Made by a program: the position numbers and the translations under genes | In this document: in pieces, positions 1-64,000 of the stretch | How positions within the stretch are numbered: position 1 is the stretch's first letter | How the letters are laid out: each line of letters starts with the position of its first letter | Source: an uncultured Dehalococcoidia bacterium | GTDB taxonomy: Bacteria > Chloroflexota > Dehalococcoidia > Lucifugimonadales > CATQGZ01 | Assembly (NCBI GenBank): GCA_964570875.1 | Contig: CAZMZE010000021.1 | Span: forward strand, 4,987 to 68,986 | Length of the DNA stretch: 64,000 bases | Direction: 5' to 3' | The notes under the pieces: generated by a model | Seen by the model: only the letters and a program-made list of their open reading frames with translations | The model's database searches: none | What the model was told of the DNA's origin: nothing

Positions 1-382
1 TTCCCTTCAAGCCTTCCCTTTATATCTCTCAATATTTGTCTCCAATCTCTCCTGTATCAATAAACTACACATCGGATTCTATAGGTCCTGAAACCTCGTA
101 GCAAATTAAAACAATTACAAAAATGGAGAAGGACGAAGGTTCCAACTATTTTGCATTAACTGGGCTTGTGTAATCCCAATCTAATAAGCTATGTAATCAT
201 CGTATACAATAGATTCCTAAAATGCAGTAATTACACAAACTAGTTCTTTTAATATTAGGACTATAGAAATCGGTTAAAGGCTCTAGGAGTGGCCATTTCC
301 GGAAAACACTCCATTAGAATTTTTAAACATGCCTCGTGTTGAAAAACTGCACAAATACCCTGCTGGAAAGAAGTGAGTCCGT

Positions 383-1345
383 ATGGTTCCTCAGTATAAA
401 TGGGAGTTCGTCACCGATAAACCATCATGGGCCGGTAGAGACGGTGCCGGAGCACTGATTTTCAAAGACAGGATGTGGTTACTCGGAGGTTGGAATCCAT
501 TAGATAAGAAGAATTTCCCGACGACCACTAATAGTGAGGTTTGGTCTTCACAAGATGGAATTAATTGGTCATTAGAATTACATAAAGCACCATGGGAGGG
601 CCGGCACACAGCGGGGTATACAGTTCATGACAATAAAATGTGGATAGTAGGTGGAGACGTTAATCAAGGGCACTATCAAAATGATGTGTGGAGTAGTACA
701 GACGGTGTCAGATGGCAACTGGTCAACGCCGATGTTCCATGGGGACCCAGAGCACTGCACTGCACCGCATCATTCAAGTCTGAATTATGGATTATAGGTG
801 GCCAAACAATAGCTGGTTTTGTTGAAAGTGATCACTTAAGTATCCAGGATAGTTTTTACCGAGACGTTTGGAAATCGCCCGATGGACATGAATGGACCAG
901 GGTCACTAAGACTGCTCCATGGAAGAAAAAAGGCATGGTGGGGGGCAGTATAGTTCTGAATAGCAAATTATGGCTCTTGGGTGGCGGTACATATGAAACT
1001 CCGCTAACTCCAGAAAGAACATTTAGCAACGAGATTTGGAATACATCTGATGGCATGATTTGGGAACCCATTTCTAAATCCTCACCATGGATGGCTCGTC
1101 AATACCATGACGTTGCTGTATTTGATAAAAAAATGTGGGTTCTTGGTGGTTACGGCATTAATCACAAAAACCTCAATGATGTATGGTATTCTCCTGATGG
1201 AATAACTTGGACTGAACTACCTGACACTCCATGGACAAAGAGGCATGCATCAAGTGTATTCGTATTTGATCAATGTCTATGGATTATGGCTGGTAATAAC
1301 ACGTGGCCAATGGTTCCTGATGTGTGGAAACTGACAAAAAACTAA
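383..1345 (+). CDS. Kelch-repeat beta-propeller protein
   Basis: 320-aa ORF with about six tandem ~47-aa repeats. Recurring W-x-S-x-DG-x-x-W (WSSQDGINW, WSSTDGVRW, WKSPDGHEW, WNTSDGMIW, WYSPDGITW) and hydrophobic-GG motifs (LLGG, IVGG, IIGG, VLGG) are typical of Kelch/galactose-oxidase-type propellers. No obvious signal peptide. Confidence 0.75.
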   Translation: MVPQYKWEFVTDKPSWAGRDGAGALIFKDRMWLLGGWNPLDKKNFPTTTNSEVWSSQDGINWSLELHKAPWEGRHTAGYTVHDNKMWIVGGDVNQGHYQNDVWSSTDGVRWQLVNADVPWGPRALHCTASFKSELWIIGGQTIAGFVESDHLSIQDSFYRDVWKSPDGHEWTRVTKTAPWKKKGMVGGSIVLNSKLWLLGGGTYETPLTPERTFSNEIWNTSDGMIWEPISKSSPWMARQYHDVAVFDKKMWVLGGYGINHKNLNDVWYSPDGITWTELPDTPWTKRHASSVFVFDQCLWIMAGNNTWPMVPDVWKLTKN

Positions 1346-2739
1346 AATCTGATTGTTATCTCATCTTGAATACTTTCATCCAATTTACGGACGTTTTGAC
1401 CAAAAGGCAATGTGCCGTAAGGATTGATATCGACGACACCCGACTAACTCTACAACAGCTAGTGTATAAATATCTCCGAAACTCCCAAGCACTAGATTTA
1501 CTACGAGATAATCGAATTGTACGAGATTCAATTGATACATTCCAAGATATTCAGGACTTTACATTGACATGTTCCACGTCTGGACTTTTAAGAGAACCAT
1601 ATCCGGGTATCGAATTTGTTCAAGATGGCCGACCTTTACATTGGTCAATGCATCCTAAAATCACAACAACTTCAGTGAAAAACACAGAACTTTCTGTGAT
1701 AAACATTGAAATTGATAGGACAAATATAGGTTATGACCGCAACTGGGAAGGTTTCCATAATCGTCGCTGGCAAAGACATCAGAATGAATATAACGATTTC
1801 ACAAATGAGATTTTAAGAACTAACTATCAAAACGATAAGGCAGAACGGATACTGGAATTAAAAACAAAATGGGATAAAGTTGCTCTTTTGCACTCTCTGG
1901 CTCGAAAAATATGGCTTAGTGAATTTGAAAACTACTCTAGATTTATTGATCGCAAGCTGATTTATAAAACTGGGGACGAAACAGTCCTTAACATAATAGC
2001 CGGAGCTGGTGGTATTTGTTCCGAAAAAGTCCAAGCTTTGAAATTTTTGACTGATCACTATGGCTTAGATTCAGAATACATAATCGCCGGAGCTAATGTC
2101 CCAGGCCCAGTTCCCGAATCAGCACTACGGAAAATGCTAGACACGTTCGATTTCCGTTTCGGGAAAAGACACATGAAATACTGGCAGCATACCGCTCTGA
2201 TTTACCACATAGATGGAGAGTCCATCTTCGTTGACGCGACCAACGGAAACATACCTTTCCTGTTTATACGAAATGCAGACAGTCATCCAATTCTATCAAC
2301 TTCAAATAAGACGCCAGTTAGGGTAAAAATGGCTCTGGAATACGAAGATTTTTATTACCACTGTGTCCCTCAAGATATACCAGAAAAATTCATATTTGCT
2401 ATGGAGACTTGGATCAGCGACATTGACCTAATACAGGTTTTTGAAAACGAGCTTGGGTTATCCATTTCTTCCGATTTCTTCGTGACCCCGTTAATCTATA
2501 AAAACCAAAATCAATACGAACTACTTAGCCAAGAATACTTAGCAATAGCAGGCAAATCCAATTTGATGTGTTCTACGTCTCCTATGTGGAGCCTCGATTC
2601 CAAAATTGGCCAACAATTTGCAGCCCAACAACCTAACGTAGCCAATAATATTATTGAAGCTAAGAACCATTTACTATCTCAATACAATCAGTGGGAAGCA
2701 TCCGAACATTCAATAGGACTGGTCATAATCAAAATTTGA
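1324..2739 (+). CDS. hypothetical protein with transglutaminase-like Cys-His-Asp core (putative)
   Basis: 471-aa ORF. The GTG at 1324 overlaps the Kelch gene stop, so the true start is uncertain. GGICSEKVQALKFL, then ~57 aa, then YWQHTALIYH, then ~15 aa, then FVDATNG resembles the G-x-C / H / D spacing of transglutaminase-core (papain-fold) enzymes. Motif-level only. Confidence 0.4.
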   Translation: METDKKLKSDCYLILNTFIQFTDVLTKRQCAVRIDIDDTRLTLQQLVYKYLRNSQALDLLRDNRIVRDSIDTFQDIQDFTLTCSTSGLLREPYPGIEFVQDGRPLHWSMHPKITTTSVKNTELSVINIEIDRTNIGYDRNWEGFHNRRWQRHQNEYNDFTNEILRTNYQNDKAERILELKTKWDKVALLHSLARKIWLSEFENYSRFIDRKLIYKTGDETVLNIIAGAGGICSEKVQALKFLTDHYGLDSEYIIAGANVPGPVPESALRKMLDTFDFRFGKRHMKYWQHTALIYHIDGESIFVDATNGNIPFLFIRNADSHPILSTSNKTPVRVKMALEYEDFYYHCVPQDIPEKFIFAMETWISDIDLIQVFENELGLSISSDFFVTPLIYKNQNQYELLSQEYLAIAGKSNLMCSTSPMWSLDSKIGQQFAAQQPNVANNIIEAKNHLLSQYNQWEASEHSIGLVIIKI

Positions 2740-2740
2740 G

Positions 2741-3550
2741 ATGGTAACTTACAGCACCCCCAACAATCTTGTCGAACTACTCAACAAAGTTCTAAAAGCC
2801 GCGTCCCACACAGGATTTTACAAAACTGACGTCCATACTATAAAAACACTTGAAGAGTATGCCCAAATAAACCCAGTCTCATTAAAAACGTACCGTGAGC
2901 AAAAACTATCCGATCTTTTGGTGGAGCATTCCACAATTGATTGGATAGCAAGGGCTTTCCGGGATACTAATCTCGGGTTGGCATCAATCGTAGAAAATCC
3001 AGACCAAACAGAGTCTAGGTACGAATTGCTGTCAGACGCTCTGAAACAAAGTATCGATATTAATCAGAAACCTATAGCGGTAGCTATATCATCCCTGCAG
3101 AAAATAGGTTTCGCTGCAGAGATATCAACCATACTGATGAGTTTAGGTATATCTACTCACTTAATCAGTTACACCCAGAAGGAACTGATCAATAAGTTCA
3201 TCAATATAACCCAACCCCAGTTGATCGTATTGCTTTCGGAGCACATATCAGAAGATGATCTACCAAATACAGTTGAACTATGCATTACATTTCGGCAATC
3301 ACATACAATGGCTCAAATACCTCAGCTAGACATGTATTTAGTGGATGAAATTGGATTTATGGCCCACTCGAACGACGGTAGAAACTACATACCATACAAA
3401 GACGTTTTCTACTTTGAGCAATCTGTTGAAGATTATTTAATAGTAAGTTCCCTCAACAACTTCACGAAACCACTCGTCAGAATTAAAACAGCAGATAAGA
3501 TAGATTACATAGACAATGTATTGAAGTTTAAAAGACTTGGCCCCGCATAG
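2741..3550 (+). CDS. degenerate PaaK/F390-synthetase-like protein lacking the adenylation P-loop
   Basis: 269-aa ORF; the ATG lies 1 nt after the upstream TGA. The N-terminus (LLNKVLKAASHTGFYKTDVHTIKTLEEYAQINPVSLKTYRE) and C-terminus (YLIVSSLNNFTKPLVRIKTADKI) parallel the PaaK-like gene at 4856 (YCYQNFLIYKNRF... and VLITSLRLKAMPLLRYRIRDVI). No SSGTTxKPK motif is present. Confidence 0.4.
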   Translation: MVTYSTPNNLVELLNKVLKAASHTGFYKTDVHTIKTLEEYAQINPVSLKTYREQKLSDLLVEHSTIDWIARAFRDTNLGLASIVENPDQTESRYELLSDALKQSIDINQKPIAVAISSLQKIGFAAEISTILMSLGISTHLISYTQKELINKFINITQPQLIVLLSEHISEDDLPNTVELCITFRQSHTMAQIPQLDMYLVDEIGFMAHSNDGRNYIPYKDVFYFEQSVEDYLIVSSLNNFTKPLVRIKTADKIDYIDNVLKFKRLGPA

Positions 3551-3764
3551 TTAGGGTGCAAGCAGATAGTTGGTCCACAAAAACCAGCATTAATTAGAAA
3601 CAACTTACTTTATTCGACAATAATGCTGATATGAGCAACAAAAACGACTAAACATTTAGTAATCAACTAATTATACTGAAATTGGACAGTAGACAATCTA
3701 CATAAACCGCATTTGAAATATCAATCATCGGAATTCACTAACAAACTAAGTCTGACGTTCAATA

Positions 3765-4835
3765 ATGATTTTCAGAATTAACAGACTGATTGCACAGATA
3801 CGTCGCAGGAAAGAAATCGGCATTGGATTCCTGTCCCTAGTTTTGATAACCAGTGTAATTGGAAATGGGATAACTTACTACGTTTTCGACCAGGGACTGA
3901 GTAATCCTAGTTTTGGTGATGCTCTCTGGTATAGCTTCACCTCAATTACAACAATAGGCTACGGGGACTTCCATGCAGATTCTTTAGGAGCTAGAATTGG
4001 AACAGCCATATTTATCGGCATTCTAGGACTTGCAACCTTTACAACTGCGGTGGGAATAGGTGTAGATTGGCTTCTAGATATACAATTCAAGGAGCGTATG
4101 GGTATGGGTCGAGCATTAACTAAAAATCACCTGTTGATAATAAATTACCCTAACGAACGTAGGATACGCCAAGTGGCAGATGAATATCTACAGGATGACG
4201 ATCATGCAGGGGATGACATAGTTCTGGTAACTGATAAGATTGATTCGCTTCCACCTCTGCTAGATAAAAAAATTCAACTGGTTAAAGGTTCGCCTATCGA
4301 AGAAGAAACCTATGCTAGGGCCGAGGTAGCGTCAGCTCGGCAGGCAATCGTCCTTAGTACCGGATACGATGACCCAAACAGTGACAGCATAAATGCTTCC
4401 ATAATTTCGATACTTGAACACTTAAACCCTGACTTGAGGTCCGTGGCCGAATGTCTGAACGTTAAACATTCTTTACTGTTCAACGGATCTAAGAATACCT
4501 CTCTAGTTCACACTCACCAGATTTCCAGTAATTTACTAGTCCAGGAAGCCCAAGACCCCGGAGTCAACAAACTTACTGTGGCGATAACAAGTAACGCTAT
4601 AAAAGGTACACTAGTCAGCACTGTAGTGGATTCTACCCCTGATAAAACAATATCCCTCCAAGATACTGCGAAACTTTTACTAGACCACGGGATTAATCTA
4701 GTTGGAGTTCTCAGGGGTGAGGATATTCACGTACAATTCACCACACTCAAATTGACACGAGACGACGTTCTTATATATGTAGGCGAAGCTAGGCAAGATT
4801 GGTCCACATTGAATTCCTACTTGCGAAACGCATGA
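3765..4835 (+). CDS. potassium channel (2-TM pore with TTIGYGD filter) fused to an RCK/TrkA-like cytoplasmic domain
   Basis: Selectivity-filter signature SITTIGYGDF lies between two hydrophobic helices. The C-terminal ~220 aa begin HLLIINYPNERRIRQVADEY, a Rossmann-like beta-alpha start of RCK domains, here without a GxGxxG motif. Confidence 0.8.
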   Translation: MIFRINRLIAQIRRRKEIGIGFLSLVLITSVIGNGITYYVFDQGLSNPSFGDALWYSFTSITTIGYGDFHADSLGARIGTAIFIGILGLATFTTAVGIGVDWLLDIQFKERMGMGRALTKNHLLIINYPNERRIRQVADEYLQDDDHAGDDIVLVTDKIDSLPPLLDKKIQLVKGSPIEEETYARAEVASARQAIVLSTGYDDPNSDSINASIISILEHLNPDLRSVAECLNVKHSLLFNGSKNTSLVHTHQISSNLLVQEAQDPGVNKLTVAITSNAIKGTLVSTVVDSTPDKTISLQDTAKLLLDHGINLVGVLRGEDIHVQFTTLKLTRDDVLIYVGEARQDWSTLNSYLRNA

Positions 4836-4855
4836 AGTGATTGCAGTAGCCACCG

Positions 4856-6097
4856 ATGCTAGAGAGCCCTTCAGAAAAAACAGTAGAACAACTAAGACAT
4901 ACTCTTTCATATTGCTATCAAAATTTCCTTATCTATAAGAATCGATTTAGCAAATCAGGAATAGGGCAACGTGAGTTAAACCGCGAGAACCCTCTAGACA
5001 TCCTCAGTAAATTAATGCCCCTTGAAACCCAAGAATACGAAATTTTAGCTGATGAAGCCATTCTTAATATTGAAAACATAGTAGACATCGAAACTTCTTC
5101 AGGTACTACAAATAAACCAAAACGCCGATTCATTTCAATGGAAGATGAACTCTTAGAACAAAAGTTGCTCTCGAAGATGTTCAAGATATGCGGCATTAAT
5201 AGTCATGATAGAGTCGCATGTTTAGATATAGATCCCTTGAACATAATGGCTAGCTTTGTTCAAGTAATCCAAAAAACATTGATTACAGCAGATGCATATT
5301 GTTACTCCCCAACTCATCAAGCTCAAAGATCGTTCCTTGATTTGAGGAATCTTGATCCTACTGTGATCATATCGGTGCCCACGATAATTGAACGATGGTT
5401 ACCAGAATTCTTGACAGCATTCAAAGATTCAGCAAAAAACCAACTCGCCAAAATCATCTACGTCGGTGAGAATATGCCTACCCAAACCAGAACAATCTTG
5501 GAAAAAAAACTAGGAGTAGAAGTTTTTGGTTATTACGGTGCTACCGAAGCCTCTAGTATGGGAATCGAATGTGGACACCACACAGGAATCCACCTTTTCA
5601 CAGACCACAATTTTTTTGAATTAGTTACAAGAACTGGTACAAATCAAACTGAGGTTTTGATTACTTCGCTTCGCCTAAAAGCAATGCCCCTTTTACGGTA
5701 CCGAATCAGAGATGTTATTCAGGTTAATACAAATAGCTGCGAATGCGGATTAAACTACCCGGCTGTGAAGGTTTCACGATCCTCCGAAGAAACAATGAAC
5801 ATCCTAGGTGTTTCCATAAACTATCAATCGATCTATAGATCAGTCTACACGCGGGAATCCCAACCAATGCAAATTATTTTGACGAAAAATTCACGGGACA
5901 GTGTAATGATAATTCTCCCTGTTAAGCTTAGAGAAAATCGATCGTATATAATTAGCAGGATATTTGGTGAAAATCCAGATCTGGAATTTCTAGTATCCAG
6001 TGGCCATCTTGACCTAGATATTTCCTTTGATGACAGAGTTGCCAAAATTCGAAAAAAGCAAACTTTGGTAGACCTAAGAAAATCAGATGCAGCATGA
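4856..6097 (+). CDS. PaaK/coenzyme-F390-synthetase-family adenylate-forming enzyme
   Basis: IETSSGTTNKPKRRF (AMP-binding P-loop, cf. SSGTTGKP), YYGATEASS (YGxTE) and PLLRYRIRDV (RYRTGD) appear in the order typical of phenylacetate-CoA-ligase-like enzymes. 413 aa. Confidence 0.75.
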   Translation: MLESPSEKTVEQLRHTLSYCYQNFLIYKNRFSKSGIGQRELNRENPLDILSKLMPLETQEYEILADEAILNIENIVDIETSSGTTNKPKRRFISMEDELLEQKLLSKMFKICGINSHDRVACLDIDPLNIMASFVQVIQKTLITADAYCYSPTHQAQRSFLDLRNLDPTVIISVPTIIERWLPEFLTAFKDSAKNQLAKIIYVGENMPTQTRTILEKKLGVEVFGYYGATEASSMGIECGHHTGIHLFTDHNFFELVTRTGTNQTEVLITSLRLKAMPLLRYRIRDVIQVNTNSCECGLNYPAVKVSRSSEETMNILGVSINYQSIYRSVYTRESQPMQIILTKNSRDSVMIILPVKLRENRSYIISRIFGENPDLEFLVSSGHLDLDISFDDRVAKIRKKQTLVDLRKSDAA

Positions 6098-6801
6098 CTC
6101 TAAAACATGTCAAACCTAAGCCAGACCTAATTGAAATCAGGCATGACCAACTTGATCTTATAGTTCAAGGCCATAGATTACTCAAACAAACTATGGAATC
6201 TGGATACGTCGAAAATTTGGAATCCTTTCTAAAAACAGTTTCCCCCTATACTGATACATTCGTAAAACCTCATGTGATTGGAGCATTTCACAAGGGTGTT
6301 TTGATAGGATTGGTAGTAGGATCATATTTAGTTAAAGCTGATATTGGTTTCGTGTCATATGCTGGGGTAGATTCAAAATGGCGTCAGAACAAAGTGTACT
6401 CCAACCTACGTAAAACACTGATATCTACGTTCCAATATGACGCTGATAACCAACCTAATTCGCGCCTTTCTTATGTGGCTTCTGAAATGATCAGGAATTC
6501 GCTTTTATTCAAATCAATTACAAGTCATGACGACATATTCGTACTCCCCTGTGATTATGAACAACCAGCTACCCAAGGATTACTATCAAAACAACTAGAG
6601 TTTTTGATGCAATCAATATCTGGGAAAATCCCTCACAATCTAAATGAAATTTTGTGTATTCTGAAAGAAGTCTACAGAGGTATCTATCGAATACCTGATT
6701 ATGAATCAAACATCACATTTAAGAAGTTGAGAGCGTCTTTGTTAATTTATAATCTAAGCGCCCTATTAACGAACAAACCCGGATTGATTGTAAAGTCATA
6801 G
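6094..6801 (+). CDS. hypothetical protein (possible GNAT-fold acyltransferase)
   Basis: 235-aa ORF whose ATG overlaps the upstream stop (ATGA). The segment VIGAFHKGVLIGLVVGSYL...FVSYAGVDSKWRQNKVYSNLRKTLI weakly resembles GNAT beta4-alpha3 (motif A). Low confidence. Confidence 0.3.
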   Translation: MTLKHVKPKPDLIEIRHDQLDLIVQGHRLLKQTMESGYVENLESFLKTVSPYTDTFVKPHVIGAFHKGVLIGLVVGSYLVKADIGFVSYAGVDSKWRQNKVYSNLRKTLISTFQYDADNQPNSRLSYVASEMIRNSLLFKSITSHDDIFVLPCDYEQPATQGLLSKQLEFLMQSISGKIPHNLNEILCILKEVYRGIYRIPDYESNITFKKLRASLLIYNLSALLTNKPGLIVKS

Positions 6802-6805
6802 AAAC

Positions 6806-9800
6806 ATGATACTAAGAAACACAATAAATCCCATAAAATTGATACGTGATTTTGACTTCTCAGCTAAATCTGATAGTGATTTAGAGAATAGGCTTAGAGC
6901 TTTAATACAATCTTCAGCTAATAGGAAAACACAGACTTTTGAACCATATGCGATTATAGCCGAAATTATTGACCGAAAACTCGGGATATGGAAAATATTT
7001 GAATCCACAACGAACGTCGGTCCCTTAAATAAATATCTAACACTTGCACAGATACTAAGGTCAAAAGCTCCATTTAAAAACCATATTGAATACGACAAAG
7101 ACCCTCGATTTTTTGATAGCAAATCGTTTACAGAATCCTTAGAACCCATTCTGAACAAGTGGAGATTAAATTCAGCGGAAAAGAATGTAGTCAAAACTTT
7201 GATATACGTTGGAGAACAAGTTGGTACCCACAAGGCAAATATTTATTTACCTGGGCAATTTTACCAATCGTTCAGAAATTTAGACGTGGAAGATATGTTC
7301 TCTTTCCGCATCACAGATTCGCAACTTATGTCTGCGCTGATGGTCTACGATGGGTCCATCGTAGAATTGGATGCAGGAGAGGGCAAAACCGTTTCTGCTG
7401 GTATTCCTGCACTTATACATGCTCTAAACGGCAAATCCGTCCACGTAATTACATCCAACGACTATTTGGCCAAAAGAGACTGCGAACTGCTTTCCCAAAT
7501 GTACAACTCGGTTGGTGTTTCATCTGGATATATCCAAAACCATATGGAAAACCGAGAGAGACAAATTGTCTATCATAAAGATATCGTTTACAGCACAATC
7601 AGAGAAATCGGTTTCGACTACCTCAGAGACAATATTTCAACTGAATCCGGATCCGCAGTTACAAACTCCCTTGAAATAGCTATTGTTGATGAAGCAGATC
7701 ACATCCTTATTGACCAAGTTCTCTCACCCCTCATAATTTCGGGGGAATCTATAACCAATCGCAGAGCATTCAAAAAATCCCATGAGTTTATAAAAGAAAT
7801 CTTGTATCTCCAAAAACAGGTTGTAAAACAATTGGAAGTTGAAGCAACCGATGCAAAATACTCGAAAAACTTTACATCAATCCTGGCAAAACTAGCTTTG
7901 GCCGACCCGAGAAACTATCTACTCAAAGACAAAATTATTGATGCCAAGATGAGAAAACTAATCACAGAAATATTGGAATCAGTTACTTTTGACGACCAAC
8001 CTAGCTCTCCACAAGACCCATATTTCATCGTGGAGTCAAATTTCACATCAGTAATGTTGACTCGCCGTGGGCAAGAATTACTGGAACTCAGACTCGGCAA
8101 CATATTTGACCTTGGTGAAGATTTGTCATACGAGTCATCTGAAGAAACTCTCAGGCGAAACGACTTGCAATATTCAAGAATCAACCAAATTCACCAGTTA
8201 TTAAGAGCATACGTACTTTTACGTAAAAACTTTGACTATGTTGTAACTGGCGGAAAGATTGTTTTGGTTGACCAAATGACAGGACGTACTCTGCCCGATA
8301 ATCGATTCCAACATGATTTACACGCAGCATTAGAAGCTAAAGAAAACCTAGAAATACTAGACCAATACGAAACTGTTGCTCAAATCTCCATCCCTGGACT
8401 TGTTGGCAGATATCAACAGATTTCAGGACTTACCGGAACAGCTATATCAGCTCGAGATGAATTCACTCGGATGTATGGATTATCAGTTAAAAAAATACCT
8501 CCATCCATGTTCTCTCTTCGAGTCGACAAAGAAAGCCAAATAGCATCAAATAAAGTAGGGAAATTCCGTTCAATCATAGACAGCACCCGGGCGGCAAACA
8601 ATGTTGGCCGCCCAGTCCTAATAGGCACTAACTCTGTAGCTGAATCTTACGAACTCAGCACTGCTCTCAAAAATCATGGCATAGACCATATGTTATTGAA
8701 CGCTATCAATGATTCAGAAGAGACAAGAATCGTAAGAGACGCCGGGAACCTAGGGTCAGTGACCATAGCTACCAATATGGCAGGACGTGGGACCGACATT
8801 GTAGTAAAACCAGATATCAATAAAGCTATTGTCAATCGATATACGGAGTTAGTCACTGACCTGTTTAATAATGGCGCTACTGAAGTAAATATTAAATGCG
8901 GGACAGAATCAGAATACGAAGTACTTAAAACCGTACTATCTCAATCTCACTATACATACAAACCCAACAAATCCTTGAAATTTCATAATTTCAGTTTAAC
9001 GGTTCTTCCAAACCCAATTTCACATTCTCACAAGAAACATCTAGACCCGATGTCTCTTGGAAAAACCGGCCAAAAAGCCATCACATTATGGAGCACCGTT
9101 TTGAGTATCTCCTTGGACAAAATATTGTCCATAACAAATCATCTCAATCAAATCACCAAAGATAGACCCTCAGCCAGATACCAAATTGATTTTGGTCTTG
9201 GGATGTTGGTGATTGGAACAGAATTGAACAAATCTCGGAGAGTGGATGACCAACTCAGAGGGCGTACAGCAAGACAGGGATCATTCGGGGCCACAAAATT
9301 TGTACTTTCCTTGAAGGATCTCCCCCTTGATAAATATGGTGCATTTGGATTCAGTGGAAACGATAGCAACAATGGACATAGCATCAATAACTCACGTCAA
9401 ATTTCTAAGATTCAAAAACTACAAGATATTGTAGAGCAGCAAGAAAACCTAGACCGGGCATTCATCCAAAATTATTGGAAACTGATGGATCATCAGACCA
9501 TTTCATACTATTCAGCTCGCCAAGAAATTCTAGAATCATCTATTTTCCAAACCACATATCCAAAATTGGCACAAGTTTTTTCTAAAACAATTGTTGACAG
9601 GCATTTTCCTAAAATGCGCGTCCGAGATTACCAGAAGCAATTCCAGCAGATGAGCGCCGATGTCACAAAGTCTCTGAATTTGCCGATTTCTGATTTATAT
9701 GGTTCCCCTATTCCAGACTTACAAAGTGAACTGGCTATTCGCTTACTCAATTCAATTGATAAGGTAAACGCACAAATAGAACCTGAGCAAATTGACTACG

Positions 9801-10114
9801 TTGGTAAAACAGTCTTTTTACAAACTGCTGACAACCTTTGGAAAGAACATATGATACTGATGGAAAATCTATTTCAAAGTTTTTCGTCCGGCATGGATGG
9901 AATTGCTAACTCTTTGGCAAGATTTAAATTTGAGGCATTCCAAGAATATTGCAATTTCCAGGCACTAGTTATTGAGCAATTTTTATGTAATTTGGTTAAA
10001 TCAACAAATACAGACCATCTAGAGGATCGTCAACAATCAGTGCAACTCAGCACCGACATTCGATCAATGTTGGAATTTACTTTAATGAATGAAACAAAAA
10101 TGGAGGTGAATTGA
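6806..10114 (+). CDS. highly divergent SecA-like ATPase (SecA paralog, no SEC-C tail)
   Basis: 1102 aa. SecA hallmarks appear in order: [38 protein letters not shown] (cf. E. coli [38 protein letters not shown]), [77 protein letters not shown] and LWKEH. It has an N-terminal extension and a large NBD2 insertion, and ends ...NETKMEVN without a zinc finger. Confidence 0.85.
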   Translation: [1102 protein letters not shown]

Positions 10115-10115
10115 T

Positions 10116-10895
10116 ATGAAAAACAGATCTCTTGGTCGTGGTTTCGCTGCTTTTGCAGGCAGTATGGTGGTAGTTAGCCCGGCCCTCGCAGCATGCGCGG
10201 CAGAGCCAAGCTACGAAGACTGGGCGGCAACTGACGGTGCCGCAGGACGAATTAATTTAGATGATGTTCAAGATGCATTCAAGAGGTCAGAAAGTGTTAC
10301 AGACTTTGAAGACAGAGTAAATCGTATTTACGAAGGAGATGGAATAATTTTGATCCGTGTAGATCAAGATGGCAGTCGAATGCAATTGGAAGCGTTTGAA
10401 GATCTTGATAAAAACGGTGAAATCAGTGAATCTTCGGACGATAAACTATTCTCAATTGTTAAAGACCATGACCAGCATGAAATGCGAGGATACGGAGCGA
10501 ACGGTTACTACGGAAGTCACTTTGGTACAGGAAATTTCCTGTTCACATATTTAATGTTCTCATCGATAGCAGGACGTCCTTATTACTACCACACTACGCC
10601 CGCTAGATACTCTAATATCAGTCAGAATCGAGCGTCATATAGGAAATCAGCTTCATATGGTAATCAACTAAAAAGAAATCACTATTACAACAATCAGCAG
10701 AAAAATTTTAAAGGATCACAATATAGCAACGCTGGCCGTAATATCAGTCAAGGCAGACAAACTTATCAATCAGTACAAAAATCCAGTGGTCAGTTCAAAT
10801 CCCTGAACAAAAGCGCAACGAGGTTTGGAAGCAGAGGTAGCACCAGAGGAGGTGGTGGATCAAACCGGATAATCGGCTTCGGACGGACAACATAA
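10116..10895 (+). CDS. predicted lipoprotein with DxDxNG calcium-loop-like motif and low-complexity Q/N/Y/S/G/R-rich C-terminus
   Basis: N-terminus MKNRSLGRGFAAFAGSMVVVSPALAAC has a positive n-region, a hydrophobic core and the lipobox L-A-A-C. It also has FEDLDKNGEISESSDD. The C-terminal ~110 aa are low-complexity (YYHTTPARYSNISQNRASYRKSASYGNQLKRNHYYNNQQKNFKGSQYSNAGRN...RGGGGSNRIIGFGRTT). Confidence 0.65.
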   Translation: MKNRSLGRGFAAFAGSMVVVSPALAACAAEPSYEDWAATDGAAGRINLDDVQDAFKRSESVTDFEDRVNRIYEGDGIILIRVDQDGSRMQLEAFEDLDKNGEISESSDDKLFSIVKDHDQHEMRGYGANGYYGSHFGTGNFLFTYLMFSSIAGRPYYYHTTPARYSNISQNRASYRKSASYGNQLKRNHYYNNQQKNFKGSQYSNAGRNISQGRQTYQSVQKSSGQFKSLNKSATRFGSRGSTRGGGGSNRIIGFGRTT

Positions 10896-10900
10896 ACACA

Positions 10901-11860
10901 ATGGCACGGATACATATGTCTCTTGAGACATCTCCTGAACTGGGTTTCCTTGAGTTAGAAATCCATTCTGAATGGTATTCCAAAACATTTGAAGAACTTC
11001 TTCGTTACATTTTCACTCAAAGATCGCATATCCCTACTGATGATTCCGCATACGGGCTAACCGTTATCGATAACCTAGATACGCCTGAGATATATCAAGC
11101 TTTCTCTAACATCTTTAATTCTTGGTCACTCGGGTTATGCACTTTAAACATTGAAACTAGTGACAATAGCAAATTACCGATACTGACTCCTCTAAATGAT
11201 ATTTTGCTATCAATAGTTCGTGAGAACAAATCAATAATCCTGAAGCAAACCTTTGATCCACTTCAGTGGTACAGCAGTCAAAACAACGATTTCGACCAAT
11301 TAATAGAATGGTTGAAAATATCAACTCTCGTCTACGTAATAGACAAAAATCTGGATCAAACCAGGCCCGATTGGCACGAATCTATCACATCATTGTTGGA
11401 CGAGATCCGTCCAAATGATTTGGCAATTAAAACGGAGGAAGGAAAATTAGAAATCACTAGTACAGGAAGAGAATTGTTGAGATCAATGATTGAAGAAACC
11501 GAATCTTACATTGAAGGATACGACATATTCAAAGACGTTCTCTACGACCGAGAGATGTTTTCTGCACGCTTCGGCACTGGGCACGGCCACGATCTTCGCG
11601 TGCAAGTGTTTGAATCAGAAGGGTTTAATTCCATTCGTACCGTGTTCATGCTTATGCTTTACGATGGTACGTTAGAACTGGCATTAAATAACTCAATGGA
11701 TTTTTCTCTATCAAATGTTTTTTTCAACAACCTCTTAATACCTGTGTTGGACAGAGTTATAGTTGAAGACTCAGACCTAAACTGGATCATAGAAGCTGGA
11801 TTTGAACATTCAACTACAACAAATCACACCGAGCACGATTTTAAAAAGCTGATACGTTGA
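10901..11860 (+). CDS. hypothetical protein (last gene of the SecA-like cluster)
   Basis: 319-aa ORF starting 5 nt after the upstream stop. No motif recognised. Confidence 0.5.
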   Translation: MARIHMSLETSPELGFLELEIHSEWYSKTFEELLRYIFTQRSHIPTDDSAYGLTVIDNLDTPEIYQAFSNIFNSWSLGLCTLNIETSDNSKLPILTPLNDILLSIVRENKSIILKQTFDPLQWYSSQNNDFDQLIEWLKISTLVYVIDKNLDQTRPDWHESITSLLDEIRPNDLAIKTEEGKLEITSTGRELLRSMIEETESYIEGYDIFKDVLYDREMFSARFGTGHGHDLRVQVFESEGFNSIRTVFMLMLYDGTLELALNNSMDFSLSNVFFNNLLIPVLDRVIVEDSDLNWIIEAGFEHSTTTNHTEHDFKKLIR

Positions 11861-11898
11861 ACACCGGGTTTTTCGGCTAACATAGATTCTAGATCTCT

Positions 11899-12363
11899 TC
11901 AATCTCTGCGAGCTTGATACTTATCATCAGTATCAAGCATGATAGTTACAGGACCGTCATTGACTATAGTCACAGACATGTGTGCTTGAAAACGACCAAT
12001 CTGTACATTCAGACCTGATTTTGACAGAATCTCTACTAGGCTATCAATCAATTTACGTGCCAGGTCTGGGTGTGCAGCTTTAGTAAAACTGGGCCGTCTA
12101 CCCTTTCGTGTGTCACCATAAAGAGTGAATTGGCTAACAACTAATATATTTGAGGATTCATCAAGTACTGATTTATCAAATTTCCCACTAGCATCCGAGA
12201 AAATCCTGAGATTGAGCAGTTTGTCTGATATATATTCTGCCTCTATATCTGTGTCGCTAGAACAAACTCCCAAAAAAACAAGTAACCCGCCTTCAATACT
12301 GCTTACTAGTTCTTGTCCAACAGACACTGATGCACCAGAGACTCGTTGGACCAAGGCCCTCAA
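11899..12363 (-). CDS. dtd: D-aminoacyl-tRNA deacylase
   Basis: N-terminus MRALVQRVSGASVSV..., ~150 aa, with SQFTLYGDTRKGRRPSF and a C-terminal NDGPVT motif typical of Dtd. Confidence 0.9.
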   Translation of the reverse strand: MRALVQRVSGASVSVGQELVSSIEGGLLVFLGVCSSDTDIEAEYISDKLLNLRIFSDASGKFDKSVLDESSNILVVSQFTLYGDTRKGRRPSFTKAAHPDLARKLIDSLVEILSKSGLNVQIGRFQAHMSVTIVNDGPVTIMLDTDDKYQARRD

Positions 12364-12366
12364 TGG

Positions 12367-12696
12367 TTAGTTGTCTCCTGCAACTTTTGGAGTAGGTTCC
12401 GATTTTGCCGAGGAGGATTCTTTAGGTTTTCCATCAGTTTTAGTCCCGTTATCAGATTCGGAGGATGCATCCTTAGGTTTTGTTGGTTCAGATGTAGAAC
12501 TACTTGATCCAGTCTTACCCTTGCCATAATCATTTACATAAAACCCGCTACCTTTGAAAACCACCGGGACTGAATGAATAAGCCTCCTAGTTTTACCATC
12601 ACAATTGGGGCAGCTAGATATCGACTCATCATCAAAGCTCTGTTTGACTTCAAACACATGATCGCAGTCTATACATTCATAATCGTACCGGGGCAC
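12367..12696 (-). CDS. FmdB-family zinc-ribbon regulatory protein
   Basis: MPRYDYECIDCDHVFEVKQSFDDESISSCPNCDG is the CxxC...CxxC signature of the FmdB/CxxC_CxxC_SSSS family. The tail is low-complexity and S/K/P-rich. GTG start preceded by GGAGA. Confidence 0.85.
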   Translation of the reverse strand: MPRYDYECIDCDHVFEVKQSFDDESISSCPNCDGKTRRLIHSVPVVFKGSGFYVNDYGKGKTGSSSSTSEPTKPKDASSESDNGTKTDGKPKESSSAKSEPTPKVAGDN

Positions 12697-12799
12697 AACA
12701 TCTCCATAAATATTGACAAATTTTGGTTGTTCAAAGCAGGCCTAGTAAAAGAAAAATCTAGCATTCAGAGCCACAGAGTGTCAAGAGCAATTGCCATTT

Positions 12800-15019
12800 T
12801 TAGCTGGTGACGGCGCGCTGCAGAGAGTTCAACCAAGTGTCTGATGCCAAATTAACAGGCAAGTCTATTAAATCTCCAATTTTAATATTTTCTCCACCAA
12901 CCATTCCAATCTGAACATAGGGCAAATTCATTGATCGACACACATTTTCCATTTCGGTAATTTTCTCTTTAGGTAAAGACACCAATATCCTAGACTGGGC
13001 TTCTCCAAACAAAAATGCATCCCATCTCTCCCCAATCGTCAAACTTGACTCAAACCCAATATTACCATCAATACAACTCTCTGATAGTGCCACAGCAAGG
13101 CCTCCTTCAGAGAGATCATGAGCAGAGCTTATGATCTCTTTTTTAATCAAGCTGATGCACGTCTTTTGCAGATTTATTTCTAAATCCAAATCAATATGTG
13201 GCTGTCCGGCGACCAAGTTATGAGTCAATTCCAAATATTCGCTTCCTGCAAGTGAATTGATATCCGGTGAGGCGCTGTTCATACCTAACACAACAACGAT
13301 ATCGCCTGACTCCTTGAATCCTATACCCACTCGACAATTAACATCATCAAGTAATCCTAACGCTCCTACAACAGGTGTCGGATAAATTGCCACATCCTGA
13401 CTTTCGTTATACAAACTTACATTTCCACTCACAACCGGTGCTGAAAATGCCTTACTTGCCTCAGCCATTCCTTTAACACATTGTTCGAGCTGAAAATATA
13501 TGTCTAATTTTTCTGGATTCACAAAATTCAAACAGTCTGTTAATGCAATTGGTTCAGCCCCTGTGCAAGCTAAATTCCTACATGCTTCTGCAACCGATAT
13601 AATACCTCCTATGAATGGATCTAGGAAGCATAATCGGCTATTGCCATCGGTAGTTAATGCTATTCCTTTGGAGGTATTCTTGACCCTTAACACCGCCGCA
13701 TCACCACCCGGCCCATCAACGGTATTCGTCTGTACTTGATGGTCGTATTGCCGGTAAACCCAACGCTTGCTCGCGATAGTATGAGAATTTAAGAGATCTA
13801 GCAAAATATTTTGAGCATTCAGACCCTGAATTTGCAACTCAGAAAGTGGGTATCGCTGAAGTTCATACATTTCGTCAGTCTTCAAACCGATGTATTCGTA
13901 TAGAGGTGGATCGGTCAAAATATCTACTGGTACGGAAGCACACAACTCTGCTCCATCATATATTTTTGCTAAACCATCTTCTGTTACAGATCCGATCACA
14001 ATTGAGTCGAGATCCCATTTTTCGAATATATTAGTAATTTCACTCTCATAACCTGATTCGACAACAAGTAACATTCTTTCCTGCGATTCCGATAGCATCA
14101 CTTCATACGGTTCCATTCCTACATCTCTTCTCGGAATCAAAGCAACATCTATCTCTATTCCTCTTCCTTCTTTCGCTGCTATTTCCACAGATGCACTTGT
14201 GAGCCCTGCGGCTCCCAAATCCTGTACTCCAATTACATGTTCGTTCGACACAGCTTCCAAACAGGCCTCTATCAATACTTTTTCCAAAAAAGGGTTGCCA
14301 ACCTGAACAGTGGGTCTAAGCTCTCTGTCATCCTCAAAAGTCCTAGACGCCAGCCCTGAGGCGCCGTGAATGCCATCACGCCCCGTATCAGCTCCGACCA
14401 ACATGAGTAAATTACCCGGATCTCCGCTTTTTGATTGGACCAATGATTCCGTTTCCAAGAGACCCACACACATAGCGTTAACCAGAGGATTTCCAGAATA
14501 AGATTCACCAAATATTATCTCTCCGCCAATATTGGGGACTCCTATACAATTTCCATATCCAGAAATACCCGCCACTACTCCTTGACAAAGATGTCTGTTG
14601 TTTTGCTCATTAAGAGGTCCAAAATGCAGAGAGTTTAACAATGCAATAGGCCTCGCTCCCATGGCAAAAATATCTCTCACAATCCCTCCAACACCAGTCG
14701 CTGCGCCCTCATATGGTTCTATTGCTGATGGATGGTTATGAGATTCGATTTTCATCGCCACCGCTAAACCATCTCCAATATCAACAACTCCCGCATTTTC
14801 TTCCCCAGGTTTCACCAATAGTCGTGGACTGTCGGCCGCAAACATACGCAACAATTTCTTGGAGTGTTTATAGCCACAGTGTTCGCTCCACAAAGAACCA
14901 AATAATCCTAATTCCAACTTGTTGGGTTCTCTTCCAAGTCTAGTGACTATTTGTTTATATTCGTCATCGGAAATCGCCAATTCATCTAGCATTTGTCCGA
15001 TTATGGTCGACTGTTTCAT
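12800..15019 (-). CDS. purL: phosphoribosylformylglycinamidine synthase subunit PurL
   Basis: 739 aa. Has EHCGYKHS, ESHNHPSAIEPYEGAATGVGGI.RD and the duplicated AIR-synthase-like architecture. Sits directly downstream of purQ. Confidence 0.95.
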   Translation of the reverse strand: MKQSTIIGQMLDELAISDDEYKQIVTRLGREPNKLELGLFGSLWSEHCGYKHSKKLLRMFAADSPRLLVKPGEENAGVVDIGDGLAVAMKIESHNHPSAIEPYEGAATGVGGIVRDIFAMGARPIALLNSLHFGPLNEQNNRHLCQGVVAGISGYGNCIGVPNIGGEIIFGESYSGNPLVNAMCVGLLETESLVQSKSGDPGNLLMLVGADTGRDGIHGASGLASRTFEDDRELRPTVQVGNPFLEKVLIEACLEAVSNEHVIGVQDLGAAGLTSASVEIAAKEGRGIEIDVALIPRRDVGMEPYEVMLSESQERMLLVVESGYESEITNIFEKWDLDSIVIGSVTEDGLAKIYDGAELCASVPVDILTDPPLYEYIGLKTDEMYELQRYPLSELQIQGLNAQNILLDLLNSHTIASKRWVYRQYDHQVQTNTVDGPGGDAAVLRVKNTSKGIALTTDGNSRLCFLDPFIGGIISVAEACRNLACTGAEPIALTDCLNFVNPEKLDIYFQLEQCVKGMAEASKAFSAPVVSGNVSLYNESQDVAIYPTPVVGALGLLDDVNCRVGIGFKESGDIVVVLGMNSASPDINSLAGSEYLELTHNLVAGQPHIDLDLEINLQKTCISLIKKEIISSAHDLSEGGLAVALSESCIDGNIGFESSLTIGERWDAFLFGEAQSRILVSLPKEKITEMENVCRSMNLPYVQIGMVGGENIKIGDLIDLPVNLASDTWLNSLQRAVTS

Positions 15020-15022
15020 TTT

Positions 15023-15745
15023 CTATCCAATTCCAGCAATTGAATTATCATTAATACCAATCAAGCTTCGTATTGCTGATTCAAATATCATCTTGCCATC
15101 ACTTCCGCCTAATATTTCCTCACAACAACGCTCTGGATGTGGCATCATGCCGAGCACATTCCCTCGAATATTAGTAATGCCTGCTATATTTCTGGCAGCT
15201 CCATTAGGATTGAATTCATCTGTAATTGCTCCATCGATGGAACAATACCGGAAAGCTATTTGATTATTCTCCTCCAACAAATCCAGAGTGTCTTGGTCAG
15301 CGTAATAATTACCCTCACCGTGAGAAATAGGCACTTTCAAAATTTGACCGACACGTGCCGCTGAAGTAAAGGGACTATGAGTCGTTTCAACTCTTAAATT
15401 GACCCACTCGCATCTGAATTGCAAATGTGAGTTACGAGTAAGAACACCCGGCAACAATCCAGATTCACATAAAATTTGAAAACCATTGCATATCCCAATA
15501 ACAAGACCACCCGAATTTGCAAATTCTTCCACTGCTTTCATTACAGGTGCAAACCTAGCAATCGCTCCAGACCTGAGATGGTCTCCGTATGAGAAGCCCC
15601 CTGGCAAAATAACGCAGTCATAAGAAGAAATATCTGTTTCCTTGTGCCAAATGTATTCAACAGGTTGCTTGAATATTTCATCAATTACATGAAAACAATC
15701 AGTGTCACTCCATGTTCCCGGGAAAACAACAACTCCGAATTTCAT
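15023..15745 (-). CDS. purQ: phosphoribosylformylglycinamidine synthase glutaminase subunit PurQ
   Basis: [16 protein letters not shown]..., GICNGFQIL (nucleophile Cys elbow) and MPHPER (His/Glu of the class I amidotransferase triad). Confidence 0.95.
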
Positions 15746-15868
15746 ATTGAATCCTTTTGGAGATACATTTTAGTCAAAGATTTTGCCCCGCAACTTCAAT
15801 CGATATGCGACCATGCCAGTTTTAACTCAGTGTGCCCAATCTGAACAAGTCTGACCGTTAACAATATT

Positions 15869-16333
15869 TCAACTGTTATCCATGTCTTGGTCTTGCAGAA
15901 GCTGTGAAGCGATCTTTTGGACTTGGCGCCCATCTGCCTTTCCTTTAACTTTTGGCATCACAACTCTCATTACCATTCCGATGTTTTTTACATCGGTCAC
16001 ACCTGCCTCATCAATTGATTCCTGAACTATTTTTGTAATCGTATCGGTATCCATTTGCTCTGGTAGATAATTGAGGATGATATTAAGTTCCTGTTTTTCT
16101 TTCTGAACGAGATCGTCACGTCCGCCTATTCCAAAAGATTCTATTGACTCCCTACGCTGCTTTGCTTGCTTGGTCAAAACTCGGATTACTGCTTCATCAT
16201 CTAATTCTTTTTTATCCTCTATTTCTTGGTTGTGTATTTCAGCGGAAAGCATCCGAATAACGGATCGACGCAAAACATCACCTTGTCGCATTGCTTCTTT
16301 TAAGTCAGTAGATAAAGAATCTTTAACAGTCAT
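15869..16333 (-). CDS. GatB/YqeY domain-containing protein
   Basis: 154 aa; L..DLKEAMR.GD..R..VIRML.AEI....I... matches the YqeY pattern. Confidence 0.85.
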   Translation of the reverse strand: MTVKDSLSTDLKEAMRQGDVLRRSVIRMLSAEIHNQEIEDKKELDDEAVIRVLTKQAKQRRESIESFGIGGRDDLVQKEKQELNIILNYLPEQMDTDTITKIVQESIDEAGVTDVKNIGMVMRVVMPKVKGKADGRQVQKIASQLLQDQDMDNS

Positions 16334-16419
16334 TGGTTCAGTCTTTCAATTAATTGATTTTTCAAATGTGTACTCCACAAACGAGTATATGTATCCAGTA
16401 GACTAGGCGTCAAGAAACA

Positions 16420-17880
16420 CTAAAACTTGTCTATAGCTGTTCTAATAGAACATAGAACTTTTTCTCTTCCCAGTATTTCTAAGGATTCAAATAATGGAGG
16501 AGCTACCTTTAGCCCGGTCACAGCCACCCTAATAGATCCAAAGAGCTGGCCAATCTTGATCCCTAGCGTATCTGCTAAAACGCGCATTTCTGCTTCCATT
16601 GGTTCAGAATCAAAATGCTTTATTTTCGATAATAAATCGTGTGCTGATTCCAGAGCAGATCTAGTAAGCTCATGGTCCATATTTTTTTGGATTAATTCTT
16701 CCTTAGAATAATCTAACTCCTGGTCAAAAAAGAATCGTGTCAACGCCAATGCATCACTCATTATTTTTATCCGTTCACGAATAAGTGGTACAATCTTCTC
16801 TAAATAATCTATCTCAGGCAACTGTTTTAGGCCGACATCAGGGATAGATCCCCAATATTCCAGCAACTCACTAGCGAGCTTTTTATCATCCAGTGCGCGT
16901 AAATATTGGCTGTTTAGCCAAAGTAATTTTTGTTGATCAAATATTGCGCCAGCTTTGCTAACTTTGGTTATGGAAAAATATTCAACAAGTTCCTGTCTAT
17001 TCAGTACTTCGGTCTTATCGTCAAGTGACCATCCCAGCAGTGCAAGAAAATTAACCACCGCTTCTGGTAAATATCCGTCCTTTTTGTATTCAAGCAAAGA
17101 TGCAGCACCATGACGTTTACTTAATTTAGTTTTATCTGAAGCCAGTATCATGGGAACATGTGCAAAATCTGGAGGTGACCAACCCAAAGCTGAATAGATT
17201 TGTAAATGACGCGGGATACTCGAAAGCCACTCTTCAGCTCTTACAACATGACTGATATCCATCGATTTGTCATCAACCACATTGGCCAGATGATAAGTTG
17301 GGAAGCCGTCGGATTTCAATAGTACAAAATCATCAATCAGTTTGTTTTCAAAAGTTACAGTCCCACGAACCATATCGTTTACAGAAGTTGTCCCTTCCAG
17401 TGGCATCTTGAATCTCACCACAGGAGTGGTTTTACCTTTCTCCCATTCAATCCTTTCTGCGATACCCATTCCCCTGCACCGTCTATCATAGCCAGGGTCT
17501 TTTTTTAACCTAGATTGCTTATTTCTAAGTTCCTTCAGTCGTTGGGTAGAACAAAAACAATAATATGCATGTCCGCTTTTAAGAAGTTGGGATGCTACAT
17601 CACGATACCCATCCAACCTCAGGGACTGCAGATATGGTCCGTATTTGCCACCAATATCAGGCCCTTCATCCCAATCTAGCCCTAGCCATTTCAAAGATTC
17701 CAACAGCGCCTGAGTGGCTCCCGGTACTTCACGAGTCTGGTCAGTATCTTCGACCCTAACAATTACAGTGCCTTTATTATGCCTGGCGAATAGCCAATTA
17801 AATACGGCTGTCCTAATATTGCCTACATGCGGGTCTCCAGTAGGGCTAGGAGCAAATCTAACTCTAATCTTTTTATCCAT
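16420..17880 (-). CDS. gltX: glutamate--tRNA ligase
   Basis: RFAPSPTGDPHVGNIRTA (HIGH-type motif), KLSKRHG (KMSKS) and 486 aa. Confidence 0.95.
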   Translation of the reverse strand: MDKKIRVRFAPSPTGDPHVGNIRTAVFNWLFARHNKGTVIVRVEDTDQTREVPGATQALLESLKWLGLDWDEGPDIGGKYGPYLQSLRLDGYRDVASQLLKSGHAYYCFCSTQRLKELRNKQSRLKKDPGYDRRCRGMGIAERIEWEKGKTTPVVRFKMPLEGTTSVNDMVRGTVTFENKLIDDFVLLKSDGFPTYHLANVVDDKSMDISHVVRAEEWLSSIPRHLQIYSALGWSPPDFAHVPMILASDKTKLSKRHGAASLLEYKKDGYLPEAVVNFLALLGWSLDDKTEVLNRQELVEYFSITKVSKAGAIFDQQKLLWLNSQYLRALDDKKLASELLEYWGSIPDVGLKQLPEIDYLEKIVPLIRERIKIMSDALALTRFFFDQELDYSKEELIQKNMDHELTRSALESAHDLLSKIKHFDSEPMEAEMRVLADTLGIKIGQLFGSIRVAVTGLKVAPPLFESLEILGREKVLCSIRTAIDKF

Positions 17881-18038
17881 TTTACCGCCTCTAAAATCAT
17901 TCTAGCACGGAGTTGAATTGGTTATGAGAGTTACACGGCGAAGGGGGGAGATCCATTAATGCCAAGTACTTCTTGATAATGCAAATTTATAAACGTTCTG
18001 AAACCTGAAACACTGGAGATCGTAAGTGTTAAACATTT

Positions 18039-18941
18039 TTATTCATTCCGAATATCATTGACAAATTTCCTCAAATCTTGAGGTAATTCAGTACTCAATG
18101 CGACCACCTGTTTGGTAGAAGGATGGATGAAATTAATTGCTTGTGCGTGAAGAAATTGCCTGGCTAACAACTTATGCGGTTTCCCATATAATTCATCAGC
18201 TACTAAAGGATGTCCCACAGAGGTCATATGTACTCTTATCTGGTGAGTTCTACCAGTGATAGGCCTAACGTTCAGTAAAGTGTATTTACCATAGCTTTTC
18301 AGAACTTTATATTCAGTGGTAGAGTCTCTTCCTCTTTCAACAATGGACATCCGTTTACGATTCCTTGGATCCCTGCCAATTGGACCCTCTATTGTTGCTT
18401 CAAATGGCGATACCTTCCCATGAACCATCGCAAGATAACTTTTTTTAAATTGCCTGCTTTTAAACTGGTAAGACAATCTCATATGCGCAATATGATTCTT
18501 GGCTACCACAATAAGCCCTGAGGTATTCTTATCTAGCCTATGTACTATGCCTGGCCTGATCTTATTTCCAATCCCTTGCAGATCTGGGCAATGAGATAAC
18601 ACGGCATTAGCCAGAGTTTTAGAACGATGACCAGGTGCAGGGTGCACGATCATTCCGGCAGGCTTGTTCACTACCAACAGATCTGTGTCTTCATGAACTA
18701 TGTCTATTGGGATGTCTTCAGGAACCAGACCTGATGGACTAGCGTCAGGTATTTCAACAACAAGTTTTTGTCCCACACGTACCTTATATGATGAAGTGGT
18801 GACGTTTCCATCCACAGTAACGTTTCCAGCCAAAATCAATTTTTGAATTTGTGACCGAGATATATCTACGCAATTCTCCGATAGGAATCTGTCAATTCGT
18901 GTTCCATCGACGACCACTTCAAGTGATATGGTTTGGCTCAT
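18039..18941 (-). CDS. rluD: RluA-family 23S rRNA pseudouridine synthase (RluD-like)
   Basis: N-terminal S4-like domain (RIDRFLSE...SRSQIQKLI) and catalytic HRLDKNTSGLIVVAK. Overlaps lspA, as in the common lspA-rluD arrangement. Confidence 0.9.
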   Translation of the reverse strand: MSQTISLEVVVDGTRIDRFLSENCVDISRSQIQKLILAGNVTVDGNVTTSSYKVRVGQKLVVEIPDASPSGLVPEDIPIDIVHEDTDLLVVNKPAGMIVHPAPGHRSKTLANAVLSHCPDLQGIGNKIRPGIVHRLDKNTSGLIVVAKNHIAHMRLSYQFKSRQFKKSYLAMVHGKVSPFEATIEGPIGRDPRNRKRMSIVERGRDSTTEYKVLKSYGKYTLLNVRPITGRTHQIRVHMTSVGHPLVADELYGKPHKLLARQFLHAQAINFIHPSTKQVVALSTELPQDLRKFVNDIRNE

Positions 18942-19452
18942 TGCTTTTGTTACTGTTATCTAAAACTGGGGCAGTTTTGGGATTGCTGTCTTCAGAATCA
19001 CGATTGATTAAAAAATATCCCACCAGGATTGTCATTCCTATAACAATAGAAGAGTCTGCGATATTAAATATCGGCCACGGTCCAACATCAATAAAATCCA
19101 CTACGGCCCCATCTCTAATTCGATCGAGTAAATTACCCGCAGCTCCTCCTAATTGTAGACCGACTGCAAATCTCAGGATTCGACTAGAAACTGCGTATTT
19201 AGTATAGAAATACACAAGGAATCCTATGGCGAAAATTGAAGCAATTATGAGTATCATCGTTTGATTAGGAAACAGGCCAAAAGCTGAACCGCTATTGGTA
19301 GCATGATTAATTTTAATAAACGTGTCTGAAGGCCAAGATTCCCCAAGAGCCAACCAGCTACTTATTATGTTTTTAGACAATCGATCGAAAACGAACGACG
19401 CTAAAACCGTAGATATTAACAACCAGTCTGGAAATCGCATCAATTTATACAT
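18919..19452 (-). CDS. lspA: lipoprotein signal peptidase II
   Basis: NSGSAFG and VVDFIDVGPWPIFNIADSSI (the two catalytic Asp regions of LspA), with four hydrophobic segments. Confidence 0.9.
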   Translation of the reverse strand: MYKLMRFPDWLLISTVLASFVFDRLSKNIISSWLALGESWPSDTFIKINHATNSGSAFGLFPNQTMILIIASIFAIGFLVYFYTKYAVSSRILRFAVGLQLGGAAGNLLDRIRDGAVVDFIDVGPWPIFNIADSSIVIGMTILVGYFLINRDSEDSNPKTAPVLDNSNKSNEPNHIT

Positions 19453-19584
19453 TGTTAAATAAATGTTTCAAAAAAGCAGAAATATTTATAATTCTGATCA
19501 TTGGGGATTTTTACTGCACGCCCATTTAAAGCATAGCATAGGAATAACCAAGATCGAACCCACTAATACATTCACTCATGAACG

Positions 19585-19613
19585 TTGACACTATAGAAAT
19601 CCCACATTAGACT
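19585..19613 (+). promoter_or_regulatory. sigma70-type promoter candidate for the amidohydrolase gene
   Basis: TTGACA (19585-19590), 17 nt, then TAGACT (19608-19613), 38 nt upstream of the ATG. AAGGAG RBS precedes the start. Confidence 0.4.
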
Positions 19614-19651
19614 TCGGCTAACCTAAGCTATTTCCAGCAAGGAGAACAAAA

Positions 19652-20791
19652 ATGATAGTTGACGGACATAACTACTGCGTACCACAACTTGATGCACCTC
19701 AAGGCTACCCATCTCTCGAAGATAAGATGCGACAGGTACAAGCAGAGTTCTCCGGACACCATCAACCTGTTTGGAGAATTCCAGACAGAGCTAAAGCAGA
19801 CAACAGCACACTTATCGACCCCGAGACAGGTCTCTTAAGAAATGTGGAATGGACTCGTGAACAGGGGAGACTTGCCTGGAAAATCGATGGTAACACTTAC
19901 ACCAAACAATATTTACCCCCAATGATTAACAATTTAGAATTCCACTCTGACGCGCTAATCCGCGAAATGGATTACGCGAATGTGGATATTGGGTTACTGC
20001 ACGCTTACCGACTTTTGGGTAGTCCCAAATTCTTGAACAACTACCTAATGGAATCCACAAATTCATTCCCAGAGCGTCTATACAGATTGGTTATAACCGA
20101 GGAATCGCAAATAGTTAATGACCCTGACAGAATGATTCAGGATCTTTTCGAGGCAGTTGGTGGAGGAGGAGCAGTTGGCCTTCAGTTCTACCCAGGGCTT
20201 TACTATGACTCCATTTCTAATACCAGTAAACCCGAACAACCATGGGATGATGGAATCATGCGACCATTTTGGGAAGCTGTGTCATCAATTAATCTGCCCG
20301 TTTATTTCACACTTATCGGTGGTAGAGGCGCCCTGTCTTACCAAAACACATGGCAACAATCTTATCTAGATGAACAAAGGGTCCTAATGCGTTGGATGGA
20401 ACTATATCCAAACCTCTCAGCTGTGATCACACATGGGCTCCCATGGACAGCTTTCTTAGAGAATGATCAAATAAAATTCCCATCAGAGATATGGGAAGTT
20501 TTTGAATCACCACAATGTCATCTTCAGCTTTTGATACCAATCCAGATGGGTGCACGCTGGGACTATCCGTGGAAAGAATCAGAACCCGCTATGGAGGAAT
20601 GTGCTACAAAAATTGGAGCAGATCGCCTTATCTGGGGTACGGACATGCCTATGGTGGCTCGATTTTGCACATATAAACAAGCATTAAATCAATTTACAAA
20701 GCATTGTAATTTCCTATCGGAACAAGACCGTAATCAAATCCTAGGAGGTACCGCTCACAAGTTGATAAAATTAGGACTCCAGAATACATAA
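19652..20791 (+). CDS. amidohydrolase-2 (TIM-barrel metal-dependent hydrolase) family protein
   Basis: 379 aa. IVDGHNY near the N-terminus, and RLIWGTDMPM near the C-terminus matches the conserved Asp region of the amidohydrolase_2 family. Substrate unknown. Confidence 0.6.
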   Translation: MIVDGHNYCVPQLDAPQGYPSLEDKMRQVQAEFSGHHQPVWRIPDRAKADNSTLIDPETGLLRNVEWTREQGRLAWKIDGNTYTKQYLPPMINNLEFHSDALIREMDYANVDIGLLHAYRLLGSPKFLNNYLMESTNSFPERLYRLVITEESQIVNDPDRMIQDLFEAVGGGGAVGLQFYPGLYYDSISNTSKPEQPWDDGIMRPFWEAVSSINLPVYFTLIGGRGALSYQNTWQQSYLDEQRVLMRWMELYPNLSAVITHGLPWTAFLENDQIKFPSEIWEVFESPQCHLQLLIPIQMGARWDYPWKESEPAMEECATKIGADRLIWGTDMPMVARFCTYKQALNQFTKHCNFLSEQDRNQILGGTAHKLIKLGLQNT

Positions 20792-20850
20792 CCAGCTAGA
20801 ATCAGACTGGATTTGTCTATCTAATAGTAAAAACAGAGTCCTTAAATAAA

Positions 20851-21903
20851 TTATGCGGTATCGGTATAAGCAGATCGAACCAATTCTTCTGTTTCAGCCC
20901 ACCCTATGCAAGCATCAGTAATTGAAACACCGTACTCCAGCTCTGAAGGTTCTCCCAAAGACTGGCTGCCAGAATTGATATTACTCTCGATCATTACTCC
21001 AACTATTCCTTTATTTGATCTTCGCTGGTCCAATAGATTTTGGAACACTACTGATTGCCTCTTATGATCCTTGTTAGAGTTGCCGTGAGAACAATCAACC
21101 ACCAAATTTGGTTTGAGTCCTCTGTCTGATAGCATTTTTTGAGCTAGTGCCAGAGAGTCACTATCGTAATTGGGTCCGGTCTTACCGCCTCTCATAATCA
21201 AATGTCCAGTTGGATTCCCCTTAGTTCTAACCACTGCTGCCACTCCTTCGTCATCTATGCCCAAAAAAACATGTTCAGCTCTCGCAGCTACTATTCCATC
21301 AACGGCAATTTCGATCGTGCCTCCGGTCCCATTCTTGAATCCAATTGGCATACTCAACCCACTAGCCATCAACCGATGCGTTTGACTTTCCGTAGTTCTG
21401 GCACCGATCGCACCCCACGAAACAAGATCTCCAAAATATTGTGGAGCAAATGGCTCTAAAAATTCCGTCGCAGCCGGTAATCCAGTATCACACACATCTA
21501 GCAAAAACTTACGAGCTTTCGCCATCCCTTGCTTTACATCATAGGTTCCATTCAACAGAGGATCATTGATATAGCCCTTCCACCCAACAGTGGTTCTAGG
21601 CTTTTCAAAATAAACCCTCATGGCAACCAATATCTTATCTTTCACTTCTGATGCTAATACTGATAATCGATTTGCATACTCAAGTCCTGCATCAGGGTCA
21701 TGAATAGAACATGGCCCTACTATCATCAACAAGCGTTCATCAGATCCTTCTAATATATTTGATACCTGAAGACGATATTCTGTTACCTGTTGCTTTATCC
21801 CATCGTTAGAAGGGAATCGTCTCCAATACTCCGACGGTGGCTCCAGAGTAGTGATACTACTCACTCTGACGTTGTGAAGCGCCGTATTGTCTGTCTGAGC
21901 CAT
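20851..21903 (-). CDS. aroG: 3-deoxy-7-phosphoheptulonate (DAHP) synthase, class I
   Basis: 350 aa. Has LLMIVGPCSIHD, RVYFEKPRTTVGWKG, and GARTTESQ.HR in the arrangement of AroF/G/H-type enzymes. The isozyme specificity is not determinable. Confidence 0.9.
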   Translation of the reverse strand: MAQTDNTALHNVRVSSITTLEPPSEYWRRFPSNDGIKQQVTEYRLQVSNILEGSDERLLMIVGPCSIHDPDAGLEYANRLSVLASEVKDKILVAMRVYFEKPRTTVGWKGYINDPLLNGTYDVKQGMAKARKFLLDVCDTGLPAATEFLEPFAPQYFGDLVSWGAIGARTTESQTHRLMASGLSMPIGFKNGTGGTIEIAVDGIVAARAEHVFLGIDDEGVAAVVRTKGNPTGHLIMRGGKTGPNYDSDSLALAQKMLSDRGLKPNLVVDCSHGNSNKDHKRQSVVFQNLLDQRRSNKGIVGVMIESNINSGSQSLGEPSELEYGVSITDACIGWAETEELVRSAYTDTA

Positions 21904-21917
21904 AAATATCCTCCATG

Positions 21918-22005
21918 AAAAAACCCTAACCGATTTCGGTCAGGGCCTCTAATATCCGTTTTTCTATTTGCGGAGTATTCCTTTAGGAAACAAGAGCCCT
22001 CACCG
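21918..22005 (-). promoter_or_regulatory. aroG 5' leader attenuator: antiterminator segment plus intrinsic terminator
   Basis: The minus strand reads CGGTGAGGGC (22005-21996), about 50 nt, then G-CCCTGACCG-AAAT-CGGTTAGGG (21945-21924; 9-bp stem with one G-U) and TTTTTT (21923-21918). GGAGG and the ATG at 21903 follow. The upstream decamer pairs 9/10 with the 5' arm of the terminator. Confidence 0.6.
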
Positions 22006-22077
22006 GCAACACTTGGCACCGGTAAAATAGAAATATGCCCCTATGTTCTTATAGTTACACTCACTCACGATGCTCAA

Positions 22078-22107
22078 ATGATATGCTCGTTACAAACCAT
22101 GTGTCAA
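22078..22107 (-). promoter_or_regulatory. sigma70-type promoter candidate for aroG leader
   Basis: Minus strand: TTGACA (22107-22102), 18 nt, then TATCAT (22083-22078). Confidence 0.45.
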
Positions 22108-22175
22108 TTGAAAATTTGCTATAAAACTGACCACATGTTACATTACGCGTAATTATATTACGGACGAGGTGCCTT

Positions 22176-22577
22176 ATGAATGATAACTCCAATAGCCCCG
22201 AAAATAACTTGAGACAACAAATTGAGACCCTGGTGGAAGATGCCAACAACGTACTTAATTCAGCCGCTATAAGCAGTTCAAAAACTGCTCAGTCAGTTAA
22301 AGGGAGATTGAAGAATAGGATTAATGAAACGCGCGACGCAGTTCGATCCGCACGTGACAGTGTTGTCATGGTCAGAATTAACAAGACCAGCTTGTCAAGA
22401 CTAGATGAATTGGTTGAGGCTAAAATAGTTAGAAGCAGATCTGAAGCCGCAGCGTTCCTTATTGAAAAAGGAATCGAATCAAAGCAAGATTTGTTCGACA
22501 TAATGGCAGAAAAACTTGAACAGATCAGGCAAACCAGAGATGAACTAAGTCACCTCTTGGAAGATGATAAGTTGTAG
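22176..22577 (+). CDS. ribbon-helix-helix (CopG/Arc-like) domain protein
   Basis: 133 aa. VVMVRINKTSLSRLDELVEAKIVRSRSEAAAFLIEKGI fits the RHH pattern of beta-strand, helix, then an SRSE-initiated helix. GAGG RBS. Confidence 0.5.
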   Translation: MNDNSNSPENNLRQQIETLVEDANNVLNSAAISSSKTAQSVKGRLKNRINETRDAVRSARDSVVMVRINKTSLSRLDELVEAKIVRSRSEAAAFLIEKGIESKQDLFDIMAEKLEQIRQTRDELSHLLEDDKL

Positions 22578-22684
22578 AGATTGTTGAGGATGAATTCTAT
22601 TAACAACTTCGTTACCATTTGATTTGCGTTGCACCAAAACGTAGGCATCCCAATAAATAGATCTAGTTAATTCTAAATATTCTC

Positions 22685-23902
22685 ATGCAACCAGCGCAGG
22701 ACAATTCATCCAGATTCCATGGCCTAGATGCTCTAAGGGGCATCTCAATGATTCTAGGAATTGTTCTCCATGCAGCATTGCCATATGTTCCAGATATGCC
22801 AGTTGAAATCTGGCCTACAGACAAAAAATCTTCAAACTTGATTGGAATCATATTTCAATTTATTCATATTTGGAGAATGCCGCTATTTTTTATTCTCGCA
22901 GGGTTTTTCGCCAATTTAGTAATAAGCAGAAAATCTTGGAGATATTGGTGGAAGAACAGACTTTTACGCATCGCACTTCCTATACTTTGCTTCTCGCCCC
23001 TAATGTCTTTGACTCTACCTTGGATTTTTAACTATGGCAGAACAGAAGAAATAACATTCATTTATTCTAATATTGGACAACCTTGGCACTTGTGGTTTTT
23101 ATGGCAGTTGCTGATATTCGTGGTAATCACAATCATATTCAGCATACCGTACGTTTTTGTACAAGCGTCCATGAGACTTCTTGGAAAAAAACGGATGGTG
23201 TTCATCAAGTTATCTGTCCATCACCTGAAATCTTTATTTACGAGTATCTTATTCAAGCCCAGGTTTCCTATATTATTAATACTTTTATGTGGCATTTTGA
23301 ATATCCCAACCTGGGGAGAACTTATATTCAATCCAGTAGCCAGTAGCCTGTACTTTACTTTTGGCTACAGCCTCTACAGAAACTCCACACTGTTCCTCTT
23401 TTTACAAGAGAAATGGGTATATTACTTAATATCTGGAATGGGGATTTTCAGCATGTATACAATATTGATATTGTTGAAATCTCAGACTCTCGGAGTTGAC
23501 ATATATGGCGACAACATATCAATCGCCGACCAAAAACAAATCTCAGACCTCATCAATCTTTCACTTTACGCGTTTAAAATAATTTGTTCTATATTGATCC
23601 CACTTGGATTGATAGGCTTAGCAGAAAAGTTTTTCAATTCTTACAATCCTAAATTACGATTTATATCTGACGGAGCTTATTGGATTTATCTAATCCACCT
23701 TCCAATCGTTTCATTTATCACATTTTATTCATTCAAGTTTGAAGCAGTACCAGCTGAGATAAAATTTTTGGCGGCAATAGTTATAACATCATTGATCTGC
23801 CTTACTACATATAAGTATTTTGTGAGATCAACAATCATTGGAATATTGCTAAATGGGAAAAGGGTTGCCTTCAAGTCCGACGCTACAAATGCCTCTAAAT
23901 AA
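22685..23902 (+). CDS. acyltransferase-3 family integral membrane protein
   Basis: RFHGLDALRGISMILGIVLHAA is the N-terminal signature of acyltransferase_3/OpgC-like proteins. About 10 hydrophobic segments. Confidence 0.8.
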   Translation: MQPAQDNSSRFHGLDALRGISMILGIVLHAALPYVPDMPVEIWPTDKKSSNLIGIIFQFIHIWRMPLFFILAGFFANLVISRKSWRYWWKNRLLRIALPILCFSPLMSLTLPWIFNYGRTEEITFIYSNIGQPWHLWFLWQLLIFVVITIIFSIPYVFVQASMRLLGKKRMVFIKLSVHHLKSLFTSILFKPRFPILLILLCGILNIPTWGELIFNPVASSLYFTFGYSLYRNSTLFLFLQEKWVYYLISGMGIFSMYTILILLKSQTLGVDIYGDNISIADQKQISDLINLSLYAFKIICSILIPLGLIGLAEKFFNSYNPKLRFISDGAYWIYLIHLPIVSFITFYSFKFEAVPAEIKFLAAIVITSLICLTTYKYFVRSTIIGILLNGKRVAFKSDATNASK

Positions 23903-24599
23903 TCCGTGAATTTATCGGATCGACAATCAATATACTATTGTCTAACCCAAATCCTAACATGTCCCTTATTTCCACCATTACCTCCAAAGCTTGCTGAGGA
24001 GTGCAAGTACCCACATCGTTAACGATAGCCAATATCCTGTCTCCAAGCTCTCGAGTTCCCGGACTGCGCTCATTATAAAGAATATCTATCGGGGACCACC
24101 GAACGTCATCAAGAGTCAACTTAAGTTCACTGTACCTTATGGCCCAAGTGTAGAACCATGGTGTGCCTTGTGATGGAGCAGGACTACTTTTTAAACCCGC
24201 CAATGCTCCTTGAGTCATCTTGGTAAGAATTGCTTCATTTGTAAAACCAAATGGTTTCATAATGTAATCAACCACTTGGTGCAAAACCATCTCTTCAATA
24301 TCTCCCCCGATCATAACTTCCGGGCAATCTTCTTCAAATTGAGGACCTCGAGCCGTCCTAGGGAACCCTAGGCTCTGAACCACCAGATGGGACATTTCAT
24401 GAGCTACGTGCCAGGAAAGATCTCCATCAGGCAATTCCATCCATCTAGGGGGATGTGGAGACAATTTATCCGCACCCTGGTCTCCAAAAACGCTACTGTG
24501 GCCCAACTGGATTAATTCAGGTAATACTCCAATTTCCGAAGAATATTCGGACCAAAAACTATCGAATGGATTTACAAGCTTACGTCCAAGAACATCCAT
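23895..24599 (-). CDS. hypothetical protein with HExxH motif (possible zinc metallopeptidase)
   Basis: 234 aa. The only recognisable element is WHVAHEMSHLVV. Confidence 0.35.
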   Translation of the reverse strand: MDVLGRKLVNPFDSFWSEYSSEIGVLPELIQLGHSSVFGDQGADKLSPHPPRWMELPDGDLSWHVAHEMSHLVVQSLGFPRTARGPQFEEDCPEVMIGGDIEEMVLHQVVDYIMKPFGFTNEAILTKMTQGALAGLKSSPAPSQGTPWFYTWAIRYSELKLTLDDVRWSPIDILYNERSPGTRELGDRILAIVNDVGTCTPQQALEVMVEIRDMLGFGLDNSILIVDPINSRII

Positions 24600-24616
24600 G
24601 TCTAATCAATCTCTGC

Positions 24617-25903
24617 TCAATGGTGCTCGGGCTTGTGGACAAAAAGAACGATCAAACCACCCAAATACGCAAGAGCAGCAAATGCGAAAAACGGAATTAC
24701 ATAAGATCCAGTCCTGTCAAACATGTAGCCTGCAAACAAAGGAGCCAAAATCGTGCAGATATTATTAGGCACTGAGGAAAGTCCCGTGATGGTTGCGAAA
24801 GCCCTTCTACCAAAGTAGTCACCACGAATTGAGGTAGTTAAAGGCATCCTACCTCCAAATGCGATACCATACATAACCGCAAAAACGTATGCAGTTGTCA
24901 CACTTCCAGCTAAAGCTATGACAACCAATGATGTGGCTTGTAAACAGAGAAGCACAAATATCATAGGAGGTTTAGGAATTCTGTCTGCGAGATAGCCAGC
25001 CGTCAACTGTGACGGTATAGCCATAACCGTTGAAGTCAAAACCACAATTCCAGAGCTGGCTAGCGACATTCCAATATCTGTCAATTTGGGCACCAAGTGG
25101 GTAGCTAGAGATACAGTTGAAACGCTGGAAGATAATTGCACGAACATCAAAAGCCAGAAAGCAGGGGTGCGCAGAGCCTCCCGTACTGTGAAGTCGGTTT
25201 CAAGTTCCCGCTCATCTGAAGACAGATTTGCGCTATCATACTCAACCTGTTCAGCATTGAAACCATCAGGATGTAGCCCGATATCTTCAGGTTTATTTCT
25301 GATAATTTTGGCAACAGGAACAACTATTGCCAGTAAAAAAATCCCTATTGTTAGAGTGGTAAATCTGAAACCTTTTGAATCAATCCCAAAAGCCAGTAAA
25401 GGCACTAGAAACCCACCAAAATGAATTCCACTCATTGCAAGGGCCATCGCCAGGGTTCGCTTACGAATAAACCAGTTGTTGACCAGAGTTATCATAGCCA
25501 ACCAACCACTCACTCCAGATCCGACTGATGCAACACTAAAAGCCAGGTAGAATTCCCATATACTGTCCATTTGGGAGAACATTACAAAGCCAGCTCCCAT
25601 AATTGAGTAGCCTATGATAACCATCTTCCTTATCCCTACACGATCTAGCAAAATGCCCTCAAAGGGTCCAATTACTGCCCCAAGTACACGCCCTAAGGAA
25701 AAAGCTCCGGAAATAGCAGTTCGACTCCATCCAAATTTATCGTGCAGTGCCACCACAAAAGTCCCCAGTCCTTGAAAAACAGTGAGAGACATCAAAGTCA
25801 ACAAGAAAGCAGCTACCCCAACGAGTTTCCATCCATAAAATAATCCATGGTTTTTAGTTGAAAGCTTTGGAGATTTAGCAGGTATCTGATCTGGAGTTGT
25901 CAT
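24617..25903 (-). CDS. MFS transporter
   Basis: 428 aa with about 12 hydrophobic helices in a 6+6 layout around a central charged loop. Has the G..LDR.G.RK motif (GILLDRVGIRK) between TM2 and TM3. Confidence 0.85.
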   Translation of the reverse strand: MTTPDQIPAKSPKLSTKNHGLFYGWKLVGVAAFLLTLMSLTVFQGLGTFVVALHDKFGWSRTAISGAFSLGRVLGAVIGPFEGILLDRVGIRKMVIIGYSIMGAGFVMFSQMDSIWEFYLAFSVASVGSGVSGWLAMITLVNNWFIRKRTLAMALAMSGIHFGGFLVPLLAFGIDSKGFRFTTLTIGIFLLAIVVPVAKIIRNKPEDIGLHPDGFNAEQVEYDSANLSSDERELETDFTVREALRTPAFWLLMFVQLSSSVSTVSLATHLVPKLTDIGMSLASSGIVVLTSTVMAIPSQLTAGYLADRIPKPPMIFVLLCLQATSLVVIALAGSVTTAYVFAVMYGIAFGGRMPLTTSIRGDYFGRRAFATITGLSSVPNNICTILAPLFAGYMFDRTGSYVIPFFAFAALAYLGGLIVLFVHKPEHH

Positions 25904-26013
25904 GGGGGCAGTTTACCAAAATTAATCAGAGTAAATACACAATAATTGACATATTGGCTACGTGATAATTACTATTTTATAAGGTTAGTTTTCACATATC
26001 ACAGGAGTATCTA

Positions 26014-27138
26014 TTGACCCATTTCCAAGTGACGTGTACCAAGTGCAACGCAATCTTGTTGCCAGACATGACCAATTTCCTATGTAATGTATGTGCATCT
26101 ACATTGCAAGTAAAATACCCTGATCCCGACTATTTATGTGCGCAACCGCCGGGTTGGAGCGGGCCACATATCCCGACTCCCATTCACGATATAGACTCCT
26201 ACGTATCACTAGGTGAAGGAAACACCCCTCTCATCCCTCTACCAAGATTGGGGGATTCCCTAGGACTAAGTCACTTATCCGCAAAACTAGAATTTCTCAA
26301 CCCAACAGGTTCGTATAAAGACCGAGGTACTGCCACCATGATATCTGTGGCACATGAATTAGGTGTTAAAGAAATCATAGAAGACAGTTCTGGTAACGCG
26401 GGCGCTTCTGTTTCGGCATATTCAGCTCGAGCAGGAATAAAAGCCCATATTTTTGCCCCTCAAAACGCTCCTCAAGCCAAAATAGCTCAAATCATTGTAT
26501 ACGGAGCAGAACCACATTTAGTCCCGGGGCCTCGAGAATTTACAACCACTGCAGCATTGGATTACGTCAGGCGTAAAAACATTACTTATGCCTCTCACAA
26601 CCTTAGCCCTTTTTTCGTTGAAGGGACGAAATCGTTCGCCTACGAGGTTTTCATGCAGATGAAACATAATATGCCCGATCACATAGTCATGCCGGTAGGC
26701 AACGGGTCGCTATACCTTGGTGCGTGGAAGGGATTTATGGAATTGAAAGAAAAAGGACATCTCGAAAAAATACCAAAACTACACTGTATACAGGCTAAAG
26801 CAGTCATGCCAATAGTTTCTGAGATCAACGGTCAAGACTGGACTCCGGGCAATAACGTAACTGTGGCAGGAGGTATATCATCTGCTACTCCACCTCACAA
26901 AGAAGCGATCATCGACGTGTTGAGACGGAGCAACGGTACTGCTGCTGCTGTTGAGGAAAAGGCAATAATATCTCATCAAAAGAAATTAGCTGACTTAGAA
27001 GGGATCTATGCAGAACCTACCTCTTCAGCCGCATTTGCCGGGCTATCAGAACTAATGGAAATCGGTCGTATTAGTTCAGAAGATCATGTCTTACTTCCAG
27101 TAACCGGATTTGGACTTAAAGACAATCCACCAATTTAA
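26014..27138 (+). CDS. threonine-synthase-like fold-type II PLP enzyme with N-terminal zinc ribbon
   Basis: TTG start with AGGAG 7 nt upstream. CTKCN...CNVC ribbon, LNPTGSYKDRG (PLP-lysine motif, cf. NPTGSFKDRG of ThrC) and SSGNAG. Confidence 0.7.
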   Translation: MTHFQVTCTKCNAILLPDMTNFLCNVCASTLQVKYPDPDYLCAQPPGWSGPHIPTPIHDIDSYVSLGEGNTPLIPLPRLGDSLGLSHLSAKLEFLNPTGSYKDRGTATMISVAHELGVKEIIEDSSGNAGASVSAYSARAGIKAHIFAPQNAPQAKIAQIIVYGAEPHLVPGPREFTTTAALDYVRRKNITYASHNLSPFFVEGTKSFAYEVFMQMKHNMPDHIVMPVGNGSLYLGAWKGFMELKEKGHLEKIPKLHCIQAKAVMPIVSEINGQDWTPGNNVTVAGGISSATPPHKEAIIDVLRRSNGTAAAVEEKAIISHQKKLADLEGIYAEPTSSAAFAGLSELMEIGRISSEDHVLLPVTGFGLKDNPPI

Positions 27139-27216
27139 ATTCATTGACAAACCGTGTAGTTAGAACCTGACATTTCTTGCTTGGTGTACTAACCCAATAA
27201 AGGGAAAATTACGAAA

Positions 27217-28404
27217 TCAGCTAGACATCACAGCCTTGATGGCAGTTTCGAAACCATTTAAACAACCTTCCAAAGTTCTGTCATCGACACAATACGAAAT
27301 CCTAAAATGACTTTGCAGACCAAATCCTTTGCCTGGCACAACCAATACCATGTGCTTTTTTAGTTCCTCTACGAACGTAACATCATCCTCTATTGGTGAA
27401 CGAGGAAACATGTAAAAGGCTCCTTGAGGCTTGACCATTTCATACCCCATTTGAGTCAAAGCGTGGAAAAGCAAATCCCGCTTGGCTTGGTATTCTCCTG
27501 AATCAATTGTGACGGACTGCAAATTCTTTACTATATGCTGCATCAAAGCTGGAGCATTAACAAATCCTAAGGTGCGATTACAGAAATTAAGAGCATCCAC
27601 TAAATTTGATCGTCCTTGGTATCTAGGGTGTATAGCTATGTATCCAATACGCTCACCGGGAAGGCCCAGATCTTTCGAATGAGATGTGGCAACAATTCCA
27701 CGGACGTGATGATCGAATATGTGCGGATACTCCAAGCCATCAAAGATGATTTTTCTATATGGCTCGTCACTTACCAAGAATATCTCAGTGCCAAATTCTT
27801 TTTCCTTTTCGCAGATTATTGCTGATAATCTTGATAGAATTTCGTGATCATAAACAACCCCTGTTGGGTTGTTGGGTGAATTGATTATCACTACTCTGGT
27901 TTTATCAGACAGAGTGGATTTGAATTTGTCCAGATCCGGATAATATTTATTATCCGGGGGTACCGATTTGCAAATCCCTCCATGATTGTCAGCGTAGTAA
28001 ACATACTCTACGAAGTATGGAGCAAATACCACCACCTCATCCCCTGGATCAAGCAAAGACTTCAAGACAACATTCAAAGCTCCGCCAGCTCCGCATGTCA
28101 TCAAAATCTCATCCTTAGTGAAAGGTACTCCTATTTCATCGCTCAATCGTAAAGCAATCGCTTCTCTAGTCTCAGGATAACCAGCGTTCGGCATGTATCT
28201 ATGCATACCAGCCTGGGGATTCAAGGCAATCCGTCTTAACTCAGCAATAAACTGATCTGGTGGCTCAATTATTGGATTCCCAAGTGATAGATCAAAGACA
28301 TTATCGGGTCCATATTGCTCTTTGAGATGAATCCCCTCTTCAAACATACGCCTTATCCATGAGCCCTGTTCCATAAACTGTCTTATTTTCTTAGATACAG
28401 GCAT
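27217..28404 (-). CDS. class I/II pyridoxal-phosphate-dependent aminotransferase
   Basis: SPNNPTG and SHSKDLGLPGERIGY (PLP Lys) motifs. Start reset to ATG 28404 (MPVSKKIRQF...), preceded by GGAGGG. The track start at 28419 is a TTG inside the RBS. Confidence 0.85.
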   Translation of the reverse strand: MPVSKKIRQFMEQGSWIRRMFEEGIHLKEQYGPDNVFDLSLGNPIIEPPDQFIAELRRIALNPQAGMHRYMPNAGYPETREAIALRLSDEIGVPFTKDEILMTCGAGGALNVVLKSLLDPGDEVVVFAPYFVEYVYYADNHGGICKSVPPDNKYYPDLDKFKSTLSDKTRVVIINSPNNPTGVVYDHEILSRLSAIICEKEKEFGTEIFLVSDEPYRKIIFDGLEYPHIFDHHVRGIVATSHSKDLGLPGERIGYIAIHPRYQGRSNLVDALNFCNRTLGFVNAPALMQHIVKNLQSVTIDSGEYQAKRDLLFHALTQMGYEMVKPQGAFYMFPRSPIEDDVTFVEELKKHMVLVVPGKGFGLQSHFRISYCVDDRTLEGCLNGFETAIKAVMSS

Positions 28405-28520
28405 GGTGCGTCCCTCCAATCAGGTAATTGTGCAGTCGAATCGACTTTAACGCTCCGATACATCACTGTCAACGAAAACATCACTCTTAAACTGAAGCTC
28501 GACTCTTCTTTACATTTTCC

Positions 28521-28549
28521 TTGACAGTACTCAGTGCTTTAGATACGCT
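28521..28549 (+). promoter_or_regulatory. sigma70-type promoter candidate for the tRNA gene
   Basis: TTGACA (28521-28526), 17 nt, then TACGCT (28544-28549), 16 nt upstream of the tRNA 5' end. Confidence 0.45.
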
Positions 28550-28565
28550 AATTCACTAGAATAAC

Positions 28566-28640
<75 letters not shown>

Positions 28641-28687
28641 AAACACTTTGGCTGATACCGGAAACCTCCATTAATCTCTGCTGTTAT

Positions 28688-28882
28688 TTATACAATTACA
28701 GCATGGCATTTTTTGTACTTTTTACCACTCCCGCATGGGCACTTTTCATTACGTCCAACCTTCCGACCATTAGATTGGCTTTCAAAACGCTTCTGGGCTA
28801 TTGACTTGTCCAGACATTTTGCGCATGTGCAAGCTTGACCATGTTCTTCATGCCAATTACTACGCTCTTTACCAATAACCAT
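28688..28882 (-). CDS. small SEC-C motif (zinc-binding) protein
   Basis: 64 aa ending [18 protein letters not shown], the SEC-C metal-binding motif found at SecA C-termini. An additional CTCAKC lies upstream. Confidence 0.75.
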
Positions 28883-28940
28883 TTCTGCCTTCTAACCAAG
28901 AGTATCTTGAATTTTTACGCTACGCAGACATCATTAGGTA

Positions 28941-29765
28941 TCATATGTGTGAAAGTTCACTGTCCATCATGGCGCGCCGTCGAGCATAAGCGCAATTCTC
29001 ACATGACTTATTCCCGGATGGCACATTATCTGAATTCAATAAGCCTATCATTTCCAAAACTTTATCCTCTATCCAATCAATTCCCCATCTATAGGGAATT
29101 AAAGTCTCGCTAAAAACTAACTGCCCATCAAATCCTGATGCATTTCTATCAGCATTACAAACATAAAAATAGCCTACATCCGAGACATCGAATCCCATGT
29201 TTATAAGCAAGTAAGCATAGAAATCCAGCTGGTTTTTGTACGATTGATGGTAAGTACCCGATAGGTACAACTCAGGTACGACAGGATATCCACTCGCCTG
29301 TGATTTATAATCTACCACTATTAATTGTTGTTCTTCACGGTCAAACCATATGTCATCTACACCGCCATGAAGAACAATATTACTGTCTTTAAACTGATAT
29401 TTGAGCCCGCCTTTCAAAGAATCTCTCCATAAATCCATAGATTCATGCTTATATGGCACGACGTTGCCAAGACCAAATTCACTAAATAAGCGGTGGGGTA
29501 TTTCACGTTCTCTACAAACATCAAATTCTTTTTTCAATAATCTGTCAGTAGTTTCATTGAGCGTCCACCCCGGAGTTGACGGAGAAATCAACCCTCTCAC
29601 ACGATCCAGATAAAAGCAGCGCTCACAATCCAGAAAATCGTTGAATTTGCTCCTACTTATATTAAATAACCCAGCCTGGTTCGGGGAATATATAGATGAA
29701 CTTCTACTCCTTACACCAGTAGCTTCCACCAACGCTCCCTTGCTATTTCGTTTCAGACTTATCAT
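28941..29765 (-). CDS. PD-(D/E)XK nuclease family protein (Cas4/RecB-nuclease-like, Cys-flanked)
   Basis: GGVDDIW...LIVVDYKS (D...D-x-K), QLDFYAYLL (QxxxY), N-terminal CERCFY and C-terminal CENCAY cysteine pairs. Start set at ATG 29765 (MISLKRN...), preceded by AAGGTGA. The track ORF extends to 29852. Confidence 0.6.
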   Translation of the reverse strand: MISLKRNSKGALVEATGVRSRSSSIYSPNQAGLFNISRSKFNDFLDCERCFYLDRVRGLISPSTPGWTLNETTDRLLKKEFDVCREREIPHRLFSEFGLGNVVPYKHESMDLWRDSLKGGLKYQFKDSNIVLHGGVDDIWFDREEQQLIVVDYKSQASGYPVVPELYLSGTYHQSYKNQLDFYAYLLINMGFDVSDVGYFYVCNADRNASGFDGQLVFSETLIPYRWGIDWIEDKVLEMIGLLNSDNVPSGNKSCENCAYARRRAMMDSELSHI

Positions 29766-30120
29766 ATATTTCACCTTATGGAGTGTAACCAGTTTACCGA
29801 TAGCTCGAAACTTTTTATTGATGGCACATAAGATAAAATTGAACACCACCAATGAGCAAAACTATAATAACCTAAATGATTGTAAAGAAAATCTTTCTGG
29901 TCATTTCAGAATTGTTACAATTTCACATATACGTCATCAATATAATTAATTCAAAACAATGTTAATATCTTACTGTAGCATTCACATCAAGTATTATTGA
30001 ATTTCTTTGTCTTTCCCCGCTAAATTTCTAGGATCTGGCAGATCCTAGATGATGTAGTATCTACTAAATTGGGCACACAGCTTTCAGACAATATCACCCC
30101 ACTTGGAGTTAAGTATCAAA

Positions 30121-30594
30121 ATGGAAATCACTGTGCGAAAAGCATCACTAACCGACTTATCGAATATAGTGGATCTCTATTTAGAAAATTCGAATCGACG
30201 TTGGTCAGAGTTCGACAAGCAAATGTTGGAGTCAGGCCTCAGAAAACTAATATCTGCCCCGTCAAAAGGTTTTCAGATGGTGGCCGAGGTTGAACAAGAT
30301 ATCGTAGGCATACTTAGAATTGCGCCTGAATGGAGTCCATTGAGAGATAGTTCATTCTGGTGGATCGAGAATGTTTACGTTAGACCAAACTGGCGACGTA
30401 AAGGAGTGTACCGAAAGATGTACAACTACATTTACGATTCTGCAAAGAAAAACAAAAAGATTTGTGGTATTCGACTCTACACAGAGCAAGATAACACTGT
30501 GGCACGTAAAACATATGTAGAAACTGGCATGAGAGGAAAACTAACCGAACTTTTTGAGATCGACTTCATTTTCGGCCCAGAGGCTCGTGCTTAA
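30121..30594 (+). CDS. GNAT family N-acetyltransferase
   Basis: IENVYVRPNWRRKGVYRKMYNYI fits GNAT motif A (V.p..Rr.Gig..l). ATG at 30121 is preferred over the TTG at 30103. Confidence 0.8.
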   Translation: MEITVRKASLTDLSNIVDLYLENSNRRWSEFDKQMLESGLRKLISAPSKGFQMVAEVEQDIVGILRIAPEWSPLRDSSFWWIENVYVRPNWRRKGVYRKMYNYIYDSAKKNKKICGIRLYTEQDNTVARKTYVETGMRGKLTELFEIDFIFGPEARA

Positions 30595-30680
30595 TATGTC
30601 CAATAGCTATAATTACCGATACACGGAATTGGATTTCCTAACAACACACGTACCCCTAATGCTTAATAAAGGTTGATTTT

Positions 30681-31175
30681 ATGGAATTTATCCTCAACCG
30701 ATATTCGTTCGTTTTAATATCTCTGATCATTTTGATAATATCTTTTTGGTTAGCCTCTCGTGTTGCAGGAACTATTATTTCTGTTTGCACAATGGGAATA
30801 ATTTTGTTTCTGCTAATCGGTTTTCAGCTGATTTTCAGTAGTCACTCAAATTCGATTGAGAGTGTCGAAGATTTAAACACCTCATTAAATCCGAATAAAC
30901 CCGTCTTAATCATGTTATATTCCAATTATTGAGTTGCTTGCCTTTCGGCAAAGCCTGAAGTTGACAGGCTAGAGTCTAAACTTAAAGACAATTTAGATGT
31001 AGTCAGGATCGATATCAGTTCGGAAGCTGGCAGACACCTCAGATCCAAATATGCAGCAAAAACTGTCCCAACTTTTCTTGTACTAGGTAGAGAAAGAGAC
31101 TTATTATTGTCCAAAAGAGGAATTGCGCCCAATTTAAAGGTTATATTGTCTCTCGATTTTAAATATCCTGAATAG
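30681..31175 (+). CDS. membrane-anchored thioredoxin-fold protein with in-frame TGA at the CxxC position (putative selenoprotein, U-V-A-C)
   Basis: The frame stays open across TGA 30930-30932 to TAG 31173-31175. Joined product: two N-terminal TM helices, then KPVLIMLYSNY-[TGA]-VACLSAKPEVDRLESKL...VVRIDISSE...KTVPTFLVLG..., a thioredoxin fold with the cis-Pro TVPT. The downstream half has no in-frame ATG or GTG of its own. Confidence 0.7.
30936..30969 (+). promoter_or_regulatory. candidate bacterial SECIS hairpin(s) downstream of the in-frame UGA
   Basis: Hairpin A (30936-30954): GCTTGCC-TTTC-GGCAAAGC, 7 bp with one bulged A. Hairpin B (30953-30969): GCCTG-AAGTTGA-CAGGC, 5 bp with a GUU-containing 7-nt loop that starts about 25 nt after the UGA. 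Confidence 0.45.
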
Positions 31176-31195
31176 TAGGCATAAGGAGACCAAGC

Positions 31196-31408
31196 ATGTC
31201 ATCAGCACCTAAATTTACCTGCGACAAATGTGGCAATACTGAATACAAAAGTGGTCAAATAAGAACTACAGGATCTGGTATCTCCAGATTTCTAAACCTC
31301 CAGAATCAAAAGTTTGAAACATTTTCATGCACTGAATGCGGTTATACCGAGTTGTTCCGTTCCGACGGGGGTGGTGTTGGTAACATTTTTGACGTACTAA
31401 GCGGCTAA
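31196..31408 (+). CDS. zinc-ribbon domain protein
   Basis: 70 aa with CDKCG...(36 aa)...CTECG cysteine pairs. AAGGAG RBS. Starts 20 nt after the thioredoxin-like gene. Confidence 0.7.
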   Translation: MSSAPKFTCDKCGNTEYKSGQIRTTGSGISRFLNLQNQKFETFSCTECGYTELFRSDGGGVGNIFDVLSG

Positions 31409-31439
31409 CTGTTACCAGATCTTTGGATTTTCAGAAATA

Positions 31440-31469
31440 AAACGGTAGACAATTCCTTGTCTACCGTTT
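31440..31469. terminator. perfect 13-bp hairpin between convergent genes (likely bidirectional terminator)
   Basis: AAACGGTAGACAA-TTCC-TTGTCTACCGTTT with A/T-rich flanks. Lies between the + strand Zn-ribbon gene and the - strand clpS. Confidence 0.5.
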
Positions 31470-31568
31470 AGAACTAACATGTTTCGCGATTAATAGTACA
31501 ACTGTTAATGCAGCAAGGCATGTTTGGCGCCGACATGAAAATCGCCTAAGAAAAAGCCTTTGCGGTTG

Positions 31569-31871
31569 TCACGCTTTTTCTATTGTTATTGATAGCGAAT
31601 AAGTCCGTAATCGGTCTCTGTAAAACTCAGCCTGCTCGAGTGGGCAGGAAATTACAATAGCTCTGCCTTCAGTGTGGGCTTCAAGCATTATGGCCTCGGC
31701 TCTCTCTGATGAAAGTACGGAGACACTCTTTAGCAAAGCTGAAACAACAAATCCCATCGAATGCACTTCATCATTATGAAGTATCACTGAATAAGGAGGC
31801 AGAATGTCCCTTATCGTCCTTGTGAATGACTCTGAATTTGTCGTCGACAAAAGGTGCACAAGATTTTTCAT
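31569..31871 (-). CDS. clpS: ATP-dependent Clp protease adaptor ClpS
   Basis: 100 aa. PPYSVILHNDEVHSMGFVV and the EA..IM.EAH..G.A pattern. Confidence 0.9.
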   Translation of the reverse strand: MKNLVHLLSTTNSESFTRTIRDILPPYSVILHNDEVHSMGFVVSALLKSVSVLSSERAEAIMLEAHTEGRAIVISCPLEQAEFYRDRLRTYSLSITIEKA

Positions 31872-31940
31872 GTCAATCTTTTTACTTGGAAATAGGAAGC
31901 TAAATAACGTTCGGTTCAGCTACTACTATCACTCTCCTTG

Positions 31941-33368
31941 CTAAAATGGCATCATGCGTTCGATCACAGTTTCAGGCAATTCACCAACAATCTTATCCAC
32001 ATTTACGGATTCTATCGGCCTCTTAACTGACGTAGGATCAATTCCTGCCTTCAACGCACCTATCACTCCGGCGGCTTCTAGGTAACTATCAACTATGTTA
32101 AGTTGGCCAGGCATCCAGGGCAATTGGCCTAAATCATTAGACATCAATGTCTTGTTTTCTCTAACTGCTATCACTGGTATGCCTTGCGAGAGTGCTGCTA
32201 AAGTTGGCAGTCCGAGGCAACCGTCCGGTATGACCACACATGATATATCTTCAGCTGTCAACGCCGATCTATGCGTTATAGATGATGTGTCAGTTAGTAT
32301 GCGGGGACTCGATTTCAAACCTTTCAATATGCATTGGAGAAAAGTCAAAGATATTGCCTCAGCTGCCATTCTTGGGTCAACAATTCCGGGATCCATATTT
32401 GCAATATCTTGAGTTTCCATCATTGGTGAATGCGCGGAGGGGACATTGTAAACAGTTGACACTGCGTGAGTAAGCAAGGCCTCTACTCCTCCCCAAGGAT
32501 TAACCATGTCTCCTCCCAATTCAAAGTACTCAGTATGGTAATTTTCCGGCACAATGATTCTAGAAGACAATGCCACCGCATCATAATAACTTACTCTCTT
32601 CTTCAATTCATTGGTAAGCAAATCTAGATTATGTACTCGGCCTGTTGCACGTCCGCTAGAAGTGAAACTAGAATCCATAACAAAACATGGGTCTATTTCC
32701 AATATATCTACCCCTGACAGTCCGTAAGAAACACGAGCAGCATTTACCGCATTTATGGCAGCATTCATAAACACTTGATCTTCGTGAGAATCTAAGACAA
32801 CCAAAATCCGATTTCTTCTAACGGGAAGTAACCCGACGGTTCCCATCAATAATCGAGTCAAAACACTTCCTTCAACATACAAAGCATTTTGGGGAAGGTC
32901 TATTATGTCTGAAGCATTAACAACATTGGGGTGAGTTATTAATGAATCGCTTACAGAAGCGAGTAAAGAAGCTACGGGGGTAGCATCACCCGCGTGGCCG
33001 CCTATTTCTGCTCCTACTCCTGTCGGAACGATCAATACTGTTGTAAATTTGTCGGGAACTTCCAATCGACGTGGTACAAACTTAAATATTGAATCTACAT
33101 TATGTTGATCTTGATCAACCATTAGGCCAATTTCGCACCTATAACGAAATCGGTCTGAGCTCGAAACAATAAATCGGATTGGCACTTCTCCTGCCTGCAG
33201 AAACTTCTTCACTGATTCTGACAAACCATGGATTAAATTTCGACCAGTATTGTCAGAAGTTAATATTTTATCTGGGTTTATTTTGATTTCAATTTCACGT
33301 TCAGATAGGAACACTGGTTGTAGATCTCCATTTCGTGGCGTAATCTTGGTATGTAAATTCCTTTTCAA
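31941..33368 (-). CDS. uncharacterised conserved protein (PTGVGAEIGGHAGDA motif; DUF3326-like by recollection)
   Basis: 475-aa ORF overlapping the nspC stop. An alternative GTG at 33314 would overlap by 14 nt. Motif VLIVPTGVGAEIGGHAGDATPV. It is not Rossmann-like and not saccharopine-dehydrogenase-like. Confidence 0.35.
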   Translation of the reverse strand: MKRNLHTKITPRNGDLQPVFLSEREIEIKINPDKILTSDNTGRNLIHGLSESVKKFLQAGEVPIRFIVSSSDRFRYRCEIGLMVDQDQHNVDSIFKFVPRRLEVPDKFTTVLIVPTGVGAEIGGHAGDATPVASLLASVSDSLITHPNVVNASDIIDLPQNALYVEGSVLTRLLMGTVGLLPVRRNRILVVLDSHEDQVFMNAAINAVNAARVSYGLSGVDILEIDPCFVMDSSFTSSGRATGRVHNLDLLTNELKKRVSYYDAVALSSRIIVPENYHTEYFELGGDMVNPWGGVEALLTHAVSTVYNVPSAHSPMMETQDIANMDPGIVDPRMAAEAISLTFLQCILKGLKSSPRILTDTSSITHRSALTAEDISCVVIPDGCLGLPTLAALSQGIPVIAVRENKTLMSNDLGQLPWMPGQLNIVDSYLEAAGVIGALKAGIDPTSVKRPIESVNVDKIVGELPETVIERMMPF

Positions 33369-34509
33369 GAACTACTTCGCCAAGGTTATTGCGTGAATAT
33401 ACAGAAGGCAAATTAATACCGTTAAAAGTATGAGCTTTAGCTAAGGTGTAAGCACCTACATCTTTAAAAATTATTTTAGTACCTATTTCCAACGGTCTGG
33501 GGAAGCTGTAATTTCCGAATATATCTCCAGCTAGACAGGTACTGCCAGCCAAAATGTATTTTGATCCACTCGCTTCATCCACTCCTATTATTTCTAGCTC
33601 ATCTCCAAATTCCAATACTTCTGGAACATGATTCACGGTTGTATCAAGAACAGCGATGAGTTTTCCATCCCTTGTAAATAAATCTACAACCGAAGAAACC
33701 AAATATCCCGCTGATCTTATCAAACTTGCTCCAGGCTCTATGAATACTGTCAGGCCATATTTTGTTGTAAGTAGTTCTATAGATTCAATAACAGGTGAAA
33801 GGTCCTCAATTTCATCAAAAAGGTACCCACCTCCTAGGTTGACCCATTGCATTCGTTTGAGAACAGAACTGGCACCCGCATCCAGCTCCGATACTATCTT
33901 GAAAAACTGGAGCGGATCACTCGAATCACAATTAGTATGTACGTGCATCCCTTCAATTGTTGAAATAAAAGCATCATTTTCTATAAAAAATTCGCCGACT
34001 TCTTCAAGAGGAACACCAAGTTTGGAATACTCTCTACATGGGTCGTAGCGATTGTCATCTACAAATGAAAGTCTGGGATTACATCGAATACCGATACTGG
34101 CCTTAGGCGAAATTTTTTGCCCATAGTTTTTCAGATGCCCCAGTGAATTAAACGAAATGAAATCGCAAAGAGATGATATTTCTTCGACTTCATGCTTTCT
34201 CAAACCAGGGGTTGTGATGTGGATAGTACCTTTATCGCCTATAGTTTCACGGGCCAGACGTGCTTCGAATAATGAGCTAACTGATATGCCATCCAATCGG
34301 TTAATCATGTGATTAATCGTTCCATCAAATGAAAAAGCCTTCATAGAAAACAAAACATTGCATCCAGTGGCATGTTTAATTAAATCAGTCGAATCAAGTA
34401 GTCTGTCAATTACAGTCTCATCATAAATAAACGCCGGAGTCTGAATATCGCTGGGTATCTGAGACACGGAAATCGTATCAAGTTTATCTTTTAGGTATGA
34501 AGTTGACAT
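33301..34509 (-). CDS. nspC: carboxynorspermidine/carboxyspermidine decarboxylase
   Basis: 402 aa. QTPAFIYDE...VLFSMKAFS (PLP Lys), VNLGGGY, and a layout matching the alanine-racemase-fold decarboxylases of the NspC type. Confidence 0.8.
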   Translation of the reverse strand: MSTSYLKDKLDTISVSQIPSDIQTPAFIYDETVIDRLLDSTDLIKHATGCNVLFSMKAFSFDGTINHMINRLDGISVSSLFEARLARETIGDKGTIHITTPGLRKHEVEEISSLCDFISFNSLGHLKNYGQKISPKASIGIRCNPRLSFVDDNRYDPCREYSKLGVPLEEVGEFFIENDAFISTIEGMHVHTNCDSSDPLQFFKIVSELDAGASSVLKRMQWVNLGGGYLFDEIEDLSPVIESIELLTTKYGLTVFIEPGASLIRSAGYLVSSVVDLFTRDGKLIAVLDTTVNHVPEVLEFGDELEIIGVDEASGSKYILAGSTCLAGDIFGNYSFPRPLEIGTKIIFKDVGAYTLAKAHTFNGINLPSVYSRNNLGEVVLEKEFTYQDYATKWRSTTSVPI

Positions 34510-34572
34510 ATCTGGTTATTGGGATTCTAGCACACGAAACTCTAGGTACAAGAATATTAGCTACGTTCCTGA

Positions 34573-34601
34573 TTGACCATATGTTACATCACCCATAGAA
34601 T
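34573..34601 (+). promoter_or_regulatory. sigma70-type promoter candidate
   Basis: TTGACC (34573-34578), 17 nt, then TAGAAT (34596-34601). AGGAG RBS before ATG 34633. Confidence 0.45.
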
Positions 34602-34632
34602 GAGAGAATAGACTCAACTAGGAGAACCACAT

Positions 34633-35199
34633 ATGCTAAGAGGGCTATTCGGTTCTAAGAAGAAAAACTCGACTGACTCAGAAGATTCGGATCCAACAAT
34701 CCAATCAGCAGAAATCGGCGACATCCTCGTTATCAATGGATTCTCCTATCCGCTAGAGGATTCATACCTTTTGATTGAAAAAATTACTGAATACCAAGGC
34801 TCATCTGGTTATTGGCACGAATTGGTTTGCGTAGAAAATGACATACGGACATCTATAGAATTTTCTCAGGAAGATGAATTATTTATAACAGCTACAGATC
34901 AAACATCTCCTCTATCTATTGATGCTATCGGGATCACCGAAGAAATCTTGACTAGGATGGATGAAGAACATTCGAGAAGTAATGGTTTCTTGTATGAAGG
35001 CATCGAGTATGTATACTCAAATAGTTATGAGGCATGTGTTAAGGGAAAAACATATGAAGAAACAGGATTCTATATCTGGGAATTCAGTAGTGTTGATGGG
35101 CAGAGTCTATTAAGCGTAATTAAATCATCTGGGGTACCTTTTGAGGTTTATACTCCAAGGATTTTGGATACTGAAAATATAAGCGTATACAAACAGTAG
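34633..35199 (+). CDS. DUF4178-like protein
   Basis: 188 aa. The pattern IGDILVINGFSYPLE...EYQGSSGYWHELVCV resembles DUF4178 (G..f...g..y.v.....W.Ey.l). Identified from memory only. Confidence 0.4.
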   Translation: MLRGLFGSKKKNSTDSEDSDPTIQSAEIGDILVINGFSYPLEDSYLLIEKITEYQGSSGYWHELVCVENDIRTSIEFSQEDELFITATDQTSPLSIDAIGITEEILTRMDEEHSRSNGFLYEGIEYVYSNSYEACVKGKTYEETGFYIWEFSSVDGQSLLSVIKSSGVPFEVYTPRILDTENISVYKQ

Positions 35200-35222
35200 A
35201 GAACATTATAGGAGTCGTTACT

Positions 35223-36113
35223 ATGGCTGAGGCATTTGTAGATGCACTAGAATTTTTCCCACGTGGCTTGGTGTATGTTGGGATGGGTTTAGCAATACTG
35301 GTACTCGCAAAAATCGTTCAAGACCTTCTAACACCATACAAAATCGGTGAACAGCTTAGTCAAAAAGACAACCTTGCACTAGCACTAAGTATTTCTGGGT
35401 ATTACCTTGGTATAGTGATCGTGTTTCTAGGAGCGCTGTATGAACCATTTGGGTCTGCAATTTCTAGTGACGGGCTTGGATTCACATCAGATTACTGGCA
35501 AGACGTTATAACCGTGTTGGTCTATTCCATCATAGGCATGCTGGTGTTAAACGTGGCTCGAATACTAGTAGATAAAATAGTGCTTTACAAATTCAGTACT
35601 GAATCAGAAATAATAAATGACCACAATGTTGGTACTGGCGCAGTAGAATGTGGGATTTTTATTGCCTTAAGCCTTGTTATAGCAGGTTCGATATCAGGTT
35701 CTAGTGCAGGACCAAGTGCAACAATAGTATTTGGAGCTCTGGGACTGATAGTACTGGTGTTGTACACATTTTTTTACCAATTCACAACCCCATACGACAT
35801 CCATACTCAAATCTCTGATAACAACGCTGCGGTCGGAGTAGCGCTTGCAGGCAACCTCATAGCAATAGGCATTGTTATATTCAAAGCTGTTTTTGGGGAA
35901 TTTGTCAGTTGGGAATCTAGCCTAGCTGAATTCTTCACATTTGCAGTTATTGGATTCATTCTCCTCTTCATTGTTAGACGAATCATAGACTTGGTATTAT
36001 TCCCAGCCGTGAAAGTATCAGACGAACTAGCCACCGACAAAAATATTGGTGTTGGATTAATTATGAGTAGTAGTGTAATTAGTGCTAGTTTAATCCTGTT
36101 TTTCGCTGTCTAG
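35223..36113 (+). CDS. integral membrane protein with tandem DUF350-like repeats
   Basis: 296 aa. A four-fold internal repeat of helix, then loop (TPYKIGEQLSQKDNLALAL / KFSTESEIINDHNVGTGAV / TPYDIHTQISDNNAAVGVA / PAVKVSDELATDKNIGVGL), then helix, as in YjfL/DUF350 proteins. Confidence 0.55.
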   Translation: MAEAFVDALEFFPRGLVYVGMGLAILVLAKIVQDLLTPYKIGEQLSQKDNLALALSISGYYLGIVIVFLGALYEPFGSAISSDGLGFTSDYWQDVITVLVYSIIGMLVLNVARILVDKIVLYKFSTESEIINDHNVGTGAVECGIFIALSLVIAGSISGSSAGPSATIVFGALGLIVLVLYTFFYQFTTPYDIHTQISDNNAAVGVALAGNLIAIGIVIFKAVFGEFVSWESSLAEFFTFAVIGFILLFIVRRIIDLVLFPAVKVSDELATDKNIGVGLIMSSSVISASLILFFAV

Positions 36114-36155
36114 AGAACCTGATTACTCCGGTTTGGTCTTGAAAAATTTAACTGT

Positions 36156-37499
36156 CTACCGGGGAGACCAAGTAGCCATTACGCCATCCGCTATGGCTGA
36201 AACAATAGGACTTTGATCCACATAGACAACATATATTAAAGGGTTTTCTCCATCTACAGTTGGAGGAAATGAAGCTCCGATCGCTAATCCTGCCTCCCTA
36301 CCAGCAAATACAATTTGCCTGCTATCAGGAGACCAAATAGAATGAGATTTGGAGTATTGATCATAGTATTGGAAAAGTGTTAGTTGATCTATACTCGGAA
36401 CAAAATCTACGAGAGGCCATCTGAGACCAGTCTTCCGGTCCAAAACCATCCATCTCAGTGTGCCCGGGCTGTCTGCAATAGAAACGTATACCAATTTTGA
36501 CGAATCTGGAGACCAGAAATATGCGATGACTGGTTCGTTTATGTTCAGAGAATTCAGCGGATCGTAATTTCTGTCGTATATTTTGATTCCGGAATGTACT
36601 CCAATAGCCAAACCTAGATATATGTAAGCTGTTTGTGGGCCTCCTATAGCAATATTCCTGCTATCAGGAGACCAAGAAAAAGTAGCATCTGAGTGGATGT
36701 CATTAAGGAACTCTTCATAAACGAAATTCTCTTTACTAAGGTCGCCGATTAGCATAGAAGTCACACCAAAACCATCTACATTCAACAACGTTCCTTTAGT
36801 AGTTCCTGGTTGCCAACTGGGAGTTCTGTATGAAGATGAATTTAAATCTAAAGATTTCACACTTATTGGGGTGCTGGAAACATCCAGCAAAAAATGTCCA
36901 CTATTTCTATGGGCTAAAAGATAGTTCGAATCAAAAGACCAGTCCATCCAAATTGGGCCATCTATCATGGATGGATTTATTGGAGCGACATCCTCTATTT
37001 GCCTATCCACATACAGGTTAAGACTACCATTATCAGAAAATATGAAAGCCAAGTTTTTATCATCAGGAGACCAAAAGGAGTAATAGAAAACTCCCGCTGC
37101 AATCTGAGAAGCAATACCTGAATGAATTGATGTGGTATTTCCTGTTTTTAATTCGAAATTCTCTAATGACATTGTCAAACCAACAGCAGACTCTTTTATT
37201 TTTGTGTAAGTTAGTATGCTTGAGTTGGATGACCATGAGGGCCAGGTGAACCCTTGCCTGACAGATTCAGAAATTGGAGTTAGCAAACGTGGGTCAGTCC
37301 CGTCAGGTTTAATCAACTGTATCTGGCTTTCAGTATCTCTAAATGCGATGAGGTCTACCCTGGTAAGTGGGGGCAGTTCTGGTTCTACATCTACAGAAGT
37401 CTCCCGTCCGCCGAGAACAGATATTACAACTAAAAAGGCAAATAAAATTAATAGACTTGTGGTATTTCTGCCAATTTTGAACCGTCGAATCAAACGCAA
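36156..37499 (-). CDS. membrane-anchored PD40/TolB-like beta-propeller repeat protein
   Basis: N-terminal TM (LLILFAFLVVISVLGG) and repeated WSPD motifs (FWSPDDKNLAF, FSWSPDSRNIA, FWSPDSSKLVY, IWSPDSRQIVF). Confidence 0.7.
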   Translation of the reverse strand: MRLIRRFKIGRNTTSLLILFAFLVVISVLGGRETSVDVEPELPPLTRVDLIAFRDTESQIQLIKPDGTDPRLLTPISESVRQGFTWPSWSSNSSILTYTKIKESAVGLTMSLENFELKTGNTTSIHSGIASQIAAGVFYYSFWSPDDKNLAFIFSDNGSLNLYVDRQIEDVAPINPSMIDGPIWMDWSFDSNYLLAHRNSGHFLLDVSSTPISVKSLDLNSSSYRTPSWQPGTTKGTLLNVDGFGVTSMLIGDLSKENFVYEEFLNDIHSDATFSWSPDSRNIAIGGPQTAYIYLGLAIGVHSGIKIYDRNYDPLNSLNINEPVIAYFWSPDSSKLVYVSIADSPGTLRWMVLDRKTGLRWPLVDFVPSIDQLTLFQYYDQYSKSHSIWSPDSRQIVFAGREAGLAIGASFPPTVDGENPLIYVVYVDQSPIVSAIADGVMATWSPR

Positions 37500-38332
37500 A
37501 TTTCTAAACCAATATCTAACGACTTTGAGGAGTGAGTCAACGCTCCCACAGATATCATGTCTACTCCGGTTTCAGCAATCTGAGAAACAGTTTCGATAGA
37601 AACTCGACCTGAAGCCTCAGTCAATGCTCGGCCTCTACACATTTTAACGGCCTTCCGCATATCAGAAAGACCCATGTTATCCAAAAGCAGAACGTCCACA
37701 CCTGCATCTAACGCATCTGAAACTTGAAGCAAATTCTCTACTTCAATTTCAATTTTAAGAGTGTGTGGAGCATTGCTTCTAGCTCTGGCAATTATTTCAG
37801 ATATATCTAACCCTTCAATTTTCAATGCCTCAATATGGTTATCTTTTATCAAAACCCCATCACTCAAATTATATCTGTGATTCTGGCCTCCACCTGCCAA
37901 TACTGCTCTTTTTTCTAGTAATCTGAGCCCCGGAGTAGTCTTCCTTGTATCCAAAATCCGTGTTCCATATGGATTTACTGCTTTAACGTATGCCTGAGTT
38001 TCAGTAGCTATACCACTCAGTTTCCTGACAAAGTTCAGTGCAGTCCTTTCGGCAGCTAAGATACTCGCCATCGAACCCTTTACTACTCCAAGAATATCAC
38101 CACTACTAACAGATTCACCTTCTTTAATTAAAACATCCACATTGAGTGACGGATCAAATTTGGTGAATACTGCCATGGATACCTCTAAACCAGATAAAAC
38201 ACCAGATTCTTCTGAAATAAACGAAGCATCGCCGTGAAATGCATCTCGTATAAGTGCACGAGTGGTAACGTCTCCTCCTTGGAGATCTTCAGACAAAGCT
38301 CGATCGATTATTAGTTGTATCTCTGGATCCAC
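37490..38332 (-). CDS. nadC: nicotinate-nucleotide diphosphorylase (carboxylating)
   Basis: 280 aa. D.T..A, ILDTRKTTPGLR, KDNH and LLDNM motifs of quinolinate phosphoribosyltransferase. Confidence 0.9.
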   Translation of the reverse strand: MDPEIQLIIDRALSEDLQGGDVTTRALIRDAFHGDASFISEESGVLSGLEVSMAVFTKFDPSLNVDVLIKEGESVSSGDILGVVKGSMASILAAERTALNFVRKLSGIATETQAYVKAVNPYGTRILDTRKTTPGLRLLEKRAVLAGGGQNHRYNLSDGVLIKDNHIEALKIEGLDISEIIARARSNAPHTLKIEIEVENLLQVSDALDAGVDVLLLDNMGLSDMRKAVKMCRGRALTEASGRVSIETVSQIAETGVDMISVGALTHSSKSLDIGLEICV

Positions 38333-38397
38333 CGCAGTTCCTCAAAACACCCTAAGGACATAGTGGACTATTCCTCTGTTTTTTATATCCGAATTTT

Positions 38398-39603
38398 CTA
38401 TACGATAGAAAGCATTCTGTCTAAAGCAATTTTGGCATAGCTAGATGTCTCTTCGTCTACATCTATTTCATTCACCACCACTCCCTGAATTAACCCATCC
38501 AGGACCCATGAAAGATAAGCTGGGTGAATTCTATACATAGTGGAACATGGACAAACAACAGAATCTAAGCAAAAAACAGTCTTGTCGGAATTCTCACGCG
38601 CTATTCTGTTAACCATGCTGATCTCAGTACCTACAGCCCACTTAGTACCAGGGCTTGCATCTTCAATAGTCTTTTTGATGAATTCTGTGGATCCATTACT
38701 ATCTGCAGCTTCTACAACTTCCATAGTACATTCAGGGTGAACAATCACATTCACATCTGGATTTGCTTCGCGTGCCAGTCGAATTTGTTCAACAGTAAAG
38801 CGAGTGTGGACTGAACAGTGTCCTTGCCAAAGGATTACCTTCGCATCATCAATTTCTTTAGGAGTATGGCCGCCTAGCGGCTTGAAAGGATTCCACACAA
38901 TCATTTCTGACAAATCTATACCCATTTTCAAACCAGTATTTCTTCCTAAATGTTGGTCTGGTAAGAAAAGAATTTTTTTGTCCTTTTCCAAAGCCCATTT
39001 GTAGGTCGCGGCTGCATTTGAAGATGTACACACTATTCCATCATTACGGCCACAAATAGCCTTAATAGCTGCAGTTGAATTCATATAAGTAATGGGAGTT
39101 ATGGAATTGGTCCCTAATTGGTCAGAGAGATCGTCCCAGCAATCCATAACGTCATCTATCTGAGCCATATCTGCCATCGAGCAACCAGCAGCCAGGTTAG
39201 GCAAAATCACTCTCTGACTGTCTCCGCTCAGAATACTAGCTGTTTCTGCCATAAAATGGACACCACAAAACACTATTGATTCTGCATCTTTATTTTGAGC
39301 TGCAAATTGAGAAAGTTTAAACGAGTCCCCCCTCAAATCTGCAAATTTAATGATTTCATCTCGCTGGTAGTGGTGTCCGAGAATGACAAGATTCTTACCC
39401 AGTGTATGTCGAGCAGCAGATATGCGATCATCCAGTTCCTCCGGGCTCATTCGCATATAACTGACGGGTAACTTCTGCCACCTTACGCCTACATCAAGTT
39501 CCTCGGCCAAAGGCTTAGATTTAAGATCCCCGTCTGATTGACAAAACGCAGACTGCTCAATCTCAGTGATCGGTATCTCTGGGTTCTTGACTGTAACTAC
39601 CAC
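38398..39603 (-). CDS. nadA: quinolinate synthase NadA (long form)
   Basis: ILGHHYQRDEI, FCGVHFMAETA, GCSMA, HPEC and CPCSTM (Fe-S Cys ligand regions). Confidence 0.9.
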   Translation of the reverse strand: MVVTVKNPEIPITEIEQSAFCQSDGDLKSKPLAEELDVGVRWQKLPVSYMRMSPEELDDRISAARHTLGKNLVILGHHYQRDEIIKFADLRGDSFKLSQFAAQNKDAESIVFCGVHFMAETASILSGDSQRVILPNLAAGCSMADMAQIDDVMDCWDDLSDQLGTNSITPITYMNSTAAIKAICGRNDGIVCTSSNAAATYKWALEKDKKILFLPDQHLGRNTGLKMGIDLSEMIVWNPFKPLGGHTPKEIDDAKVILWQGHCSVHTRFTVEQIRLAREANPDVNVIVHPECTMEVVEAADSNGSTEFIKKTIEDASPGTKWAVGTEISMVNRIARENSDKTVFCLDSVVCPCSTMYRIHPAYLSWVLDGLIQGVVVNEIDVDEETSSYAKIALDRMLSIV

Positions 39604-39630
39604 CTTGAAGCTCCTTAGCTATATACCAAA

Positions 39631-40908
39631 CTAAGATACAAGAGAGCCTTGTAAAGACCAAGGCCCAGTCTTTTTGACACGCACATTTAGCATCTCACCA
39701 GTTCTATCATCTACGGATTCAAAGAAAACAAGTTTATCGTTTCTGTTCCGTCCATACCATTTCCCTCGTTTTTGGCCTTCTACAAGTATCTCTACCTTTT
39801 CATTGGATAACTTTGAGTTAATTTTGCTAACAACATCTTCTTGGAGAGCCTCTATAGCTTTTAATCTCAACTGTTTATCTTCATCAGGAACATCATCTTC
39901 CATCGTTCTAGATGCTATAGTACCCGGTCGATTCGAATAAGCTGCAACGTGTACTTTATCAAACTTGATATCCCTAACTAGTTCGAGAGTTTTTTCAAAC
40001 TGACTTTCTGATTCCCCTGAAAACCCTACTATTATATCGGTACTTATCGAAACATTGGGTACCAATTCTCTTATAGTATCAACTAATTTACGATATTCGT
40101 TGTTAGTGTACCCTCTTCTCATTCTTGTAAGTATCTTGTCATCACCGGCTTGGAAGGGAAGATTGAAATGCTCACATACTTTATCAAGGGAGGACACTGA
40201 TTTGATTATCCGTTCAGTCATGTCATTTGGATGAGAGGTCAGGAATCTAATCCTTTGGAGTCCTTGGATGTCATTAATTTTTGTAAGCAGGTCTGATAAA
40301 TCTGGTTTACCCGTCAAATCATGTCCATAAGAGTCCACATTCTGCCCCAGCAGAGTAACTTCTTTAACCCCTCTCGCAACCAATAATTCAGTTTCTCTAA
40401 CAATATCGTCAATATCCCTACTTACGTCCCTACCTCTCCTATAGGGAATAATGCAGAAGGAACACATTTTATCGCAGCCATGGCTAATTGGTATATATGC
40501 AGTAACATCCGGCTTTGCAACGAGTGGACCAATACAACCCTCTGGGTCAATTTTCATCCTCTCTCCCAGTAGCTCTATCAACGGTTCGAATTGCTGAGGA
40601 GCCATGAACAAATCAGCATAAGGATATTTGTTTTCAAGAGTTTCTGTCTTTGGCCCAACCATACAACCCATCAAAGCAATAATTTTTTCAGGATCGCGCT
40701 GTTTAAGCGGCTTAAGACTAGTTAACATTCCAATTGCCCTGTCTTCGGCGCTTTGCCTAACGACGCAGCTGTTCAAAACAATCACGTCAGCATCGTTCGG
40801 AGTCTCGACGTTGGTCAATCCCATTTGAGTCATGGCACTTTCAAGGCGTTCAGAATCAGCCATGTTCATCTGGCATCCAATTGTCCATATGTGGTAATTT
40901 TGTATCAT
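39631..40908 (-). CDS. miaB: tRNA-i6A37 methylthiotransferase MiaB
   Basis: YHIWTIGCQMNMADSE (N-terminal UPF0004 Cys), radical-SAM CDKMCSFCIIP, C-terminal TRAM domain. Start reset to ATG 40908 because the track ORF N-terminus runs through the tRNA-Ser gene. Confidence 0.9.
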   Translation of the reverse strand: MIQNYHIWTIGCQMNMADSERLESAMTQMGLTNVETPNDADVIVLNSCVVRQSAEDRAIGMLTSLKPLKQRDPEKIIALMGCMVGPKTETLENKYPYADLFMAPQQFEPLIELLGERMKIDPEGCIGPLVAKPDVTAYIPISHGCDKMCSFCIIPYRRGRDVSRDIDDIVRETELLVARGVKEVTLLGQNVDSYGHDLTGKPDLSDLLTKINDIQGLQRIRFLTSHPNDMTERIIKSVSSLDKVCEHFNLPFQAGDDKILTRMRRGYTNNEYRKLVDTIRELVPNVSISTDIIVGFSGESESQFEKTLELVRDIKFDKVHVAAYSNRPGTIASRTMEDDVPDEDKQLRLKAIEALQEDVVSKINSKLSNEKVEILVEGQKRGKWYGRNRNDKLVFFESVDDRTGEMLNVRVKKTGPWSLQGSLVS

Positions 40909-40922
40909 GATAATCAGATATA

Positions 40923-41014
40923 TGGCGGAGGGAATGGGATTCGAACCCATGACCCCTGTCTCCAGGGGTAACCGCTTAGCAGGCGGCCGCACTAGACCTC
41001 TATGCGATCCCTCC
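40923..41014 (-). tRNA. tRNA-Ser (GCU anticodon)
   Basis: The reverse complement folds as acceptor GGAGGGA/TCCCTCC, anticodon stem GCCGC/GCGGT with loop CTGCTAA, long variable arm CCCCTG-GAGA-CAGGGG, T arm ATGGG-TTCGAAT-CCCAT, discriminator G and encoded CCA. Confidence 0.9.
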
Positions 41015-41230
41015 TAGTGTTGCACCAATATAGCAAACAAACGTTCACCCTTCAATAAATAGCATCACTAAGGCTTATAGAAACTCGGAATTATTCCTTA
41101 ACCTCCTTTATAGAGGAGAAGCACTCTTCAGATTGTTCATTTATATGTATTGTCTTCATTACCTCACCTAACCATTAATTGGAATTTTACACGTAGAGTC
41201 TATTGACTCCTAACACTCCCAATATTGTGA

Positions 41231-41683
41231 TTACGTGGCTGATGATTCATTAACCGTCTGTGAAAGGTAATGCTCCCCATCACTACCAACCCAAATTTCT
41301 CCATCTTCAAACATCTCTTTTTTCCAAATAGGAACAATCTGTTTGATACGATCCACGCTATATTGGCATGCCAAGAAAGCATCTCCCCTATGAGGAGCAG
41401 ATACAGCCACCACTAAACTTATATCTCCTATTTCAAGTCTCCCAAGACGATGAGCAACTGCAACATCGCCAATCGACCATTTTTCATTGATTTCATTTAC
41501 GATTTGTTCCAGCGTTTGATCAGCCATAGGCCTATATGCTTCATATTCTAGATATCTAACCTTTCTACCTGCGGTGGTGTCTCGTGTTGTCCCCAGAAAA
41601 GTTATAACGGCCCCGTTTGAATCGCTCCTTACGCAATCTGTTACCAATTCAGGATTAATAGACTCATTAGTTATCAGTATCAA
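41231..41683 (-). CDS. moaE: molybdopterin synthase catalytic subunit MoaE
   Basis: 150 aa. GA..TF.G..RD......V..LEYEAY..MA and PIWKKE motifs. The TTG start overlaps the moaD stop (TTGA). Confidence 0.85.
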   Translation of the reverse strand: MILITNESINPELVTDCVRSDSNGAVITFLGTTRDTTAGRKVRYLEYEAYRPMADQTLEQIVNEINEKWSIGDVAVAHRLGRLEIGDISLVVAVSAPHRGDAFLACQYSVDRIKQIVPIWKKEMFEDGEIWVGSDGEHYLSQTVNESSAT

Positions 41684-41955
41684 CGGCTGCCTCCACTGAC
41701 TGGTGGAATTAAAGCTACCTCATCACCATCAGCAACAGTGTAATCTTGCCCTTGGTATTCACCATTAACGGCAATCACTAAGCGAGATCTATCACCTGCA
41801 ATATTAGGATGTCTCTTCAAAACATCATCGAGCAACAAAGAAACTTTAGTTGGGGAAGGCACATCTATATCAATATCGCCAATACCCGCCCGGTCTCTAT
41901 AATGTGCTAACAATTTTATTTTAACCCTCAGAAATCTCTCCTTACAAAAAGACAT
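41680..41955 (-). CDS. moaD: MoaD/ThiS-family sulfur carrier (GG followed by two extra residues)
   Basis: 91 aa with the beta-grasp pattern ...VAVNGEY......V.DGDEVALIPPVSGG-SR. Sits directly upstream of moaE. Confidence 0.75.
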   Translation of the reverse strand: MSFCKERFLRVKIKLLAHYRDRAGIGDIDIDVPSPTKVSLLLDDVLKRHPNIAGDRSRLVIAVNGEYQGQDYTVADGDEVALIPPVSGGSR

Positions 41956-42039
41956 CGTATGGAAATTATATCATCACAAGAGTTCTGATTTGAATTTATC
42001 GGACCATACACAGTCTAAACGTTGAACATCATCAAATAA

Positions 42040-43791
42040 CTATCGACCTATAGCGTATGTATCTCTCCTAGGATCTGCGCCGGATTTCAATATACCAGAT
42101 TCATTATCCACCAAAATCCCTGACAATGCTCCCATCTTGCTAGACCACTCACCCAAAACCTCTAGATCATGGCCTTTCTCAGACAATCCGTTTATAGCTT
42201 GTGATGATAATCTAGACTCAACCGTTAAACGACCAGGCAAATAAGTGTGTGGCCAAAAAGAATTCGGAAAATTCCAAGGAATAAACCTGGGTTGTTCAAT
42301 CGCAGATTGAGGGTCCATACCAAATTCGACTATGTTAAGAAACATCTGAACCATAGAAGAGCATTGCGCATCGCCACCCGGTGTCCCAAATGGCATATAC
42401 AATTTTCCCCCACGAAAAACTATCGAAGGATTCGGAGTCAATCTCGGCCTTTTCCACGGCTGCAAGCTAGATGGATGATCCTCTTCTAGCCAGCTCTGAG
42501 TACCTCTATGGGATATTGGAAAACCCAAACCCGGAACAATTGGCGAGCCATCAACTCCATCGCTTGGAGTAGCTGAAAATGCATTCCCCCATTTATCAAC
42601 AACGCAGGTATAGCTTGTATCCTGCTCTTGAGCTCCAGGATTCCGTCCAATTTTGATCCTATTTAAATCAAGGGATCTAGAATCCCCCTGGTAACGCCAA
42701 GGATTTCCCGGTGGAGCCATTTCCTTAAATGCCTTAACAGTATCTACTTCTTGCCTGCGATCATTAGTATACGCAGAATCCAACAGCCCATTAATAGGAA
42801 CATCAACTAGATCCGGATCACCATAGTAGTGATGCCTGTCCGCAAAACAAAGATTTAAAACCTGCGAAACCAGATGTACATACTCAACGCTATTGTGAGG
42901 ATAAGTGGATAATTCATCTCCTTGCAACATTTGTAGAGCCTGCGCAACAACTGGTCCTTGACACCATGCCCCACATGTATACACGGTGTATCCCTTGTAT
43001 TCGCCCTTTACTGGTGGTTCAACTCTGGCCTCAAATTCTCTTAGGTCACTATGAGATAACAGTCCTCCGTGTAATGAACTAAATGCAACCATTTCCTCAG
43101 CGATTTCCCCTTTGTAAAAAAAATCCCTCGCAGCTCTTATACCAGCTTCTCTCCCATTTCTGGAACCAGCCTCTTCGGCTTCTATAAGTCGTTTGAAAGT
43201 ACGAGCAAGATCAGTCTGTACGACCAGATCTCCTACTTCTAGGCGACGACCGTTAGGCATGAAAACTTCTGCAGTTGAGGACCACATATCTAATGGGTCT
43301 AATTTGGTTTCGTCGGAGGCACCCAATGCCTCGTGGACAGTTGCAGATAAAGGAAACCCTTGTTCTGCCAATTCTAGTGCTGGAGTAATAACTTGTTTCA
43401 ACGTCATTGTTCCGTAAAATTCTAATGCCTTCAGCCATGCATCTGGCGCCGCGGGAGTTACAGAACGCAGTACCCCTAATGGAATTTGGCCATTAGCATA
43501 CTTTCGGAAATACTCTATCGACGCATCTTTTGGCCACCGGCCTAGTCCGCTAATTGTCACCACAGAATCGGTTTTAGCCTCATATATAACTATGGGCGCA
43601 ACACCTCCAAACGTACTAGCATTAGGCAATGTGACATTTATAGCTATCCCAGAAGCAACACCAGCATCCACTGCATTCCCGCCCTGTTCCAAAATACGAT
43701 ATCCGGCTGCAGCGGCCAGATAATGACCAGATGAAACGGCATGGGTAGTACTCAATATAGGCGGTCTGTAGCTGTTTATACCTCTTGACAT
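42040..43791 (-). CDS. ggt: gamma-glutamyltransferase family protein
   Basis: 583 aa. The autoprocessing/nucleophile region QDTSYTCVVDKWGNAFSATPS and the GTPGG motif. Confidence 0.85.
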   Translation of the reverse strand: MSRGINSYRPPILSTTHAVSSGHYLAAAAGYRILEQGGNAVDAGVASGIAINVTLPNASTFGGVAPIVIYEAKTDSVVTISGLGRWPKDASIEYFRKYANGQIPLGVLRSVTPAAPDAWLKALEFYGTMTLKQVITPALELAEQGFPLSATVHEALGASDETKLDPLDMWSSTAEVFMPNGRRLEVGDLVVQTDLARTFKRLIEAEEAGSRNGREAGIRAARDFFYKGEIAEEMVAFSSLHGGLLSHSDLREFEARVEPPVKGEYKGYTVYTCGAWCQGPVVAQALQMLQGDELSTYPHNSVEYVHLVSQVLNLCFADRHHYYGDPDLVDVPINGLLDSAYTNDRRQEVDTVKAFKEMAPPGNPWRYQGDSRSLDLNRIKIGRNPGAQEQDTSYTCVVDKWGNAFSATPSDGVDGSPIVPGLGFPISHRGTQSWLEEDHPSSLQPWKRPRLTPNPSIVFRGGKLYMPFGTPGGDAQCSSMVQMFLNIVEFGMDPQSAIEQPRFIPWNFPNSFWPHTYLPGRLTVESRLSSQAINGLSEKGHDLEVLGEWSSKMGALSGILVDNESGILKSGADPRRDTYAIGR

Positions 43792-43857
43792 TAAATCACC
43801 TCTCCCTCAATCCAGGTCCAGTAGATACCAACAATTCACAGGACTTCTAATCAATCC

Positions 43858-45063
43858 TCAGGTCCTTATGATTCCGTTCTGCTCAAGTCGTTGGATTTTT
43901 TGAGGTGAATAATTCAACAATCCTGACAATATTTGTTGGGTATGCTCACCAATAGTTGGTGTTTGACCAACGGTCATAGGCGTCCGACTAAATTTGATCA
44001 TTTTCCCTGTCACATGAATAGTACCTGCAACTTTATCCGGCACCTCAACCATAATCTCTCGTTCTCTAACGTGTTGATCTGATGCAGCTTGTTGTGTTGT
44101 ATTAACAGGTGCTGATGGAATACTGTATTTTGACAAATGCTCAACAGCATCTTTAGTAGTCTTAGTGATAAAAAAACTGGCCAACTCACTTTCGATTATT
44201 GAAACATATTCACCACGGCTTTCCCGTGTAGAAAATCTAGGATCGTTAAGCCAATCTGATTTATCTATCGCTTCACAGACCCTTGGCCACATCGCATCAC
44301 TAGCCGCAGTAATAAAAATCCATCCATCTGATGTAGGATAGGCATTACTTGTGCCAGACCCGTTCCCTTCTCGTTCCTCAACAATACCATCACCCAAATA
44401 CGCAGAAATCGGGATCTCATTTACAGTAAACCCCGTATCTGCCAAAGAAACTTCTATTGATTGCCCGCATCCAGATATATCTCTCTCTCTTACAGCAGCC
44501 AGTGCTCCGATGGTGGCATGTAAAGACGTGATTCGATCAATCAAAGGGAAATATGTCTTGATCGGAGGATCATCAGGAAATCCTGTCATCGACATCAATC
44601 CGCTAATAGCTTGACCTATCTGATCGAACCCCACACGATCTTTATAGGGACCGTATTGCCCATAAGCAGATACATTCACCATTATTATCTTAGGATTCAA
44701 TGACTTCAAAACATCGTACCCGAAACCCATTTTTTCTATTGTGCCGGGACGAAAATTTTGGAGAAATATGTCAGACTTCCCGACTAAATCTCTCAGTATA
44801 TCTTTGCCTTCTTTTGTACGTAAATTTACCGATAAACTTTTCTTACCACTGTTGTACTGGACCCAATATGCGCTTTGACCTCGCACGGTAGGTCCGTTTG
44901 ATCTACTCTCGTCACCATCCAGTGATTCTATCTTTATAACTTCTGCTCCCATTCGAGCAAACATCAAAGCACACCTTGGACCAGCCTGGTATCTACCCAG
45001 ATCTAGCAAACGTATCCCCTCCAGTGGGGTGCTCAAAGGTGCATCCGGCTTATTCATTTCCAC
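43858..45063 (-). CDS. family III CoA-transferase (CaiB/BaiF type)
   Basis: GIRLLDLGRYQAGPRCALMFARMGAEVIKIE and DIFLQNFRPG motifs. Confidence 0.85.
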   Translation of the reverse strand: MEMNKPDAPLSTPLEGIRLLDLGRYQAGPRCALMFARMGAEVIKIESLDGDESRSNGPTVRGQSAYWVQYNSGKKSLSVNLRTKEGKDILRDLVGKSDIFLQNFRPGTIEKMGFGYDVLKSLNPKIIMVNVSAYGQYGPYKDRVGFDQIGQAISGLMSMTGFPDDPPIKTYFPLIDRITSLHATIGALAAVRERDISGCGQSIEVSLADTGFTVNEIPISAYLGDGIVEEREGNGSGTSNAYPTSDGWIFITAASDAMWPRVCEAIDKSDWLNDPRFSTRESRGEYVSIIESELASFFITKTTKDAVEHLSKYSIPSAPVNTTQQAASDQHVREREIMVEVPDKVAGTIHVTGKMIKFSRTPMTVGQTPTIGEHTQQILSGLLNYSPQKIQRLEQNGIIRT

Positions 45064-45815
45064 TCCTTTTTCTCAAGAAAGTCTTTGAATCCTTCCAAAA
45101 TTGGCGTAGGTTCCAGCGTTCCAGTCATCGCCTCTCTTTCTTTCTCAAACATGCGATTCCAAGATTCTCCTACATTAGTGATCATAATTTCTTTCATCCC
45201 TTGAACCATTCTGGGATCGTTGGATGCTATTTGATTTGCGATTTTGTTGGCTTCCTCCAAAAGTTCACTGGAATCCACTAGCCTGTTCAACAGGCCTATA
45301 TTTAGAGATTCTTTTGCATCAACTACTCTTGCTGTAAAAAGAAGTTCTTTTGCGATTGGCCATCCAACTTGCATTGGTAAACTCCAAGTAGAATTTATGC
45401 GGCCGTATGACGCAGCAAGAAACTTGAAACTCGTCCTCTCGCAGCCAATTCTGATATCAAGAGCAGACGCTATCACTGCTGCTCCCCCATAAGCTAAACC
45501 ATTTATTGCCCCAACCGTAGGTTTTATGCAAGATGCTATATGCCAATTGGGATCTATCTTCAAAGGATCTGAAGGGGGATTTTCTAAGTTGGATGCTAAT
45601 CGAGCAGCCTCTTTAATATCTGCTCCTGCAGAGAATGCTCTTTCACCGCTACCAGTCAGCAAAATCACCTTTATATTTGAATCTAACTCCATCTCTGTTA
45701 AAGCAGAGTCCAGCTCGCTATACATTTTTTTGTTTAATGCATTCAGAACGTTAGGCCTATTAAGCGTAATAGTTCCAACTCCGCTATTTTTTTTTACGAT
45801 TATATTCTCATACAT
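45054..45815 (-). CDS. enoyl-CoA hydratase/isomerase family protein
   Basis: ITLNRPNVLNAL, LTGSGERAFSAGADI and AINGLAYGGA (the crotonase oxyanion-hole regions). Confidence 0.85.
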   Translation of the reverse strand: MYENIIVKKNSGVGTITLNRPNVLNALNKKMYSELDSALTEMELDSNIKVILLTGSGERAFSAGADIKEAARLASNLENPPSDPLKIDPNWHIASCIKPTVGAINGLAYGGAAVIASALDIRIGCERTSFKFLAASYGRINSTWSLPMQVGWPIAKELLFTARVVDAKESLNIGLLNRLVDSSELLEEANKIANQIASNDPRMVQGMKEIMITNVGESWNRMFEKEREAMTGTLEPTPILEGFKDFLEKKEWK

Positions 45816-45886
45816 TTATCAATCTCCGGAGAAGTTTTCCGTATTCTAAAGCAACTAGGTTAAGAGTCATATTTGCTATAAACTAC

Positions 45887-47593
45887 TCAGTCTCTTTGAA
45901 CAAATGGTAATTTAATATGGGAAGGGTATTCATTCGAATGATAGATCGCCTGCATTGCAGGCACAACATTTTGAGAGCTAACAATATCATTGCCCGTATT
46001 AGTATTACGGTCGTATTTCGGGTAATTACTGCTAGAAACTTCAATACGAATCTTATGTCCACGCTTAAACAGATTACTAGTAGCCCTTAAATCTATACTG
46101 TATTCGCAAACATCACCAGCGACTGTTGGATTAGCAGAATCTTGAACTAATTGGTATCGTGTTCTTATAATTCCGTCCGCAATTTTCATCGCACATCCAC
46201 AGTGACTGACATCAACTAATTTTACAGTGAAATCAGTATCCACCGCCGACGTTGAGGCATACAGAACCATTGATACTGGTCCAGTAATCTCAGTATCTCG
46301 TTCAAGCGTACTAGACGTATACACAAGTACATCATGCCTAACTTCTATCGATCTTTGATCTATCGCGCCGGAAGTTAGGAAAGCCGCATCACAGCATGTA
46401 TCTCCCGCAATGGACGGGACCGGATCGATAGGATTGTACACATATACGTCAGGAGGTTCTCCGTGAGGTAAATCGACAGTTAATTTACCATCTCCATTTA
46501 GTGTGTTTGCTCGTCCATCACTATGGATATAATAATTAACTTCTGATGCTCGTGAGAGTGGCCATGTTTCCTCATAACGCCATTCATTCTCTCCCATTAC
46601 AAATAATTTGACCGGTTTGTCTTCAGCAACTCCATTATCTTGATCTTTCAACCAGTGATCGTAATATCTGAGGATCTGACCCTGCAAATCCACATCACCA
46701 ATTGATGATTTGAATCCGTATGATGGTGATGCGATTGGTGTGAGATACGGATCACCGGAATTAACCCATGGGCCTATCAACAATCTTTGTCCCCTCCGCG
46801 CAACTTCTGACCCACCCAGTTCGGACATTCGAGTGTAATTTCGAATAGTGCCTCCTATTCTGCTATCGAACCATCCTCCGTAGTTAAATGATGGGATATC
46901 TATTGAAGAATGAGATTCTTCAATAGATATCCTCTGCCAGTACGAATCATATTCAGGATGGTTCAGCCAATCAAAATAGTAAGGCGCCAAAGTTCGGATT
47001 TCAGGTATATCTGCTAGAAGAATATTATTGTAAATATTTTGTGCATCTTTGTTATAGTCAACTAGTCTATCCAGATAATCCTGACTCAAAAATAACCGCC
47101 TGGAAAGATTCTCCCAGTTTCCAGTAGTTAATTCTCCGAGAGTCCACGACAAATTTGATTCTAGTTCGAAAGCACCTCGTCTCCATATCCAGCCATCCTG
47201 ATAATTGGATGCTGTAAAACCAGGCGCGATACATCCCAAAGATTTAGGCTTTGACTTCGCTGCCATCCACTGTGAGGCACCGGAGTAAAATTTCCCATAC
47301 ATTCCTACTCTTCCGTTAGACCATGATTGATTCGCCACCCACTCTACTGAATCATGCCCATCATCAATTTCATTAACGAAAGCATAGAAATCGCCACCTG
47401 AAGAATGTCTCCCCCTAACGTCTTGTATCACAACTGCGTAACCGCTAGACGCTGCTTTTATTGGATCCAAATCTTCAAATCTACCGGATTGAGAAGATTT
47501 GTTGCTGGCTGTCCTGGAAAGTAAGGCCGGGAATTTGTCAGCAACATCAGGCCTAAACACATCCACATAGGTAATAGAACCATCTCTCAGCAT
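45887..47593 (-). CDS. CocE/NonD-family alpha/beta hydrolase homolog lacking the catalytic Ser and His (probable pseudoenzyme)
   Basis: Collinear with Rhodococcus CocE as I recall it: MLRDG..YVDVFRPD, VVIQDVRGR, VGMYGKFYSGASQW (versus VGMFGVSYLGVTQW), GGWFD, LIGPWVNSG (versus VVGPWSHSN), DTDFTVKLVDV, SSSNYPKYDRNTNTG. Confidence 0.75.
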   Translation of the reverse strand: MLRDGSITYVDVFRPDVADKFPALLSRTASNKSSQSGRFEDLDPIKAASSGYAVVIQDVRGRHSSGGDFYAFVNEIDDGHDSVEWVANQSWSNGRVGMYGKFYSGASQWMAAKSKPKSLGCIAPGFTASNYQDGWIWRRGAFELESNLSWTLGELTTGNWENLSRRLFLSQDYLDRLVDYNKDAQNIYNNILLADIPEIRTLAPYYFDWLNHPEYDSYWQRISIEESHSSIDIPSFNYGGWFDSRIGGTIRNYTRMSELGGSEVARRGQRLLIGPWVNSGDPYLTPIASPSYGFKSSIGDVDLQGQILRYYDHWLKDQDNGVAEDKPVKLFVMGENEWRYEETWPLSRASEVNYYIHSDGRANTLNGDGKLTVDLPHGEPPDVYVYNPIDPVPSIAGDTCCDAAFLTSGAIDQRSIEVRHDVLVYTSSTLERDTEITGPVSMVLYASTSAVDTDFTVKLVDVSHCGCAMKIADGIIRTRYQLVQDSANPTVAGDVCEYSIDLRATSNLFKRGHKIRIEVSSSNYPKYDRNTNTGNDIVSSQNVVPAMQAIYHSNEYPSHIKLPFVQRD

Positions 47594-47835
47594 GAGAGGT
47601 ATATTGGGTTCAAATGTAACTGAATATTGATTTGCTATACCAGAATCTCCATCAAAAAATCTCTAAGGCCAATTATTAAGAACGGCTGTGAATTTAGCAT
47701 AATGATAGCAATCCTGACAAGTTTATGTCAGATTCTTAAATCATATGTTAAAATTTATAGGTTGGTAGGAATTGTTTCCCATACAAAATACTAAGTTATA
47801 AGCCAGATTCCAATTTCCCAGAGGTAAACACTGTT

Positions 47836-49563
47836 TTGAGTAATCAAGTTCGATCATCCGATTTAATAACTCCGTACGGAGGGCAATTAATTGACCTTAT
47901 TGTTCCCGATAATGATCAAGAAGAAGCTAAGCAAAATGCAGGTCAACTGCCTTCTATTCAAGTGTCAGACAGAATTGTTTGTGACCTTGAATTGTTAGCT
48001 ACCGGTGGATTTTCGCCACTTGACAAATTCATGGGTAAGGAAGACTACAGTAGTGTAGTAGAAAACATGAGACTGACATCCGGTCATGTATTTCCAATTC
48101 CTATTACCTTACCAGTAGATTCAAAAGACGTGCATCTAGATTCTACGATTGCTTTACGGAATTCAAAGAATGAACTTCTAGCAACTTTGACCATAGAAGA
48201 AGCTTACGAATGGGACCGAATCCACACAGCACAAGAAGTTTTCGGAACCACTGATGACCGACACCCGATAGTGTCAGAAATGCAAAGATGGGGAACAGTG
48301 AACATTTCAGGGAAACTGACCGTCCTTTCCCCTCCACCTCATTTTGACTTTAGAGAACTGCGGTTGACGCCGGAACAAACAAGACTTCAATTACAAAATT
48401 TCGGAACAAGTAACGTAGTAGCATTTCAAACAAGGAATCCACTTCACCGAGTTCATGAAGAACTTACCAAAAGAGCAGCTAGTTCAGTTAATGGAGTTTT
48501 GCTGCTCCATCCTGTCGTTGGACTTACCAAGCCTGGAGACGTCGATCATTACACCAGAGTCAGAACATACAAGGCACTTGCTGACCGATACTACCAAGAT
48601 ACTGGTATCGTACTATCGCTACTCCCATTAGCTATGAGAATGGGTGGCCCTAGAGAAGCGTTATGGCATGCGATCATAAGAAGAAACTATGGCGCAAACA
48701 ATTTAATTGTTGGGCGAGACCATGCAGGACCTGGTAAAGACTCAACCGGCAAACCTTTCTATGGCCCTTACGATGCCCAAGACATCGTCCAGGAACACAG
48801 TGAAGAGATCGGCGTTAATGTAGTACCATTCCAGGAACTTGTATACATCCCAAGCGAGGATCGGTACGAGGAATCGTCAAAAGTAAGCACTGGAACGGTT
48901 ACTGATTCAATCTCAGGTACTCAAGTTAGAGAGGATTACCTAAATAAAGGTAAAATTCTACCCGAATGGTTTACTAGACCAGAAGTAGCACAAGTATTAT
49001 CCGACAGCTACCCACCGAGACACAGGCAAGGTGCCTGCATATGGTTCACAGGCTTAAGCGGATCAGGAAAATCTACCACAGCAGATATACTAACTGTGCT
49101 GCTCATGGAACAAGGAAGACACGTAACGGTGCTAGACGGAGACGTAGTAAGAACTCATCTTTCCCAAGGACTTGGATTTAGCAAAGAAGACAGAGATATC
49201 AATATACGCCGGATAGGTTTCGTTGCAGCGGAAATAGTCAGATCCGGGGGCGTAGCAGTATGTGCAGCCGTAAGCCCATATCGATCTACGAGAGATGATG
49301 TTCGCAATATGGTCGGTAAAGACAAATTCATTGAAGTTTTCGTGAACACCCCATTGGACATATGTGAAGGACGCGACACCAAGGGGATGTATGCAAAAGC
49401 CCGTAGAGGAGAAATAAAAGACTTCACCGGAATAGACGATCCTTATGAGTCTCCTACTGATCCCGAAATAGAATTAGACACTGTGCTAGAAACTGCCGAA
49501 AGTAATGCACATAAAGTACTCCAACATCTAGGTAGCCTCGGGTTTGTACGTGAAATTGGATAG
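47836..49563 (+). CDS. sat: bifunctional sulfate adenylyltransferase / adenylylsulfate kinase
   Basis: AFQTRNPLHRVHEEL and GRDHAG (ATP sulfurylase). C-terminal FTGLSGSGKSTTA, DGD.VR and ISPY-type motifs (APS kinase). TTG start. Confidence 0.9.
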   Translation: MSNQVRSSDLITPYGGQLIDLIVPDNDQEEAKQNAGQLPSIQVSDRIVCDLELLATGGFSPLDKFMGKEDYSSVVENMRLTSGHVFPIPITLPVDSKDVHLDSTIALRNSKNELLATLTIEEAYEWDRIHTAQEVFGTTDDRHPIVSEMQRWGTVNISGKLTVLSPPPHFDFRELRLTPEQTRLQLQNFGTSNVVAFQTRNPLHRVHEELTKRAASSVNGVLLLHPVVGLTKPGDVDHYTRVRTYKALADRYYQDTGIVLSLLPLAMRMGGPREALWHAIIRRNYGANNLIVGRDHAGPGKDSTGKPFYGPYDAQDIVQEHSEEIGVNVVPFQELVYIPSEDRYEESSKVSTGTVTDSISGTQVREDYLNKGKILPEWFTRPEVAQVLSDSYPPRHRQGACIWFTGLSGSGKSTTADILTVLLMEQGRHVTVLDGDVVRTHLSQGLGFSKEDRDINIRRIGFVAAEIVRSGGVAVCAAVSPYRSTRDDVRNMVGKDKFIEVFVNTPLDICEGRDTKGMYAKARRGEIKDFTGIDDPYESPTDPEIELDTVLETAESNAHKVLQHLGSLGFVREIG

Positions 49564-49636
49564 AATGCAAACTTCCTTGGACAATTAAACCAGCACTGAT
49601 CCTTACCTAATTCACTACATCCATTAATTCAAAACC

Positions 49637-50233
49637 ATGAACCTGTTAGGACACGTGGGACTCAGTTTAGCTATAGCATATAGTGCAGACTCGCTCATAC
49701 TAAAAGCACCTCTGAACAATGGCAACAGCCTTCACAATTATCGTTTTGAGAGTTTTGCAAAGTGGTTCAACAAAAACATTGATTACAGGGTTGTTATCAT
49801 TAGTTCAATTGCAGCAGACCTTATTGACAAACCACTAGGACTTTGGTTAATCCCTGATTTCGTCAGCTACAACACAAGAAGCGTCGGACACTCGCTATTA
49901 TTTTGTCTTGCACTTTTCCTGCTTTGTGTGTTTTTTCGGAAAACATGGCGCCAAAACATGGTCATCGTAGCTGCAATGAATATTTCACACTTGATCTTCG
50001 ATCAGATGTGGATGCAAAGGGAAATCTCGTTGTGGCCATTATACGGCTGGGAGTTCCCGATAATTGACAGCACAACATTTTCCAATTATTCAGAAAATGT
50101 AATTAACAATCTTTACAATTTCTATAAATATCCATGGGAAGTGATAGGGATGATAATCATTACTATGTTTATCATCCGTTTGATCTTCAAAGGTAATATC
50201 ATTTCATTTCTTCAACATGGCAAAATTGACTAG
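49637..50233 (+). CDS. YdjM/DUF457-like membrane-bound metal-dependent hydrolase
   Basis: The N-terminus MNLLGHVGLSLAI, a later GHS and several hydrophobic helices fit the DUF457 pattern. Confidence 0.55.
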   Translation: MNLLGHVGLSLAIAYSADSLILKAPLNNGNSLHNYRFESFAKWFNKNIDYRVVIISSIAADLIDKPLGLWLIPDFVSYNTRSVGHSLLFCLALFLLCVFFRKTWRQNMVIVAAMNISHLIFDQMWMQREISLWPLYGWEFPIIDSTTFSNYSENVINNLYNFYKYPWEVIGMIIITMFIIRLIFKGNIISFLQHGKID

Positions 50234-50285
50234 GATTATTTAAATAATTCTACAATAAACCACAGAAGGATATAACTTAACTTTT

Positions 50286-51950
50286 CTATGTTGCTCCAAT
50301 AGAATCCAATTCTTCTCTTGTATAGGACCCCAAACTCCTGAATTCCATTTCAGTATAACTTTTTATCCAATGACGGGTAACAGACGCTGACTTACGGTAC
50401 CTATCAACAGATGTCGAATCAATCCCCTCTTTGTTTCGCAGAGTCAAAATATCTTCCAATTCACTATCTACGATACCGTTCACAAGTGCAAAATCATGAC
50501 TTTGACCAGATTCTGAGTCAACACTAGAATAAATTATCCGTTGTGCAGTTTGGGCAACGGATATTCTAGCCGTGGCTAAGTCTTCCATTAATCTCGGATG
50601 AACTCCGGGACGACCTTCCAAACTATCAATACCTTTTGCTCCTCTGCCAGCTATCCAGCCTTCCACATATTCGATCATGGTACGTATATTGCGTCGAGTT
50701 CCCTCAAGCGTTATCGGACCTTCGGGAGTTTCTAGCTTTACTGGATATAGACTCGGGTCTTTCATTTCTACTGAAGGGTTCCAACCCGTATCATGCAAAT
50801 TCTTAAAAGGATCTGCCGCTGTTTTCATATGAAATATGTGCGCTACCCAGCCCCTCAAAAAACCCTGTTGTGCTTCCCAATTTTTGTCACTCTCTATAGT
50901 AGTAGCAGCTACTTCATTTACTTCAGGGTCCTTGTCTGGAAGTGCTGTTGCCATACCACCGATAGGAACAGCGTCATGTTTCAGGCAAACAGCAACCAGC
51001 CGTCGGAATATATTGGCTATGAAATTTGTTGTTTTTATATCCACTCCAAACCTATCTGGCCATACTGAATTACCATCAGCCATAACATATTCCAAAATAC
51101 TAGCCTTCAAATCCCATCGAGCTGCATTAAGACCTGCCGCATAGGGACCCAATGCGTGGAGCATTTCCTCCATTTGGTAAACAGCAGGCAGTGACTCTAT
51201 CAGCAAAATAGCCCTTATTACTGAGTCTGAAGGTGTTTTTAAATAATCTGTACTGAAATCTAAAAACTGCCTGTAAAAAGCTGCTTCCTCTGCCGACTCT
51301 AGCTTGGGTAAATACCAGTACAGTCCTTGTCCACGACTTATTTGAGCCTGGCCGGCATGGAAAAGCGTGGATGCCATACCCAAAATAGCCGCAGGCATTG
51401 GAGCACCATCTACAGTAACTTCATGTTCATCTAAGTGAATGCCTCGTTCTCTGTGCATGAAGAAGGGAATGGGGCCATCTTTAATTTCGTACCTCCTACT
51501 CTTTTTCTTATCCTCAAAAGACAACGTGCGCTCGACTGCGCCTTTACGATTTAAGGCAGCTGAAACTGTATCGACTAGTCTATGACCTGCCGAATCTTCG
51601 TCATCATCGAGATACCCCTCAGCCCTACCACCGTCCGGTCCAGGATTCAAAGCATTTATAAACATGCCTGTCATAGAAGCTGGGCCTGAAATTTCAATCC
51701 CTGGCAGTCTCAGTTCTTCGGGAACTGGAGGCACTTTCCAATCACTCGTATTAATTTCACTCTGGGGAAGGTGGTCTGGCATTTTGCCTTCCAGTGCTTT
51801 ATTCACTACTCCAGCTCTTTTACATCGGAGCTCAAGCAATTTAGGCCCTAATTCGTCCCGTGCAGCTACAAGATAATTGATAAATTCATCAGTGAATACT
51901 TCATTAGAACCTGCAACTTTTGAATATTTCAACCGATTAGATGATGACAA
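50286..51950 (-). CDS. malate synthase A-like protein
   Basis: 554 aa. YLDDDEDS, HRERGIHLDE, LYWYLPKLESAEEAAFY (cf. FYLPKMESHLEARLW), ARWDLKASI and GGMA. Confidence 0.7.
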   Translation of the reverse strand: MSSSNRLKYSKVAGSNEVFTDEFINYLVAARDELGPKLLELRCKRAGVVNKALEGKMPDHLPQSEINTSDWKVPPVPEELRLPGIEISGPASMTGMFINALNPGPDGGRAEGYLDDDEDSAGHRLVDTVSAALNRKGAVERTLSFEDKKKSRRYEIKDGPIPFFMHRERGIHLDEHEVTVDGAPMPAAILGMASTLFHAGQAQISRGQGLYWYLPKLESAEEAAFYRQFLDFSTDYLKTPSDSVIRAILLIESLPAVYQMEEMLHALGPYAAGLNAARWDLKASILEYVMADGNSVWPDRFGVDIKTTNFIANIFRRLVAVCLKHDAVPIGGMATALPDKDPEVNEVAATTIESDKNWEAQQGFLRGWVAHIFHMKTAADPFKNLHDTGWNPSVEMKDPSLYPVKLETPEGPITLEGTRRNIRTMIEYVEGWIAGRGAKGIDSLEGRPGVHPRLMEDLATARISVAQTAQRIIYSSVDSESGQSHDFALVNGIVDSELEDILTLRNKEGIDSTSVDRYRKSASVTRHWIKSYTEMEFRSLGSYTREELDSIGAT

Positions 51951-51995
51951 AGGATTCCTCCAATATTGATTATCCCTTTTTATATGATCAGGTGT

Positions 51996-52721
51996 TTAGC
52001 TGGGAATTTCCAGAAGGACAGTTGCGCCCATATCAATATATTTATCCCGTAATGCCCGATCATAACTTCTATATACCAGTTTAACACCCGTGCCTTCTAA
52101 TTGATTTACAACGTATCGGACACAGTCATCATCTGTCTTGAACGGATGATTGGGATTCGACTCCCTGCTAAAACTTAGGTCTGCGGGTCCCCAAGAAAGA
52201 CAATCTACACCTTTCTTGGCTAATTTCTTGGTATTGGTAACAGCATTTATGGATTCTATCTGCATCCAGAGCACACCATATGAATTCCACCAATTAGCGT
52301 AATCTACTCTATCCAATCCCGACTGTTTTAGATTCTTCGCATCTCCACCAATCCAACTTCTCCTTGCAACTGGTGGAAAATAAAAATGTTCCACTGCTTC
52401 ATCAACAGTTGCAACACTCTCTACCTGTGGGATCTCTATAAGAGTCGGCCCTAAATCAAGTATGTTGCCGACCAGATAAGAATGCCTGGTATGCTTAATT
52501 CTGAAATGCACATCAATATCCAGTTCATCTGCCAAATTACAAAAATCTACCAACTGGTGTTCTGAAAAAGGCGAATGCTGGCTATCGAGCGAAAAAAAAT
52601 CATAAGGATACTGATCAAGTACCGATTTAAGTCTGTCAACTCCATCGGCCATTGACACTGCCGCCCCAATAATTATTTCCCCTTCATTGATTCTTTGTTT
52701 CAATTGTTTTTTATTTGCCAT
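51996..52721 (-). CDS. HpcH/HpaI-family class II aldolase/lyase
   Basis: YDFFSLDSQHSPFSE (cf. DxEH), FRIKH and LIEIPQVESVATVDEAV are typical of the HpcH/HpaI/CitE fold. Confidence 0.7.
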   Translation of the reverse strand: MANKKQLKQRINEGEIIIGAAVSMADGVDRLKSVLDQYPYDFFSLDSQHSPFSEHQLVDFCNLADELDIDVHFRIKHTRHSYLVGNILDLGPTLIEIPQVESVATVDEAVEHFYFPPVARRSWIGGDAKNLKQSGLDRVDYANWWNSYGVLWMQIESINAVTNTKKLAKKGVDCLSWGPADLSFSRESNPNHPFKTDDDCVRYVVNQLEGTGVKLVYRSYDRALRDKYIDMGATVLLEIPS

Positions 52722-52769
52722 ATCCTGCTCATTCTCCTATTCACTATTTATTTTATATTCTTAAAAGTT

Positions 52770-53576
52770 TCAATCTTCCCTGAAAGGCACGAAATCAGGC
52801 ACGCTTTTATTAACATACTCCTGCAGGTTACAAACCATATTCCTTAAACTCAATCTATCACTATTTAATATAGATTCAGGAACATTCAGCACGTCATTTT
52901 TGCTGTAATAAACTAAAGATGCAATTTGGTTGTCTGTCTTAGGCTTGGCAGCATATTTCAGTGCTATATAGCGCCTGTTTGGCCAACCATTGAAAACCGC
53001 GTGCCACAAACTTTGATGGAAAAACACAACATCACCTGGTTCCGATTCAATTGGAACGCTTGGCATATCAGGTCCATCGACCGCGTACGGATATACAGTA
53101 ACACCACGTTGGTGTCTGTATTCTGGCTCGATCGATTCGTGCAATGGTTGCCTGTGAGACCCTGGAATGACCCGTAGACACCCATGAGCTAAATCGACAG
53201 GATCTAAATACACATTTACTTTTATTCGGTCATAAGAGATCTCTTCATTATCACCGGGCCTGTCCGGATGCCAGAGGTGTTCTCCACTAACCGTGATGTT
53301 CCCTTCTGATCCGGCCCATACAAATCCTTCTCCCAATATAGCCTCTAGTACCGTATAGATTCTCTCATCGTCCATAAGTGCAGTTAACGAAGCTCTTTTC
53401 TCTACAAAAGGAGCCACTGACTGGCCCGTGTCTCCAAGGTTTGCTCCACCTCTCTCTTCTAGCCACAGATCCTCAGCTTCCAAGGTGATATCCTCTATTT
53501 CTCTTTTTGAAAAAAGTCCACGTACAAAGAGATATCCAAATGACTCAAAAAACGCCTTCTGAGATAAAACATCCAT
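52770..53576 (-). CDS. phytanoyl-CoA dioxygenase (PhyH) family Fe(II)/2-oxoglutarate oxygenase
   Basis: FFESFGYLFVRGLFS, WHPDRP (H-x-D), ...PGSH and FFHQSLWH (distal His). Confidence 0.7.
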   Translation of the reverse strand: MDVLSQKAFFESFGYLFVRGLFSKREIEDITLEAEDLWLEERGGANLGDTGQSVAPFVEKRASLTALMDDERIYTVLEAILGEGFVWAGSEGNITVSGEHLWHPDRPGDNEEISYDRIKVNVYLDPVDLAHGCLRVIPGSHRQPLHESIEPEYRHQRGVTVYPYAVDGPDMPSVPIESEPGDVVFFHQSLWHAVFNGWPNRRYIALKYAAKPKTDNQIASLVYYSKNDVLNVPESILNSDRLSLRNMVCNLQEYVNKSVPDFVPFRED

Positions 53577-53664
53577 CTACTTATCCTAATAATATAAATT
53601 AATATGAATTTTAAGCACGAGTGTATTAGTGAGAAATATCGCTGTCAACGGCCGATTTCATTTT

Positions 53665-56262
53665 TCAGTTCAGCCACGAATCTAATTCCTGACGGTTTCG
53701 TTCAATCCATGCTGAATTCAGACTAATTCTCTCCAAAGCCTGCTTGATTGTCCGATCCGCTGCAGGTGAAGGGTTATCTGAAAAAAATTGTTTAACATCT
53801 TCATATTTTTCCATGCTAGTGAAACGAGAAGTAATGGAAACCAAATGCATTAAAGTGAATCCTCCTTCTCCGTAACGCCTGTTGAATTCATCCCAGTTCT
53901 TTTTCACAAATTCCCAGGCCAAATCCATACCATATCTATTCGTAGCGACTGAAGCCACCATTGGGACGGTATTATGAATTCTGACTTCTGAGGACAATGA
54001 TCTTTCAAGAGTCTCGGTCAAAAGCTCGGCAGATTGGAACTTGCCAAGTGATGCTAGAAATCTCACTTTCTCCTCTTGAAGGGTAGCTTTATTGTAGAGA
54101 TCCCACATTGTGTCATATGTTGATCGATCACCCAAGTGAGCAGCTAGACCAAAAACCACACTCCTGATATCTGGGTGTACACTGTTTTTATTATCTACAT
54201 ACTGGTCAAACCTACTTTTCGCTCCAAGCAAAATTGGATCAGATCCGTAGCTACCTGCTTCCATCAGCACCGTTGTTCTAAGCAAAGCATCTAAATGTCC
54301 TTCATCAGGCCGACTTTCCCAGCCTACTGTTTCTGCTAATGGCTCAAATATATTCAAGGCGAATTTCTTGAATTGTGAATAATATGACTCGTTCCATGTC
54401 AAATAATCAAATGTTGACAAGTTAGCTGCCAAATCTTCACATACAGAAGCATTTGTCTCTTTGTTATAAACTTCGGCCACAGACAAAAACTCCGTTGCTG
54501 ATATGTGCCCAGACCTCATCAAAGCGAAAGCATCATTTTGTAATCCGAGACGGTCCGACGCTGGCAAACTTTGTTTTTTTATAGGGTCGAGTAGCCTGCT
54601 TTGTTCTTTTGGGGAATATTTGACGCGAAAGAATCCTGTTTGTAAAGCATTGATTTTAATCCACTGTCCTACAGAATCCTCTGATCCAACGTCAATCTGA
54701 AGTAAATTTGACTTGTCTTTAATAAGATTCATACGAATTTTCAAGTCATTTTCCAATCTAATACCCAGCGGAACTTGCCACAACGTTTTATCACCTGTCT
54801 CCGGTTGCATAATATTTTCATAGACGAATCTCTGCTGGGAAATTTCTAATTTAATTTGTTTTTCCCCACGATCAACGTCGACATCAATCACTGGATATCC
54901 TATTTGTTGGACCCATGAATCCATTATTGAAGCCACTGGAATATTAGACTCGTCTTCCATCGCTTTCCATAGATCACTAGTGGTAGCGTTACCGTACGTA
55001 TGTCTATTCATATATAGATGCAAACCAGTTCTGAATTGTTCTTCTCCCAAGAACTGCTCCAACATCCGCAAAATCGCCCCACCTTTGCTGTAACTCACAG
55101 CATCGAAAAGTTGACCTATTTCAGCAGGGTTTCTAACTTCTTGCTCTATGGGATGTGAATTTTTGAGTCCATCCAGACTAAGTCCTCTGTTAGTGTCCTC
55201 TGTGATAAATTGGGTCCACATCTCCCATTCTGGATAAATATGATCCACAGCTTTATCACCCATCCATGAAGCAAAGCTTTCGTTAAGCCATAAATCATTC
55301 CACCATGCCATGGTAACCAAGTCTCCAAACCACATGTGTGCAATTTCATGGGCAATGATTGTTGCAACCCTCTGCTTGGTAGCTGCAGAGCTATTTTCCG
55401 TATCAACCAACAACGCATTCTCTCGGTAAGTTATAGCTCCCCAATTTTCCATGGCACCCGCAGCGAAATCGGGAATAGCTAGATGATCTAATTTGGGAAG
55501 TGGGTAAGGTATGCCAAAGTACTTATTCAGGTATTTGAGTAGTTCCACAGAAATAGCCAATGCGTATTCACCTTGTTCCACCTTACCTGTTGTGGTCCAA
55601 ACCCGATGCATAGTCCCACCATCATCGACCTTTTCTATCGATTCCAATTCCCCGACCACAAACGCAAGTAGGTAAGTAGACATTATCGGAGTGGTTTCAA
55701 AACGTACGCGTTTTAGTCCAGTTCCCAGTTGTTCTTCATTACGCACAGGCATATTTGAAACTGCTTGCAATCCTTTAGGAATCACGAGTTCCACATCAAA
55801 TGTGGCCTTGATATTAGGTTCATCCCAGCATGGGAAAGCTCTCCGAGCATCAGTAGCTTCCAATTGTGTTGTAGCCAAATATTTCTCTGAACCATCATTA
55901 TCCGTGTATTTGCTTCTATAAAATCCTCTCAACTTATCATTCAAAATGCCGTTAAAATGCAATGTTAATTCGGCAGATCCGGATGGCAATGAGCCCAGAA
56001 ATTTTAACTTGACAGTCTCCCCATCAATATCGTAGTCGATACTTTCAACTGTTTGCTCTTGGCCCTCAGCGTCAATAACGCTACAACCAGTCACATCTAT
56101 TTCTATACAGTTCAAGACGATCAACTCTGTTGGTCTGGAGATTTCTATTGTTACTACTTCGCTACCTTTGAATGTAAACGAATTCAAATCTGGTTCCAAA
56201 ATCAATTTATAATTGACTGGAATAACTCCAGTCGGAAGATTGGTCATGACTGATTTTTTCAT
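53665..56262 (-). CDS. pepN: M1-family aminopeptidase (aminopeptidase N type)
   Basis: GAMENWG exopeptidase motif and HEIAHMWFGDLV...WLNESFA (HExxH-18-E). 865 aa with a C-terminal ERAP1-like domain. Confidence 0.9.
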   Translation of the reverse strand: MKKSVMTNLPTGVIPVNYKLILEPDLNSFTFKGSEVVTIEISRPTELIVLNCIEIDVTGCSVIDAEGQEQTVESIDYDIDGETVKLKFLGSLPSGSAELTLHFNGILNDKLRGFYRSKYTDNDGSEKYLATTQLEATDARRAFPCWDEPNIKATFDVELVIPKGLQAVSNMPVRNEEQLGTGLKRVRFETTPIMSTYLLAFVVGELESIEKVDDGGTMHRVWTTTGKVEQGEYALAISVELLKYLNKYFGIPYPLPKLDHLAIPDFAAGAMENWGAITYRENALLVDTENSSAATKQRVATIIAHEIAHMWFGDLVTMAWWNDLWLNESFASWMGDKAVDHIYPEWEMWTQFITEDTNRGLSLDGLKNSHPIEQEVRNPAEIGQLFDAVSYSKGGAILRMLEQFLGEEQFRTGLHLYMNRHTYGNATTSDLWKAMEDESNIPVASIMDSWVQQIGYPVIDVDVDRGEKQIKLEISQQRFVYENIMQPETGDKTLWQVPLGIRLENDLKIRMNLIKDKSNLLQIDVGSEDSVGQWIKINALQTGFFRVKYSPKEQSRLLDPIKKQSLPASDRLGLQNDAFALMRSGHISATEFLSVAEVYNKETNASVCEDLAANLSTFDYLTWNESYYSQFKKFALNIFEPLAETVGWESRPDEGHLDALLRTTVLMEAGSYGSDPILLGAKSRFDQYVDNKNSVHPDIRSVVFGLAAHLGDRSTYDTMWDLYNKATLQEEKVRFLASLGKFQSAELLTETLERSLSSEVRIHNTVPMVASVATNRYGMDLAWEFVKKNWDEFNRRYGEGGFTLMHLVSITSRFTSMEKYEDVKQFFSDNPSPAADRTIKQALERISLNSAWIERNRQELDSWLN

Positions 56263-56399
56263 CTTGATGTCACCTCTATAGAAAATATTCTGTATGAAAA
56301 GCTAAGCTCAGCACACTAAGTTCCGAGCATGAATAGGGTTATGGAGTTATATAAAAGGCAAGGGTACCTAAAGCGCCGCCATTTCAATATTTATATAAA

Positions 56400-57191
56400 C
56401 TAAATCCCTGTCCAATCAGGCTGGCGTTTCTCGGCAAAAGCCTTAGCGCCCTCTTGTTGATCTACTGAATTCACTGCTTTTTCAAATTCAGTGTATTCAC
56501 GATGCAATGCTACATCGAGAGCCAGATCTTGACCGGTCATGGCCATCTGCTTACTGGCTCTAACCGAAAGCGGGGCACATTTCAGGATATCTTTGGCCCA
56601 TTCTTCTGCAATTCCCATCAATTTTTCTGACGGAACTACTTGGTTTACAATGCCTATTTTGTGAGCTTCTTCCGCACTGATACGTCTTCCTGAGAGAATC
56701 AAACCCATAGCTATTTTGAAAGGGATTTGACGCGTTAGACGATGAACACCAGTACCTGCTACCTGGCCCACCCGACCCTCTGGCAGTCCCAGTTCGGCGT
56801 GATCAGCAGCAACTATGATATCGCACGCCAGTGCAAGCTCGAGGCCACCCCCCAAAGCAAATCCATTTACTGCGGCAATTATGGGTTTCCAACAATCAAA
56901 ATAAGTTGTGATATCACCCAGATTAACTTGCCCTTTTTGTTTTTTTTGCTCTTCTTCACCATCTTCTCGAATACCAGCAACCCACTTTAGATCAGCACCC
57001 GCACAGAATGATCGATCCCCTGCTCCTGTGAGAATAGCAACCCATAGATCGGGATCATCCCTGAAATCACTAAATATCTCCCGCATTTCAGATCCAACAA
57101 GAGGATGGAGAGCATTCAACCGATGGGGCCTGTTGATCGTAATATAAGCTATTCTATCTTTTTTCTCGTAGGTAAGGTATTTATATTGCAT
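56400..57191 (-). CDS. enoyl-CoA hydratase/isomerase family protein
   Basis: ITINRPHRLNAL, LTGAGDRSFCAGADL and AVNGFALGGGLELALACD. Confidence 0.85.
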   Translation of the reverse strand: MQYKYLTYEKKDRIAYITINRPHRLNALHPLVGSEMREIFSDFRDDPDLWVAILTGAGDRSFCAGADLKWVAGIREDGEEEQKKQKGQVNLGDITTYFDCWKPIIAAVNGFALGGGLELALACDIIVAADHAELGLPEGRVGQVAGTGVHRLTRQIPFKIAMGLILSGRRISAEEAHKIGIVNQVVPSEKLMGIAEEWAKDILKCAPLSVRASKQMAMTGQDLALDVALHREYTEFEKAVNSVDQQEGAKAFAEKRQPDWTGI

Positions 57192-57387
57192 CTACACATC
57201 TCCATTATATTTTTGCATTTGGAGTATATCAGTTACACTCAAACTTGCTCTATACCCAGTAACCTCACGGATATCTTATGACACAACAAATAATTTAAAA
57301 TCATATGCGCCGAAAGATTTATCAATTCCAACAGGTTTCGGGTATTTTAACTATCAGCCATGTGATTCGAACAATTAGGAGCATTTC

Positions 57388-58371
57388 ATGAACAGGTTCA
57401 AAGAAGCCCGTAATAAAGGCGGTAATTACTTGCTCGAACAAATTCGACAAGACGGGAAATTCGGTGATAGTGATTTGGGCGTGGTGGAATACTACAAAGT
57501 TCCGGCAGCTCTGATTGTATGCGGCCTATCTAGTGCCGCTAGTAAATTACTTGGCTGGATACGAAATAATGGATTCTATGAAAACGGAGATTTTGGACCT
57601 CGTCCAATCAGAGAAAAAAACAGTTATTACTACACCTACCACAATTCATGGGTTATCAAAGCAGCTCATAGGCTTGGACACTTTGATCTTTCTCAACGAG
57701 GCATGGATTTTTTATTGAAGTTCTGGGACCCAGAAAGTGGTGGTTTTTATTCAGGCCCCTCTGACAAGAGTGATCTAACTGAGCAAGACCTATGGGTGGT
57801 TAGCGGTTCTGGTTGGTGTGCCATTTACACGGGTAGAATCGATATCGCTAGAAAGGTCGGTCTATGGATGAAAAATTTGATGAATAGTCAACCTAATTAC
57901 CCTGAAGAGATGTGGACGGTTTATAATCGATCAACTGGACTGATAAAAAATGTGGTTGACGACGATGAATTTAGATATGTTTTAACAAGAGAAGAATCTC
58001 GAGATCAATCCTTCTATCATCCTGGAATCGCGGCTGGGTTCCTTACACGGCTTTATATGGCAACAGGAGAAAAAACATGGATTGAACTTGCGAGAACGTA
58101 CATGGAATTTTGTGAAGGAGTTGGTGACTATCACTTTAGCTTACTCAGAGCGGGTAAAGTAGGTTGGGCAGCATCGTTGATGTACACAGTGACCGGAGAA
58201 CAAAAATTTGCTGACATGGCTATAAGAGTTGGAGACAACCTTATAGCCACTCAAAATGATAACGGAGCTTGGGGTTCCAGCCACTTAGATCGTGACCACC
58301 CTAACAATGATGCAACTGCTGAACTCGTTGTTTGGCTAGATGAAATTCATCAGGCAGTGGGAATTGAGTGA
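57388..58371 (+). CDS. alpha/alpha-toroid (prenyltransferase/terpene-cyclase repeat-like) protein
   Basis: Repeated Q-x-x-DG-x-(F/W)G-like motifs (EQIRQDGKFGDS, FWDPESGGFYSG, ATQNDNGAWGSS). AGGAG RBS. Function unknown. Confidence 0.35.
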   Translation: MNRFKEARNKGGNYLLEQIRQDGKFGDSDLGVVEYYKVPAALIVCGLSSAASKLLGWIRNNGFYENGDFGPRPIREKNSYYYTYHNSWVIKAAHRLGHFDLSQRGMDFLLKFWDPESGGFYSGPSDKSDLTEQDLWVVSGSGWCAIYTGRIDIARKVGLWMKNLMNSQPNYPEEMWTVYNRSTGLIKNVVDDDEFRYVLTREESRDQSFYHPGIAAGFLTRLYMATGEKTWIELARTYMEFCEGVGDYHFSLLRAGKVGWAASLMYTVTGEQKFADMAIRVGDNLIATQNDNGAWGSSHLDRDHPNNDATAELVVWLDEIHQAVGIE

Positions 58372-58505
58372 AAGTCTGGTTAGGTAATTTACAAGAAATT
58401 GTGGCAATCAACTTCTCAATCCCATCACAATCCATAGCGTGGACCTCCATCTTCATTTCGATTATTAAATTGTGACAGATATTTAAACGGAGGCAAGAAA
58501 ATAAT

Positions 58506-59375
58506 ATGGAGTCAATCTCAAAAACGATATCAGACATACCTGGAATAGTAGGACTATCAGCTAAACACCTCGAAAGTGGCAAGCAAATACATCACAATGC
58601 TGATCAAGTATTTTTTACAGCCAGCACATTAAAAGTTCCGATTCTTTTTGAACTTTATAGGCAAGTTGACAACGGATTAATAGATATTTCTAGCAGAATA
58701 TCTATTGAAGACAAACACAGGTCACCAGGAAGCGGAGTTCTAAAAGAACTGGGAGAAAGTATTCAACCGACCATACACGACCTTGCACTTTTGATGATCA
58801 TAATTAGTGACAACAGTGCCACAGATATTTTATTCCACCTACTCAATCCCGTTAACATCAACAGCACCATGACTGACCTAGGGCTCTATAAAACAAGGAT
58901 CCCTATGTCTTGCAAAGATCTCCTTTACAGCATGTATGGAGTAGACACCCACAACGTCTTTGAGGGCATCAAACTCGTGGGCGATAGACTTGCACAAGCA
59001 AAAATAATACCTGATTCAGCAGGAATGTCAGAAACAGATTCAGATGTTTCATCTCCCAACGACATGACTAAACTCCTTGAGATTATATACAAGAGTGAAA
59101 AACTGTCGGAAGAATCTTCAGCTTCAGTCATAGATATTCTTGAGAGACAACAATTCAACACTATCATTCCTTACCTCCTCCCTGCAGGGACACGCACCGC
59201 TCATAAAACTGGCGGAGTTACAGGTGTTCGGTGTGATGTAGGGATAGTTTTTGGCGCTACTGGACCATACACTATCGCTTTAATGGCTAAGGACCTTCCT
59301 GGAGGCTACAATGTTGACTCCTTACTGGCCCGAGTTTCAGAGGCAGTCTACAAAGATTTCAATAATCCTACATAA
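58506..59375 (+). CDS. class A beta-lactamase-related serine hydrolase
   Basis: S-x-x-K (FTASTLKVP), S-D-N (IISDNSATD) and K-T-G (AHKTGGV) in canonical order and spacing. No obvious signal peptide. Confidence 0.7.
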   Translation: MESISKTISDIPGIVGLSAKHLESGKQIHHNADQVFFTASTLKVPILFELYRQVDNGLIDISSRISIEDKHRSPGSGVLKELGESIQPTIHDLALLMIIISDNSATDILFHLLNPVNINSTMTDLGLYKTRIPMSCKDLLYSMYGVDTHNVFEGIKLVGDRLAQAKIIPDSAGMSETDSDVSSPNDMTKLLEIIYKSEKLSEESSASVIDILERQQFNTIIPYLLPAGTRTAHKTGGVTGVRCDVGIVFGATGPYTIALMAKDLPGGYNVDSLLARVSEAVYKDFNNPT

Positions 59376-59653
59376 AATTTGTTAACTCGTTTGAGAATAA
59401 CTCCGAACAAAATTGAATAATTACCATTCTTATAAAATATACAGACATCTCGTAGACTCTCCACAGATCGAATACGGTATTGGATACTTTGACTTGAAAG
59501 GAAACAAAATCACAGCTAAATAGCTCACGCAGGCACACTACAGGTAAAATACTGAAATGTGTGACTATTCAATAACTTTATAATTGTTTACATCAAATTC
59601 AATCCAACCGTCTCTCGCATCTAAAATATGTGGAATCATTGAAGGGCTGAACT

Positions 59654-60838
59654 ATGAAAATACAGAATATTCGGGCCATTCCAGTCAACCTCAAGCCTAC
59701 TCCCAAAACAATACCCAGAGTAAAACCTGACCCGGGAGCAGGCCGATTTGTCAGTCCTATGGATTCCTACAAAAGAGAATTTCCCAACCATAGTTGGAAT
59801 GCCCAATGGCCAACTACCGCTTGCGTTGTTACTGCTGACAACGGGACCTGGGGTGTAGGATTTGCTCCAATGTCTGGACCTGTGTGTAAAATAATCAACG
59901 ATCATTTCTCTGAAATTGTAGAAGGTCAAGATCCTCTGGCATCCGAAAAAATATGGGACATGATGTCCAAATCAACATCCGTTTACGGAACATCAGGGCT
60001 TTCAAGCTATGCTATTAGTGCTGTAGACAACGCCATATGGGACCTCAAGGGTAAATTGCTAGGATACCCCGTTTATAAATTACTTGGAGGTCCAGTAAGA
60101 GACAGTATATTCTGCTACGCATCAAACACTGTTTTAACCTATTCGACGAAGGATAACATCGATTGGTTTCTTGAACTTGGATTTAAAGCAGTCAAAGTGT
60201 TCCTCAGACATGGGCCAGACGAAGGGATTGCAGGACTCCACAAGAACGAAGAAATAGTAGCAAAAGCGCGCGAACAGATCGGCCCTGATATCGAACTAGC
60301 GGTAGATTCGTGGATGTCATTAAACGTGGAATATGCCGTCCGAGTTGTGGAAGCTCTTAAGCCATATAAAATCAAATGGCTCGAAGATTATTTTTTGCCT
60401 GAAGATATGGTGAGCTACACCAATTTCCGTGCAAGGGTACCAGGCCAAACTCTGGCTACGGGGGAACATTGGTACTCGATCAGACCTTTTGCACTTGCGG
60501 CTGGCCAAGGGTTAGTTGACATTCTTCAGCCAGATATACAGTGGGTGGGAGGAGTTACTGCAAGCGTCCGTATCTGTCACATAGCCGAAGCAAATGGTTT
60601 GAGTGTGATTAGTCACGGCGGTATGAACTATCCTTATGCACAGCACCTAGCTTTAGCCATGCCTGTAATCCCATGGGGAGAACGTTCAGAAGGGGTTTCA
60701 CCTCCTGGAGTACCTCTTGAAGAAATGATTGTGCTCCCAGGAACACCCGTCATCAAGAACGGATACTTAAAACCATCTGATGCCCCAGGATTTGGATTGG
60801 AAATAACTCTTGACTGGCTAGAATCACATGCTTCTTAG
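59654..60838 (+). CDS. enolase-superfamily (mandelate racemase/muconate lactonizing enzyme family) dehydratase-like protein
   Basis: N-terminal capping domain, then a barrel with FKAVKVF, LAVDSWMS, IKWLEDY and ATGEHW (metal-ligand D/E/E positions). Confidence 0.8.
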   Translation: MKIQNIRAIPVNLKPTPKTIPRVKPDPGAGRFVSPMDSYKREFPNHSWNAQWPTTACVVTADNGTWGVGFAPMSGPVCKIINDHFSEIVEGQDPLASEKIWDMMSKSTSVYGTSGLSSYAISAVDNAIWDLKGKLLGYPVYKLLGGPVRDSIFCYASNTVLTYSTKDNIDWFLELGFKAVKVFLRHGPDEGIAGLHKNEEIVAKAREQIGPDIELAVDSWMSLNVEYAVRVVEALKPYKIKWLEDYFLPEDMVSYTNFRARVPGQTLATGEHWYSIRPFALAAGQGLVDILQPDIQWVGGVTASVRICHIAEANGLSVISHGGMNYPYAQHLALAMPVIPWGERSEGVSPPGVPLEEMIVLPGTPVIKNGYLKPSDAPGFGLEITLDWLESHAS

Positions 60839-60965
60839 AATATTTCCATAGATTATGACTCATCACTAGATAAGACAACATTTGAACCAAATATTCAGTA
60901 AACTAGTATCCGAGTATGAATTATCAATTTCTCGTAGGAATCTTGTTATTAGTTAAGGAGATACC

Positions 60966-61829
60966 ATGACTCGAATTTCGGAAAAACGTAAAAAAATGAC
61001 GTTGCCTGAACTACAAAGGATGAAGAAGAGTGGCCAAAAAATAACGATGCTGAGTATACCTGATTACCCTCTGGCTGTACTTGCAGAAAAGGCTGGACTG
61101 GACACCATATTGGTTGGAGACTCCTTAGCCATGACAGTACTAGGATACGAAACCACAATTCCTGTAACCATGGATGAAATGATCCATCATACTAAAGCAG
61201 TTACAAGAGCAACTAAATATGCATTCGTCGTTGGAGACATGCCTTTCATGTCGAACTCTACCTCAGAGAGAGATGCCATTATCAACGCAGGTAGATTTAT
61301 GCAAGAGGGTGGAACTGATGCAGTAAAAGTGGAGGGAGGTTTAGATGCTGTCCCTGTGATAAAAGCTATATCCGGAACAGGTATCCCTGTTATGGGACAT
61401 ATTGGATTAACACCTCAGCATATATCGATGCTCGGAGGATTCAAAGCTCAGGGTACGGATGCGAAAACCGCTATAAGGATCATTAATGATGCTCTGGAAG
61501 TAGAAAAGGCAGGAGCTTTCGCGTTAATTTTAGAATGTGTTCCTGACCAAATTTCAAAAATCGTCACAGAACGTCTTAGCATACCTACTATTAGTTATGG
61601 CGCTGGCCCTTACTGTGATGGACAAGGCTTGGTAGCCCACGACATCCTAGGGATTTTTGATAAATTCACACCTAAATTTGTCAAAATATACAGCAACCTG
61701 GGTGATCAAATACAGCAATCATTTGAATCATACGTCAACGACGTTTCAACTGGAGCATTTCCTGAAGATGAGCATGCGTTCCACATAAAAAAAGATGAGC
61801 TTGAGTTGGTAAATAGACAAATTTCGTGA
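60966..61829 (+). CDS. panB: 3-methyl-2-oxobutanoate hydroxymethyltransferase
   Basis: MLS.PDYP.A......G.D..LVGDSL.M...GY..T, VVGDMPF, AVKVEGG and GH.GLTPQ. Confidence 0.9.
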   Translation: MTRISEKRKKMTLPELQRMKKSGQKITMLSIPDYPLAVLAEKAGLDTILVGDSLAMTVLGYETTIPVTMDEMIHHTKAVTRATKYAFVVGDMPFMSNSTSERDAIINAGRFMQEGGTDAVKVEGGLDAVPVIKAISGTGIPVMGHIGLTPQHISMLGGFKAQGTDAKTAIRIINDALEVEKAGAFALILECVPDQISKIVTERLSIPTISYGAGPYCDGQGLVAHDILGIFDKFTPKFVKIYSNLGDQIQQSFESYVNDVSTGAFPEDEHAFHIKKDELELVNRQIS

Positions 61830-61984
61830 AGCATATTTAATATAATAATCTTGGGGGAATATTGGGGTAGACCCCACTAAACGTCATGTATGAAATAGCT
61901 TAACAAAATATCCCAATCAACTTATCTTAAAAACACTTCTAATTCAGTCACCATTTAAATTGATGATCTGAAATTCAGACTGGG

Positions 61985-62578
61985 TCAAATGCTGACTCTT
62001 CTAGGCGGGATCCTCAATCGTTCAATCTCCACCACTCTGTTCAATTCCTTAATGGTCTCGGCTAAAAGTCCCTCGTGATTAATTATCACATGGTCAAAAT
62101 CAGGCGCCTTCTCCATCTCTACTTCTGCAGTCATCAATCTGAGTTTTAGAGTACTGGTGGTTTCACTCAGTCGGCGCGTGAGTCTTGATTCTAGATCTTG
62201 AAGGTTTGGCGGCATCAGGAAGATAAACACTGCTTCTGGTGCAATCTTTTTTATTGATTCTGCTCCTTGAACATCAATTTTTATGATTACATCCTTACCA
62301 GTTTTCATTGCTTCACGTACTTGGTCGCGTGGAACTCCATAAAAATTCCCATACACTTCTGCCCACTCAAGAAGTTCGTGTTTATCAATCATCGATCTAA
62401 AGCTCTCGACTGAATGAAATATGTAGTCAACTCTATCATGCTCTGATGGACGTTTTATCCTTGTGGTTGCTGTTACAGTGAAATGGTATTTTTCACCATT
62501 GGCTCGCATTTTAGAAAGAACCGCATCTTTTCCCACTCCAGATGGGCCAGACAACACAATCAAAAGCGGGTTTGGCAT
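61985..62578 (-). CDS. gmk: guanylate kinase
   Basis: LIVLSGPSGVGKD P-loop, TTR..R..E..G.DY.F and E.A.V.GN.YG. Confidence 0.9.
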   Translation of the reverse strand: MPNPLLIVLSGPSGVGKDAVLSKMRANGEKYHFTVTATTRIKRPSEHDRVDYIFHSVESFRSMIDKHELLEWAEVYGNFYGVPRDQVREAMKTGKDVIIKIDVQGAESIKKIAPEAVFIFLMPPNLQDLESRLTRRLSETTSTLKLRLMTAEVEMEKAPDFDHVIINHEGLLAETIKELNRVVEIERLRIPPRRVSI

Positions 62579-62610
62579 AATATCTGCTGGTCTTCCTCTA
62601 AAATTTATAT

Positions 62611-63918
62611 TTATGCAGCCCTAAGGGTTTTGACTATATCCCAAAATTCAGGATATGACACTGCTGCTGCCTCAGAACCATTTATCACAGTTGAACCTTT
62701 CGCAATAAGACCTGCTATCCCTAATGTCATAGCAATCCTATGATCCCCAAAACTTTCACATTCTGTACCTGTTAAATTATTAACTCCCTGAATTTCCATG
62801 CCGTCGGACAGTTCAGATATCCTCGCTCCCAATCGTGACAAACCGTTCACTGTTGCGAAAATACGATCTGATTCTTTAACTCTCAGTTCATTAGCATCCT
62901 TGATAACAGTTCTACCTTTAGCAAAGCATGCTGCCAGTGAAAGAATCGGCAACTCGTCGATAACTCTAGGTATTATATCCCCGGATATTTCTACCCCACT
63001 CAATTCGCTTGACTCGACTATAAGATCCCCAGAGGGTTCTCCGGCTTCAATTCTGTAGTTTTCAACATTTATTGATGCCCCCATTTCTTTAAGTACTTCC
63101 AACACACCTGTCCTTGTTGGATTGAGTCCAACTCCAGGCAAAGTTATCCTTGCATTTGGATGACAAATCGCAGCAATCAACCAAAATGCCGCACCACTAG
63201 TGTCACATGGAACCCTCACATTAACTGATTCTAATTCCGAAGGGCTTATCTCAACACTGCTACCATTTATATCCAGAGTAGCTCCCATTGATTCCAACAT
63301 TTTCTCTGTATGATCTCGAGACACGGATGGCTGTTTTACCATAGTTGAACCCTGTGCATACAATCCAGCAATTAAAACAGCAGACTTTACTTGAGCACTG
63401 GATTTGTCAGATTCATGAACTATTCCAGTGAGGCTGCCGCCACGGATGGCTAAAGGAGCAAGAGTATTATTTTTGCGACCTGAAATTATCGCTCCCATTT
63501 CCGTCAACGGTTCTGTTATACGACCCATGGGCCTAGTTCTAAGGGAGCTATCTCCACTAACAACACTGAAAAACTCTTGTCCCGACAGAAGACCTGCTAT
63601 CAATCTCAAAGTCGTACCACTATTCCCTGCATTTAACAGAGTAGTCGGTTCCGAAAACCCGTGTAATCCTTTTCCAACTATTTTGAAACATTCCACCCCT
63701 TCGGTAATCACACAATCTTGATGCTTTAATATCTTCACTCCCAGTCCTCGCAAACACCGAAGCATGGAACTCCTATCATCACCATGACATAAATTAGTGA
63801 CATGCGCATCACCAGGAGCCAATGAGTTTAACAAAAGTGCTCTGTGAGATATCGATTTATCACCAGGGAGTGAAATAACACCTTCTAAACGATCTGCTCT
63901 AGAAACGATTTCTCTCAT
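62611..63918 (-). CDS. aroA: 3-phosphoshikimate 1-carboxyvinyltransferase (EPSP synthase)
   Basis: LPGDKSISHRALLL, LNAGNSGTTLRL, RPMGRI, and DHRIAMT near the C-terminus. 435 aa. Confidence 0.9.
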   Translation of the reverse strand: MREIVSRADRLEGVISLPGDKSISHRALLLNSLAPGDAHVTNLCHGDDRSSMLRCLRGLGVKILKHQDCVITEGVECFKIVGKGLHGFSEPTTLLNAGNSGTTLRLIAGLLSGQEFFSVVSGDSSLRTRPMGRITEPLTEMGAIISGRKNNTLAPLAIRGGSLTGIVHESDKSSAQVKSAVLIAGLYAQGSTMVKQPSVSRDHTEKMLESMGATLDINGSSVEISPSELESVNVRVPCDTSGAAFWLIAAICHPNARITLPGVGLNPTRTGVLEVLKEMGASINVENYRIEAGEPSGDLIVESSELSGVEISGDIIPRVIDELPILSLAACFAKGRTVIKDANELRVKESDRIFATVNGLSRLGARISELSDGMEIQGVNNLTGTECESFGDHRIAMTLGIAGLIAKGSTVINGSEAAAVSYPEFWDIVKTLRAA

Positions 63919-64000
63919 CGAACAACCTTAATACTTCTTTTTGTAAGTCCATGTGTTCGCATCCTTGTCCTCATTTGATGTCAATTTTTTATAACGGTTA

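What the first reader, a model, noticed from the sequence alone, without database searches (positions are those of the whole stretch)
383..11860. Nine-gene co-directional cluster built around a divergent SecA paralog: candidate undescribed accessory export / cargo-modification system
All nine ORFs are on the + strand and most junctions are coupled. 1345/1324 overlap. 2739/2741 are 1 nt apart. 4835/4856 are 20 nt apart. 6097/6094 overlap as ATGA. 6801/6806, 10114/10116 and 10895/10901 are within 1-5 nt. Only one 214-nt gap (3551-3764) could hold an internal promoter. The content is a Kelch propeller, a transglutaminase-like Cys-His-Asp protein, one degenerate and one intact PaaK/F390-synthetase-type adenylating enzyme, a 2-TM K+ channel with an RCK domain, a possible GNAT, a 1102-aa SecA-like ATPase, a lipobox protein with a Ca-loop-like motif and a prion-like tail, and a 319-aa orphan. 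Known accessory Sec systems have entirely different partners: Gram-positive SecA2-SecY2 works with Asp1-3 and Gtf glycosyltransferases, and mycobacterial/listerial SecA2 stands alone. No SecY2, Asp or Gtf homolog is present here. In the aSec system cargo is modified and then handed to a dedicated SecA. By analogy, the adenylating, acyltransferase and TGase-like enzymes could modify a cargo for a dedicated motor, and the adjacent lipoprotein is the obvious cargo candidate. The right boundary is sharp: dtd follows on the opposite strand. The left boundary may lie beyond the window.
Basis: partly seen in the sequence, partly recalled or inferred. Interest (0 to 1): 0.85.

Follow-up and report, generated by a model that had tools for sequence, protein, structure and literature searches.

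The report
Conserved SecA-paralog gene cluster in SAR202
This is a real, undescribed gene module of abundant deep-ocean SAR202 (Dehalococcoidia) bacteria, in which a strongly diverged copy of the protein-export motor SecA is almost always encoded with the same enzyme, lipoprotein and adaptor-like protein, in a neighbourhood of potassium-channel and polyamine genes.

Summary
All nine ORFs are at the stated coordinates. Most family calls hold. ORF7 has all four SecA domains but scores below every SecA and SecA2 cut-off. ORF5 is a PaaK-type ligase and ORF3 its degenerate N-domain. ORF4 is an RCK K+ channel. ORF6 is weakly GNAT. ORF2 folds like arylamine N-acyltransferase/transglutaminase Cys-His-Asp enzymes.

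Linkage is conserved. Across 46 lipoprotein (ORF8) lineages from marine metagenomes, the SecA-like gene lies directly upstream in 34 of 35. ORF9 lies downstream in 30 of 32. ORF2 is present in 17 of 18. The K+ channel, ligase pair and GNAT are optional. The Kelch gene is lineage-specific.

The system is larger than reported. A DUF350 + DUF4178 pair normally follows ORF9, and a decarboxylase + DUF3326 polyamine pair is often inside or beside the cluster. In this window both pairs sit at 31941-36113. This matches described PspA-linked polyamine/K+-channel/lipoprotein/DUF350 operons, none of which contain SecA.

The SecA-like clade is monophyletic. It is twice as distant from canonical SecAs as those are from each other across phyla. 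I could not show directly that a canonical SecA coexists.

Best reading (about 0.4): an accessory SecA handling the adjacent lipoprotein within an envelope/cation-homeostasis module. New variant of a known kind.

The parts
383..1345 (+). ORF1, a Kelch beta-propeller. It is a lineage-specific addition and not part of the conserved module.
   Evidence: Pfam Kelch families, E 1e-19. Found only in the same-species locus L089 and in none of the other related loci. Upstream lies a divergent short-chain dehydrogenase gene, so the cluster starts here.
1324..2739 (+). ORF2, core component: a cytosolic enzyme with an arylamine N-acyltransferase (NAT) / transglutaminase-like Cys-His-Asp domain (invariant C232, H289, D304) behind an uncharacterised N-terminal domain. 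The probable true start is the TTG at 1366.
   Evidence: No Pfam, NCBIfam or PDB sequence hit. AlphaFold2 model with pLDDT 88.5. Foldseek against the PDB finds NATs (4dmo, E 4e-4, probability 1.0), the amide synthase GdmF and LapG. Present in 17 of 18 lineages with 9 kb or more of upstream sequence. The family is large and carries 'Chloroflexi bacterium' names.
2741..3550 (+). ORF3, accessory: a degenerate N-terminal domain of a PaaK-type adenylating enzyme with no P-loop. It is the likely non-catalytic partner of ORF5.
   Evidence: hhalign against the ORF5 family gives probability 92%. A PDB profile search hits phenylacetate-CoA ligase 9s3l at E 1.6e-12. Present in 8 of 18 lineages.
3765..4835 (+). 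ORF4, frequent accessory: a two-transmembrane K+ channel (TTIGYGD filter) with a cytosolic RCK/TrkA_N domain.
   Evidence: Pfam Ion_trans_2 at 1.5e-14, TrkA_N at 1.7e-5 and Slo-like_RCK. Two transmembrane segments. Present in 13 of 18 lineages and 46-61% identical across loci.
4856..6097 (+). ORF5, accessory: an intact PaaK / F390-synthetase-type adenylate-forming ligase.
   Evidence: Pfam AMP-binding. NCBIfam DVU_1553 family at 4e-31. PDB profile hit to 4r1l phenylacetate-CoA ligase at 1.6e-35. Present in 9 of 18 lineages. In L002 it sits beside the decarboxylase + DUF3326 pair.
6094..6801 (+). ORF6, accessory: a probable GNAT-fold acyltransferase.
   Evidence: A family profile gives weak PDB hits to the GNATs YpeA, YqjY and ARD1 (E 0.0035-0.016) over the motif-A region (RRxGxY). 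There is no Pfam hit. Present in 9 of 18 lineages.
6806..10114 (+). ORF7, core: a SecA-family ATPase of 1102 aa with an intact motor, three clade-specific insertions, a remodelled C-terminal domain and no SEC-C zinc motif.
   Evidence: All four Pfam SecA domains are present. It scores below every NCBIfam SecA and SecA2 cut-off. Alignment to B. subtilis SecA shows the insertions. The clade is distinct and monophyletic. Directly upstream of ORF8 in 34 of 35 lineages.
10116..10895 (+). ORF8, core and the best conserved component: a lipobox protein. It has a signal peptide ending in an invariant Cys27, an acidic domain with a DxDxNG-type metal-loop motif, a weakly hydrophobic stretch at 137-155, and a basic tail rich in Q, N, S, Y, G and R with no acidic residue.
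   Evidence: Alignment A2. Composition and hydropathy. Median identity 55% across loci. Only 139 relatives among 1.84 billion representatives. 9 of 80 members hit Pfam DUF1190 weakly, and hhalign does not confirm this.
10901..11860 (+). ORF9, core: an acidic cytosolic protein (53 D+E against 25 K+R) with an N-terminal beta-grasp-like domain, a middle winged-helix-like segment and a C-terminal helical domain.
   Evidence: No family hit. AlphaFold2 model with pLDDT 87. Foldseek gives only weak matches to ubiquitin-fold domains (Ufm1, E 0.05, probability 0.99). A weak MarR-like stretch. Downstream of ORF8 in 30 of 32 lineages. Homologues are named 'SAR202 cluster bacterium'.
31941..33368 (-). DUF3326 protein, the displaced polyamine module. 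In other loci it lies inside or beside the cluster.
   Evidence: Pfam DUF3326 at 1.5e-93. Orthologues lie within the cluster in L113, L120-128, L142/143 and L164, and beside it in L002, L105, L136, L140, L151 and L161. A DUF3326 protein (PavB), together with a carboxynorspermidine-decarboxylase-like protein (PavA), is needed to form a triamine in the pavettamine pathway (bioRxiv 10.64898/2026.06.12.731819).
33301..34509 (-). PLP-dependent decarboxylase of the Orn/DAP/Arg family, resembling carboxynorspermidine decarboxylase (CANSDC). It is the partner of DUF3326.
   Evidence: Pfam Orn_DAP_Arg_deC at 8.8e-10 and Orn_Arg_deC_N. It is always adjacent to DUF3326 in related loci.
34633..35199 (+). 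DUF4178 protein. In most relatives it lies immediately downstream of ORF9 on the opposite strand. Here it is displaced by about 23 kb.
   Evidence: Pfam DUF4178 at 7.9e-5. An orthologue lies within 4 kb downstream of ORF9 in 32 of 36 loci that have 2.5 kb or more of downstream sequence.
35223..36113 (+). DUF350 (YjfL family) membrane protein with two DUF350 repeats. It is the partner of DUF4178.
   Evidence: Pfam DUF350 at 3.3e-53 with two stretches. An orthologue lies within 3 kb downstream of ORF9 in at least 29 of 36 loci. Three further loci were missed only because the called ORFs overlap by a few bases.

Best explanation
The region is the main arm of a conserved gene module specific to marine SAR202/Dehalococcoidia (Chloroflexota).

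Invariable core:
- ORF2, an enzyme with the Cys-His-Asp fold of arylamine N-acetyltransferases (NAT) and transglutaminases (TGase).
- ORF7, a fast-evolving SecA-family ATPase.
- ORF8, a strongly conserved lipoprotein with an acidic metal-loop domain and a basic low-complexity tail.
- ORF9, an acidic cytosolic protein with beta-grasp-like and winged-helix-like parts.
- Normally a DUF350 + DUF4178 pair follows.

Optional add-ons: an RCK-gated K+ channel; a PaaK-type ligase with its degenerate partner; a GNAT; a decarboxylase + DUF3326 polyamine-forming pair; DegV; Usp.

Proposed working, all inferred. The SecA paralog acts as a dedicated accessory motor. With the acidic ORF9 as adaptor or chaperone, it handles the adjacent lipoprotein, whose 100-residue tail (18 K+R, no D/E) should be hard to move through the general Sec pathway. 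ORF2 makes or breaks amide bonds through an acyl-Cys intermediate. Its target is either the Gln/Lys-rich tail or a polyamine. It would use acyl donors activated by the ligase/GNAT and amines from the decarboxylase/DUF3326 pair. The module as a whole serves envelope and cation (K+, polyamine) homeostasis. It is a Chloroflexota counterpart of the PspA-linked polyamine / K+-channel / lipoprotein / DUF350 operons of other bacteria.

Shown: gene content, folds, co-occurrence, taxonomic range and divergence of the SecA clade. Inferred: paralogy, export, cargo identity, chemistry and physiological role.
For: Linkage:
- SecA-like is directly upstream of ORF8 in 62 of 63 loci (34 of 35 lineages).
- ORF9 is downstream in 55 of 58 loci (30 of 32 lineages).
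- ORF2 is present in 28 of 29 loci (17 of 18 lineages).
- DUF350/DUF4178 follow in 29-32 of 36 loci.
- Gene order holds although the SecA-like proteins share only 31-38% identity.

SecA nature: all four SecA domains are present, with Walker A, Walker B and the GRGTD motif intact.

Divergence:
- It scores 497-500 bits against cut-offs of 800-814, and below all four SecA2 models.
- It has three insertions.
- Canonical-invariant residues are retained at 72-79% in the two nucleotide-binding domains (NBDs) but only 36% in the C-terminal domain.
- The clade is monophyletic. Its mean distance to canonical SecAs is 1.41, against 0.71 among canonical SecAs of different phyla. The Chloroflexota (Anaerolineales) SecA groups with the canonical ones.

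Cargo candidate: ORF8 is the best conserved member (55% median identity). It has an invariant lipobox and a tail with +18 net charge. ORF9 has a net charge of -28.

Chemistry:
- ORF2 has a NAT/GdmF/LapG-like fold.
- ORF5 is a PaaK ligase.
- ORF6 is a GNAT.
- The DUF3326 + decarboxylase pair forms a triamine in the pavettamine pathway.

Context:
- PspA-linked operons with a K+ channel, DUF350, a DUF1190 lipoprotein and a polyamine ligase are described in PMC11237479.
- E. coli YgiC and YjfC, next to DUF1190 lipoproteins, are peptide-spermidine ligases.
- PspA lies within 10 kb in six loci.

Taxonomy: homologues are named SAR202, Dehalococcoidia or Chloroflexi.
Against: - No canonical SecA was demonstrated in any genome carrying the cluster. 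There is none in the 64-kb window, in 10 kb upstream of it, or in about 90 related loci. Paralogy is therefore inferred, not shown.
- No SecY2-like channel is linked. ORF8 has an ordinary signal peptide that the general Sec pathway could serve.
- The C-terminal translocation domain, including the two-helix-finger motif, is the most altered part of the protein. This could mean loss of translocase function rather than specialisation.
- ORF2 is cytosolic, with no signal peptide or transmembrane segment. It could reach ORF8 only before export, or only if the tail stays inside the cell.
- The ligase, GNAT and polyamine genes are optional.
- Similarity of ORF8 to DUF1190 is weak and was not confirmed by profile comparison.
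- The fold matches for ORF9 are weak.
Confidence: 0.4

Rival explanations
1. The SecA-derived ATPase no longer translocates proteins. It works as a membrane-proximal, ATP-driven remodeller, scaffold or sensor inside a polyamine/K+ envelope-stress system. It would take the place that PspA with CesT-like or AAA+ chaperones holds in related operons. Possible partners are the DUF350 membrane protein, the K+ channel or a cytosolic tail of ORF8.
For: - The C-terminal translocation domain keeps only 36% of canonical-invariant residues, and the two-helix-finger motif is replaced. The ATPase core is kept.
- There are three large insertions.
- No SecY2 is linked.
- Linkage to DUF350/DUF4178 is near-universal, and polyamine genes and PspA are frequent neighbours.
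- Related PspA operons combine the same partner types with chaperone-like ATPases.
- The motor and ORF9 evolve fast, while ORF8, the channel and ORF2 are constrained.
Against: - The preprotein cross-linking domain, scaffold and wing are all still recognisable.
- The most tightly linked gene encodes a signal-peptide lipoprotein, which is the pattern of known SecA2 loci.
- No SecA-family protein has a known non-translocase role of this kind (my own knowledge).
Confidence: 0.25
2. ORF7 is simply the only, unusually divergent, housekeeping SecA of these bacteria. It happens to sit in a conserved operon.
For: - No second SecA was found in any sequence I could read.
- The cluster is widespread in SAR202.
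- Automatic annotation calls the protein SecA, K03070.
Against: - Its distance to canonical SecAs (1.41) is twice the cross-phylum distance among canonical SecAs (0.71).
- A Chloroflexota canonical SecA (Anaerolineales, L040) is 55-60% identical to SecAs of other phyla and does not group with the clade.
- Divergence within this one class exceeds cross-phylum divergence of canonical SecA: median identity 42% against 49%.
- It evolves faster than its own neighbours, unlike an essential housekeeping motor.
- It fails all curated SecA cut-offs.
- One assembly, MKWU01, carries two divergent copies.
Confidence: 0.1
3. The locus is mainly a small-molecule pathway making an N-acylated polyamine, for example a siderophore-like or membrane-active conjugate. 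The lipoprotein would act as binding or uptake protein and the SecA-like gene as a passenger.
For: A PaaK ligase, a GNAT, a NAT/amide-synthase-like ORF2 and the decarboxylase + DUF3326 polyamine pair together give a coherent chemistry for making amide-linked polyamine conjugates.
Against: - The biosynthetic-looking genes other than ORF2 are the optional ones (8-9 of 18 lineages). The SecA-like gene, ORF8 and ORF9 are the invariable ones.
- No transporter typical of such pathways is conserved in the cluster.
- Linkage in 34 of 35 lineages is incompatible with a passenger gene.
Confidence: 0.1

Closest known systems
Accessory Sec (aSec) system of Gram-positive cocci: SecA2-SecY2 with Asp1-3 and Gtf glycosyltransferases (my own knowledge; NCBIfam TIGR03714)
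   Same: A second SecA-family motor is encoded with cytosolic accessory proteins, with enzymes that could modify a cargo, and next to a low-complexity exported protein.
   Different: There is no SecY2, Asp or Gtf homologue. ORF7 scores 365 bits against a cut-off of 930 for TIGR03714. The partners here are a NAT/TGase-fold enzyme, a PaaK ligase, a GNAT and a K+ channel. The host phylum is Chloroflexota.
Stand-alone SecA2 of Mycobacterium and Listeria, and SecA2 of Bacillus anthracis and Clostridioides difficile encoded next to S-layer cargo genes (my own knowledge; NCBIfam TIGR04221, NF012136, TIGR04397)
   Same: A SecA paralog using the general channel and serving a few substrates. In B. anthracis and C. 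difficile the cargo gene is adjacent, as ORF8 is here.
   Different: ORF7 is below all three curated cut-offs: 364 against 725, 323 against 1100 and 412 against 1085. Those SecA2 proteins are shorter than SecA1. ORF7 is longer, with three insertions.
PspA-associated polyamine / K+-channel / DUF1190-lipoprotein / DUF350 operons, and the DUF350 - lipoprotein - DUF4178 - spermidine-synthase operons (Ravi et al. 2024, PMC11237479). The E. coli examples are yjfIJKLMC and ygiBC, where YgiC and YjfC are peptide-spermidine ligases.
   Same: The same cast of partner types is present: a ligand-gated K+ channel, a cell-surface lipoprotein with a metal-binding motif and a Gly/Ser/Arg-rich tail, DUF350, DUF4178, polyamine-forming enzymes and an amide-bond-forming enzyme. 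PspA is nearby in some loci.
   Different: Those operons contain no SecA-family protein; the paper has no occurrence of 'SecA'. Amide chemistry is supplied here by NAT/TGase-fold, PaaK and GNAT enzymes rather than an ATP-grasp ligase. Polyamine formation uses a decarboxylase + DUF3326 pair. Homology of ORF8 to DUF1190 is unproven.
PavA/PavB of the pavettamine pathway (bioRxiv 10.64898/2026.06.12.731819)
   Same: A carboxynorspermidine-decarboxylase-like protein is paired with a DUF3326 protein, as at window 31941-34509 and inside many related clusters.
   Different: PavA carries additional Rieske and racemase-like domains, and a JmjC hydroxylase (PavC) follows. Neither is seen here.

Membership tests
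Canonical housekeeping SecA (NCBIfam TIGR00963 / PRK12904) | The whole protein scores above the curated equivalog cut-off | tested here: not met
   497 bits against 800 (TIGR00963) and 500 bits against 814 (PRK12904).
Canonical housekeeping SecA (NCBIfam TIGR00963 / PRK12904) | Domain set: NBD1, preprotein cross-linking domain (PPXD), NBD2 and scaffold/wing, with intact ATPase motifs | tested here: met
   Pfam SecA_DEAD, SecA_PP_bind, P-loop_SecA and SecA_SW all pass their cut-offs. GEGKT, DEAD and GRGTD are invariant in the clade. The protein aligns to B. subtilis SecA over all domains.
Canonical housekeeping SecA (NCBIfam TIGR00963 / PRK12904) | Groups with SecAs of other bacteria at the usual cross-phylum similarity, and keeps the conserved two-helix-finger / C-domain residues | tested here: not met
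   The clade is monophyletic and separate. Distance to canonical SecAs is 1.41 against 0.71 among them. Identity to canonical SecAs is at most 34.7%, against a cross-phylum median of 48.6%. Only 36% of canonical-invariant C-domain residues are kept.
Canonical housekeeping SecA (NCBIfam TIGR00963 / PRK12904) | Being the only SecA of the genome | not testable with these tools
   Whole genomes could not be read. The single genome scan was flooded by canonical SecAs of other phyla. No second SecA was found in the window or in related loci.
aSec SecA2 (TIGR03714) with SecY2, Asp1-3 and Gtf | Score above cut-off and linkage to SecY2, Asp and Gtf genes | tested here: not met
   365 bits against 930. 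None of the neighbours hits SecY, Asp or glycosyltransferase families.
Mycobacterial, Listeria and B. anthracis SecA2 (TIGR04221, NF012136, TIGR04397) | Score above the curated cut-off | tested here: not met
   364 against 725, 323 against 1100 and 412 against 1085.
Accessory SecA system in the functional sense | A second SecA beside a canonical one, dedicated to specific cargo | tested here: inconclusive
   Divergence and conserved linkage to a signal-peptide lipoprotein fit this. Coexistence with a canonical SecA and cargo dependence were not shown.
PspA-associated polyamine / K+-channel / lipoprotein / DUF350 operons (PMC11237479) | Co-occurrence of DUF350, a cell-surface lipoprotein, polyamine enzymes and a ligand-gated K+ channel | tested here: met
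   DUF350 is adjacent in 29-32 of 36 loci. The K+ channel is present in 13 of 18 lineages. The decarboxylase + DUF3326 pair is in or beside the cluster in 17 loci. All are present in the window.
PspA-associated polyamine / K+-channel / lipoprotein / DUF350 operons (PMC11237479) | Presence of PspA with a CesT/Tir-type partner in the operon | tested here: not met
   PspA lies within 10 kb in only six loci and never inside the cluster. There is none in the window.
DUF1190 (YgiB/YjfM) lipoproteins | Significant match to PF06693, or profile similarity to YgiB/YjfM beyond the signal peptide | tested here: inconclusive
   9 of 80 family members hit PF06693 below its cut-off (best E 7.7e-4). The window protein does not hit it. 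hhalign against YgiB + YjfM aligns only the signal peptide, at probability 17%. The overall layout is similar.
Arylamine N-acetyltransferase / transglutaminase-like Cys-His-Asp superfamily (ORF2) | The fold, with Cys at a helix N-terminus and His and Asp on following strands | tested here: met
   Foldseek hits to NATs at probability 1.0 and E 4e-4, plus GdmF and LapG. Invariant C232 precedes helix 233-245, H289 starts strand 289-296 and D304 ends strand 299-304.
Arylamine N-acetyltransferase / transglutaminase-like Cys-His-Asp superfamily (ORF2) | Sequence membership in Pfam NAT (PF00797) or Transglut_core (PF01841) | tested here: not met
   There is no Pfam or NCBIfam hit, and no PDB sequence-profile hit.
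PaaK-type adenylate-forming ligases (ORF5, ORF3) | AMP-binding core with P-loop (ORF5). ORF3 has the same N-domain without the P-loop. | tested here: met
   ORF5 has an invariant SSGTT motif and hits 4r1l at E 1.6e-35. ORF3 aligns to the ORF5 family at probability 92%, with GPxRGQ in place of the P-loop, and hits 9s3l at E 1.6e-12.

The most novel reading that the evidence does not exclude
A SecA-family motor has been recruited to a job outside general protein export. It would be the ATP-driven core of a new envelope machine of SAR202 bacteria. It would work with the DUF350 membrane protein and/or the K+ channel to move, thread or anchor a polyamine- or acyl-modified lipoprotein tail, rather than acting through SecYEG.
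Probability: 0.25. Interest if true: 0.9.

Novelty: new variant of a known kind. Interest (0 to 1): 0.72.

Why it matters
SecA paralogs are known from only a few lineages. All known ones are Gram-positive or actinobacterial, with SecY2/Asp/Gtf partners or none.

This one is a separate, deeply diverged SecA clade with a completely different and strictly conserved partner set. Its hosts are SAR202, one of the most abundant bacterial groups of the dark ocean.

If it is an export system, it adds a third type of accessory Sec pathway and names its probable cargo and adaptor. If it is not, it would be the first SecA-family ATPase working outside translocation.

It also ties the poorly understood DUF350 / DUF4178 / lipoprotein / polyamine / K+-channel operons to an ATPase that can be tested. 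It gives uncharacterised families (ORF2, ORF8, ORF9, DUF3326) a defined context. And it shows that KEGG-style annotation (K03070) counts this protein as ordinary SecA.

Tried and rejected
1. Direct test for a coexisting canonical SecA.
Only L009 and L027 were clade members.
- I then tried matching 'longest contig' lengths between protein clusters. The method works for co-located genes. For example, P0308 and P0032 both give 4,119,534.
- It needs a Dehalococcoidia canonical SecA as query. The best canonical hits, the 1002-aa group, proved to be Thermodesulfobacteriota. Other candidates carried no taxon names.
- tblastn found no canonical SecA in the window, in 10 kb upstream or in about 90 related loci.

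2. A concatenated ORF2 + ORF9 query, meant to get two families from one search, returned only ORF2 relatives in the listed top 120.

3. DUF1190 homology of ORF8 gave recurrent but sub-threshold Pfam hits. Profile-profile comparison with E. coli YgiB + YjfM did not confirm them. I keep it as an analogy only.

4. Anti-phage defence reading: no PADLOC hit for any core protein.

5. Internal promoter or riboswitch in the 214-nt gap. Promoter-like sites are at the shuffle expectation. There are no Rfam matches in the cluster. The gap is not conserved in relatives.

6. PDB sequence-profile searches for ORF2, ORF8 and ORF9 gave nothing significant.

8. P0071 was suspected to be a Chloroflexota canonical SecA. 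It turned out to be a further-diverged member of the same system.

Full report
**Observation**

The junctions are tight. The only doubtful one is 1345/1324. ORF2 homologues align from residue 15, where a TTG lies at 1366, so the overlap with the Kelch gene is probably an artefact of taking the first start codon. The 214-nt gap is not conserved in relatives. It holds no Rfam element, and promoter-like sites are no more frequent than chance.

**What each gene is**

- ORF1 is a Kelch propeller.
- ORF4 is a two-transmembrane K+ channel with a TTIGYGD filter and an RCK/TrkA_N domain.
- ORF5 is a PaaK-type adenylating ligase. It hits PDB 4r1l at E 1.6e-35.
- ORF3 is the N-domain of the same fold without its P-loop. 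hhalign gives 92% probability, and it hits 9s3l at E 1.6e-12.
- ORF6 gives weak but consistent matches to GNAT acetyltransferases over motif A.
- ORF2 has no sequence-family hit. A confident AlphaFold2 model (pLDDT 88.5) matches arylamine N-acetyltransferases (NAT), the amide synthase GdmF and the transglutaminase (TGase)-like protease LapG.
- In ORF2 the invariant C232, H289 and D304 sit on the helix N-terminus and the two strands, as expected for that superfamily.
- ORF8 has an invariant lipobox cysteine and an acidic domain with a DxDxNG-type loop. Its tail has 18 K+R, no D/E, and many Q, N, S, Y and G. The tail's key residues are conserved rather than merely compositionally biased.
- ORF9 is acidic. 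Its model (pLDDT 87) shows an N-terminal beta-grasp-like domain, a winged-helix-like middle and a helical C-terminus. The fold matches are weak.

**The SecA-like protein**

ORF7 contains all four Pfam SecA domains and intact ATPase motifs. It falls far below every curated SecA and SecA2 cut-off.

Against B. subtilis SecA it has three insertions:
- about 110 aa in the first nucleotide-binding domain (NBD1);
- about 100 aa in the preprotein cross-linking domain (PPXD);
- about 77 aa in NBD2.

It lacks the SEC-C motif.

In the protein database it heads a separate group, at 534-833 bits. Scores then drop sharply to 386 bits for ordinary SecAs.

Residues that are at least 90% conserved in 68 canonical SecAs are retained at 72-79% in the two NBDs. 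Only 36% are retained in the scaffold/wing/two-helix-finger region.

In a distance tree the clade is monophyletic. Its mean distance to canonical SecAs is 1.41, against 0.71 among canonical SecAs of different phyla. The one Chloroflexota canonical SecA available (Anaerolineales, L040) groups with the canonical set. That protein is 55-60% identical to deltaproteobacterial SecAs.

**Conservation of the neighbourhood**

Contigs carrying clade members show the same order at only 31-38% SecA identity. A metagenome scan with the ORF8 alignment gave 75 more loci, mostly marine.

With family HMMs, and counting only loci with enough flank:

| Gene | Loci | ORF8 lineages (90% identity) |
|---|---|---|
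| SecA-like, directly upstream of ORF8 | 62 of 63 | 34 of 35 |
| ORF9, downstream | 55 of 58 | 30 of 32 |
| ORF2 | 28 of 29 | 17 of 18 |
| K+ channel | 18 of 29 | 13 of 18 |
| ORF3 | 15 of 29 | 8 of 18 |
| ORF5 | 16 of 29 | 9 of 18 |
| ORF6 | 13 of 29 | 9 of 18 |

The Kelch gene occurs only in this species. Upstream of it lies a divergent dehydrogenase gene, which fixes the left boundary.

Median pairwise identity is 55% for ORF8, 51% for the channel, 47% for ORF2, 37% for the SecA-like protein and 32% for ORF9.

**The system is larger than reported**

- In some relatives a PLP decarboxylase of the carboxynorspermidine-decarboxylase (CANSDC) type and a DUF3326 protein replace the channel inside the cluster. 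In others they sit a few kb away.
- A DUF350 + DUF4178 pair lies immediately downstream of ORF9 on the opposite strand in 29-32 of 36 loci.
- In this window all four genes are present but displaced by about 20 kb, at 31941-36113.
- PspA lies nearby in six loci. DegV precedes ORF2 in five loci, and a tandem Usp is inserted in one.

**Taxonomy**

Homologues that carry names are 'SAR202 cluster bacterium', 'Dehalococcoidia bacterium' or 'Chloroflexi bacterium'. The two clade members in the genome scan are Dehalococcoidia MAGs. The ORF8 family has only 139 representatives among 1.84 billion proteins.

**Comparison with known systems**

None of the partners of known accessory Sec systems is present.

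The closest described context is the set of PspA-associated operons of Ravi et al. 2024. These combine a ligand-gated K+ channel, DUF350, a metal-chelating DUF1190 lipoprotein, DUF4178 and polyamine enzymes. That paper does not mention SecA.

In E. coli the DUF1190 lipoproteins YgiB and YjfM sit next to YgiC and YjfC, which are now known as peptide-spermidine ligases. A decarboxylase + DUF3326 pair is required for triamine formation in the pavettamine pathway.

ORF8 resembles DUF1190 proteins in layout, and 9 of 80 relatives hit the model weakly. Profile comparison does not confirm homology.

Literature searches found no description of a SecA-containing version.

**Mechanism**

Shown:
- a four-gene core of ORF2, the SecA-like protein, ORF8 and ORF9;
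- the DUF350/DUF4178 pair next to it;
- optional modules for K+ flux, carboxylate activation, acyl transfer and polyamine formation.

Inferred, at about 0.4:
- The SecA paralog is a dedicated motor for the adjacent lipoprotein, helped by the acidic ORF9.
- ORF2 uses acyl or amine donors from the optional enzymes to form amide bonds on the tail or on a polyamine.
- The module serves envelope and cation homeostasis.

The main rival, at about 0.25, is that the motor has left protein export and acts as a remodeller inside this stress system. The heavy change in its translocation domain favours that rival.

The sole-housekeeping-SecA reading, at about 0.1, is unlikely given the divergence figures.

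**Verdict**

This is a real, conserved and apparently undescribed SecA-paralog module with a wider polyamine/K+/DUF350 context. I class it as a new variant of a known kind, namely accessory SecA systems and PspA-type polyamine envelope operons. There is a meaningful chance that it is something more unusual.

Noticed in passing
window 28688-28882 (-), next to tRNA-Met at 28566-28640: A 64-aa ORF carries a SEC-C-type zinc-binding motif, the C-terminal motif that ORF7 itself lacks. It was picked up by tblastn with canonical SecA C-termini (72-81% identity over 18-21 residues).
   Followed up: no
window 30103-30594 (+): A classical GNAT acetyltransferase (Pfam Acetyltransf_1, 3e-13) lies 1.3 kb from the DUF3326/decarboxylase pair. 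It could be a polyamine acetyltransferase.
   Followed up: no
window 1324-1368: ORF2 probably starts at the TTG at 1366 rather than the GTG at 1324, because homologues align only from residue 15. This removes the overlap with the Kelch gene.
   Followed up: partly
L008 1-2329: Three tandem copies of a gene pair (91 aa + 123 aa, no Pfam hits) lie upstream of a type-B cluster.
   Followed up: no
L134 5390-6316: A tandem universal-stress-protein (Usp) gene is inserted between the GNAT-like gene and the SecA-like gene. A partial Usp also lies upstream of the SecA-like gene in L152.
   Followed up: partly
L002 6020-6898; L008 5947-6816; L009 5835-6716; L114/L115 2870-3748: A DegV (fatty-acid-binding) gene lies directly upstream of ORF2 in the cluster variants that lack the PaaK ligase pair. 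This hints at a fatty-acyl donor in those variants.
   Followed up: no
L151 (MKWU01000001.1) and L161 (MKWU01000017.1): One assembly carries two divergent copies of the core cluster (SecA-like distance 0.92). Each has DUF350/DUF4178, PspA and the decarboxylase/DUF3326 pair downstream. I could not tell whether the assembly is one genome.
   Followed up: partly
L164 (contig of P0071): This is a further-diverged version of the system. The order is a 466-aa protein, a 266-aa protein, the decarboxylase, DUF3326, the PaaK ligase, a 278-aa protein, a 974-aa SecA-like protein, an 85-aa protein and a 277-aa protein. A classical Transglut_core protein is nearby. It shows the family extends beyond the 40 closest clusters.
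   Followed up: partly
P0369, P0372, P0388: Some ORF9 homologues are 540-555 aa instead of about 330-370 aa. They may be fusions with another domain.
   Followed up: no
L159/L160 (Ga0101943, Ga0209478), L154, L155, L158: These are distant versions, with ORF8 at 36-40% identity and a SecA-like protein of only 906 aa. The contig names differ from those of the marine Tara/ENA loci, which may mean the module is not restricted to marine SAR202.
   Followed up: no

What the first reader, a model, noticed from the sequence alone, without database searches (positions are those of the whole stretch)
21904..22107. Transcription attenuator in the DAHP synthase leader, with a Tyr/Phe-rich mini-ORF ending inside the antiterminator
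All of the following is read on the minus strand. A promoter TTGACA-18-TATCAT (22107-22078) comes first. About 70 nt downstream is CGGTGAGGGC (22005-21996). About 50 nt further is a strong intrinsic terminator, CCCTGACCG-AAAT-CGGTTAGGG plus TTTTTT (21945-21918), directly abutting the GGAGG RBS and the ATG of aroG. The upstream decamer pairs 9/10 with GCCCTGACCG, the 5' arm of the terminator, so the two structures are mutually exclusive in a classic antiterminator/terminator layout. No upstream gene on this strand needs a terminator here, and convincing intrinsic terminators are otherwise scarce in this window. A mini-ORF (GTG 22068, or TTG 22077) encodes (M)SECNYKNIGAYFYFTGAKCCR. Its TAT-TTC-TAT-TTT run is at 22035-22024 and its TGA stop (22002-22000) lies inside the antiterminator decamer. 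A ribosome reaching the stop would mask the antiterminator, so the terminator forms. A ribosome stalled at the Tyr/Phe codons 18 nt upstream would leave the antiterminator free, giving read-through. That is the expected logic for aromatic amino-acid control of the first shikimate-pathway enzyme. Weak points: the ORF has only GTG or TTG starts and no good SD. With the predicted promoter, the GTG would sit about 3 nt from the transcript start. A protein- or ligand-mediated switch is equally possible.
Basis: partly seen in the sequence, partly recalled or inferred. Interest (0 to 1): 0.6.

Follow-up and report, generated by a model that had tools for sequence, protein, structure and literature searches.

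The report
Tyr/Phe leader-peptide attenuator of DAHP synthase
The stretch in front of this marine Chloroflexota bacterium's first aromatic-amino-acid gene very probably lets the gene be transcribed only when a ribosome stalls for lack of tyrosine or phenylalanine; the mechanism is long known elsewhere, but I found no record of it for this phylum.

Summary
The attenuator reading is supported by comparison only; nothing was measured. This gives the full 1:2 / 2:3 / 3:4 layout of the E. coli trp attenuator.

The window comes from a marine Chloroflexota MAG. Nine relatives (AroG 69-79% identical) have the same build: a -35/-10 promoter, exactly 9 nt, a GTG or ATG, an ORF of 22-33 codons with a run of Tyr/Phe/Trp codons ending in segment 1, then antiterminator and terminator. 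This explains the missing Shine-Dalgarno and the GTG start: the leader ORF is leaderless or nearly so, as in actinobacterial attenuators.

Compensatory changes support the terminator (8 of 12 pairs) and the antiterminator (5 of 12). Aromatic leader ORFs precede aroG in 21 of 37 Chloroflexota loci against 1 of 41 from other phyla.

The closest known case is Corynebacterium glutamicum aroR-aroF. There is no Rfam match, and I found no paper on Chloroflexota attenuators. It is a new member of a known kind, of moderate interest.

The parts
22102..22107 (-). -35 hexamer TTGACA
   Evidence: The same hexamer, or one with a single mismatch, is found in all 9 close relatives.
22078..22083 (-). -10 hexamer TATCAT, 18-nt spacer from the -35
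   Evidence: 11 of 12 match. TAnnnT is conserved in all 10 family members, always 9 nt before the leader start codon.
22000..22068 (-). Leader ORF from GTG 22068 to TGA 22002-22000, encoding (M)SECNYKNIGAYFYFTGAKCCR (22 aa). It has no Shine-Dalgarno and starts 0-3 nt from the predicted transcript start.
   Evidence: GTG is chosen over TTG 22077 because all relatives start 9 nt after the -10 hexamer. L088 has an ORF of identical length with the same TGA position, although its 5' half has diverged.
22024..22035 (-). Regulatory codons TAT TTC TAT TTT (Tyr-Phe-Tyr-Phe, codons 12-15); an extra Tyr at codon 6
   Evidence: Every close relative has a run of 2-5 aromatic codons at the aligned position, with synonymous and Y/F/W exchanges.
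22017..22027 (-). Segment 1 (UUUUACCGGUG), the 5' arm of the anti-antiterminator; overlaps the last two aromatic codons and Thr-Gly
   Evidence: MFE fold. The core UUUACCGG/CCGGUGAA is 82-86% paired across relatives.
21993..22008 (-). Segment 2. Pairs either with segment 1 (22008-21998) or with segment 3 (22005-21993). Contains the leader stop codon.
   Evidence: It is the most conserved block of the alignment, GCCGGTGA(A/G)G.
21937..21950 (-). Segment 3 (AGAGGCCCUGACCG), shared by the antiterminator (with segment 2) and the terminator (with segment 4)
   Evidence: Column 145 of A2 covaries both with segment 2 (UA:8, CG:4, UG:3) and with segment 4 (AU:10, GC:6).
21918..21932 (-). Segment 4 plus U-tract (CGGUUAGGG UUUUUU). 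With segment 3 and the AAAU loop (21936-21933) it forms the intrinsic terminator.
   Evidence: Hairpin energy -19.9 to -20.3 kcal/mol. 98.5-99.2% paired, with 5-8 of 12 pairs showing compensatory changes.
21910..21914 (-). Shine-Dalgarno GGAGG of aroG, 3 nt after the U-tract and not sequestered by the terminator
20851..21903 (-). Regulated gene: class-I (AroG/F/H-type) DAHP synthase, 350 aa. The next gene downstream is convergent, so aroG looks monocistronic.
   Evidence: Pfam PF00793, E 1.5e-82; ORF map

Best explanation
This is a ribosome-mediated (leader-peptide) transcription attenuator that sets DAHP synthase expression according to charged tRNA-Tyr and tRNA-Phe.

Proposed sequence of events (inferred, not measured):
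1. Transcription starts at or within about 3 nt of GTG 22068. A ribosome loads on this leaderless or near-leaderless start without a Shine-Dalgarno and translates the 22-codon leader while RNA polymerase moves on.
2. When Tyr and Phe are plentiful, the ribosome runs to TGA 22002-22000 and covers segment 2. If the leader is not translated at all, segment 2 is locked in the 1:2 hairpin. Either way segment 3 is free to pair with segment 4. The terminator (21950-21918) forms and the transcript ends before aroG.
3. When tRNA-Tyr or tRNA-Phe is scarce, the ribosome stalls on codons 12-15 (22035-22024) and covers segment 1. Segment 2 then pairs with segment 3 as soon as segment 3 is made. The terminator cannot form and aroG is transcribed.

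Shown here: the sequence anatomy, the mutually exclusive helices and their energies, and conservation and covariation in relatives. Inferred: the transcript start, translation of the ORF, stalling, and premature termination.
For: Anatomy and energetics in the window
- The promoter, ORF, aromatic codons and three alternative helices are all present.
- As free RNA, the 1:2 + 3:4 conformer is favoured: -50.7 against -39.2 kcal/mol with 2:3 enforced.
- With a ribosome footprint on Tyr14 or Phe15, the gap shrinks to 4.7 or 2.7 kcal/mol. In the transcript made up to the terminator loop, 2:3 is the best fold.
- With the footprint on the stop codon, 2:3 cannot form.

Close relatives
- All ten close family members (AroG 69-79% identical to the window) have a -35, 17-18 nt, TAnnnT, exactly 9 nt, then GTG (8 cases) or ATG (2 cases), an aromatic run, and segments 1-4.
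- By chance, only 4 of 3779 ATG/GTG codons in the window have a strong promoter 6-10 nt upstream.
- The ORF frame is kept although its 5' half has diverged in sequence. L088 has the same 22-aa length and the same stop position.
- Segment 2 is conserved as nucleotides while being read in two different frames: CCR*/TRR* in the window and L088, AGEVL... in the others. The constraint there is on RNA; on the run it is on codon class.

Covariation
- Terminator: 99.2% of cells paired with 5 compensatory pairs on 10 sequences; 98.5% with 8 on 17 sequences.
- Antiterminator: 91.7% with 3 compensatory pairs, and 86.6% with 5. The second figure comes from an alignment whose model did not include this helix.
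- Slid controls pair only 18-59% of cells.

Distribution
- Short ORFs with at least 4 aromatic residues in 7 occur upstream of aroG in 21 of 37 Chloroflexota loci against 1 of 41 loci from other phyla (Fisher p = 5.5e-8). Across all loci, 38 of the 49 positives also have a hairpin plus T-run.
- 31 of those 49 leader ORFs start 6-10 nt after a promoter.

Population level
- Against strain variants there is 1 difference in the 204-nt leader, in the 1:2 loop. The 68 nt just upstream of the -35 carry 8 differences.

Precedent
- C. glutamicum aroR (Phe-Tyr-Phe) attenuates aroF (PMC4046766; PMC11802643, citing Neshat 2014).
- Leaderless leader peptides occur in Streptomyces (PMC8079986).
- Leaderless AUG/GUG mRNAs are reported in Deinococcus and mycobacteria (PMC4007540; bioRxiv 10.1101/834739).
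Against: - There are no experimental data of any kind. The organism is uncultured.
- The YFYF run in the window alone is within chance (shuffle p about 0.12-0.17).
- The 1:2 core shows no compensatory change in the 10-sequence alignment. It shows only 3 in the 17-sequence alignment, which was fitted to that structure. Its conservation could partly reflect the Phe-Thr-Gly codons.
- At equilibrium the terminator conformer stays the more stable one even with segment 1 masked, so the switch depends on co-transcriptional kinetics, which were not modelled.
- With the usual 7-nt distance from the -10 hexamer, the transcript would start about 3 nt before the GTG, so it may not be strictly leaderless. 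GUG-initiated leaderless translation is untested in Chloroflexota.
- No long gene in the window has a comparably placed promoter, so leaderless initiation is not shown to be common in this organism.
Confidence: 0.85

Rival explanations
1. The terminator/antiterminator switch is real but is flipped by a trans factor: an RNA-binding protein, an uncharged tRNA (T-box-like), or a small ligand. On this view the short ORF is incidental.
For: - The ORF lacks a Shine-Dalgarno and starts with GTG.
- The aromatic run in the window alone is not significant.
- The 1:2 helix has little covariation in its core.
Against: - No Rfam family, T-box or riboswitch included, matches the window leader or 10 related loci, even at permissive E-values.
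- The region between segments 2 and 3, where an aptamer would sit, varies in sequence and length.
- An in-frame start codon at a fixed 9 nt from the -10 hexamer in 10 of 10 relatives, and aromatic codon runs conserved as a class with synonymous and Y/F/W exchanges, make no sense without translation.
Confidence: 0.07
2. The hairpins are constitutive: a 5' stabilising structure, a leaky insulator, or a pause element. They set a fixed expression level, with no response to amino acids.
For: At equilibrium the terminator is always the most stable conformer.
Against: - The three-way covariation of segment 2, segment 3 and segment 4 shows selection for the alternative 2:3 pairing, which a constitutive terminator does not need.
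- A strong terminator directly before the only promoter-proximal gene would simply silence it.
- The link with aromatic codons upstream of an aromatic-pathway gene is phylum-wide.
Confidence: 0.04
3. The main product is the short terminated transcript or the 22-aa peptide acting in trans, as described for rnTrpL/peTrpL in Sinorhizobium. Control of aroG in cis would be secondary.
For: There is precedent for attenuator-derived sRNAs and peptides with trans functions (PMC6614838, PMC7298713). The terminated leader would be a stable, structured RNA of about 150 nt.
Against: - The peptide is not conserved outside the aromatic run, and its C-terminus is read in different frames in different relatives.
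- The element is always directly upstream of aroG, and only one copy exists in the window.
- A trans role would add to cis attenuation rather than replace it.
Confidence: 0.04

Closest known systems
Corynebacterium glutamicum aroR-aroF attenuator (Neshat et al. 2014, as cited in PMC11802643; first noted in PMC4046766 and PMC3890552)
   Same: A short leader ORF with a Phe-Tyr-Phe run sits upstream of a DAHP synthase gene. [quoted passage not shown] Same target enzyme step, same sensed amino acids, same logic.
   Different: - The phylum differs (Actinomycetota against Chloroflexota).
- Sequence relatedness could not be tested because no C. glutamicum sequence is available in these tools. Independent origin is likely.
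- Tyr codons here are at least as frequent as Phe codons, whereas PMC11802643 reports that Tyr supply had no effect in C. glutamicum.
E. coli trpL-trp operon attenuator (Yanofsky; classic four-segment model, from established knowledge)
   Same: Four segments give 1:2 (anti-antiterminator/pause), 2:3 (antiterminator) and 3:4 (terminator plus U-tract). The regulatory codons overlap segment 1, and the stop codon positions the ribosome over segment 2.
   Different: - It senses Trp and controls the trp operon.
- trpL has a normal 5' UTR with a Shine-Dalgarno and an AUG.
- There is no sequence similarity: the Rfam leader families did not hit.
E. coli / gammaproteobacterial pheL-pheA attenuator (Rfam Phe_leader; PMC3082878)
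   Same: A leader peptide with a run of aromatic (Phe) codons controls an aromatic-pathway gene through terminator and antiterminator.
   Different: - It has Phe codons only.
- The regulated gene is pheA (chorismate mutase/prephenate dehydratase), not DAHP synthase. In E. coli the DAHP synthase genes are repressed by TyrR/TrpR proteins (PMC11802643).
- There is no covariance-model match here.
Leaderless leader-peptide attenuators of Actinobacteria (Streptomyces lividans trpL1, leuL, ilvL, PMC8079986; mycobacterial poly-Cys leaderless uORFs, bioRxiv 10.1101/834739)
   Same: The leader ORF begins at the transcript 5' end with AUG or GUG and has no Shine-Dalgarno. Several are followed by a Rho-independent terminator.
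   Different: - Other amino acids and other target genes are involved.
- The transcript starts there were mapped by RNA-seq. Here the start is only inferred from the fixed 9-nt spacing between the -10 hexamer and the start codon.

Membership tests
Ribosome-mediated (leader-peptide) transcription attenuators | Short ORF in the 5' leader, enriched in codons for the end-product amino acids of the regulated pathway | tested here: met
   The window has a 22-codon ORF with Y-F-Y-F plus one more Y, upstream of DAHP synthase. Aromatic runs occur at the aligned position in all 9 close relatives. The link to Chloroflexota aroG loci has p = 5.5e-8.
Ribosome-mediated (leader-peptide) transcription attenuators | Intrinsic terminator between the leader ORF and the structural gene | tested here: met
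   The stem has 11-14 bp, a 4-nt loop and U6, at -19.9 to -20.3 kcal/mol. It is 98.5-99.2% paired, with 5-8 compensatory pairs. It is one of only 4 such sites in 64 kb.
Ribosome-mediated (leader-peptide) transcription attenuators | Antiterminator helix that shares one arm with the terminator (mutually exclusive) | tested here: met
   A 12-bp 2:3 helix, duplex -21.0 kcal/mol. It is 86.6-91.7% paired, with 3-5 compensatory pairs, and the shared position covaries with both partners.
Ribosome-mediated (leader-peptide) transcription attenuators | Regulatory codons placed so that a stalled ribosome frees the antiterminator, and a terminating ribosome or untranslated RNA blocks it | tested here: met
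   Segment 1 overlaps codons 14-17. The stop codon lies inside segment 2. Footprint-masked folds behave as the model requires. This geometry is computed, not measured.
Ribosome-mediated (leader-peptide) transcription attenuators | Leader ORF is translated, and read-through responds to amino-acid or charged-tRNA supply | not testable with these tools
   This needs Term-seq, ribosome profiling or reporter assays. The only indirect support is the conserved promoter-adjacent start codon.
Curated Rfam leader families (Phe_leader, Trp_leader, His_leader, Leu_leader, Thr_leader and others) | Covariance-model match at or near the gathering score | tested here: not met
   No leader family matched at E <= 10 in window 21500-22600 or at E <= 1 in 10 related loci. 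The only weak matches were terminator-driven (NsiR1, Spot_42), far below their gathering scores.
T-box / riboswitch leaders | Match to a known aptamer or T-box model; a conserved ligand- or tRNA-binding core upstream of the terminator | tested here: not met
   No Rfam hit. The spacer between segments 2 and 3 is not conserved.
C. glutamicum aroR-aroF attenuator (as a homologous family) | Sequence or structure homology of the leader to aroR | not testable with these tools
Only the functional parallel is documented (PMC4046766, PMC11802643).
Leaderless leader-peptide genes (actinobacterial type) | Transcript 5' end coincides with the AUG or GUG of the leader ORF; no Shine-Dalgarno | tested here: inconclusive
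   The -10 hexamer is followed by exactly 9 nt and then the start codon in 10 of 10 close relatives, and by 6-10 nt in 31 of 49 wider family members. That predicts a 5' UTR of 0-3 nt. The transcript start was not mapped.

The most novel reading that the evidence does not exclude
The window element is one member of a large, uncatalogued family of aromatic (Tyr/Phe/Trp) leader-peptide attenuators that control class-I DAHP synthase across Chloroflexota (Dehalococcoidia/SAR202-type marine and subsurface lineages). About 50 of the loci fetched here belong to it. They are typically translated from leaderless or near-leaderless GUG/AUG starts. If so, this would be the first evidence that coupled transcription-translation attenuation operates in this phylum. 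It would also give a sequence-readable marker of Tyr/Phe limitation in abundant uncultured ocean bacteria.
Probability: 0.55. Interest if true: 0.5.

Novelty: new member of a known kind. Interest (0 to 1): 0.4.

Why it matters
The mechanism is textbook, and the target has a precedent (aroR-aroF in Corynebacterium). The value lies in extension rather than surprise.

- It shows that leader-peptide attenuation, including its leaderless form, operates in Chloroflexota. I found no description of such elements for this phylum, which is mostly uncultured.
- It defines an alignment and a covariance model that could become an Rfam family.
- It implies tight transcription-translation coupling in these slow-growing marine bacteria.
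- It offers a way to read Tyr/Phe status from metatranscriptomes, as the ratio of terminated to read-through leader transcripts.
- It improves annotation, because the leader ORFs are not called by gene finders.

Tried and rejected
- Rfam scans found no known family. I scanned the leader at E <= 10, the whole window at gathering thresholds, and 10 related loci at E <= 1. The weak NsiR1, Spot_42 and toxic-sRNA matches are driven by the terminator and were rejected.
- The consensus terminator scan did not list the real terminator. Its stem extends into the U-tract. Instead it flagged the 1:2 hairpin. I replaced it with my own hairpin plus T5 scan.
Closer relatives had to be fetched one at a time through the look-up of encoding contigs.
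- Testing the window's aromatic run against shuffles gave no significance (p about 0.12-0.17). That argument is dropped for the window alone.
- I looked for leaderless-type promoters in front of long genes in the window and found none. I cannot claim that leaderless initiation is general in this organism.
- TTG 22077 is rejected as the start. It abuts the -10 hexamer, and no relative has a start there.
- The alternative upstream promoter TTCATA-17-TATAAT (22180-22152) is not favoured. It is not conserved: that region differs at 8 of 68 positions even between strains.
- Literature searches for attenuators in Chloroflexi, Chloroflexota or SAR202 found nothing relevant.
Full report
**1.

| Element | Coordinates |
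|---|---|
| TTGACA, 18-nt spacer, TATCAT | 22107-22078 |
| ORF start candidates | TTG 22077, GTG 22068 |
| TAT-TTC-TAT-TTT | 22035-22024 |
| TGA stop, inside CGGTGAGGGC (22005-21996) | 22002-22000 |
| Terminator CCCTGACCG-AAAT-CGGTTAGGG-TTTTTT | 21945-21918 |
| GGAGG | 21914-21910 |
| aroG ATG | 21903 |

- The promoter is the best sigma-70-like match (11 of 12) in the 15 kb scanned.
- The downstream ORF (21903-20851) is a class-I DAHP synthase: PF00793, E 1.5e-82.
- The upstream neighbour (DUF883, 22176-22577) is divergent. The terminator therefore sits in a 5' leader and serves no upstream gene.
- The leader folds better than all 200 dinucleotide shuffles, z = -3.9.
- A scan of both strands of the 64 kb for a hairpin of -12 kcal/mol or better followed by T5 finds four sites. 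One is this terminator, and two of the other three lie antisense inside ORFs. The remark that good terminators are scarce here is correct.
- The YFYF run by itself is not beyond chance in this AT-rich spacer. In the near-identical copies L081-L084, 12-17% of shuffles of the upstream region do as well.

**2.

- The minimum-free-energy fold shows an 11-bp hairpin between UUUUACCGGUG (22027-22017) and UGCCGGUGAGG (22008-21998). Its energy is -11.5 kcal/mol, or -17.8 when extended over 22044-21990.
- Its 5' arm overlaps the last two aromatic codons. Its 3' arm is the antiterminator arm.
- The 2:3 pairing is also longer than stated. It has 12 bp (22005-21993 with 21950-21937), with one mismatch and one bulge. 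The duplex energy is -21.0 kcal/mol, against -23.0 for 3:4.
- The leader therefore has the complete four-segment layout of the classic trp attenuator: 1:2 anti-antiterminator, 2:3 antiterminator and 3:4 terminator.

**3. Source organism**

- The AroG protein is identical, or nearly so, to proteins on Tara Oceans and ENA marine contigs. One member of its 90% cluster is an NCBI protein annotated 'Chloroflexota bacterium'.
- In the species-representative genome set, the best relatives are Dehalococcoidia/SAR202 MAGs at 69% identity or less.

**4. Close relatives have the same device**

I fetched the DNA around AroG proteins 69-79% identical to the window's: L088-L091, L001 and L172-L178. All nine distinct relatives, and the window, show the same order of parts:

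- a -35 hexamer (TTGACA or one mismatch), 17-18 nt, and a TAnnnT -10 hexamer;
- exactly 9 nt, then GTG (8 cases) or ATG (2 cases);
- an ORF of 22-33 codons with a run of Tyr/Phe/Trp codons that ends in TTT-ACC-GG, which is segment 1;
- the block GCCGGTGA(A/G)GTCTTG, which is segment 2;
- a variable spacer, then a terminator hairpin with a U-tract.

| Locus | Leader peptide |
|---|---|
| Window | (M)SECNYKNIGAYFYFTGAKCCR |
| L088 | (M)DTHPQTRRSYDPYFTGAITRR (same length, same TGA position) |
| L173 | (M)SHADMYRSYYFYFTDASARAGEILTLHVET |
| L175 | (M)SNMSVFTIWGGYYYFTGGTATGEVLAPHTMSM |
| L176 | MDRESSARDFYYYSGRAQPCAGEVLTLHAHT |

Three points follow.

- **The fixed 9-nt spacing is not chance.** The intervening bases are not conserved, and only 4 of 3779 ATG/GTG triplets in the window have a comparably strong promoter 6-10 nt upstream. 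It predicts a 5' UTR of 0-3 nt. The leader ORF is leaderless or nearly so, as mapped for Streptomyces leader peptides (PMC8079986), and as known for AUG/GUG mRNAs in Deinococcus and mycobacteria (PMC4007540; bioRxiv 10.1101/834739). It also identifies GTG 22068, not TTG 22077, as the start.
- **The aromatic run is conserved as a codon class.** Codons interchange among TAT/TAC, TTT/TTC and TGG, and among Y, F and W, while the 5' half of the ORF diverges freely.
- **Segment 2 is conserved as nucleotides although it is read in two frames.** The window and L088 read ...CCR* or ...TRR*; the others read ...AGEVL... and stop 8-10 codons later. The constraint there is on RNA.

**5. Covariation**

| Helix | 10-sequence alignment A1 | 17-sequence alignment A2 |
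|---|---|---|
| Terminator 3:4 | 99.2% of cells paired; 5 of 12 pairs compensatory; slid controls 28-59% | 98.5% paired; 8 of 12 compensatory |
| Antiterminator 2:3 | 91.7% paired; 3 of 12 compensatory; slid controls 18-47% | 86.6% paired; 5 of 12 compensatory; 0 of 500 shuffles reach the score |
| 1:2 core | 85.6% paired; no compensatory change | 82.2% paired; 3 of 9 compensatory |

- A2 was made with covariance model R1, which encodes only the 1:2 helix and the terminator. The antiterminator counts on A2 therefore come from an alignment that was not fitted to that helix. The 1:2 counts on A2 do come from a fitted alignment.
- One segment-3 position covaries with both partners: UA:8, CG:4, UG:3 with segment 2, and AU:10, GC:6 with segment 4. 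That is the signature of selection for two mutually exclusive helices.
- For 1:2, each sequence folded alone forms the hairpin, with inner stems that differ in sequence. I rate 1:2 as conserved but less firmly proven than the other two.
- Between strain variants of the window, the 204-nt leader has a single change, at 22013 in the 1:2 loop. The 68 nt upstream of the -35 have eight.

**6. A wider family**

- Among 162 fetched aroG loci with enough upstream DNA, 49 carry a short ORF with at least 4 aromatic residues in 7. Of these, 38 also have a hairpin plus T-run.
- Examples are MKQFIYTYYYFRR, MIQNYFTYYYYFKKRRANCRV, MNTLNGFFYYFWFTDARHREAAS and ...GYYRPFYFYAYR....
- In the taxonomically labelled set, 21 of 37 Chloroflexota loci are positive against 1 of 41 loci from other phyla (Fisher p = 5.5e-8).
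- 31 of the 49 leader ORFs begin 6-10 nt after a promoter, mostly a perfect TTGACA.
- R1 gives full-length matches in further Dehalococcoidia and metagenomic loci: L035, L054, L028, L029, L046, L080, L114, L143, L136, L110 and L105. It gives only one hit in the window.
- Some Chloroflexota lack the leader because aroG follows chorismate mutase/trpA-type genes in an operon: L002, L019, L020 and L179.

**7. Mechanism (inferred)**

- As free RNA, the 1:2 + 3:4 conformer is favoured by 11.5 kcal/mol over the best structure that contains 2:3. An untranslated leader therefore terminates.
- With a ribosome footprint centred on Tyr14 or Phe15, segment 1 is covered. The energy gap falls to 4.7 or 2.7 kcal/mol. 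In the nascent transcript that ends at the terminator loop, 2:3 is the best fold. The antiterminator forms first and pre-empts the terminator.
- With the footprint on the stop codon, segment 2 is covered and 2:3 cannot form.
- Scarcity of charged tRNA-Tyr or tRNA-Phe should therefore give read-through into aroG, and sufficiency should give termination at about 21918.
- The switch is kinetic, as in the classic cases, because at equilibrium the terminator always wins.
- The 1:2 hairpin followed by GCUCUUGUUU was itself flagged terminator-like. It may serve as the pause site that synchronises polymerase and ribosome. This is speculation.

**8. Comparison with what is known**

- The logic and geometry are those of E. 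coli trpL and pheL (PMC3082878; established knowledge).
- The target and the sensed amino acids match the C. glutamicum aroR-aroF attenuator, whose leader has Phe-Tyr-Phe (PMC4046766, PMC3890552; PMC11802643 citing Neshat et al. 2014).
- The leaderless start matches actinobacterial leader peptides (PMC8079986).
- The element is not a member of any curated Rfam family.
- Full-text searches found no paper describing attenuators in Chloroflexi, Chloroflexota or SAR202. A broad survey of premature terminators does not mention Chloroflexi or DAHP synthase genes.
- Subscription-only literature, such as the comparative surveys by Lyubetsky and co-workers, could not be searched. Prior description cannot be excluded.

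**9. Verdict**

- It is a new member, in a new phylum and with many relatives, of a well-known kind of regulator.
- Confidence in the ribosome-mediated attenuator reading is about 0.85. Confidence in the leaderless detail is lower, about 0.65, because no transcript start has been mapped.
- Interest is moderate: it extends known biology rather than surprising a specialist.

Noticed in passing
window 21998-22027 (-): The 1:2 hairpin followed by GCTCTTGTTT is itself listed as terminator-like by the consensus scan. It could be the RNA-polymerase pause site that couples transcription to leader translation.
   Followed up: partly
window 13099-13144 (+): The strongest hairpin plus T-run of the whole window (14-bp stem, -19.2 kcal/mol) lies antisense inside the 739-aa ORF 12800-15019 (-). 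Its purpose is unknown.
   Followed up: no
L005-L013 and L061, about 150-300 nt upstream of aroG: A Dehalococcoidia subgroup (GC about 57%) has longer leader ORFs ending ...YRW[F/S]YICRRRA*. These are followed by four segments with GCGCG/CGCGC cores but no U-tract terminator. They may be attenuators with a U-less or Rho-dependent output, as reported for some actinobacterial leaders (PMC8079986).
   Followed up: partly
L002, L019, L020, L179 (upstream of aroG): In these Chloroflexota, aroG has no leader. In L179 it directly follows a chorismate mutase (CM_1) gene and trpA, apparently in an operon. L002, L019 and L020 show the C-terminal end of an upstream coding region running up to aroG.
   Followed up: no
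L063, 61 nt upstream of aroG: This is the only positive outside Chloroflexota. A Proteobacteria MAG has the leader MTRTWRSYVSFFFFPLRG, starting 6 nt after TTGACT-17-TAAGTT. No hairpin plus T-run was detected.
   Followed up: no
window 22108-22175 compared with L081-L083: The 68 nt between the -35 hexamer and the divergent DUF883 gene differ at 8 positions between strain variants. The flanking leader and coding sequences differ by 1% or less. This is a local hotspot, or relaxed constraint, in the shared promoter region.
   Followed up: partly
window 17280 (-): A TTGAAA-18-TATCAT-9-GTG arrangement, with the same spacing as the aroG leader, lies inside the 486-aa ORF 16420-17880 (-). That ORF contains a KLSKRHG motif and looks like an aminoacyl-tRNA synthetase. 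The arrangement is probably chance, or an internal promoter.
   Followed up: no
window 40926-41014 (-) and 28566-28637 (+): Two tRNA genes were found. The first overlaps the 5' end of the mechanically called ORF 39631-40992, so that ORF's GTG start is probably called too far upstream.
   Followed up: no

What the first reader, a model, noticed from the sequence alone, without database searches (positions are those of the whole stretch)
30681..31175. Unannotated selenoprotein: membrane-anchored thioredoxin-fold protein with TGA at the catalytic Cys (Y-U-V-A-C)
The track ORF ends at TGA 30930-30932, but the same frame runs on to TAG 31173-31175. The joined product is ...NPNKPVLIMLYSNY-[TGA]-VACLSAKPEVDRLESKLKDNLDVVRIDISSEAGRHLRSKYAAKTVPTFLVLGRERDLLLSKRGIAPNLKVILSL.... 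It has a thioredoxin signature: a beta strand, then aromatic-C-x-x-C, then an acidic/polar helix, then VxxVDxxx, then the cis-Pro T-V-P-T. The TGA sits exactly where the N-terminal nucleophilic Cys belongs. Neither half stands alone. The first 83 aa are just two TM helices plus a linker. The second half has no in-frame ATG or GTG; its first TTG is about 59 codons in. TGA is a genuine stop elsewhere in the window (for example the genes ending at 2739, 6097 and 10114), so recoding rather than an alternative code is needed. Hairpins follow the TGA (see the next finding). Sec-for-Cys thioredoxin-like and thiol-disulfide oxidoreductase families are known from marine metagenome selenoproteome surveys. 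Standard gene callers truncate them, as happened here. The antisense 68-aa ORF (30926-31132) is a shadow of this gene.
Basis: partly seen in the sequence, partly recalled or inferred. Interest (0 to 1): 0.85.

Follow-up and report, generated by a model that had tools for sequence, protein, structure and literature searches.

The report
Membrane-anchored selenocysteine thioredoxin-fold gene
The apparent stop codon in this small gene of a marine Dehalococcoidia (SAR202-like) bacterium almost certainly encodes selenocysteine at the active site of a membrane-anchored thioredoxin-like enzyme, which is a real gene that annotation truncates but belongs to a well-known class.

Summary
ORF 30681-30932 ends at TGA, and the same frame stays open to TAG 31173-31175. 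The joined 164-residue product has two transmembrane helices and a thioredoxin fold. The TGA falls on the nucleophilic Cys of the CxxC motif.

- **Not an error or a dead allele.** The same TGA occurs in 13 independent ocean metagenome contigs of this population. It also occurs in 27 of 33 diverged relatives, down to 26% identity; the other 6 carry TGT or TGC.
- **The downstream part is translated.** dN/dS after the TGA is 0.24-0.37.
- **A SECIS-like hairpin follows the TGA.** A 6-7 bp hairpin 23-41 nt after the U of UGA, with G-U in its loop, is kept in every TGA form through compensatory changes. The Cys forms lack it.
- **No change of genetic code.** TGA is the commonest true stop in the window.
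- **Host.** The host is a Chloroflexota/Dehalococcoidia bacterium, a class reported to include very selenoprotein-rich genomes.

Not shown: selA, selB, selD or tRNA-Sec in this genome, of which only about 84 kb was visible, and selenium incorporation.

Sec-containing thioredoxin-like proteins from marine metagenomes have been known since 2005, so this is a new member of a known kind. No curated model covers this two-helix subfamily.

The parts
30681..31175 (+). Complete selenoprotein gene: ATG 30681, Sec-TGA 30930-30932, true stop TAG 31173-31175; 164 residues
   Evidence: frame; Pfam PF00085 spans the TGA; same architecture in 13 population copies and 33 relatives; dN/dS 0.24-0.37 downstream of the TGA
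30684..30833 (+). Two transmembrane helices (residues 2-28 and 31-51), starting with the family motif N-x-Y-S-F. A short K/R-rich loop lies between them.
   Evidence: AlphaFold model. Hydropathy and K/R counts over the 38-member family alignment. N6 and S9 are nearly invariant.
30864..31148 (+). Thioredoxin-fold domain (residues about 62-156)
   Evidence: Pfam; beta-alpha-beta-alpha-beta-beta-alpha order, pLDDT about 85; Foldseek: thioredoxins and the DsbD C-terminal domain, TM-score normalised to target 0.7-0.78; profile against PDB
30930..30932 (+). UGA codon read as selenocysteine (residue 84), the attacking residue of the U-V-A-C motif
   Evidence: TGA in 27 of 33 relatives and TGT/TGC in 6. 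The column aligns with the first Cys of thioredoxin WCGPC. It lies at the N-terminal end of helix 85-101.
30939..30941 (+). TGC, the resolving Cys87 of the UxxC motif
   Evidence: Invariant in the 38-member alignment
30952..30970 (+). SECIS-like hairpin: stem AGCCUG/CAGGCU (30952-30957 with 30965-30970), loop AAGUUGA (30958-30964) holding the invariant G-U. It is encoded by the codons for K-P-E-V-D-R-L.
   Evidence: RNAalifold finds it de novo. 87% of cells are paired against 17-42% in slid controls, 4 of 7 pairs show compensatory changes, and 0 of 500 shuffles reach the score. Energy is -8.6 kcal/mol here and -3.0 to -10.7 in all TGA forms, against 0 to -2.7 in Cys forms.
30938..30951 (+). 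First hairpin UUGCC-UUUC-GGCAA. It is local to close relatives and probably not part of the conserved element.
   Evidence: Predicted. The one difference among close relatives falls in its loop. It is not conserved in diverged TGA forms.
31068..31070 (+). CCA, Pro130, the cis-proline of the thioredoxin fold (T-V-P-T)
   Evidence: Invariant in the family. Aligns with the I-P-T of thioredoxins.
30926..31132 (-). Antisense 68-residue ORF, a shadow of the gene and not a gene itself
   Evidence: It lies wholly inside the conserved, selected + strand frame. No independent evidence supports it.

Best explanation
This is one gene for a 164-residue membrane-anchored thiol-disulfide oxidoreductase whose catalytic nucleophile is selenocysteine.

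**Decoding (inferred).** The ribosome reaches UGA at 30930. The hairpin 20 nt further on (30952-30970, G-U in its loop) is bound by the Sec-specific elongation factor SelB carrying Sec-tRNA(Sec). Sec is inserted instead of termination, and translation runs on to TAG 31173.

**Protein.** Two N-terminal helices hold a thioredoxin-fold domain at the membrane. By the positive-inside rule the domain most likely faces outward.

**Chemistry (inferred from thioredoxin).** Sec84 attacks a substrate disulfide or oxidised sulfur. Cys87 then resolves the selenenylsulfide.

**Shown here:** the conserved TGA/Cys column, translation of the downstream half, the co-varying hairpin found only in TGA forms, the fold, and the two helices.

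**Inferred:** SelB-dependent decoding, the topology, the direction of the redox reaction and the substrate.
For: - **Real in the population.** The TGA and an intact downstream frame are present in 13 contigs from independent ocean samples.
- **Conserved TGA.** It is kept in two relatives at 82-83% identity, although the two codons before it changed synonymously. It is also kept in 27 of 33 metagenome relatives down to 26% identity.
- **Sec/Cys pairing.** Six loci have TGT or TGC. Among the cluster representatives retrieved from the search of 50%-identity clusters, 69 are full-length Cys forms and 16 are 'W' forms. The W forms and their close relatives that could be checked at DNA level carry TGA. 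Another 7 fragments end exactly before the site, and about 24 start just after it.
- **Downstream half is translated.** dN/dS is 0.24-0.37 at dS 0.36-0.51. Synonymous change is suppressed in the first 16 codons after the TGA.
- **Hairpin.** It is found de novo and shows compensatory changes. The synonymous third base of the Asp codon co-varies perfectly with the first base of the codon opposite it: G-C 13, A-U 8, Fisher p = 5e-6 without correction for phylogeny. The hairpin is absent in Cys forms.
- **Arg held by the RNA.** Arg, as AGG in most of the DNA rows examined, pairs with Pro CCU. It is present in 14 of 16 Sec forms but only 13 of 69 Cys forms.
- **Match to the published bacterial SECIS model** (PMC13188914, Fig. 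2). The window has a 6 bp stem, a 7 nt loop, 25 nt spacing and -8.6 kcal/mol.
- **Fold and active-site register**.
- **TGA is a normal stop here**.
- **Host.** PurL is 57-69% identical to Chloroflexota/Dehalococcoidia MAGs, including SAR202. Two Dehalococcoidia genomes are among the ten bacteria with the most selenoprotein genes, 49 and 46 (PMC13326102, Table 2). Chloroflexi selenoproteins and tRNA-Sec are on record (PMC1794560, PMC5389517).
Against: - No selA, selB, selD or tRNA-Sec was found in the sequence I could reach. This is weak evidence, because only about 84 kb of this genome was visible.
- In total about 2 Mb was searched, most of it from other genomes.
- No second selenoprotein candidate turned up in the window or in the flanks of relatives.
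- In the window the loop G is third, not first or second as the consensus model asks. Many relatives do satisfy this point.
- The hairpin is weak in the low-GC relatives (-3 kcal/mol).
- No Rfam SECIS model matches.
- The hairpin lies in conserved codons, so part of its conservation is protein-level.
- The outward topology rests only on charge counts.
Confidence: 0.88

Rival explanations
1. Programmed or leaky read-through of UGA with a standard amino acid, for example Trp or Cys from a near-cognate tRNA. This would give either a full-length non-seleno protein or a regulated mix of an 83-residue membrane peptide and the full protein.
For: No Sec machinery was seen in the reachable sequence. 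The downstream half is clearly translated, and read-through would explain that too. An RNA structure after a stop codon can also stimulate read-through.
Against: The TGA alternates only with Cys codons at the catalytic position of a CxxC motif. That pattern is the signature of Sec, not of read-through. The hairpin has the spacing, size and loop G-U of bacterial SECIS elements (PMC13188914). The host class is documented as Sec-rich (PMC13326102). Trp at the nucleophile position would give a dead enzyme, yet the resolving Cys stays invariant.
Confidence: 0.06
2. Nonsense pseudogene: a Cys-to-stop mutation in a decaying thioredoxin-like gene.
For: Gene callers report an 83-residue product. On its own the window shows only a stop codon.
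Against: The TGA is present in 13 independent samples and in 27 of 33 relatives across 26-98% identity. The downstream frame is always open for 76-84 codons wherever the contig runs that far. dN/dS downstream is 0.24-0.37. The resolving Cys and the cis-Pro are invariant.
Confidence: 0.02
3. The organism uses a genetic code in which TGA is a sense codon (table 4 or 25). Some database entries suggest this by showing W at the site.
For: Public protein predictions P0001-P0003 and 13 other cluster representatives show Trp here.
Against: TGA terminates 21 of 51 long ORFs in the window, at ends consistent with full-length family matches. Trp is encoded by 278 TGG codons. No other long ORF needs TGA read-through. 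The W arises because short contigs were called under a table-4 model, while long contigs give the 83-residue call.
Confidence: 0.01
4. Two separate genes: a small two-helix membrane protein, and a thioredoxin-domain protein started independently.
For: Some database entries are C-terminal fragments with their own predicted starts.
Against: The downstream part has no ATG or GTG, and its first TTG is at codon 59. The beta1 strand of the fold (residues 75-80) lies upstream of the TGA, so the domain is split by it. Cys forms are single 160-residue proteins.
Confidence: 0.01

Closest known systems
Sec-containing thioredoxin and 'Trx-like' UxxC selenoproteins of bacteria and marine metagenomes (Pfam PF00085 / COG0526; Sargasso Sea and GOS surveys, PMC1088965, PMC2398784; listed in PMC13188914)
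   Same: Thioredoxin fold. UxxC motif with Sec at the attacking position. Many Cys homologs. A SECIS hairpin directly after the UGA inside the coding region. Marine origin. Truncated by gene callers.
   Different: This subfamily has two N-terminal transmembrane helices with a conserved N-x-Y-S-F start. It matches no curated selenoprotein model in NCBIfam. I could not establish whether it equals one of the GOS 'Trx-like 1-3' groups, because their sequences were not in the held supplements.
Membrane-anchored extracytoplasmic thiol-disulfide oxidoreductases (TlpA, ResA, CcmG/DsbE; the C-terminal domain of DsbD; cyanobacterial TxlA/HCF164-type proteins)
   Same: A thioredoxin-fold CxxC domain tethered to the membrane and, by inference here, facing outward. 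The DsbD C-terminal domain is among the fold and profile matches. NCBIfam gives weak hits to TlpA, DsbD and slr1796.
   Different: All NCBIfam scores are far below the cut-offs (15-17 bits against 140-330). Those proteins use one signal-anchor helix or are domains of a larger transporter, whereas this one has a two-helix hairpin. No CcdA/DsbD partner gene lies nearby. Sec replaces Cys.
Escherichia coli fdhF-type bacterial SECIS and the consensus bSECIS model (PMC13188914, Fig. 2)
   Same: A hairpin in the coding sequence shortly after UGA. Small apical loop with G-U. Spacing of 25 nt (allowed 16-37). Stem 6 bp (allowed 4-16). Energy -8.6 kcal/mol (required at most -7.5).
   Different: In the window the G is the third loop base unless an A-A closing mismatch is accepted. 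In low-GC relatives the energy is only -3 kcal/mol. No sequence similarity to fdhF, and no Rfam hit.

Membership tests
Bacterial selenoprotein gene (criteria of Zhang, Fomenko and Gladyshev 2005, PMC1088965) | In-frame TGA conserved in at least two different homologous sequences | tested here: met
   TGA in 22 distinct sequences, in 27 of 33 metagenome loci, and in L002 and L003
Bacterial selenoprotein gene (criteria of Zhang, Fomenko and Gladyshev 2005, PMC1088965) | Cys-containing homologs with Cys aligned to the TGA | tested here: met
   TGT/TGC in 6 loci. 69 Cys-form cluster representatives.
Bacterial selenoprotein gene (criteria of Zhang, Fomenko and Gladyshev 2005, PMC1088965) | Coding potential continues after the TGA | tested here: met
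   76-84 open codons in all loci whose contig runs that far. dN/dS 0.24-0.37.
Bacterial selenoprotein gene (criteria of Zhang, Fomenko and Gladyshev 2005, PMC1088965) | Bacterial SECIS-like stem-loop directly downstream (stem 4-16 bp, loop 3-9 nt, 16-37 nt spacing, MFE at most -7.5 kcal/mol) | tested here: met
   Window: 6 bp stem, 7 nt loop, 25 nt spacing, -8.6 kcal/mol. Conserved with compensatory changes.
Bacterial selenoprotein gene (criteria of Zhang, Fomenko and Gladyshev 2005, PMC1088965) | [quoted passage not shown] | tested here: inconclusive
   The window loop is AAGUUGA, with G third, or second if A29-A35 is taken as a closing mismatch. Relatives with loops AGUUG, CGUGA, GUA and GUG meet the rule.
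Bacterial selenoprotein gene (criteria of Zhang, Fomenko and Gladyshev 2005, PMC1088965) | Sec machinery (selA, selB, selD, tRNA-Sec) in the same genome | not testable with these tools
   Only about 84 kb of this genome could be read, and none was found. The class Dehalococcoidia includes genomes with 46-49 selenoprotein genes (PMC13326102).
Bacterial selenoprotein gene (criteria of Zhang, Fomenko and Gladyshev 2005, PMC1088965) | Selenium actually incorporated at the UGA | not testable with these tools
   Needs 75Se labelling or mass spectrometry
Thioredoxin fold, Pfam PF00085 | Profile score above the curated cut-off | tested here: met
   35.4 bits against 23.5, residues 66-137
Thioredoxin fold, Pfam PF00085 | CxxC (here UxxC) at the N-terminus of helix alpha1, and a cis-Pro loop opposite | tested here: met
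   The site aligns to WCGPC and V-P-T aligns to I-P-T. Residue 84 precedes helix 85-101. C87 and P130 are invariant.
Thioredoxin fold, Pfam PF00085 | Three-dimensional similarity to solved thioredoxins | tested here: met
   Foldseek E = 3e-7 and weaker, TM-score normalised to target 0.7-0.78, against many thioredoxins. The model has pLDDT about 85 in this domain.
Curated Trx-like selenoprotein families of NCBIfam (SaoT NF040730, HUIPC NF047660, VPGUxxT NF041383, TsoB NF045694 and others) | Score above the family cut-off | tested here: not met
   The only hit is TsoB at 18.7 bits against a cut-off of 805. The others do not appear at E up to 0.01.
TlpA/ResA/CcmG-type or DsbD-type thiol:disulfide interchange proteins | Score above the NCBIfam cut-offs | tested here: not met
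   TlpA 16.8 against 230 and DsbD 15.4 against 330
GOS 'Trx-like 3' selenoprotein group (cd02950-like, UxxC; PMC2398784, Table 2) | Sequence identity with the published group | not testable with these tools
   No sequences of that group are in the held supplements. It resembles this family in its roughly equal numbers of Sec and Cys forms (212 against 183) and in its weak similarity to a membrane Trx-like family.

The most novel reading that the evidence does not exclude
This two-helix 'N-x-Y-S-F' anchored thioredoxin may be a distinct selenoprotein family that no catalogue yet lists separately. It would be an outward-facing Sec enzyme that is widespread in marine Dehalococcoidia/SAR202 and other lineages (contig GC content 34-72%). 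In ocean samples the Sec form outnumbers the Cys form. Its SECIS is built from the codons K-P-x-V-D-R-L, so the RNA structure dictates a protein residue: Arg is present in 14 of 16 Sec forms but only 13 of 69 Cys forms.
Probability: 0.4. Interest if true: 0.5.

Novelty: new member of a known kind. Interest (0 to 1): 0.38.

Why it matters
The gene is mis-annotated everywhere it occurs. On long contigs it is cut to an 83-residue membrane peptide. On short contigs it appears with a false Trp, because the gene caller switched to a table-4 model. Correcting it adds a selenoenzyme to the redox toolkit of SAR202-type Dehalococcoidia, which are abundant deep-ocean bacteria. It also gives a clean example of an RNA element constraining the protein sequence it overlaps. 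It does not change what is known about how selenocysteine is decoded.

Tried and rejected
- **First genome-contig scan.** The scan with the family alignment found nothing.
- **Search for Sec machinery.** I ran tblastn with E. coli SelA, SelB and SelD, and ARAGORN, over all sequence held at that point (about 2 Mb), then over loci L129-L134, which include the two 10-kb extensions beyond the window ends. Only PurL AIRS-domain hits to SelD appeared, and no tRNA-Sec.
- **Rfam.** Nothing at gathering threshold over the whole window, and nothing relevant at E up to 10 around the TGA.
- **Second selenoprotein.** None was found in the window or in the flanks of relatives. A HesB-like neighbour whose length differs between samples turned out to have a variable Gly/Cys tail, not a TGA.
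- **Conserved neighbourhood.** The GNAT, Zn-ribbon, ClpS and DUF3326 neighbours are shared only with near-identical contigs. A D-2-hydroxyacid dehydrogenase sits next to the gene in four diverged groups but not here. This gives no functional lead.
- **Profile search of the 90%-identity protein clusters.** The word-indexed search with the family profile returned only 9 proteins.
- **Matching to the GOS 'Trx-like' groups.** Their sequences are not in the held supplements.

Full report
**Observation.** The window holds an ATG at 30681 and an in-frame TGA at 30930-30932. The same frame stays open for 80 further codons to TAG 31173-31175. The downstream stretch has no in-frame ATG or GTG, and its first TTG is at codon 59. 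With Cys in place of the TGA, the joined 164-residue product scores 35.4 bits on Pfam Thioredoxin PF00085, above the cut-off of 23.5. The match covers residues 66-137 and therefore spans the TGA. This is the only convincing TGA-split ORF in the 64 kb.

**Not an error, a dead allele or a different code.**
- The 83-residue truncated product is called on 13 contigs from independent ocean metagenomes (station ALOHA, BATS and others). The ten of these that were shown (L004-L013) carry the TGA and an intact downstream frame, as do L001-L003.
- TGA is the commonest terminator of the window's 51 long ORFs: 21 TGA, 17 TAG and 13 TAA. Trp is encoded by 278 TGG codons. The genetic code is standard.
- The only close database proteins (P0001-P0003) show 'W' at the site, but their DNA has TGA. 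The W is a gene-calling artefact on short contigs.

**The downstream half is translated.** I compared the window with two relatives of 82-83% identity. dN/dS is 0.10 upstream of the TGA and 0.24-0.37 downstream, at dS 0.36-0.51. Synonymous change is suppressed in the 16 codons after the TGA: dS is 0.09-0.19 there, against 0.42-0.63 further on. The two codons just before the TGA changed synonymously (AAT TAT to AAC TAC), while the TGA and the 45 nt after it stayed fixed except for one loop base.

**Sec/Cys pairing across a real family.**
- A full HMMER search of 1.84 billion cluster representatives found 390 relatives at E up to 0.001.
- They form a family of about 160 residues with a conserved N-x-Y-S-F start, two hydrophobic helices and a thioredoxin domain. 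S81, C87 and P130 are invariant.
- At the TGA column the representatives I retrieved are 69 Cys, 16 'W' and 3 Ser. Another 7 fragments end exactly one residue before the site, and about 24 begin just after it.
- A metagenome scan gave DNA for 33 relatives of 26-98% identity. The codon is TGA in 27, TGT in 5 and TGC in 1. The frame is open for 76-84 codons afterwards wherever the contig runs that far.
- This meets the published criteria for a bacterial selenoprotein family (PMC1088965).

**The recoding signal.**
- In the window the minimum-free-energy fold after the TGA has two adjacent hairpins and a weaker third, but their energy alone is unremarkable (z = -1.5).
- Across 22 distinct TGA-bearing sequences, RNAalifold independently predicts only the second hairpin, at positions +23 to +41 from the U of UGA (window 30952-30970).
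- For that helix, 87% of cells are paired, against 17-42% when one arm is slid by 1-3 columns. Four of seven pairs show compensatory changes, and 0 of 500 column shuffles reach the covariation score.
- The clearest pair joins the first base of a variable codon to the synonymous third base of the Asp codon. It is G-C in 13 sequences, A-U in 8 and mismatched in 1 (Fisher p = 5e-6, not corrected for phylogeny). Selection on the protein cannot explain this.
- The hairpin folds in the same register in every TGA form, at -3.0 to -10.7 kcal/mol (-8.6 in the window). It does not form in the Cys forms, which give 0 to -2.7.
- Its 3' arm is the Arg codon, AGG in most rows, pairing with Pro CCU. Arg occupies that position in 14 of 16 Sec forms but only 13 of 69 Cys forms.
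- I checked the window against the consensus bacterial SECIS model (PMC13188914, Fig. 2). It meets the stem length (6 bp), loop length (7 nt), spacing (25 nt) and energy. The loop G is third rather than first or second, whereas many relatives have loops AGUUG, CGUGA, GUA or GUG that satisfy the rule.
- No Rfam model matches. This is expected, because Rfam's SECIS models are lineage-specific.

**The protein.**
- An AlphaFold model (mean pLDDT 74, about 85 in the domain) gives helices 2-28 and 31-51, then the thioredoxin order beta-alpha-beta-alpha-beta-beta-alpha. Residue 84 sits at the start of helix 85-101.
- Foldseek finds thioredoxins and the C-terminal domain of DsbD, with TM-scores normalised to target of 0.7-0.78.
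- A family profile aligns Y-S-N-Y-C-V-A-C on W-A-P-W-C-G-P-C, and V-P-T on the cis-Pro I-P-T of solved thioredoxins. The TGA therefore falls on the attacking cysteine, and Cys87 is the resolving one.
- The loop between the two helices carries about 2.4 Lys/Arg per sequence, against 0.4 in the N-terminal tail. The linker after helix 2 is net acidic. By the positive-inside rule the domain faces outward. This is an inference, not a demonstration.

**Host.** The window's PurL is 57-69% identical to Chloroflexota/Dehalococcoidia MAGs, including SAR202. The contigs come from open-ocean metagenomes. Chloroflexi are known Sec users (PMC1794560, PMC5389517). Two Dehalococcoidia genomes rank among the ten bacteria with the most selenoprotein genes, 49 and 46 (PMC13326102, Table 2).

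**What is missing.**
- I could read only about 84 kb of this genome: the window plus 10 kb beyond each end. It holds no selA, selB, selD or tRNA-Sec. This is uninformative for a genome of several megabases.
- No second selenoprotein candidate lies in the window or in the flanks of relatives.
- Gene neighbourhood gives no functional lead.

**Comparison with what is known.** Sec-containing thioredoxins and several 'Trx-like' UxxC groups have been described from bacteria and marine metagenomes since 2005 (PMC1088965, PMC2398784, PMC13188914). The mechanism and the kind of protein are therefore known. This subfamily has no dedicated Pfam or NCBIfam model and matches none of NCBI's curated selenoprotein families. 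I could not determine whether it equals one of the GOS Trx-like groups.

**Verdict.** This is a genuine selenocysteine-encoding thioredoxin-fold gene (confidence 0.88) and a new member of a known kind. It is of moderate interest, mainly as an annotation correction for an abundant ocean lineage and as a clear case of a SECIS constraining the residues it encodes.

Noticed in passing
L001:894-1388, L002:53-547, L003:289-771, and proteins P0004-P0014 and others: Public protein sets hold this family with Trp at the Sec site. The DNA has TGA. Short contigs were evidently called under a table-4 model, while long contigs give an 83-residue truncation. Other selenoproteins may be hidden in databases in the same way.
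   Followed up: yes
L132:8481-8840 and L133:1812-2249 (about 1.2 kb beyond the window's right end): A HesB/IscA-like (PF01521) gene ends in a tail made only of Gly and Cys, plus a final HGH. The tail is 26 residues longer in one sample than in another. It has no in-frame TGA.
   Followed up: partly
window 30964-30969 (Arg95 codon AGG at 30966-30968): The Arg of V-D-R-L-E is kept in 14 of 16 Sec forms but only 13 of 69 Cys forms. Its AGG codon forms the 3' arm of the hairpin, so the RNA structure appears to fix a protein residue.
   Followed up: yes
window 6806-10114 (+) and about 28688-28882 (-): A 1102-residue SecA-like protein has a large insertion in its DEAD motor domain and sits among ORFs with no family match. 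A separate 64-residue SEC-C motif protein lies near 28.7 kb.
   Followed up: no
L096:8886-9872, L105:8721-9698, L109:10792-11769, L117:8442-9419: In four diverged groups of relatives a D-isomer 2-hydroxyacid dehydrogenase gene lies next to the thioredoxin-like gene. It is not adjacent in the window.
   Followed up: partly
window 30938-30951: A first hairpin, UUGCC-UUUC-GGCAA, lies between the UGA and the conserved hairpin. It is present only in close relatives. Its one variant base falls in the loop.
   Followed up: partly
window 31196-31408 (+): A four-Cys zinc-ribbon protein (DUF2082, PF09855) starts 21 nt after the TAG and has its own AAGGAG site. It is likely co-transcribed with the selenoprotein gene. 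The pairing is seen only in near-identical contigs.
   Followed up: partly
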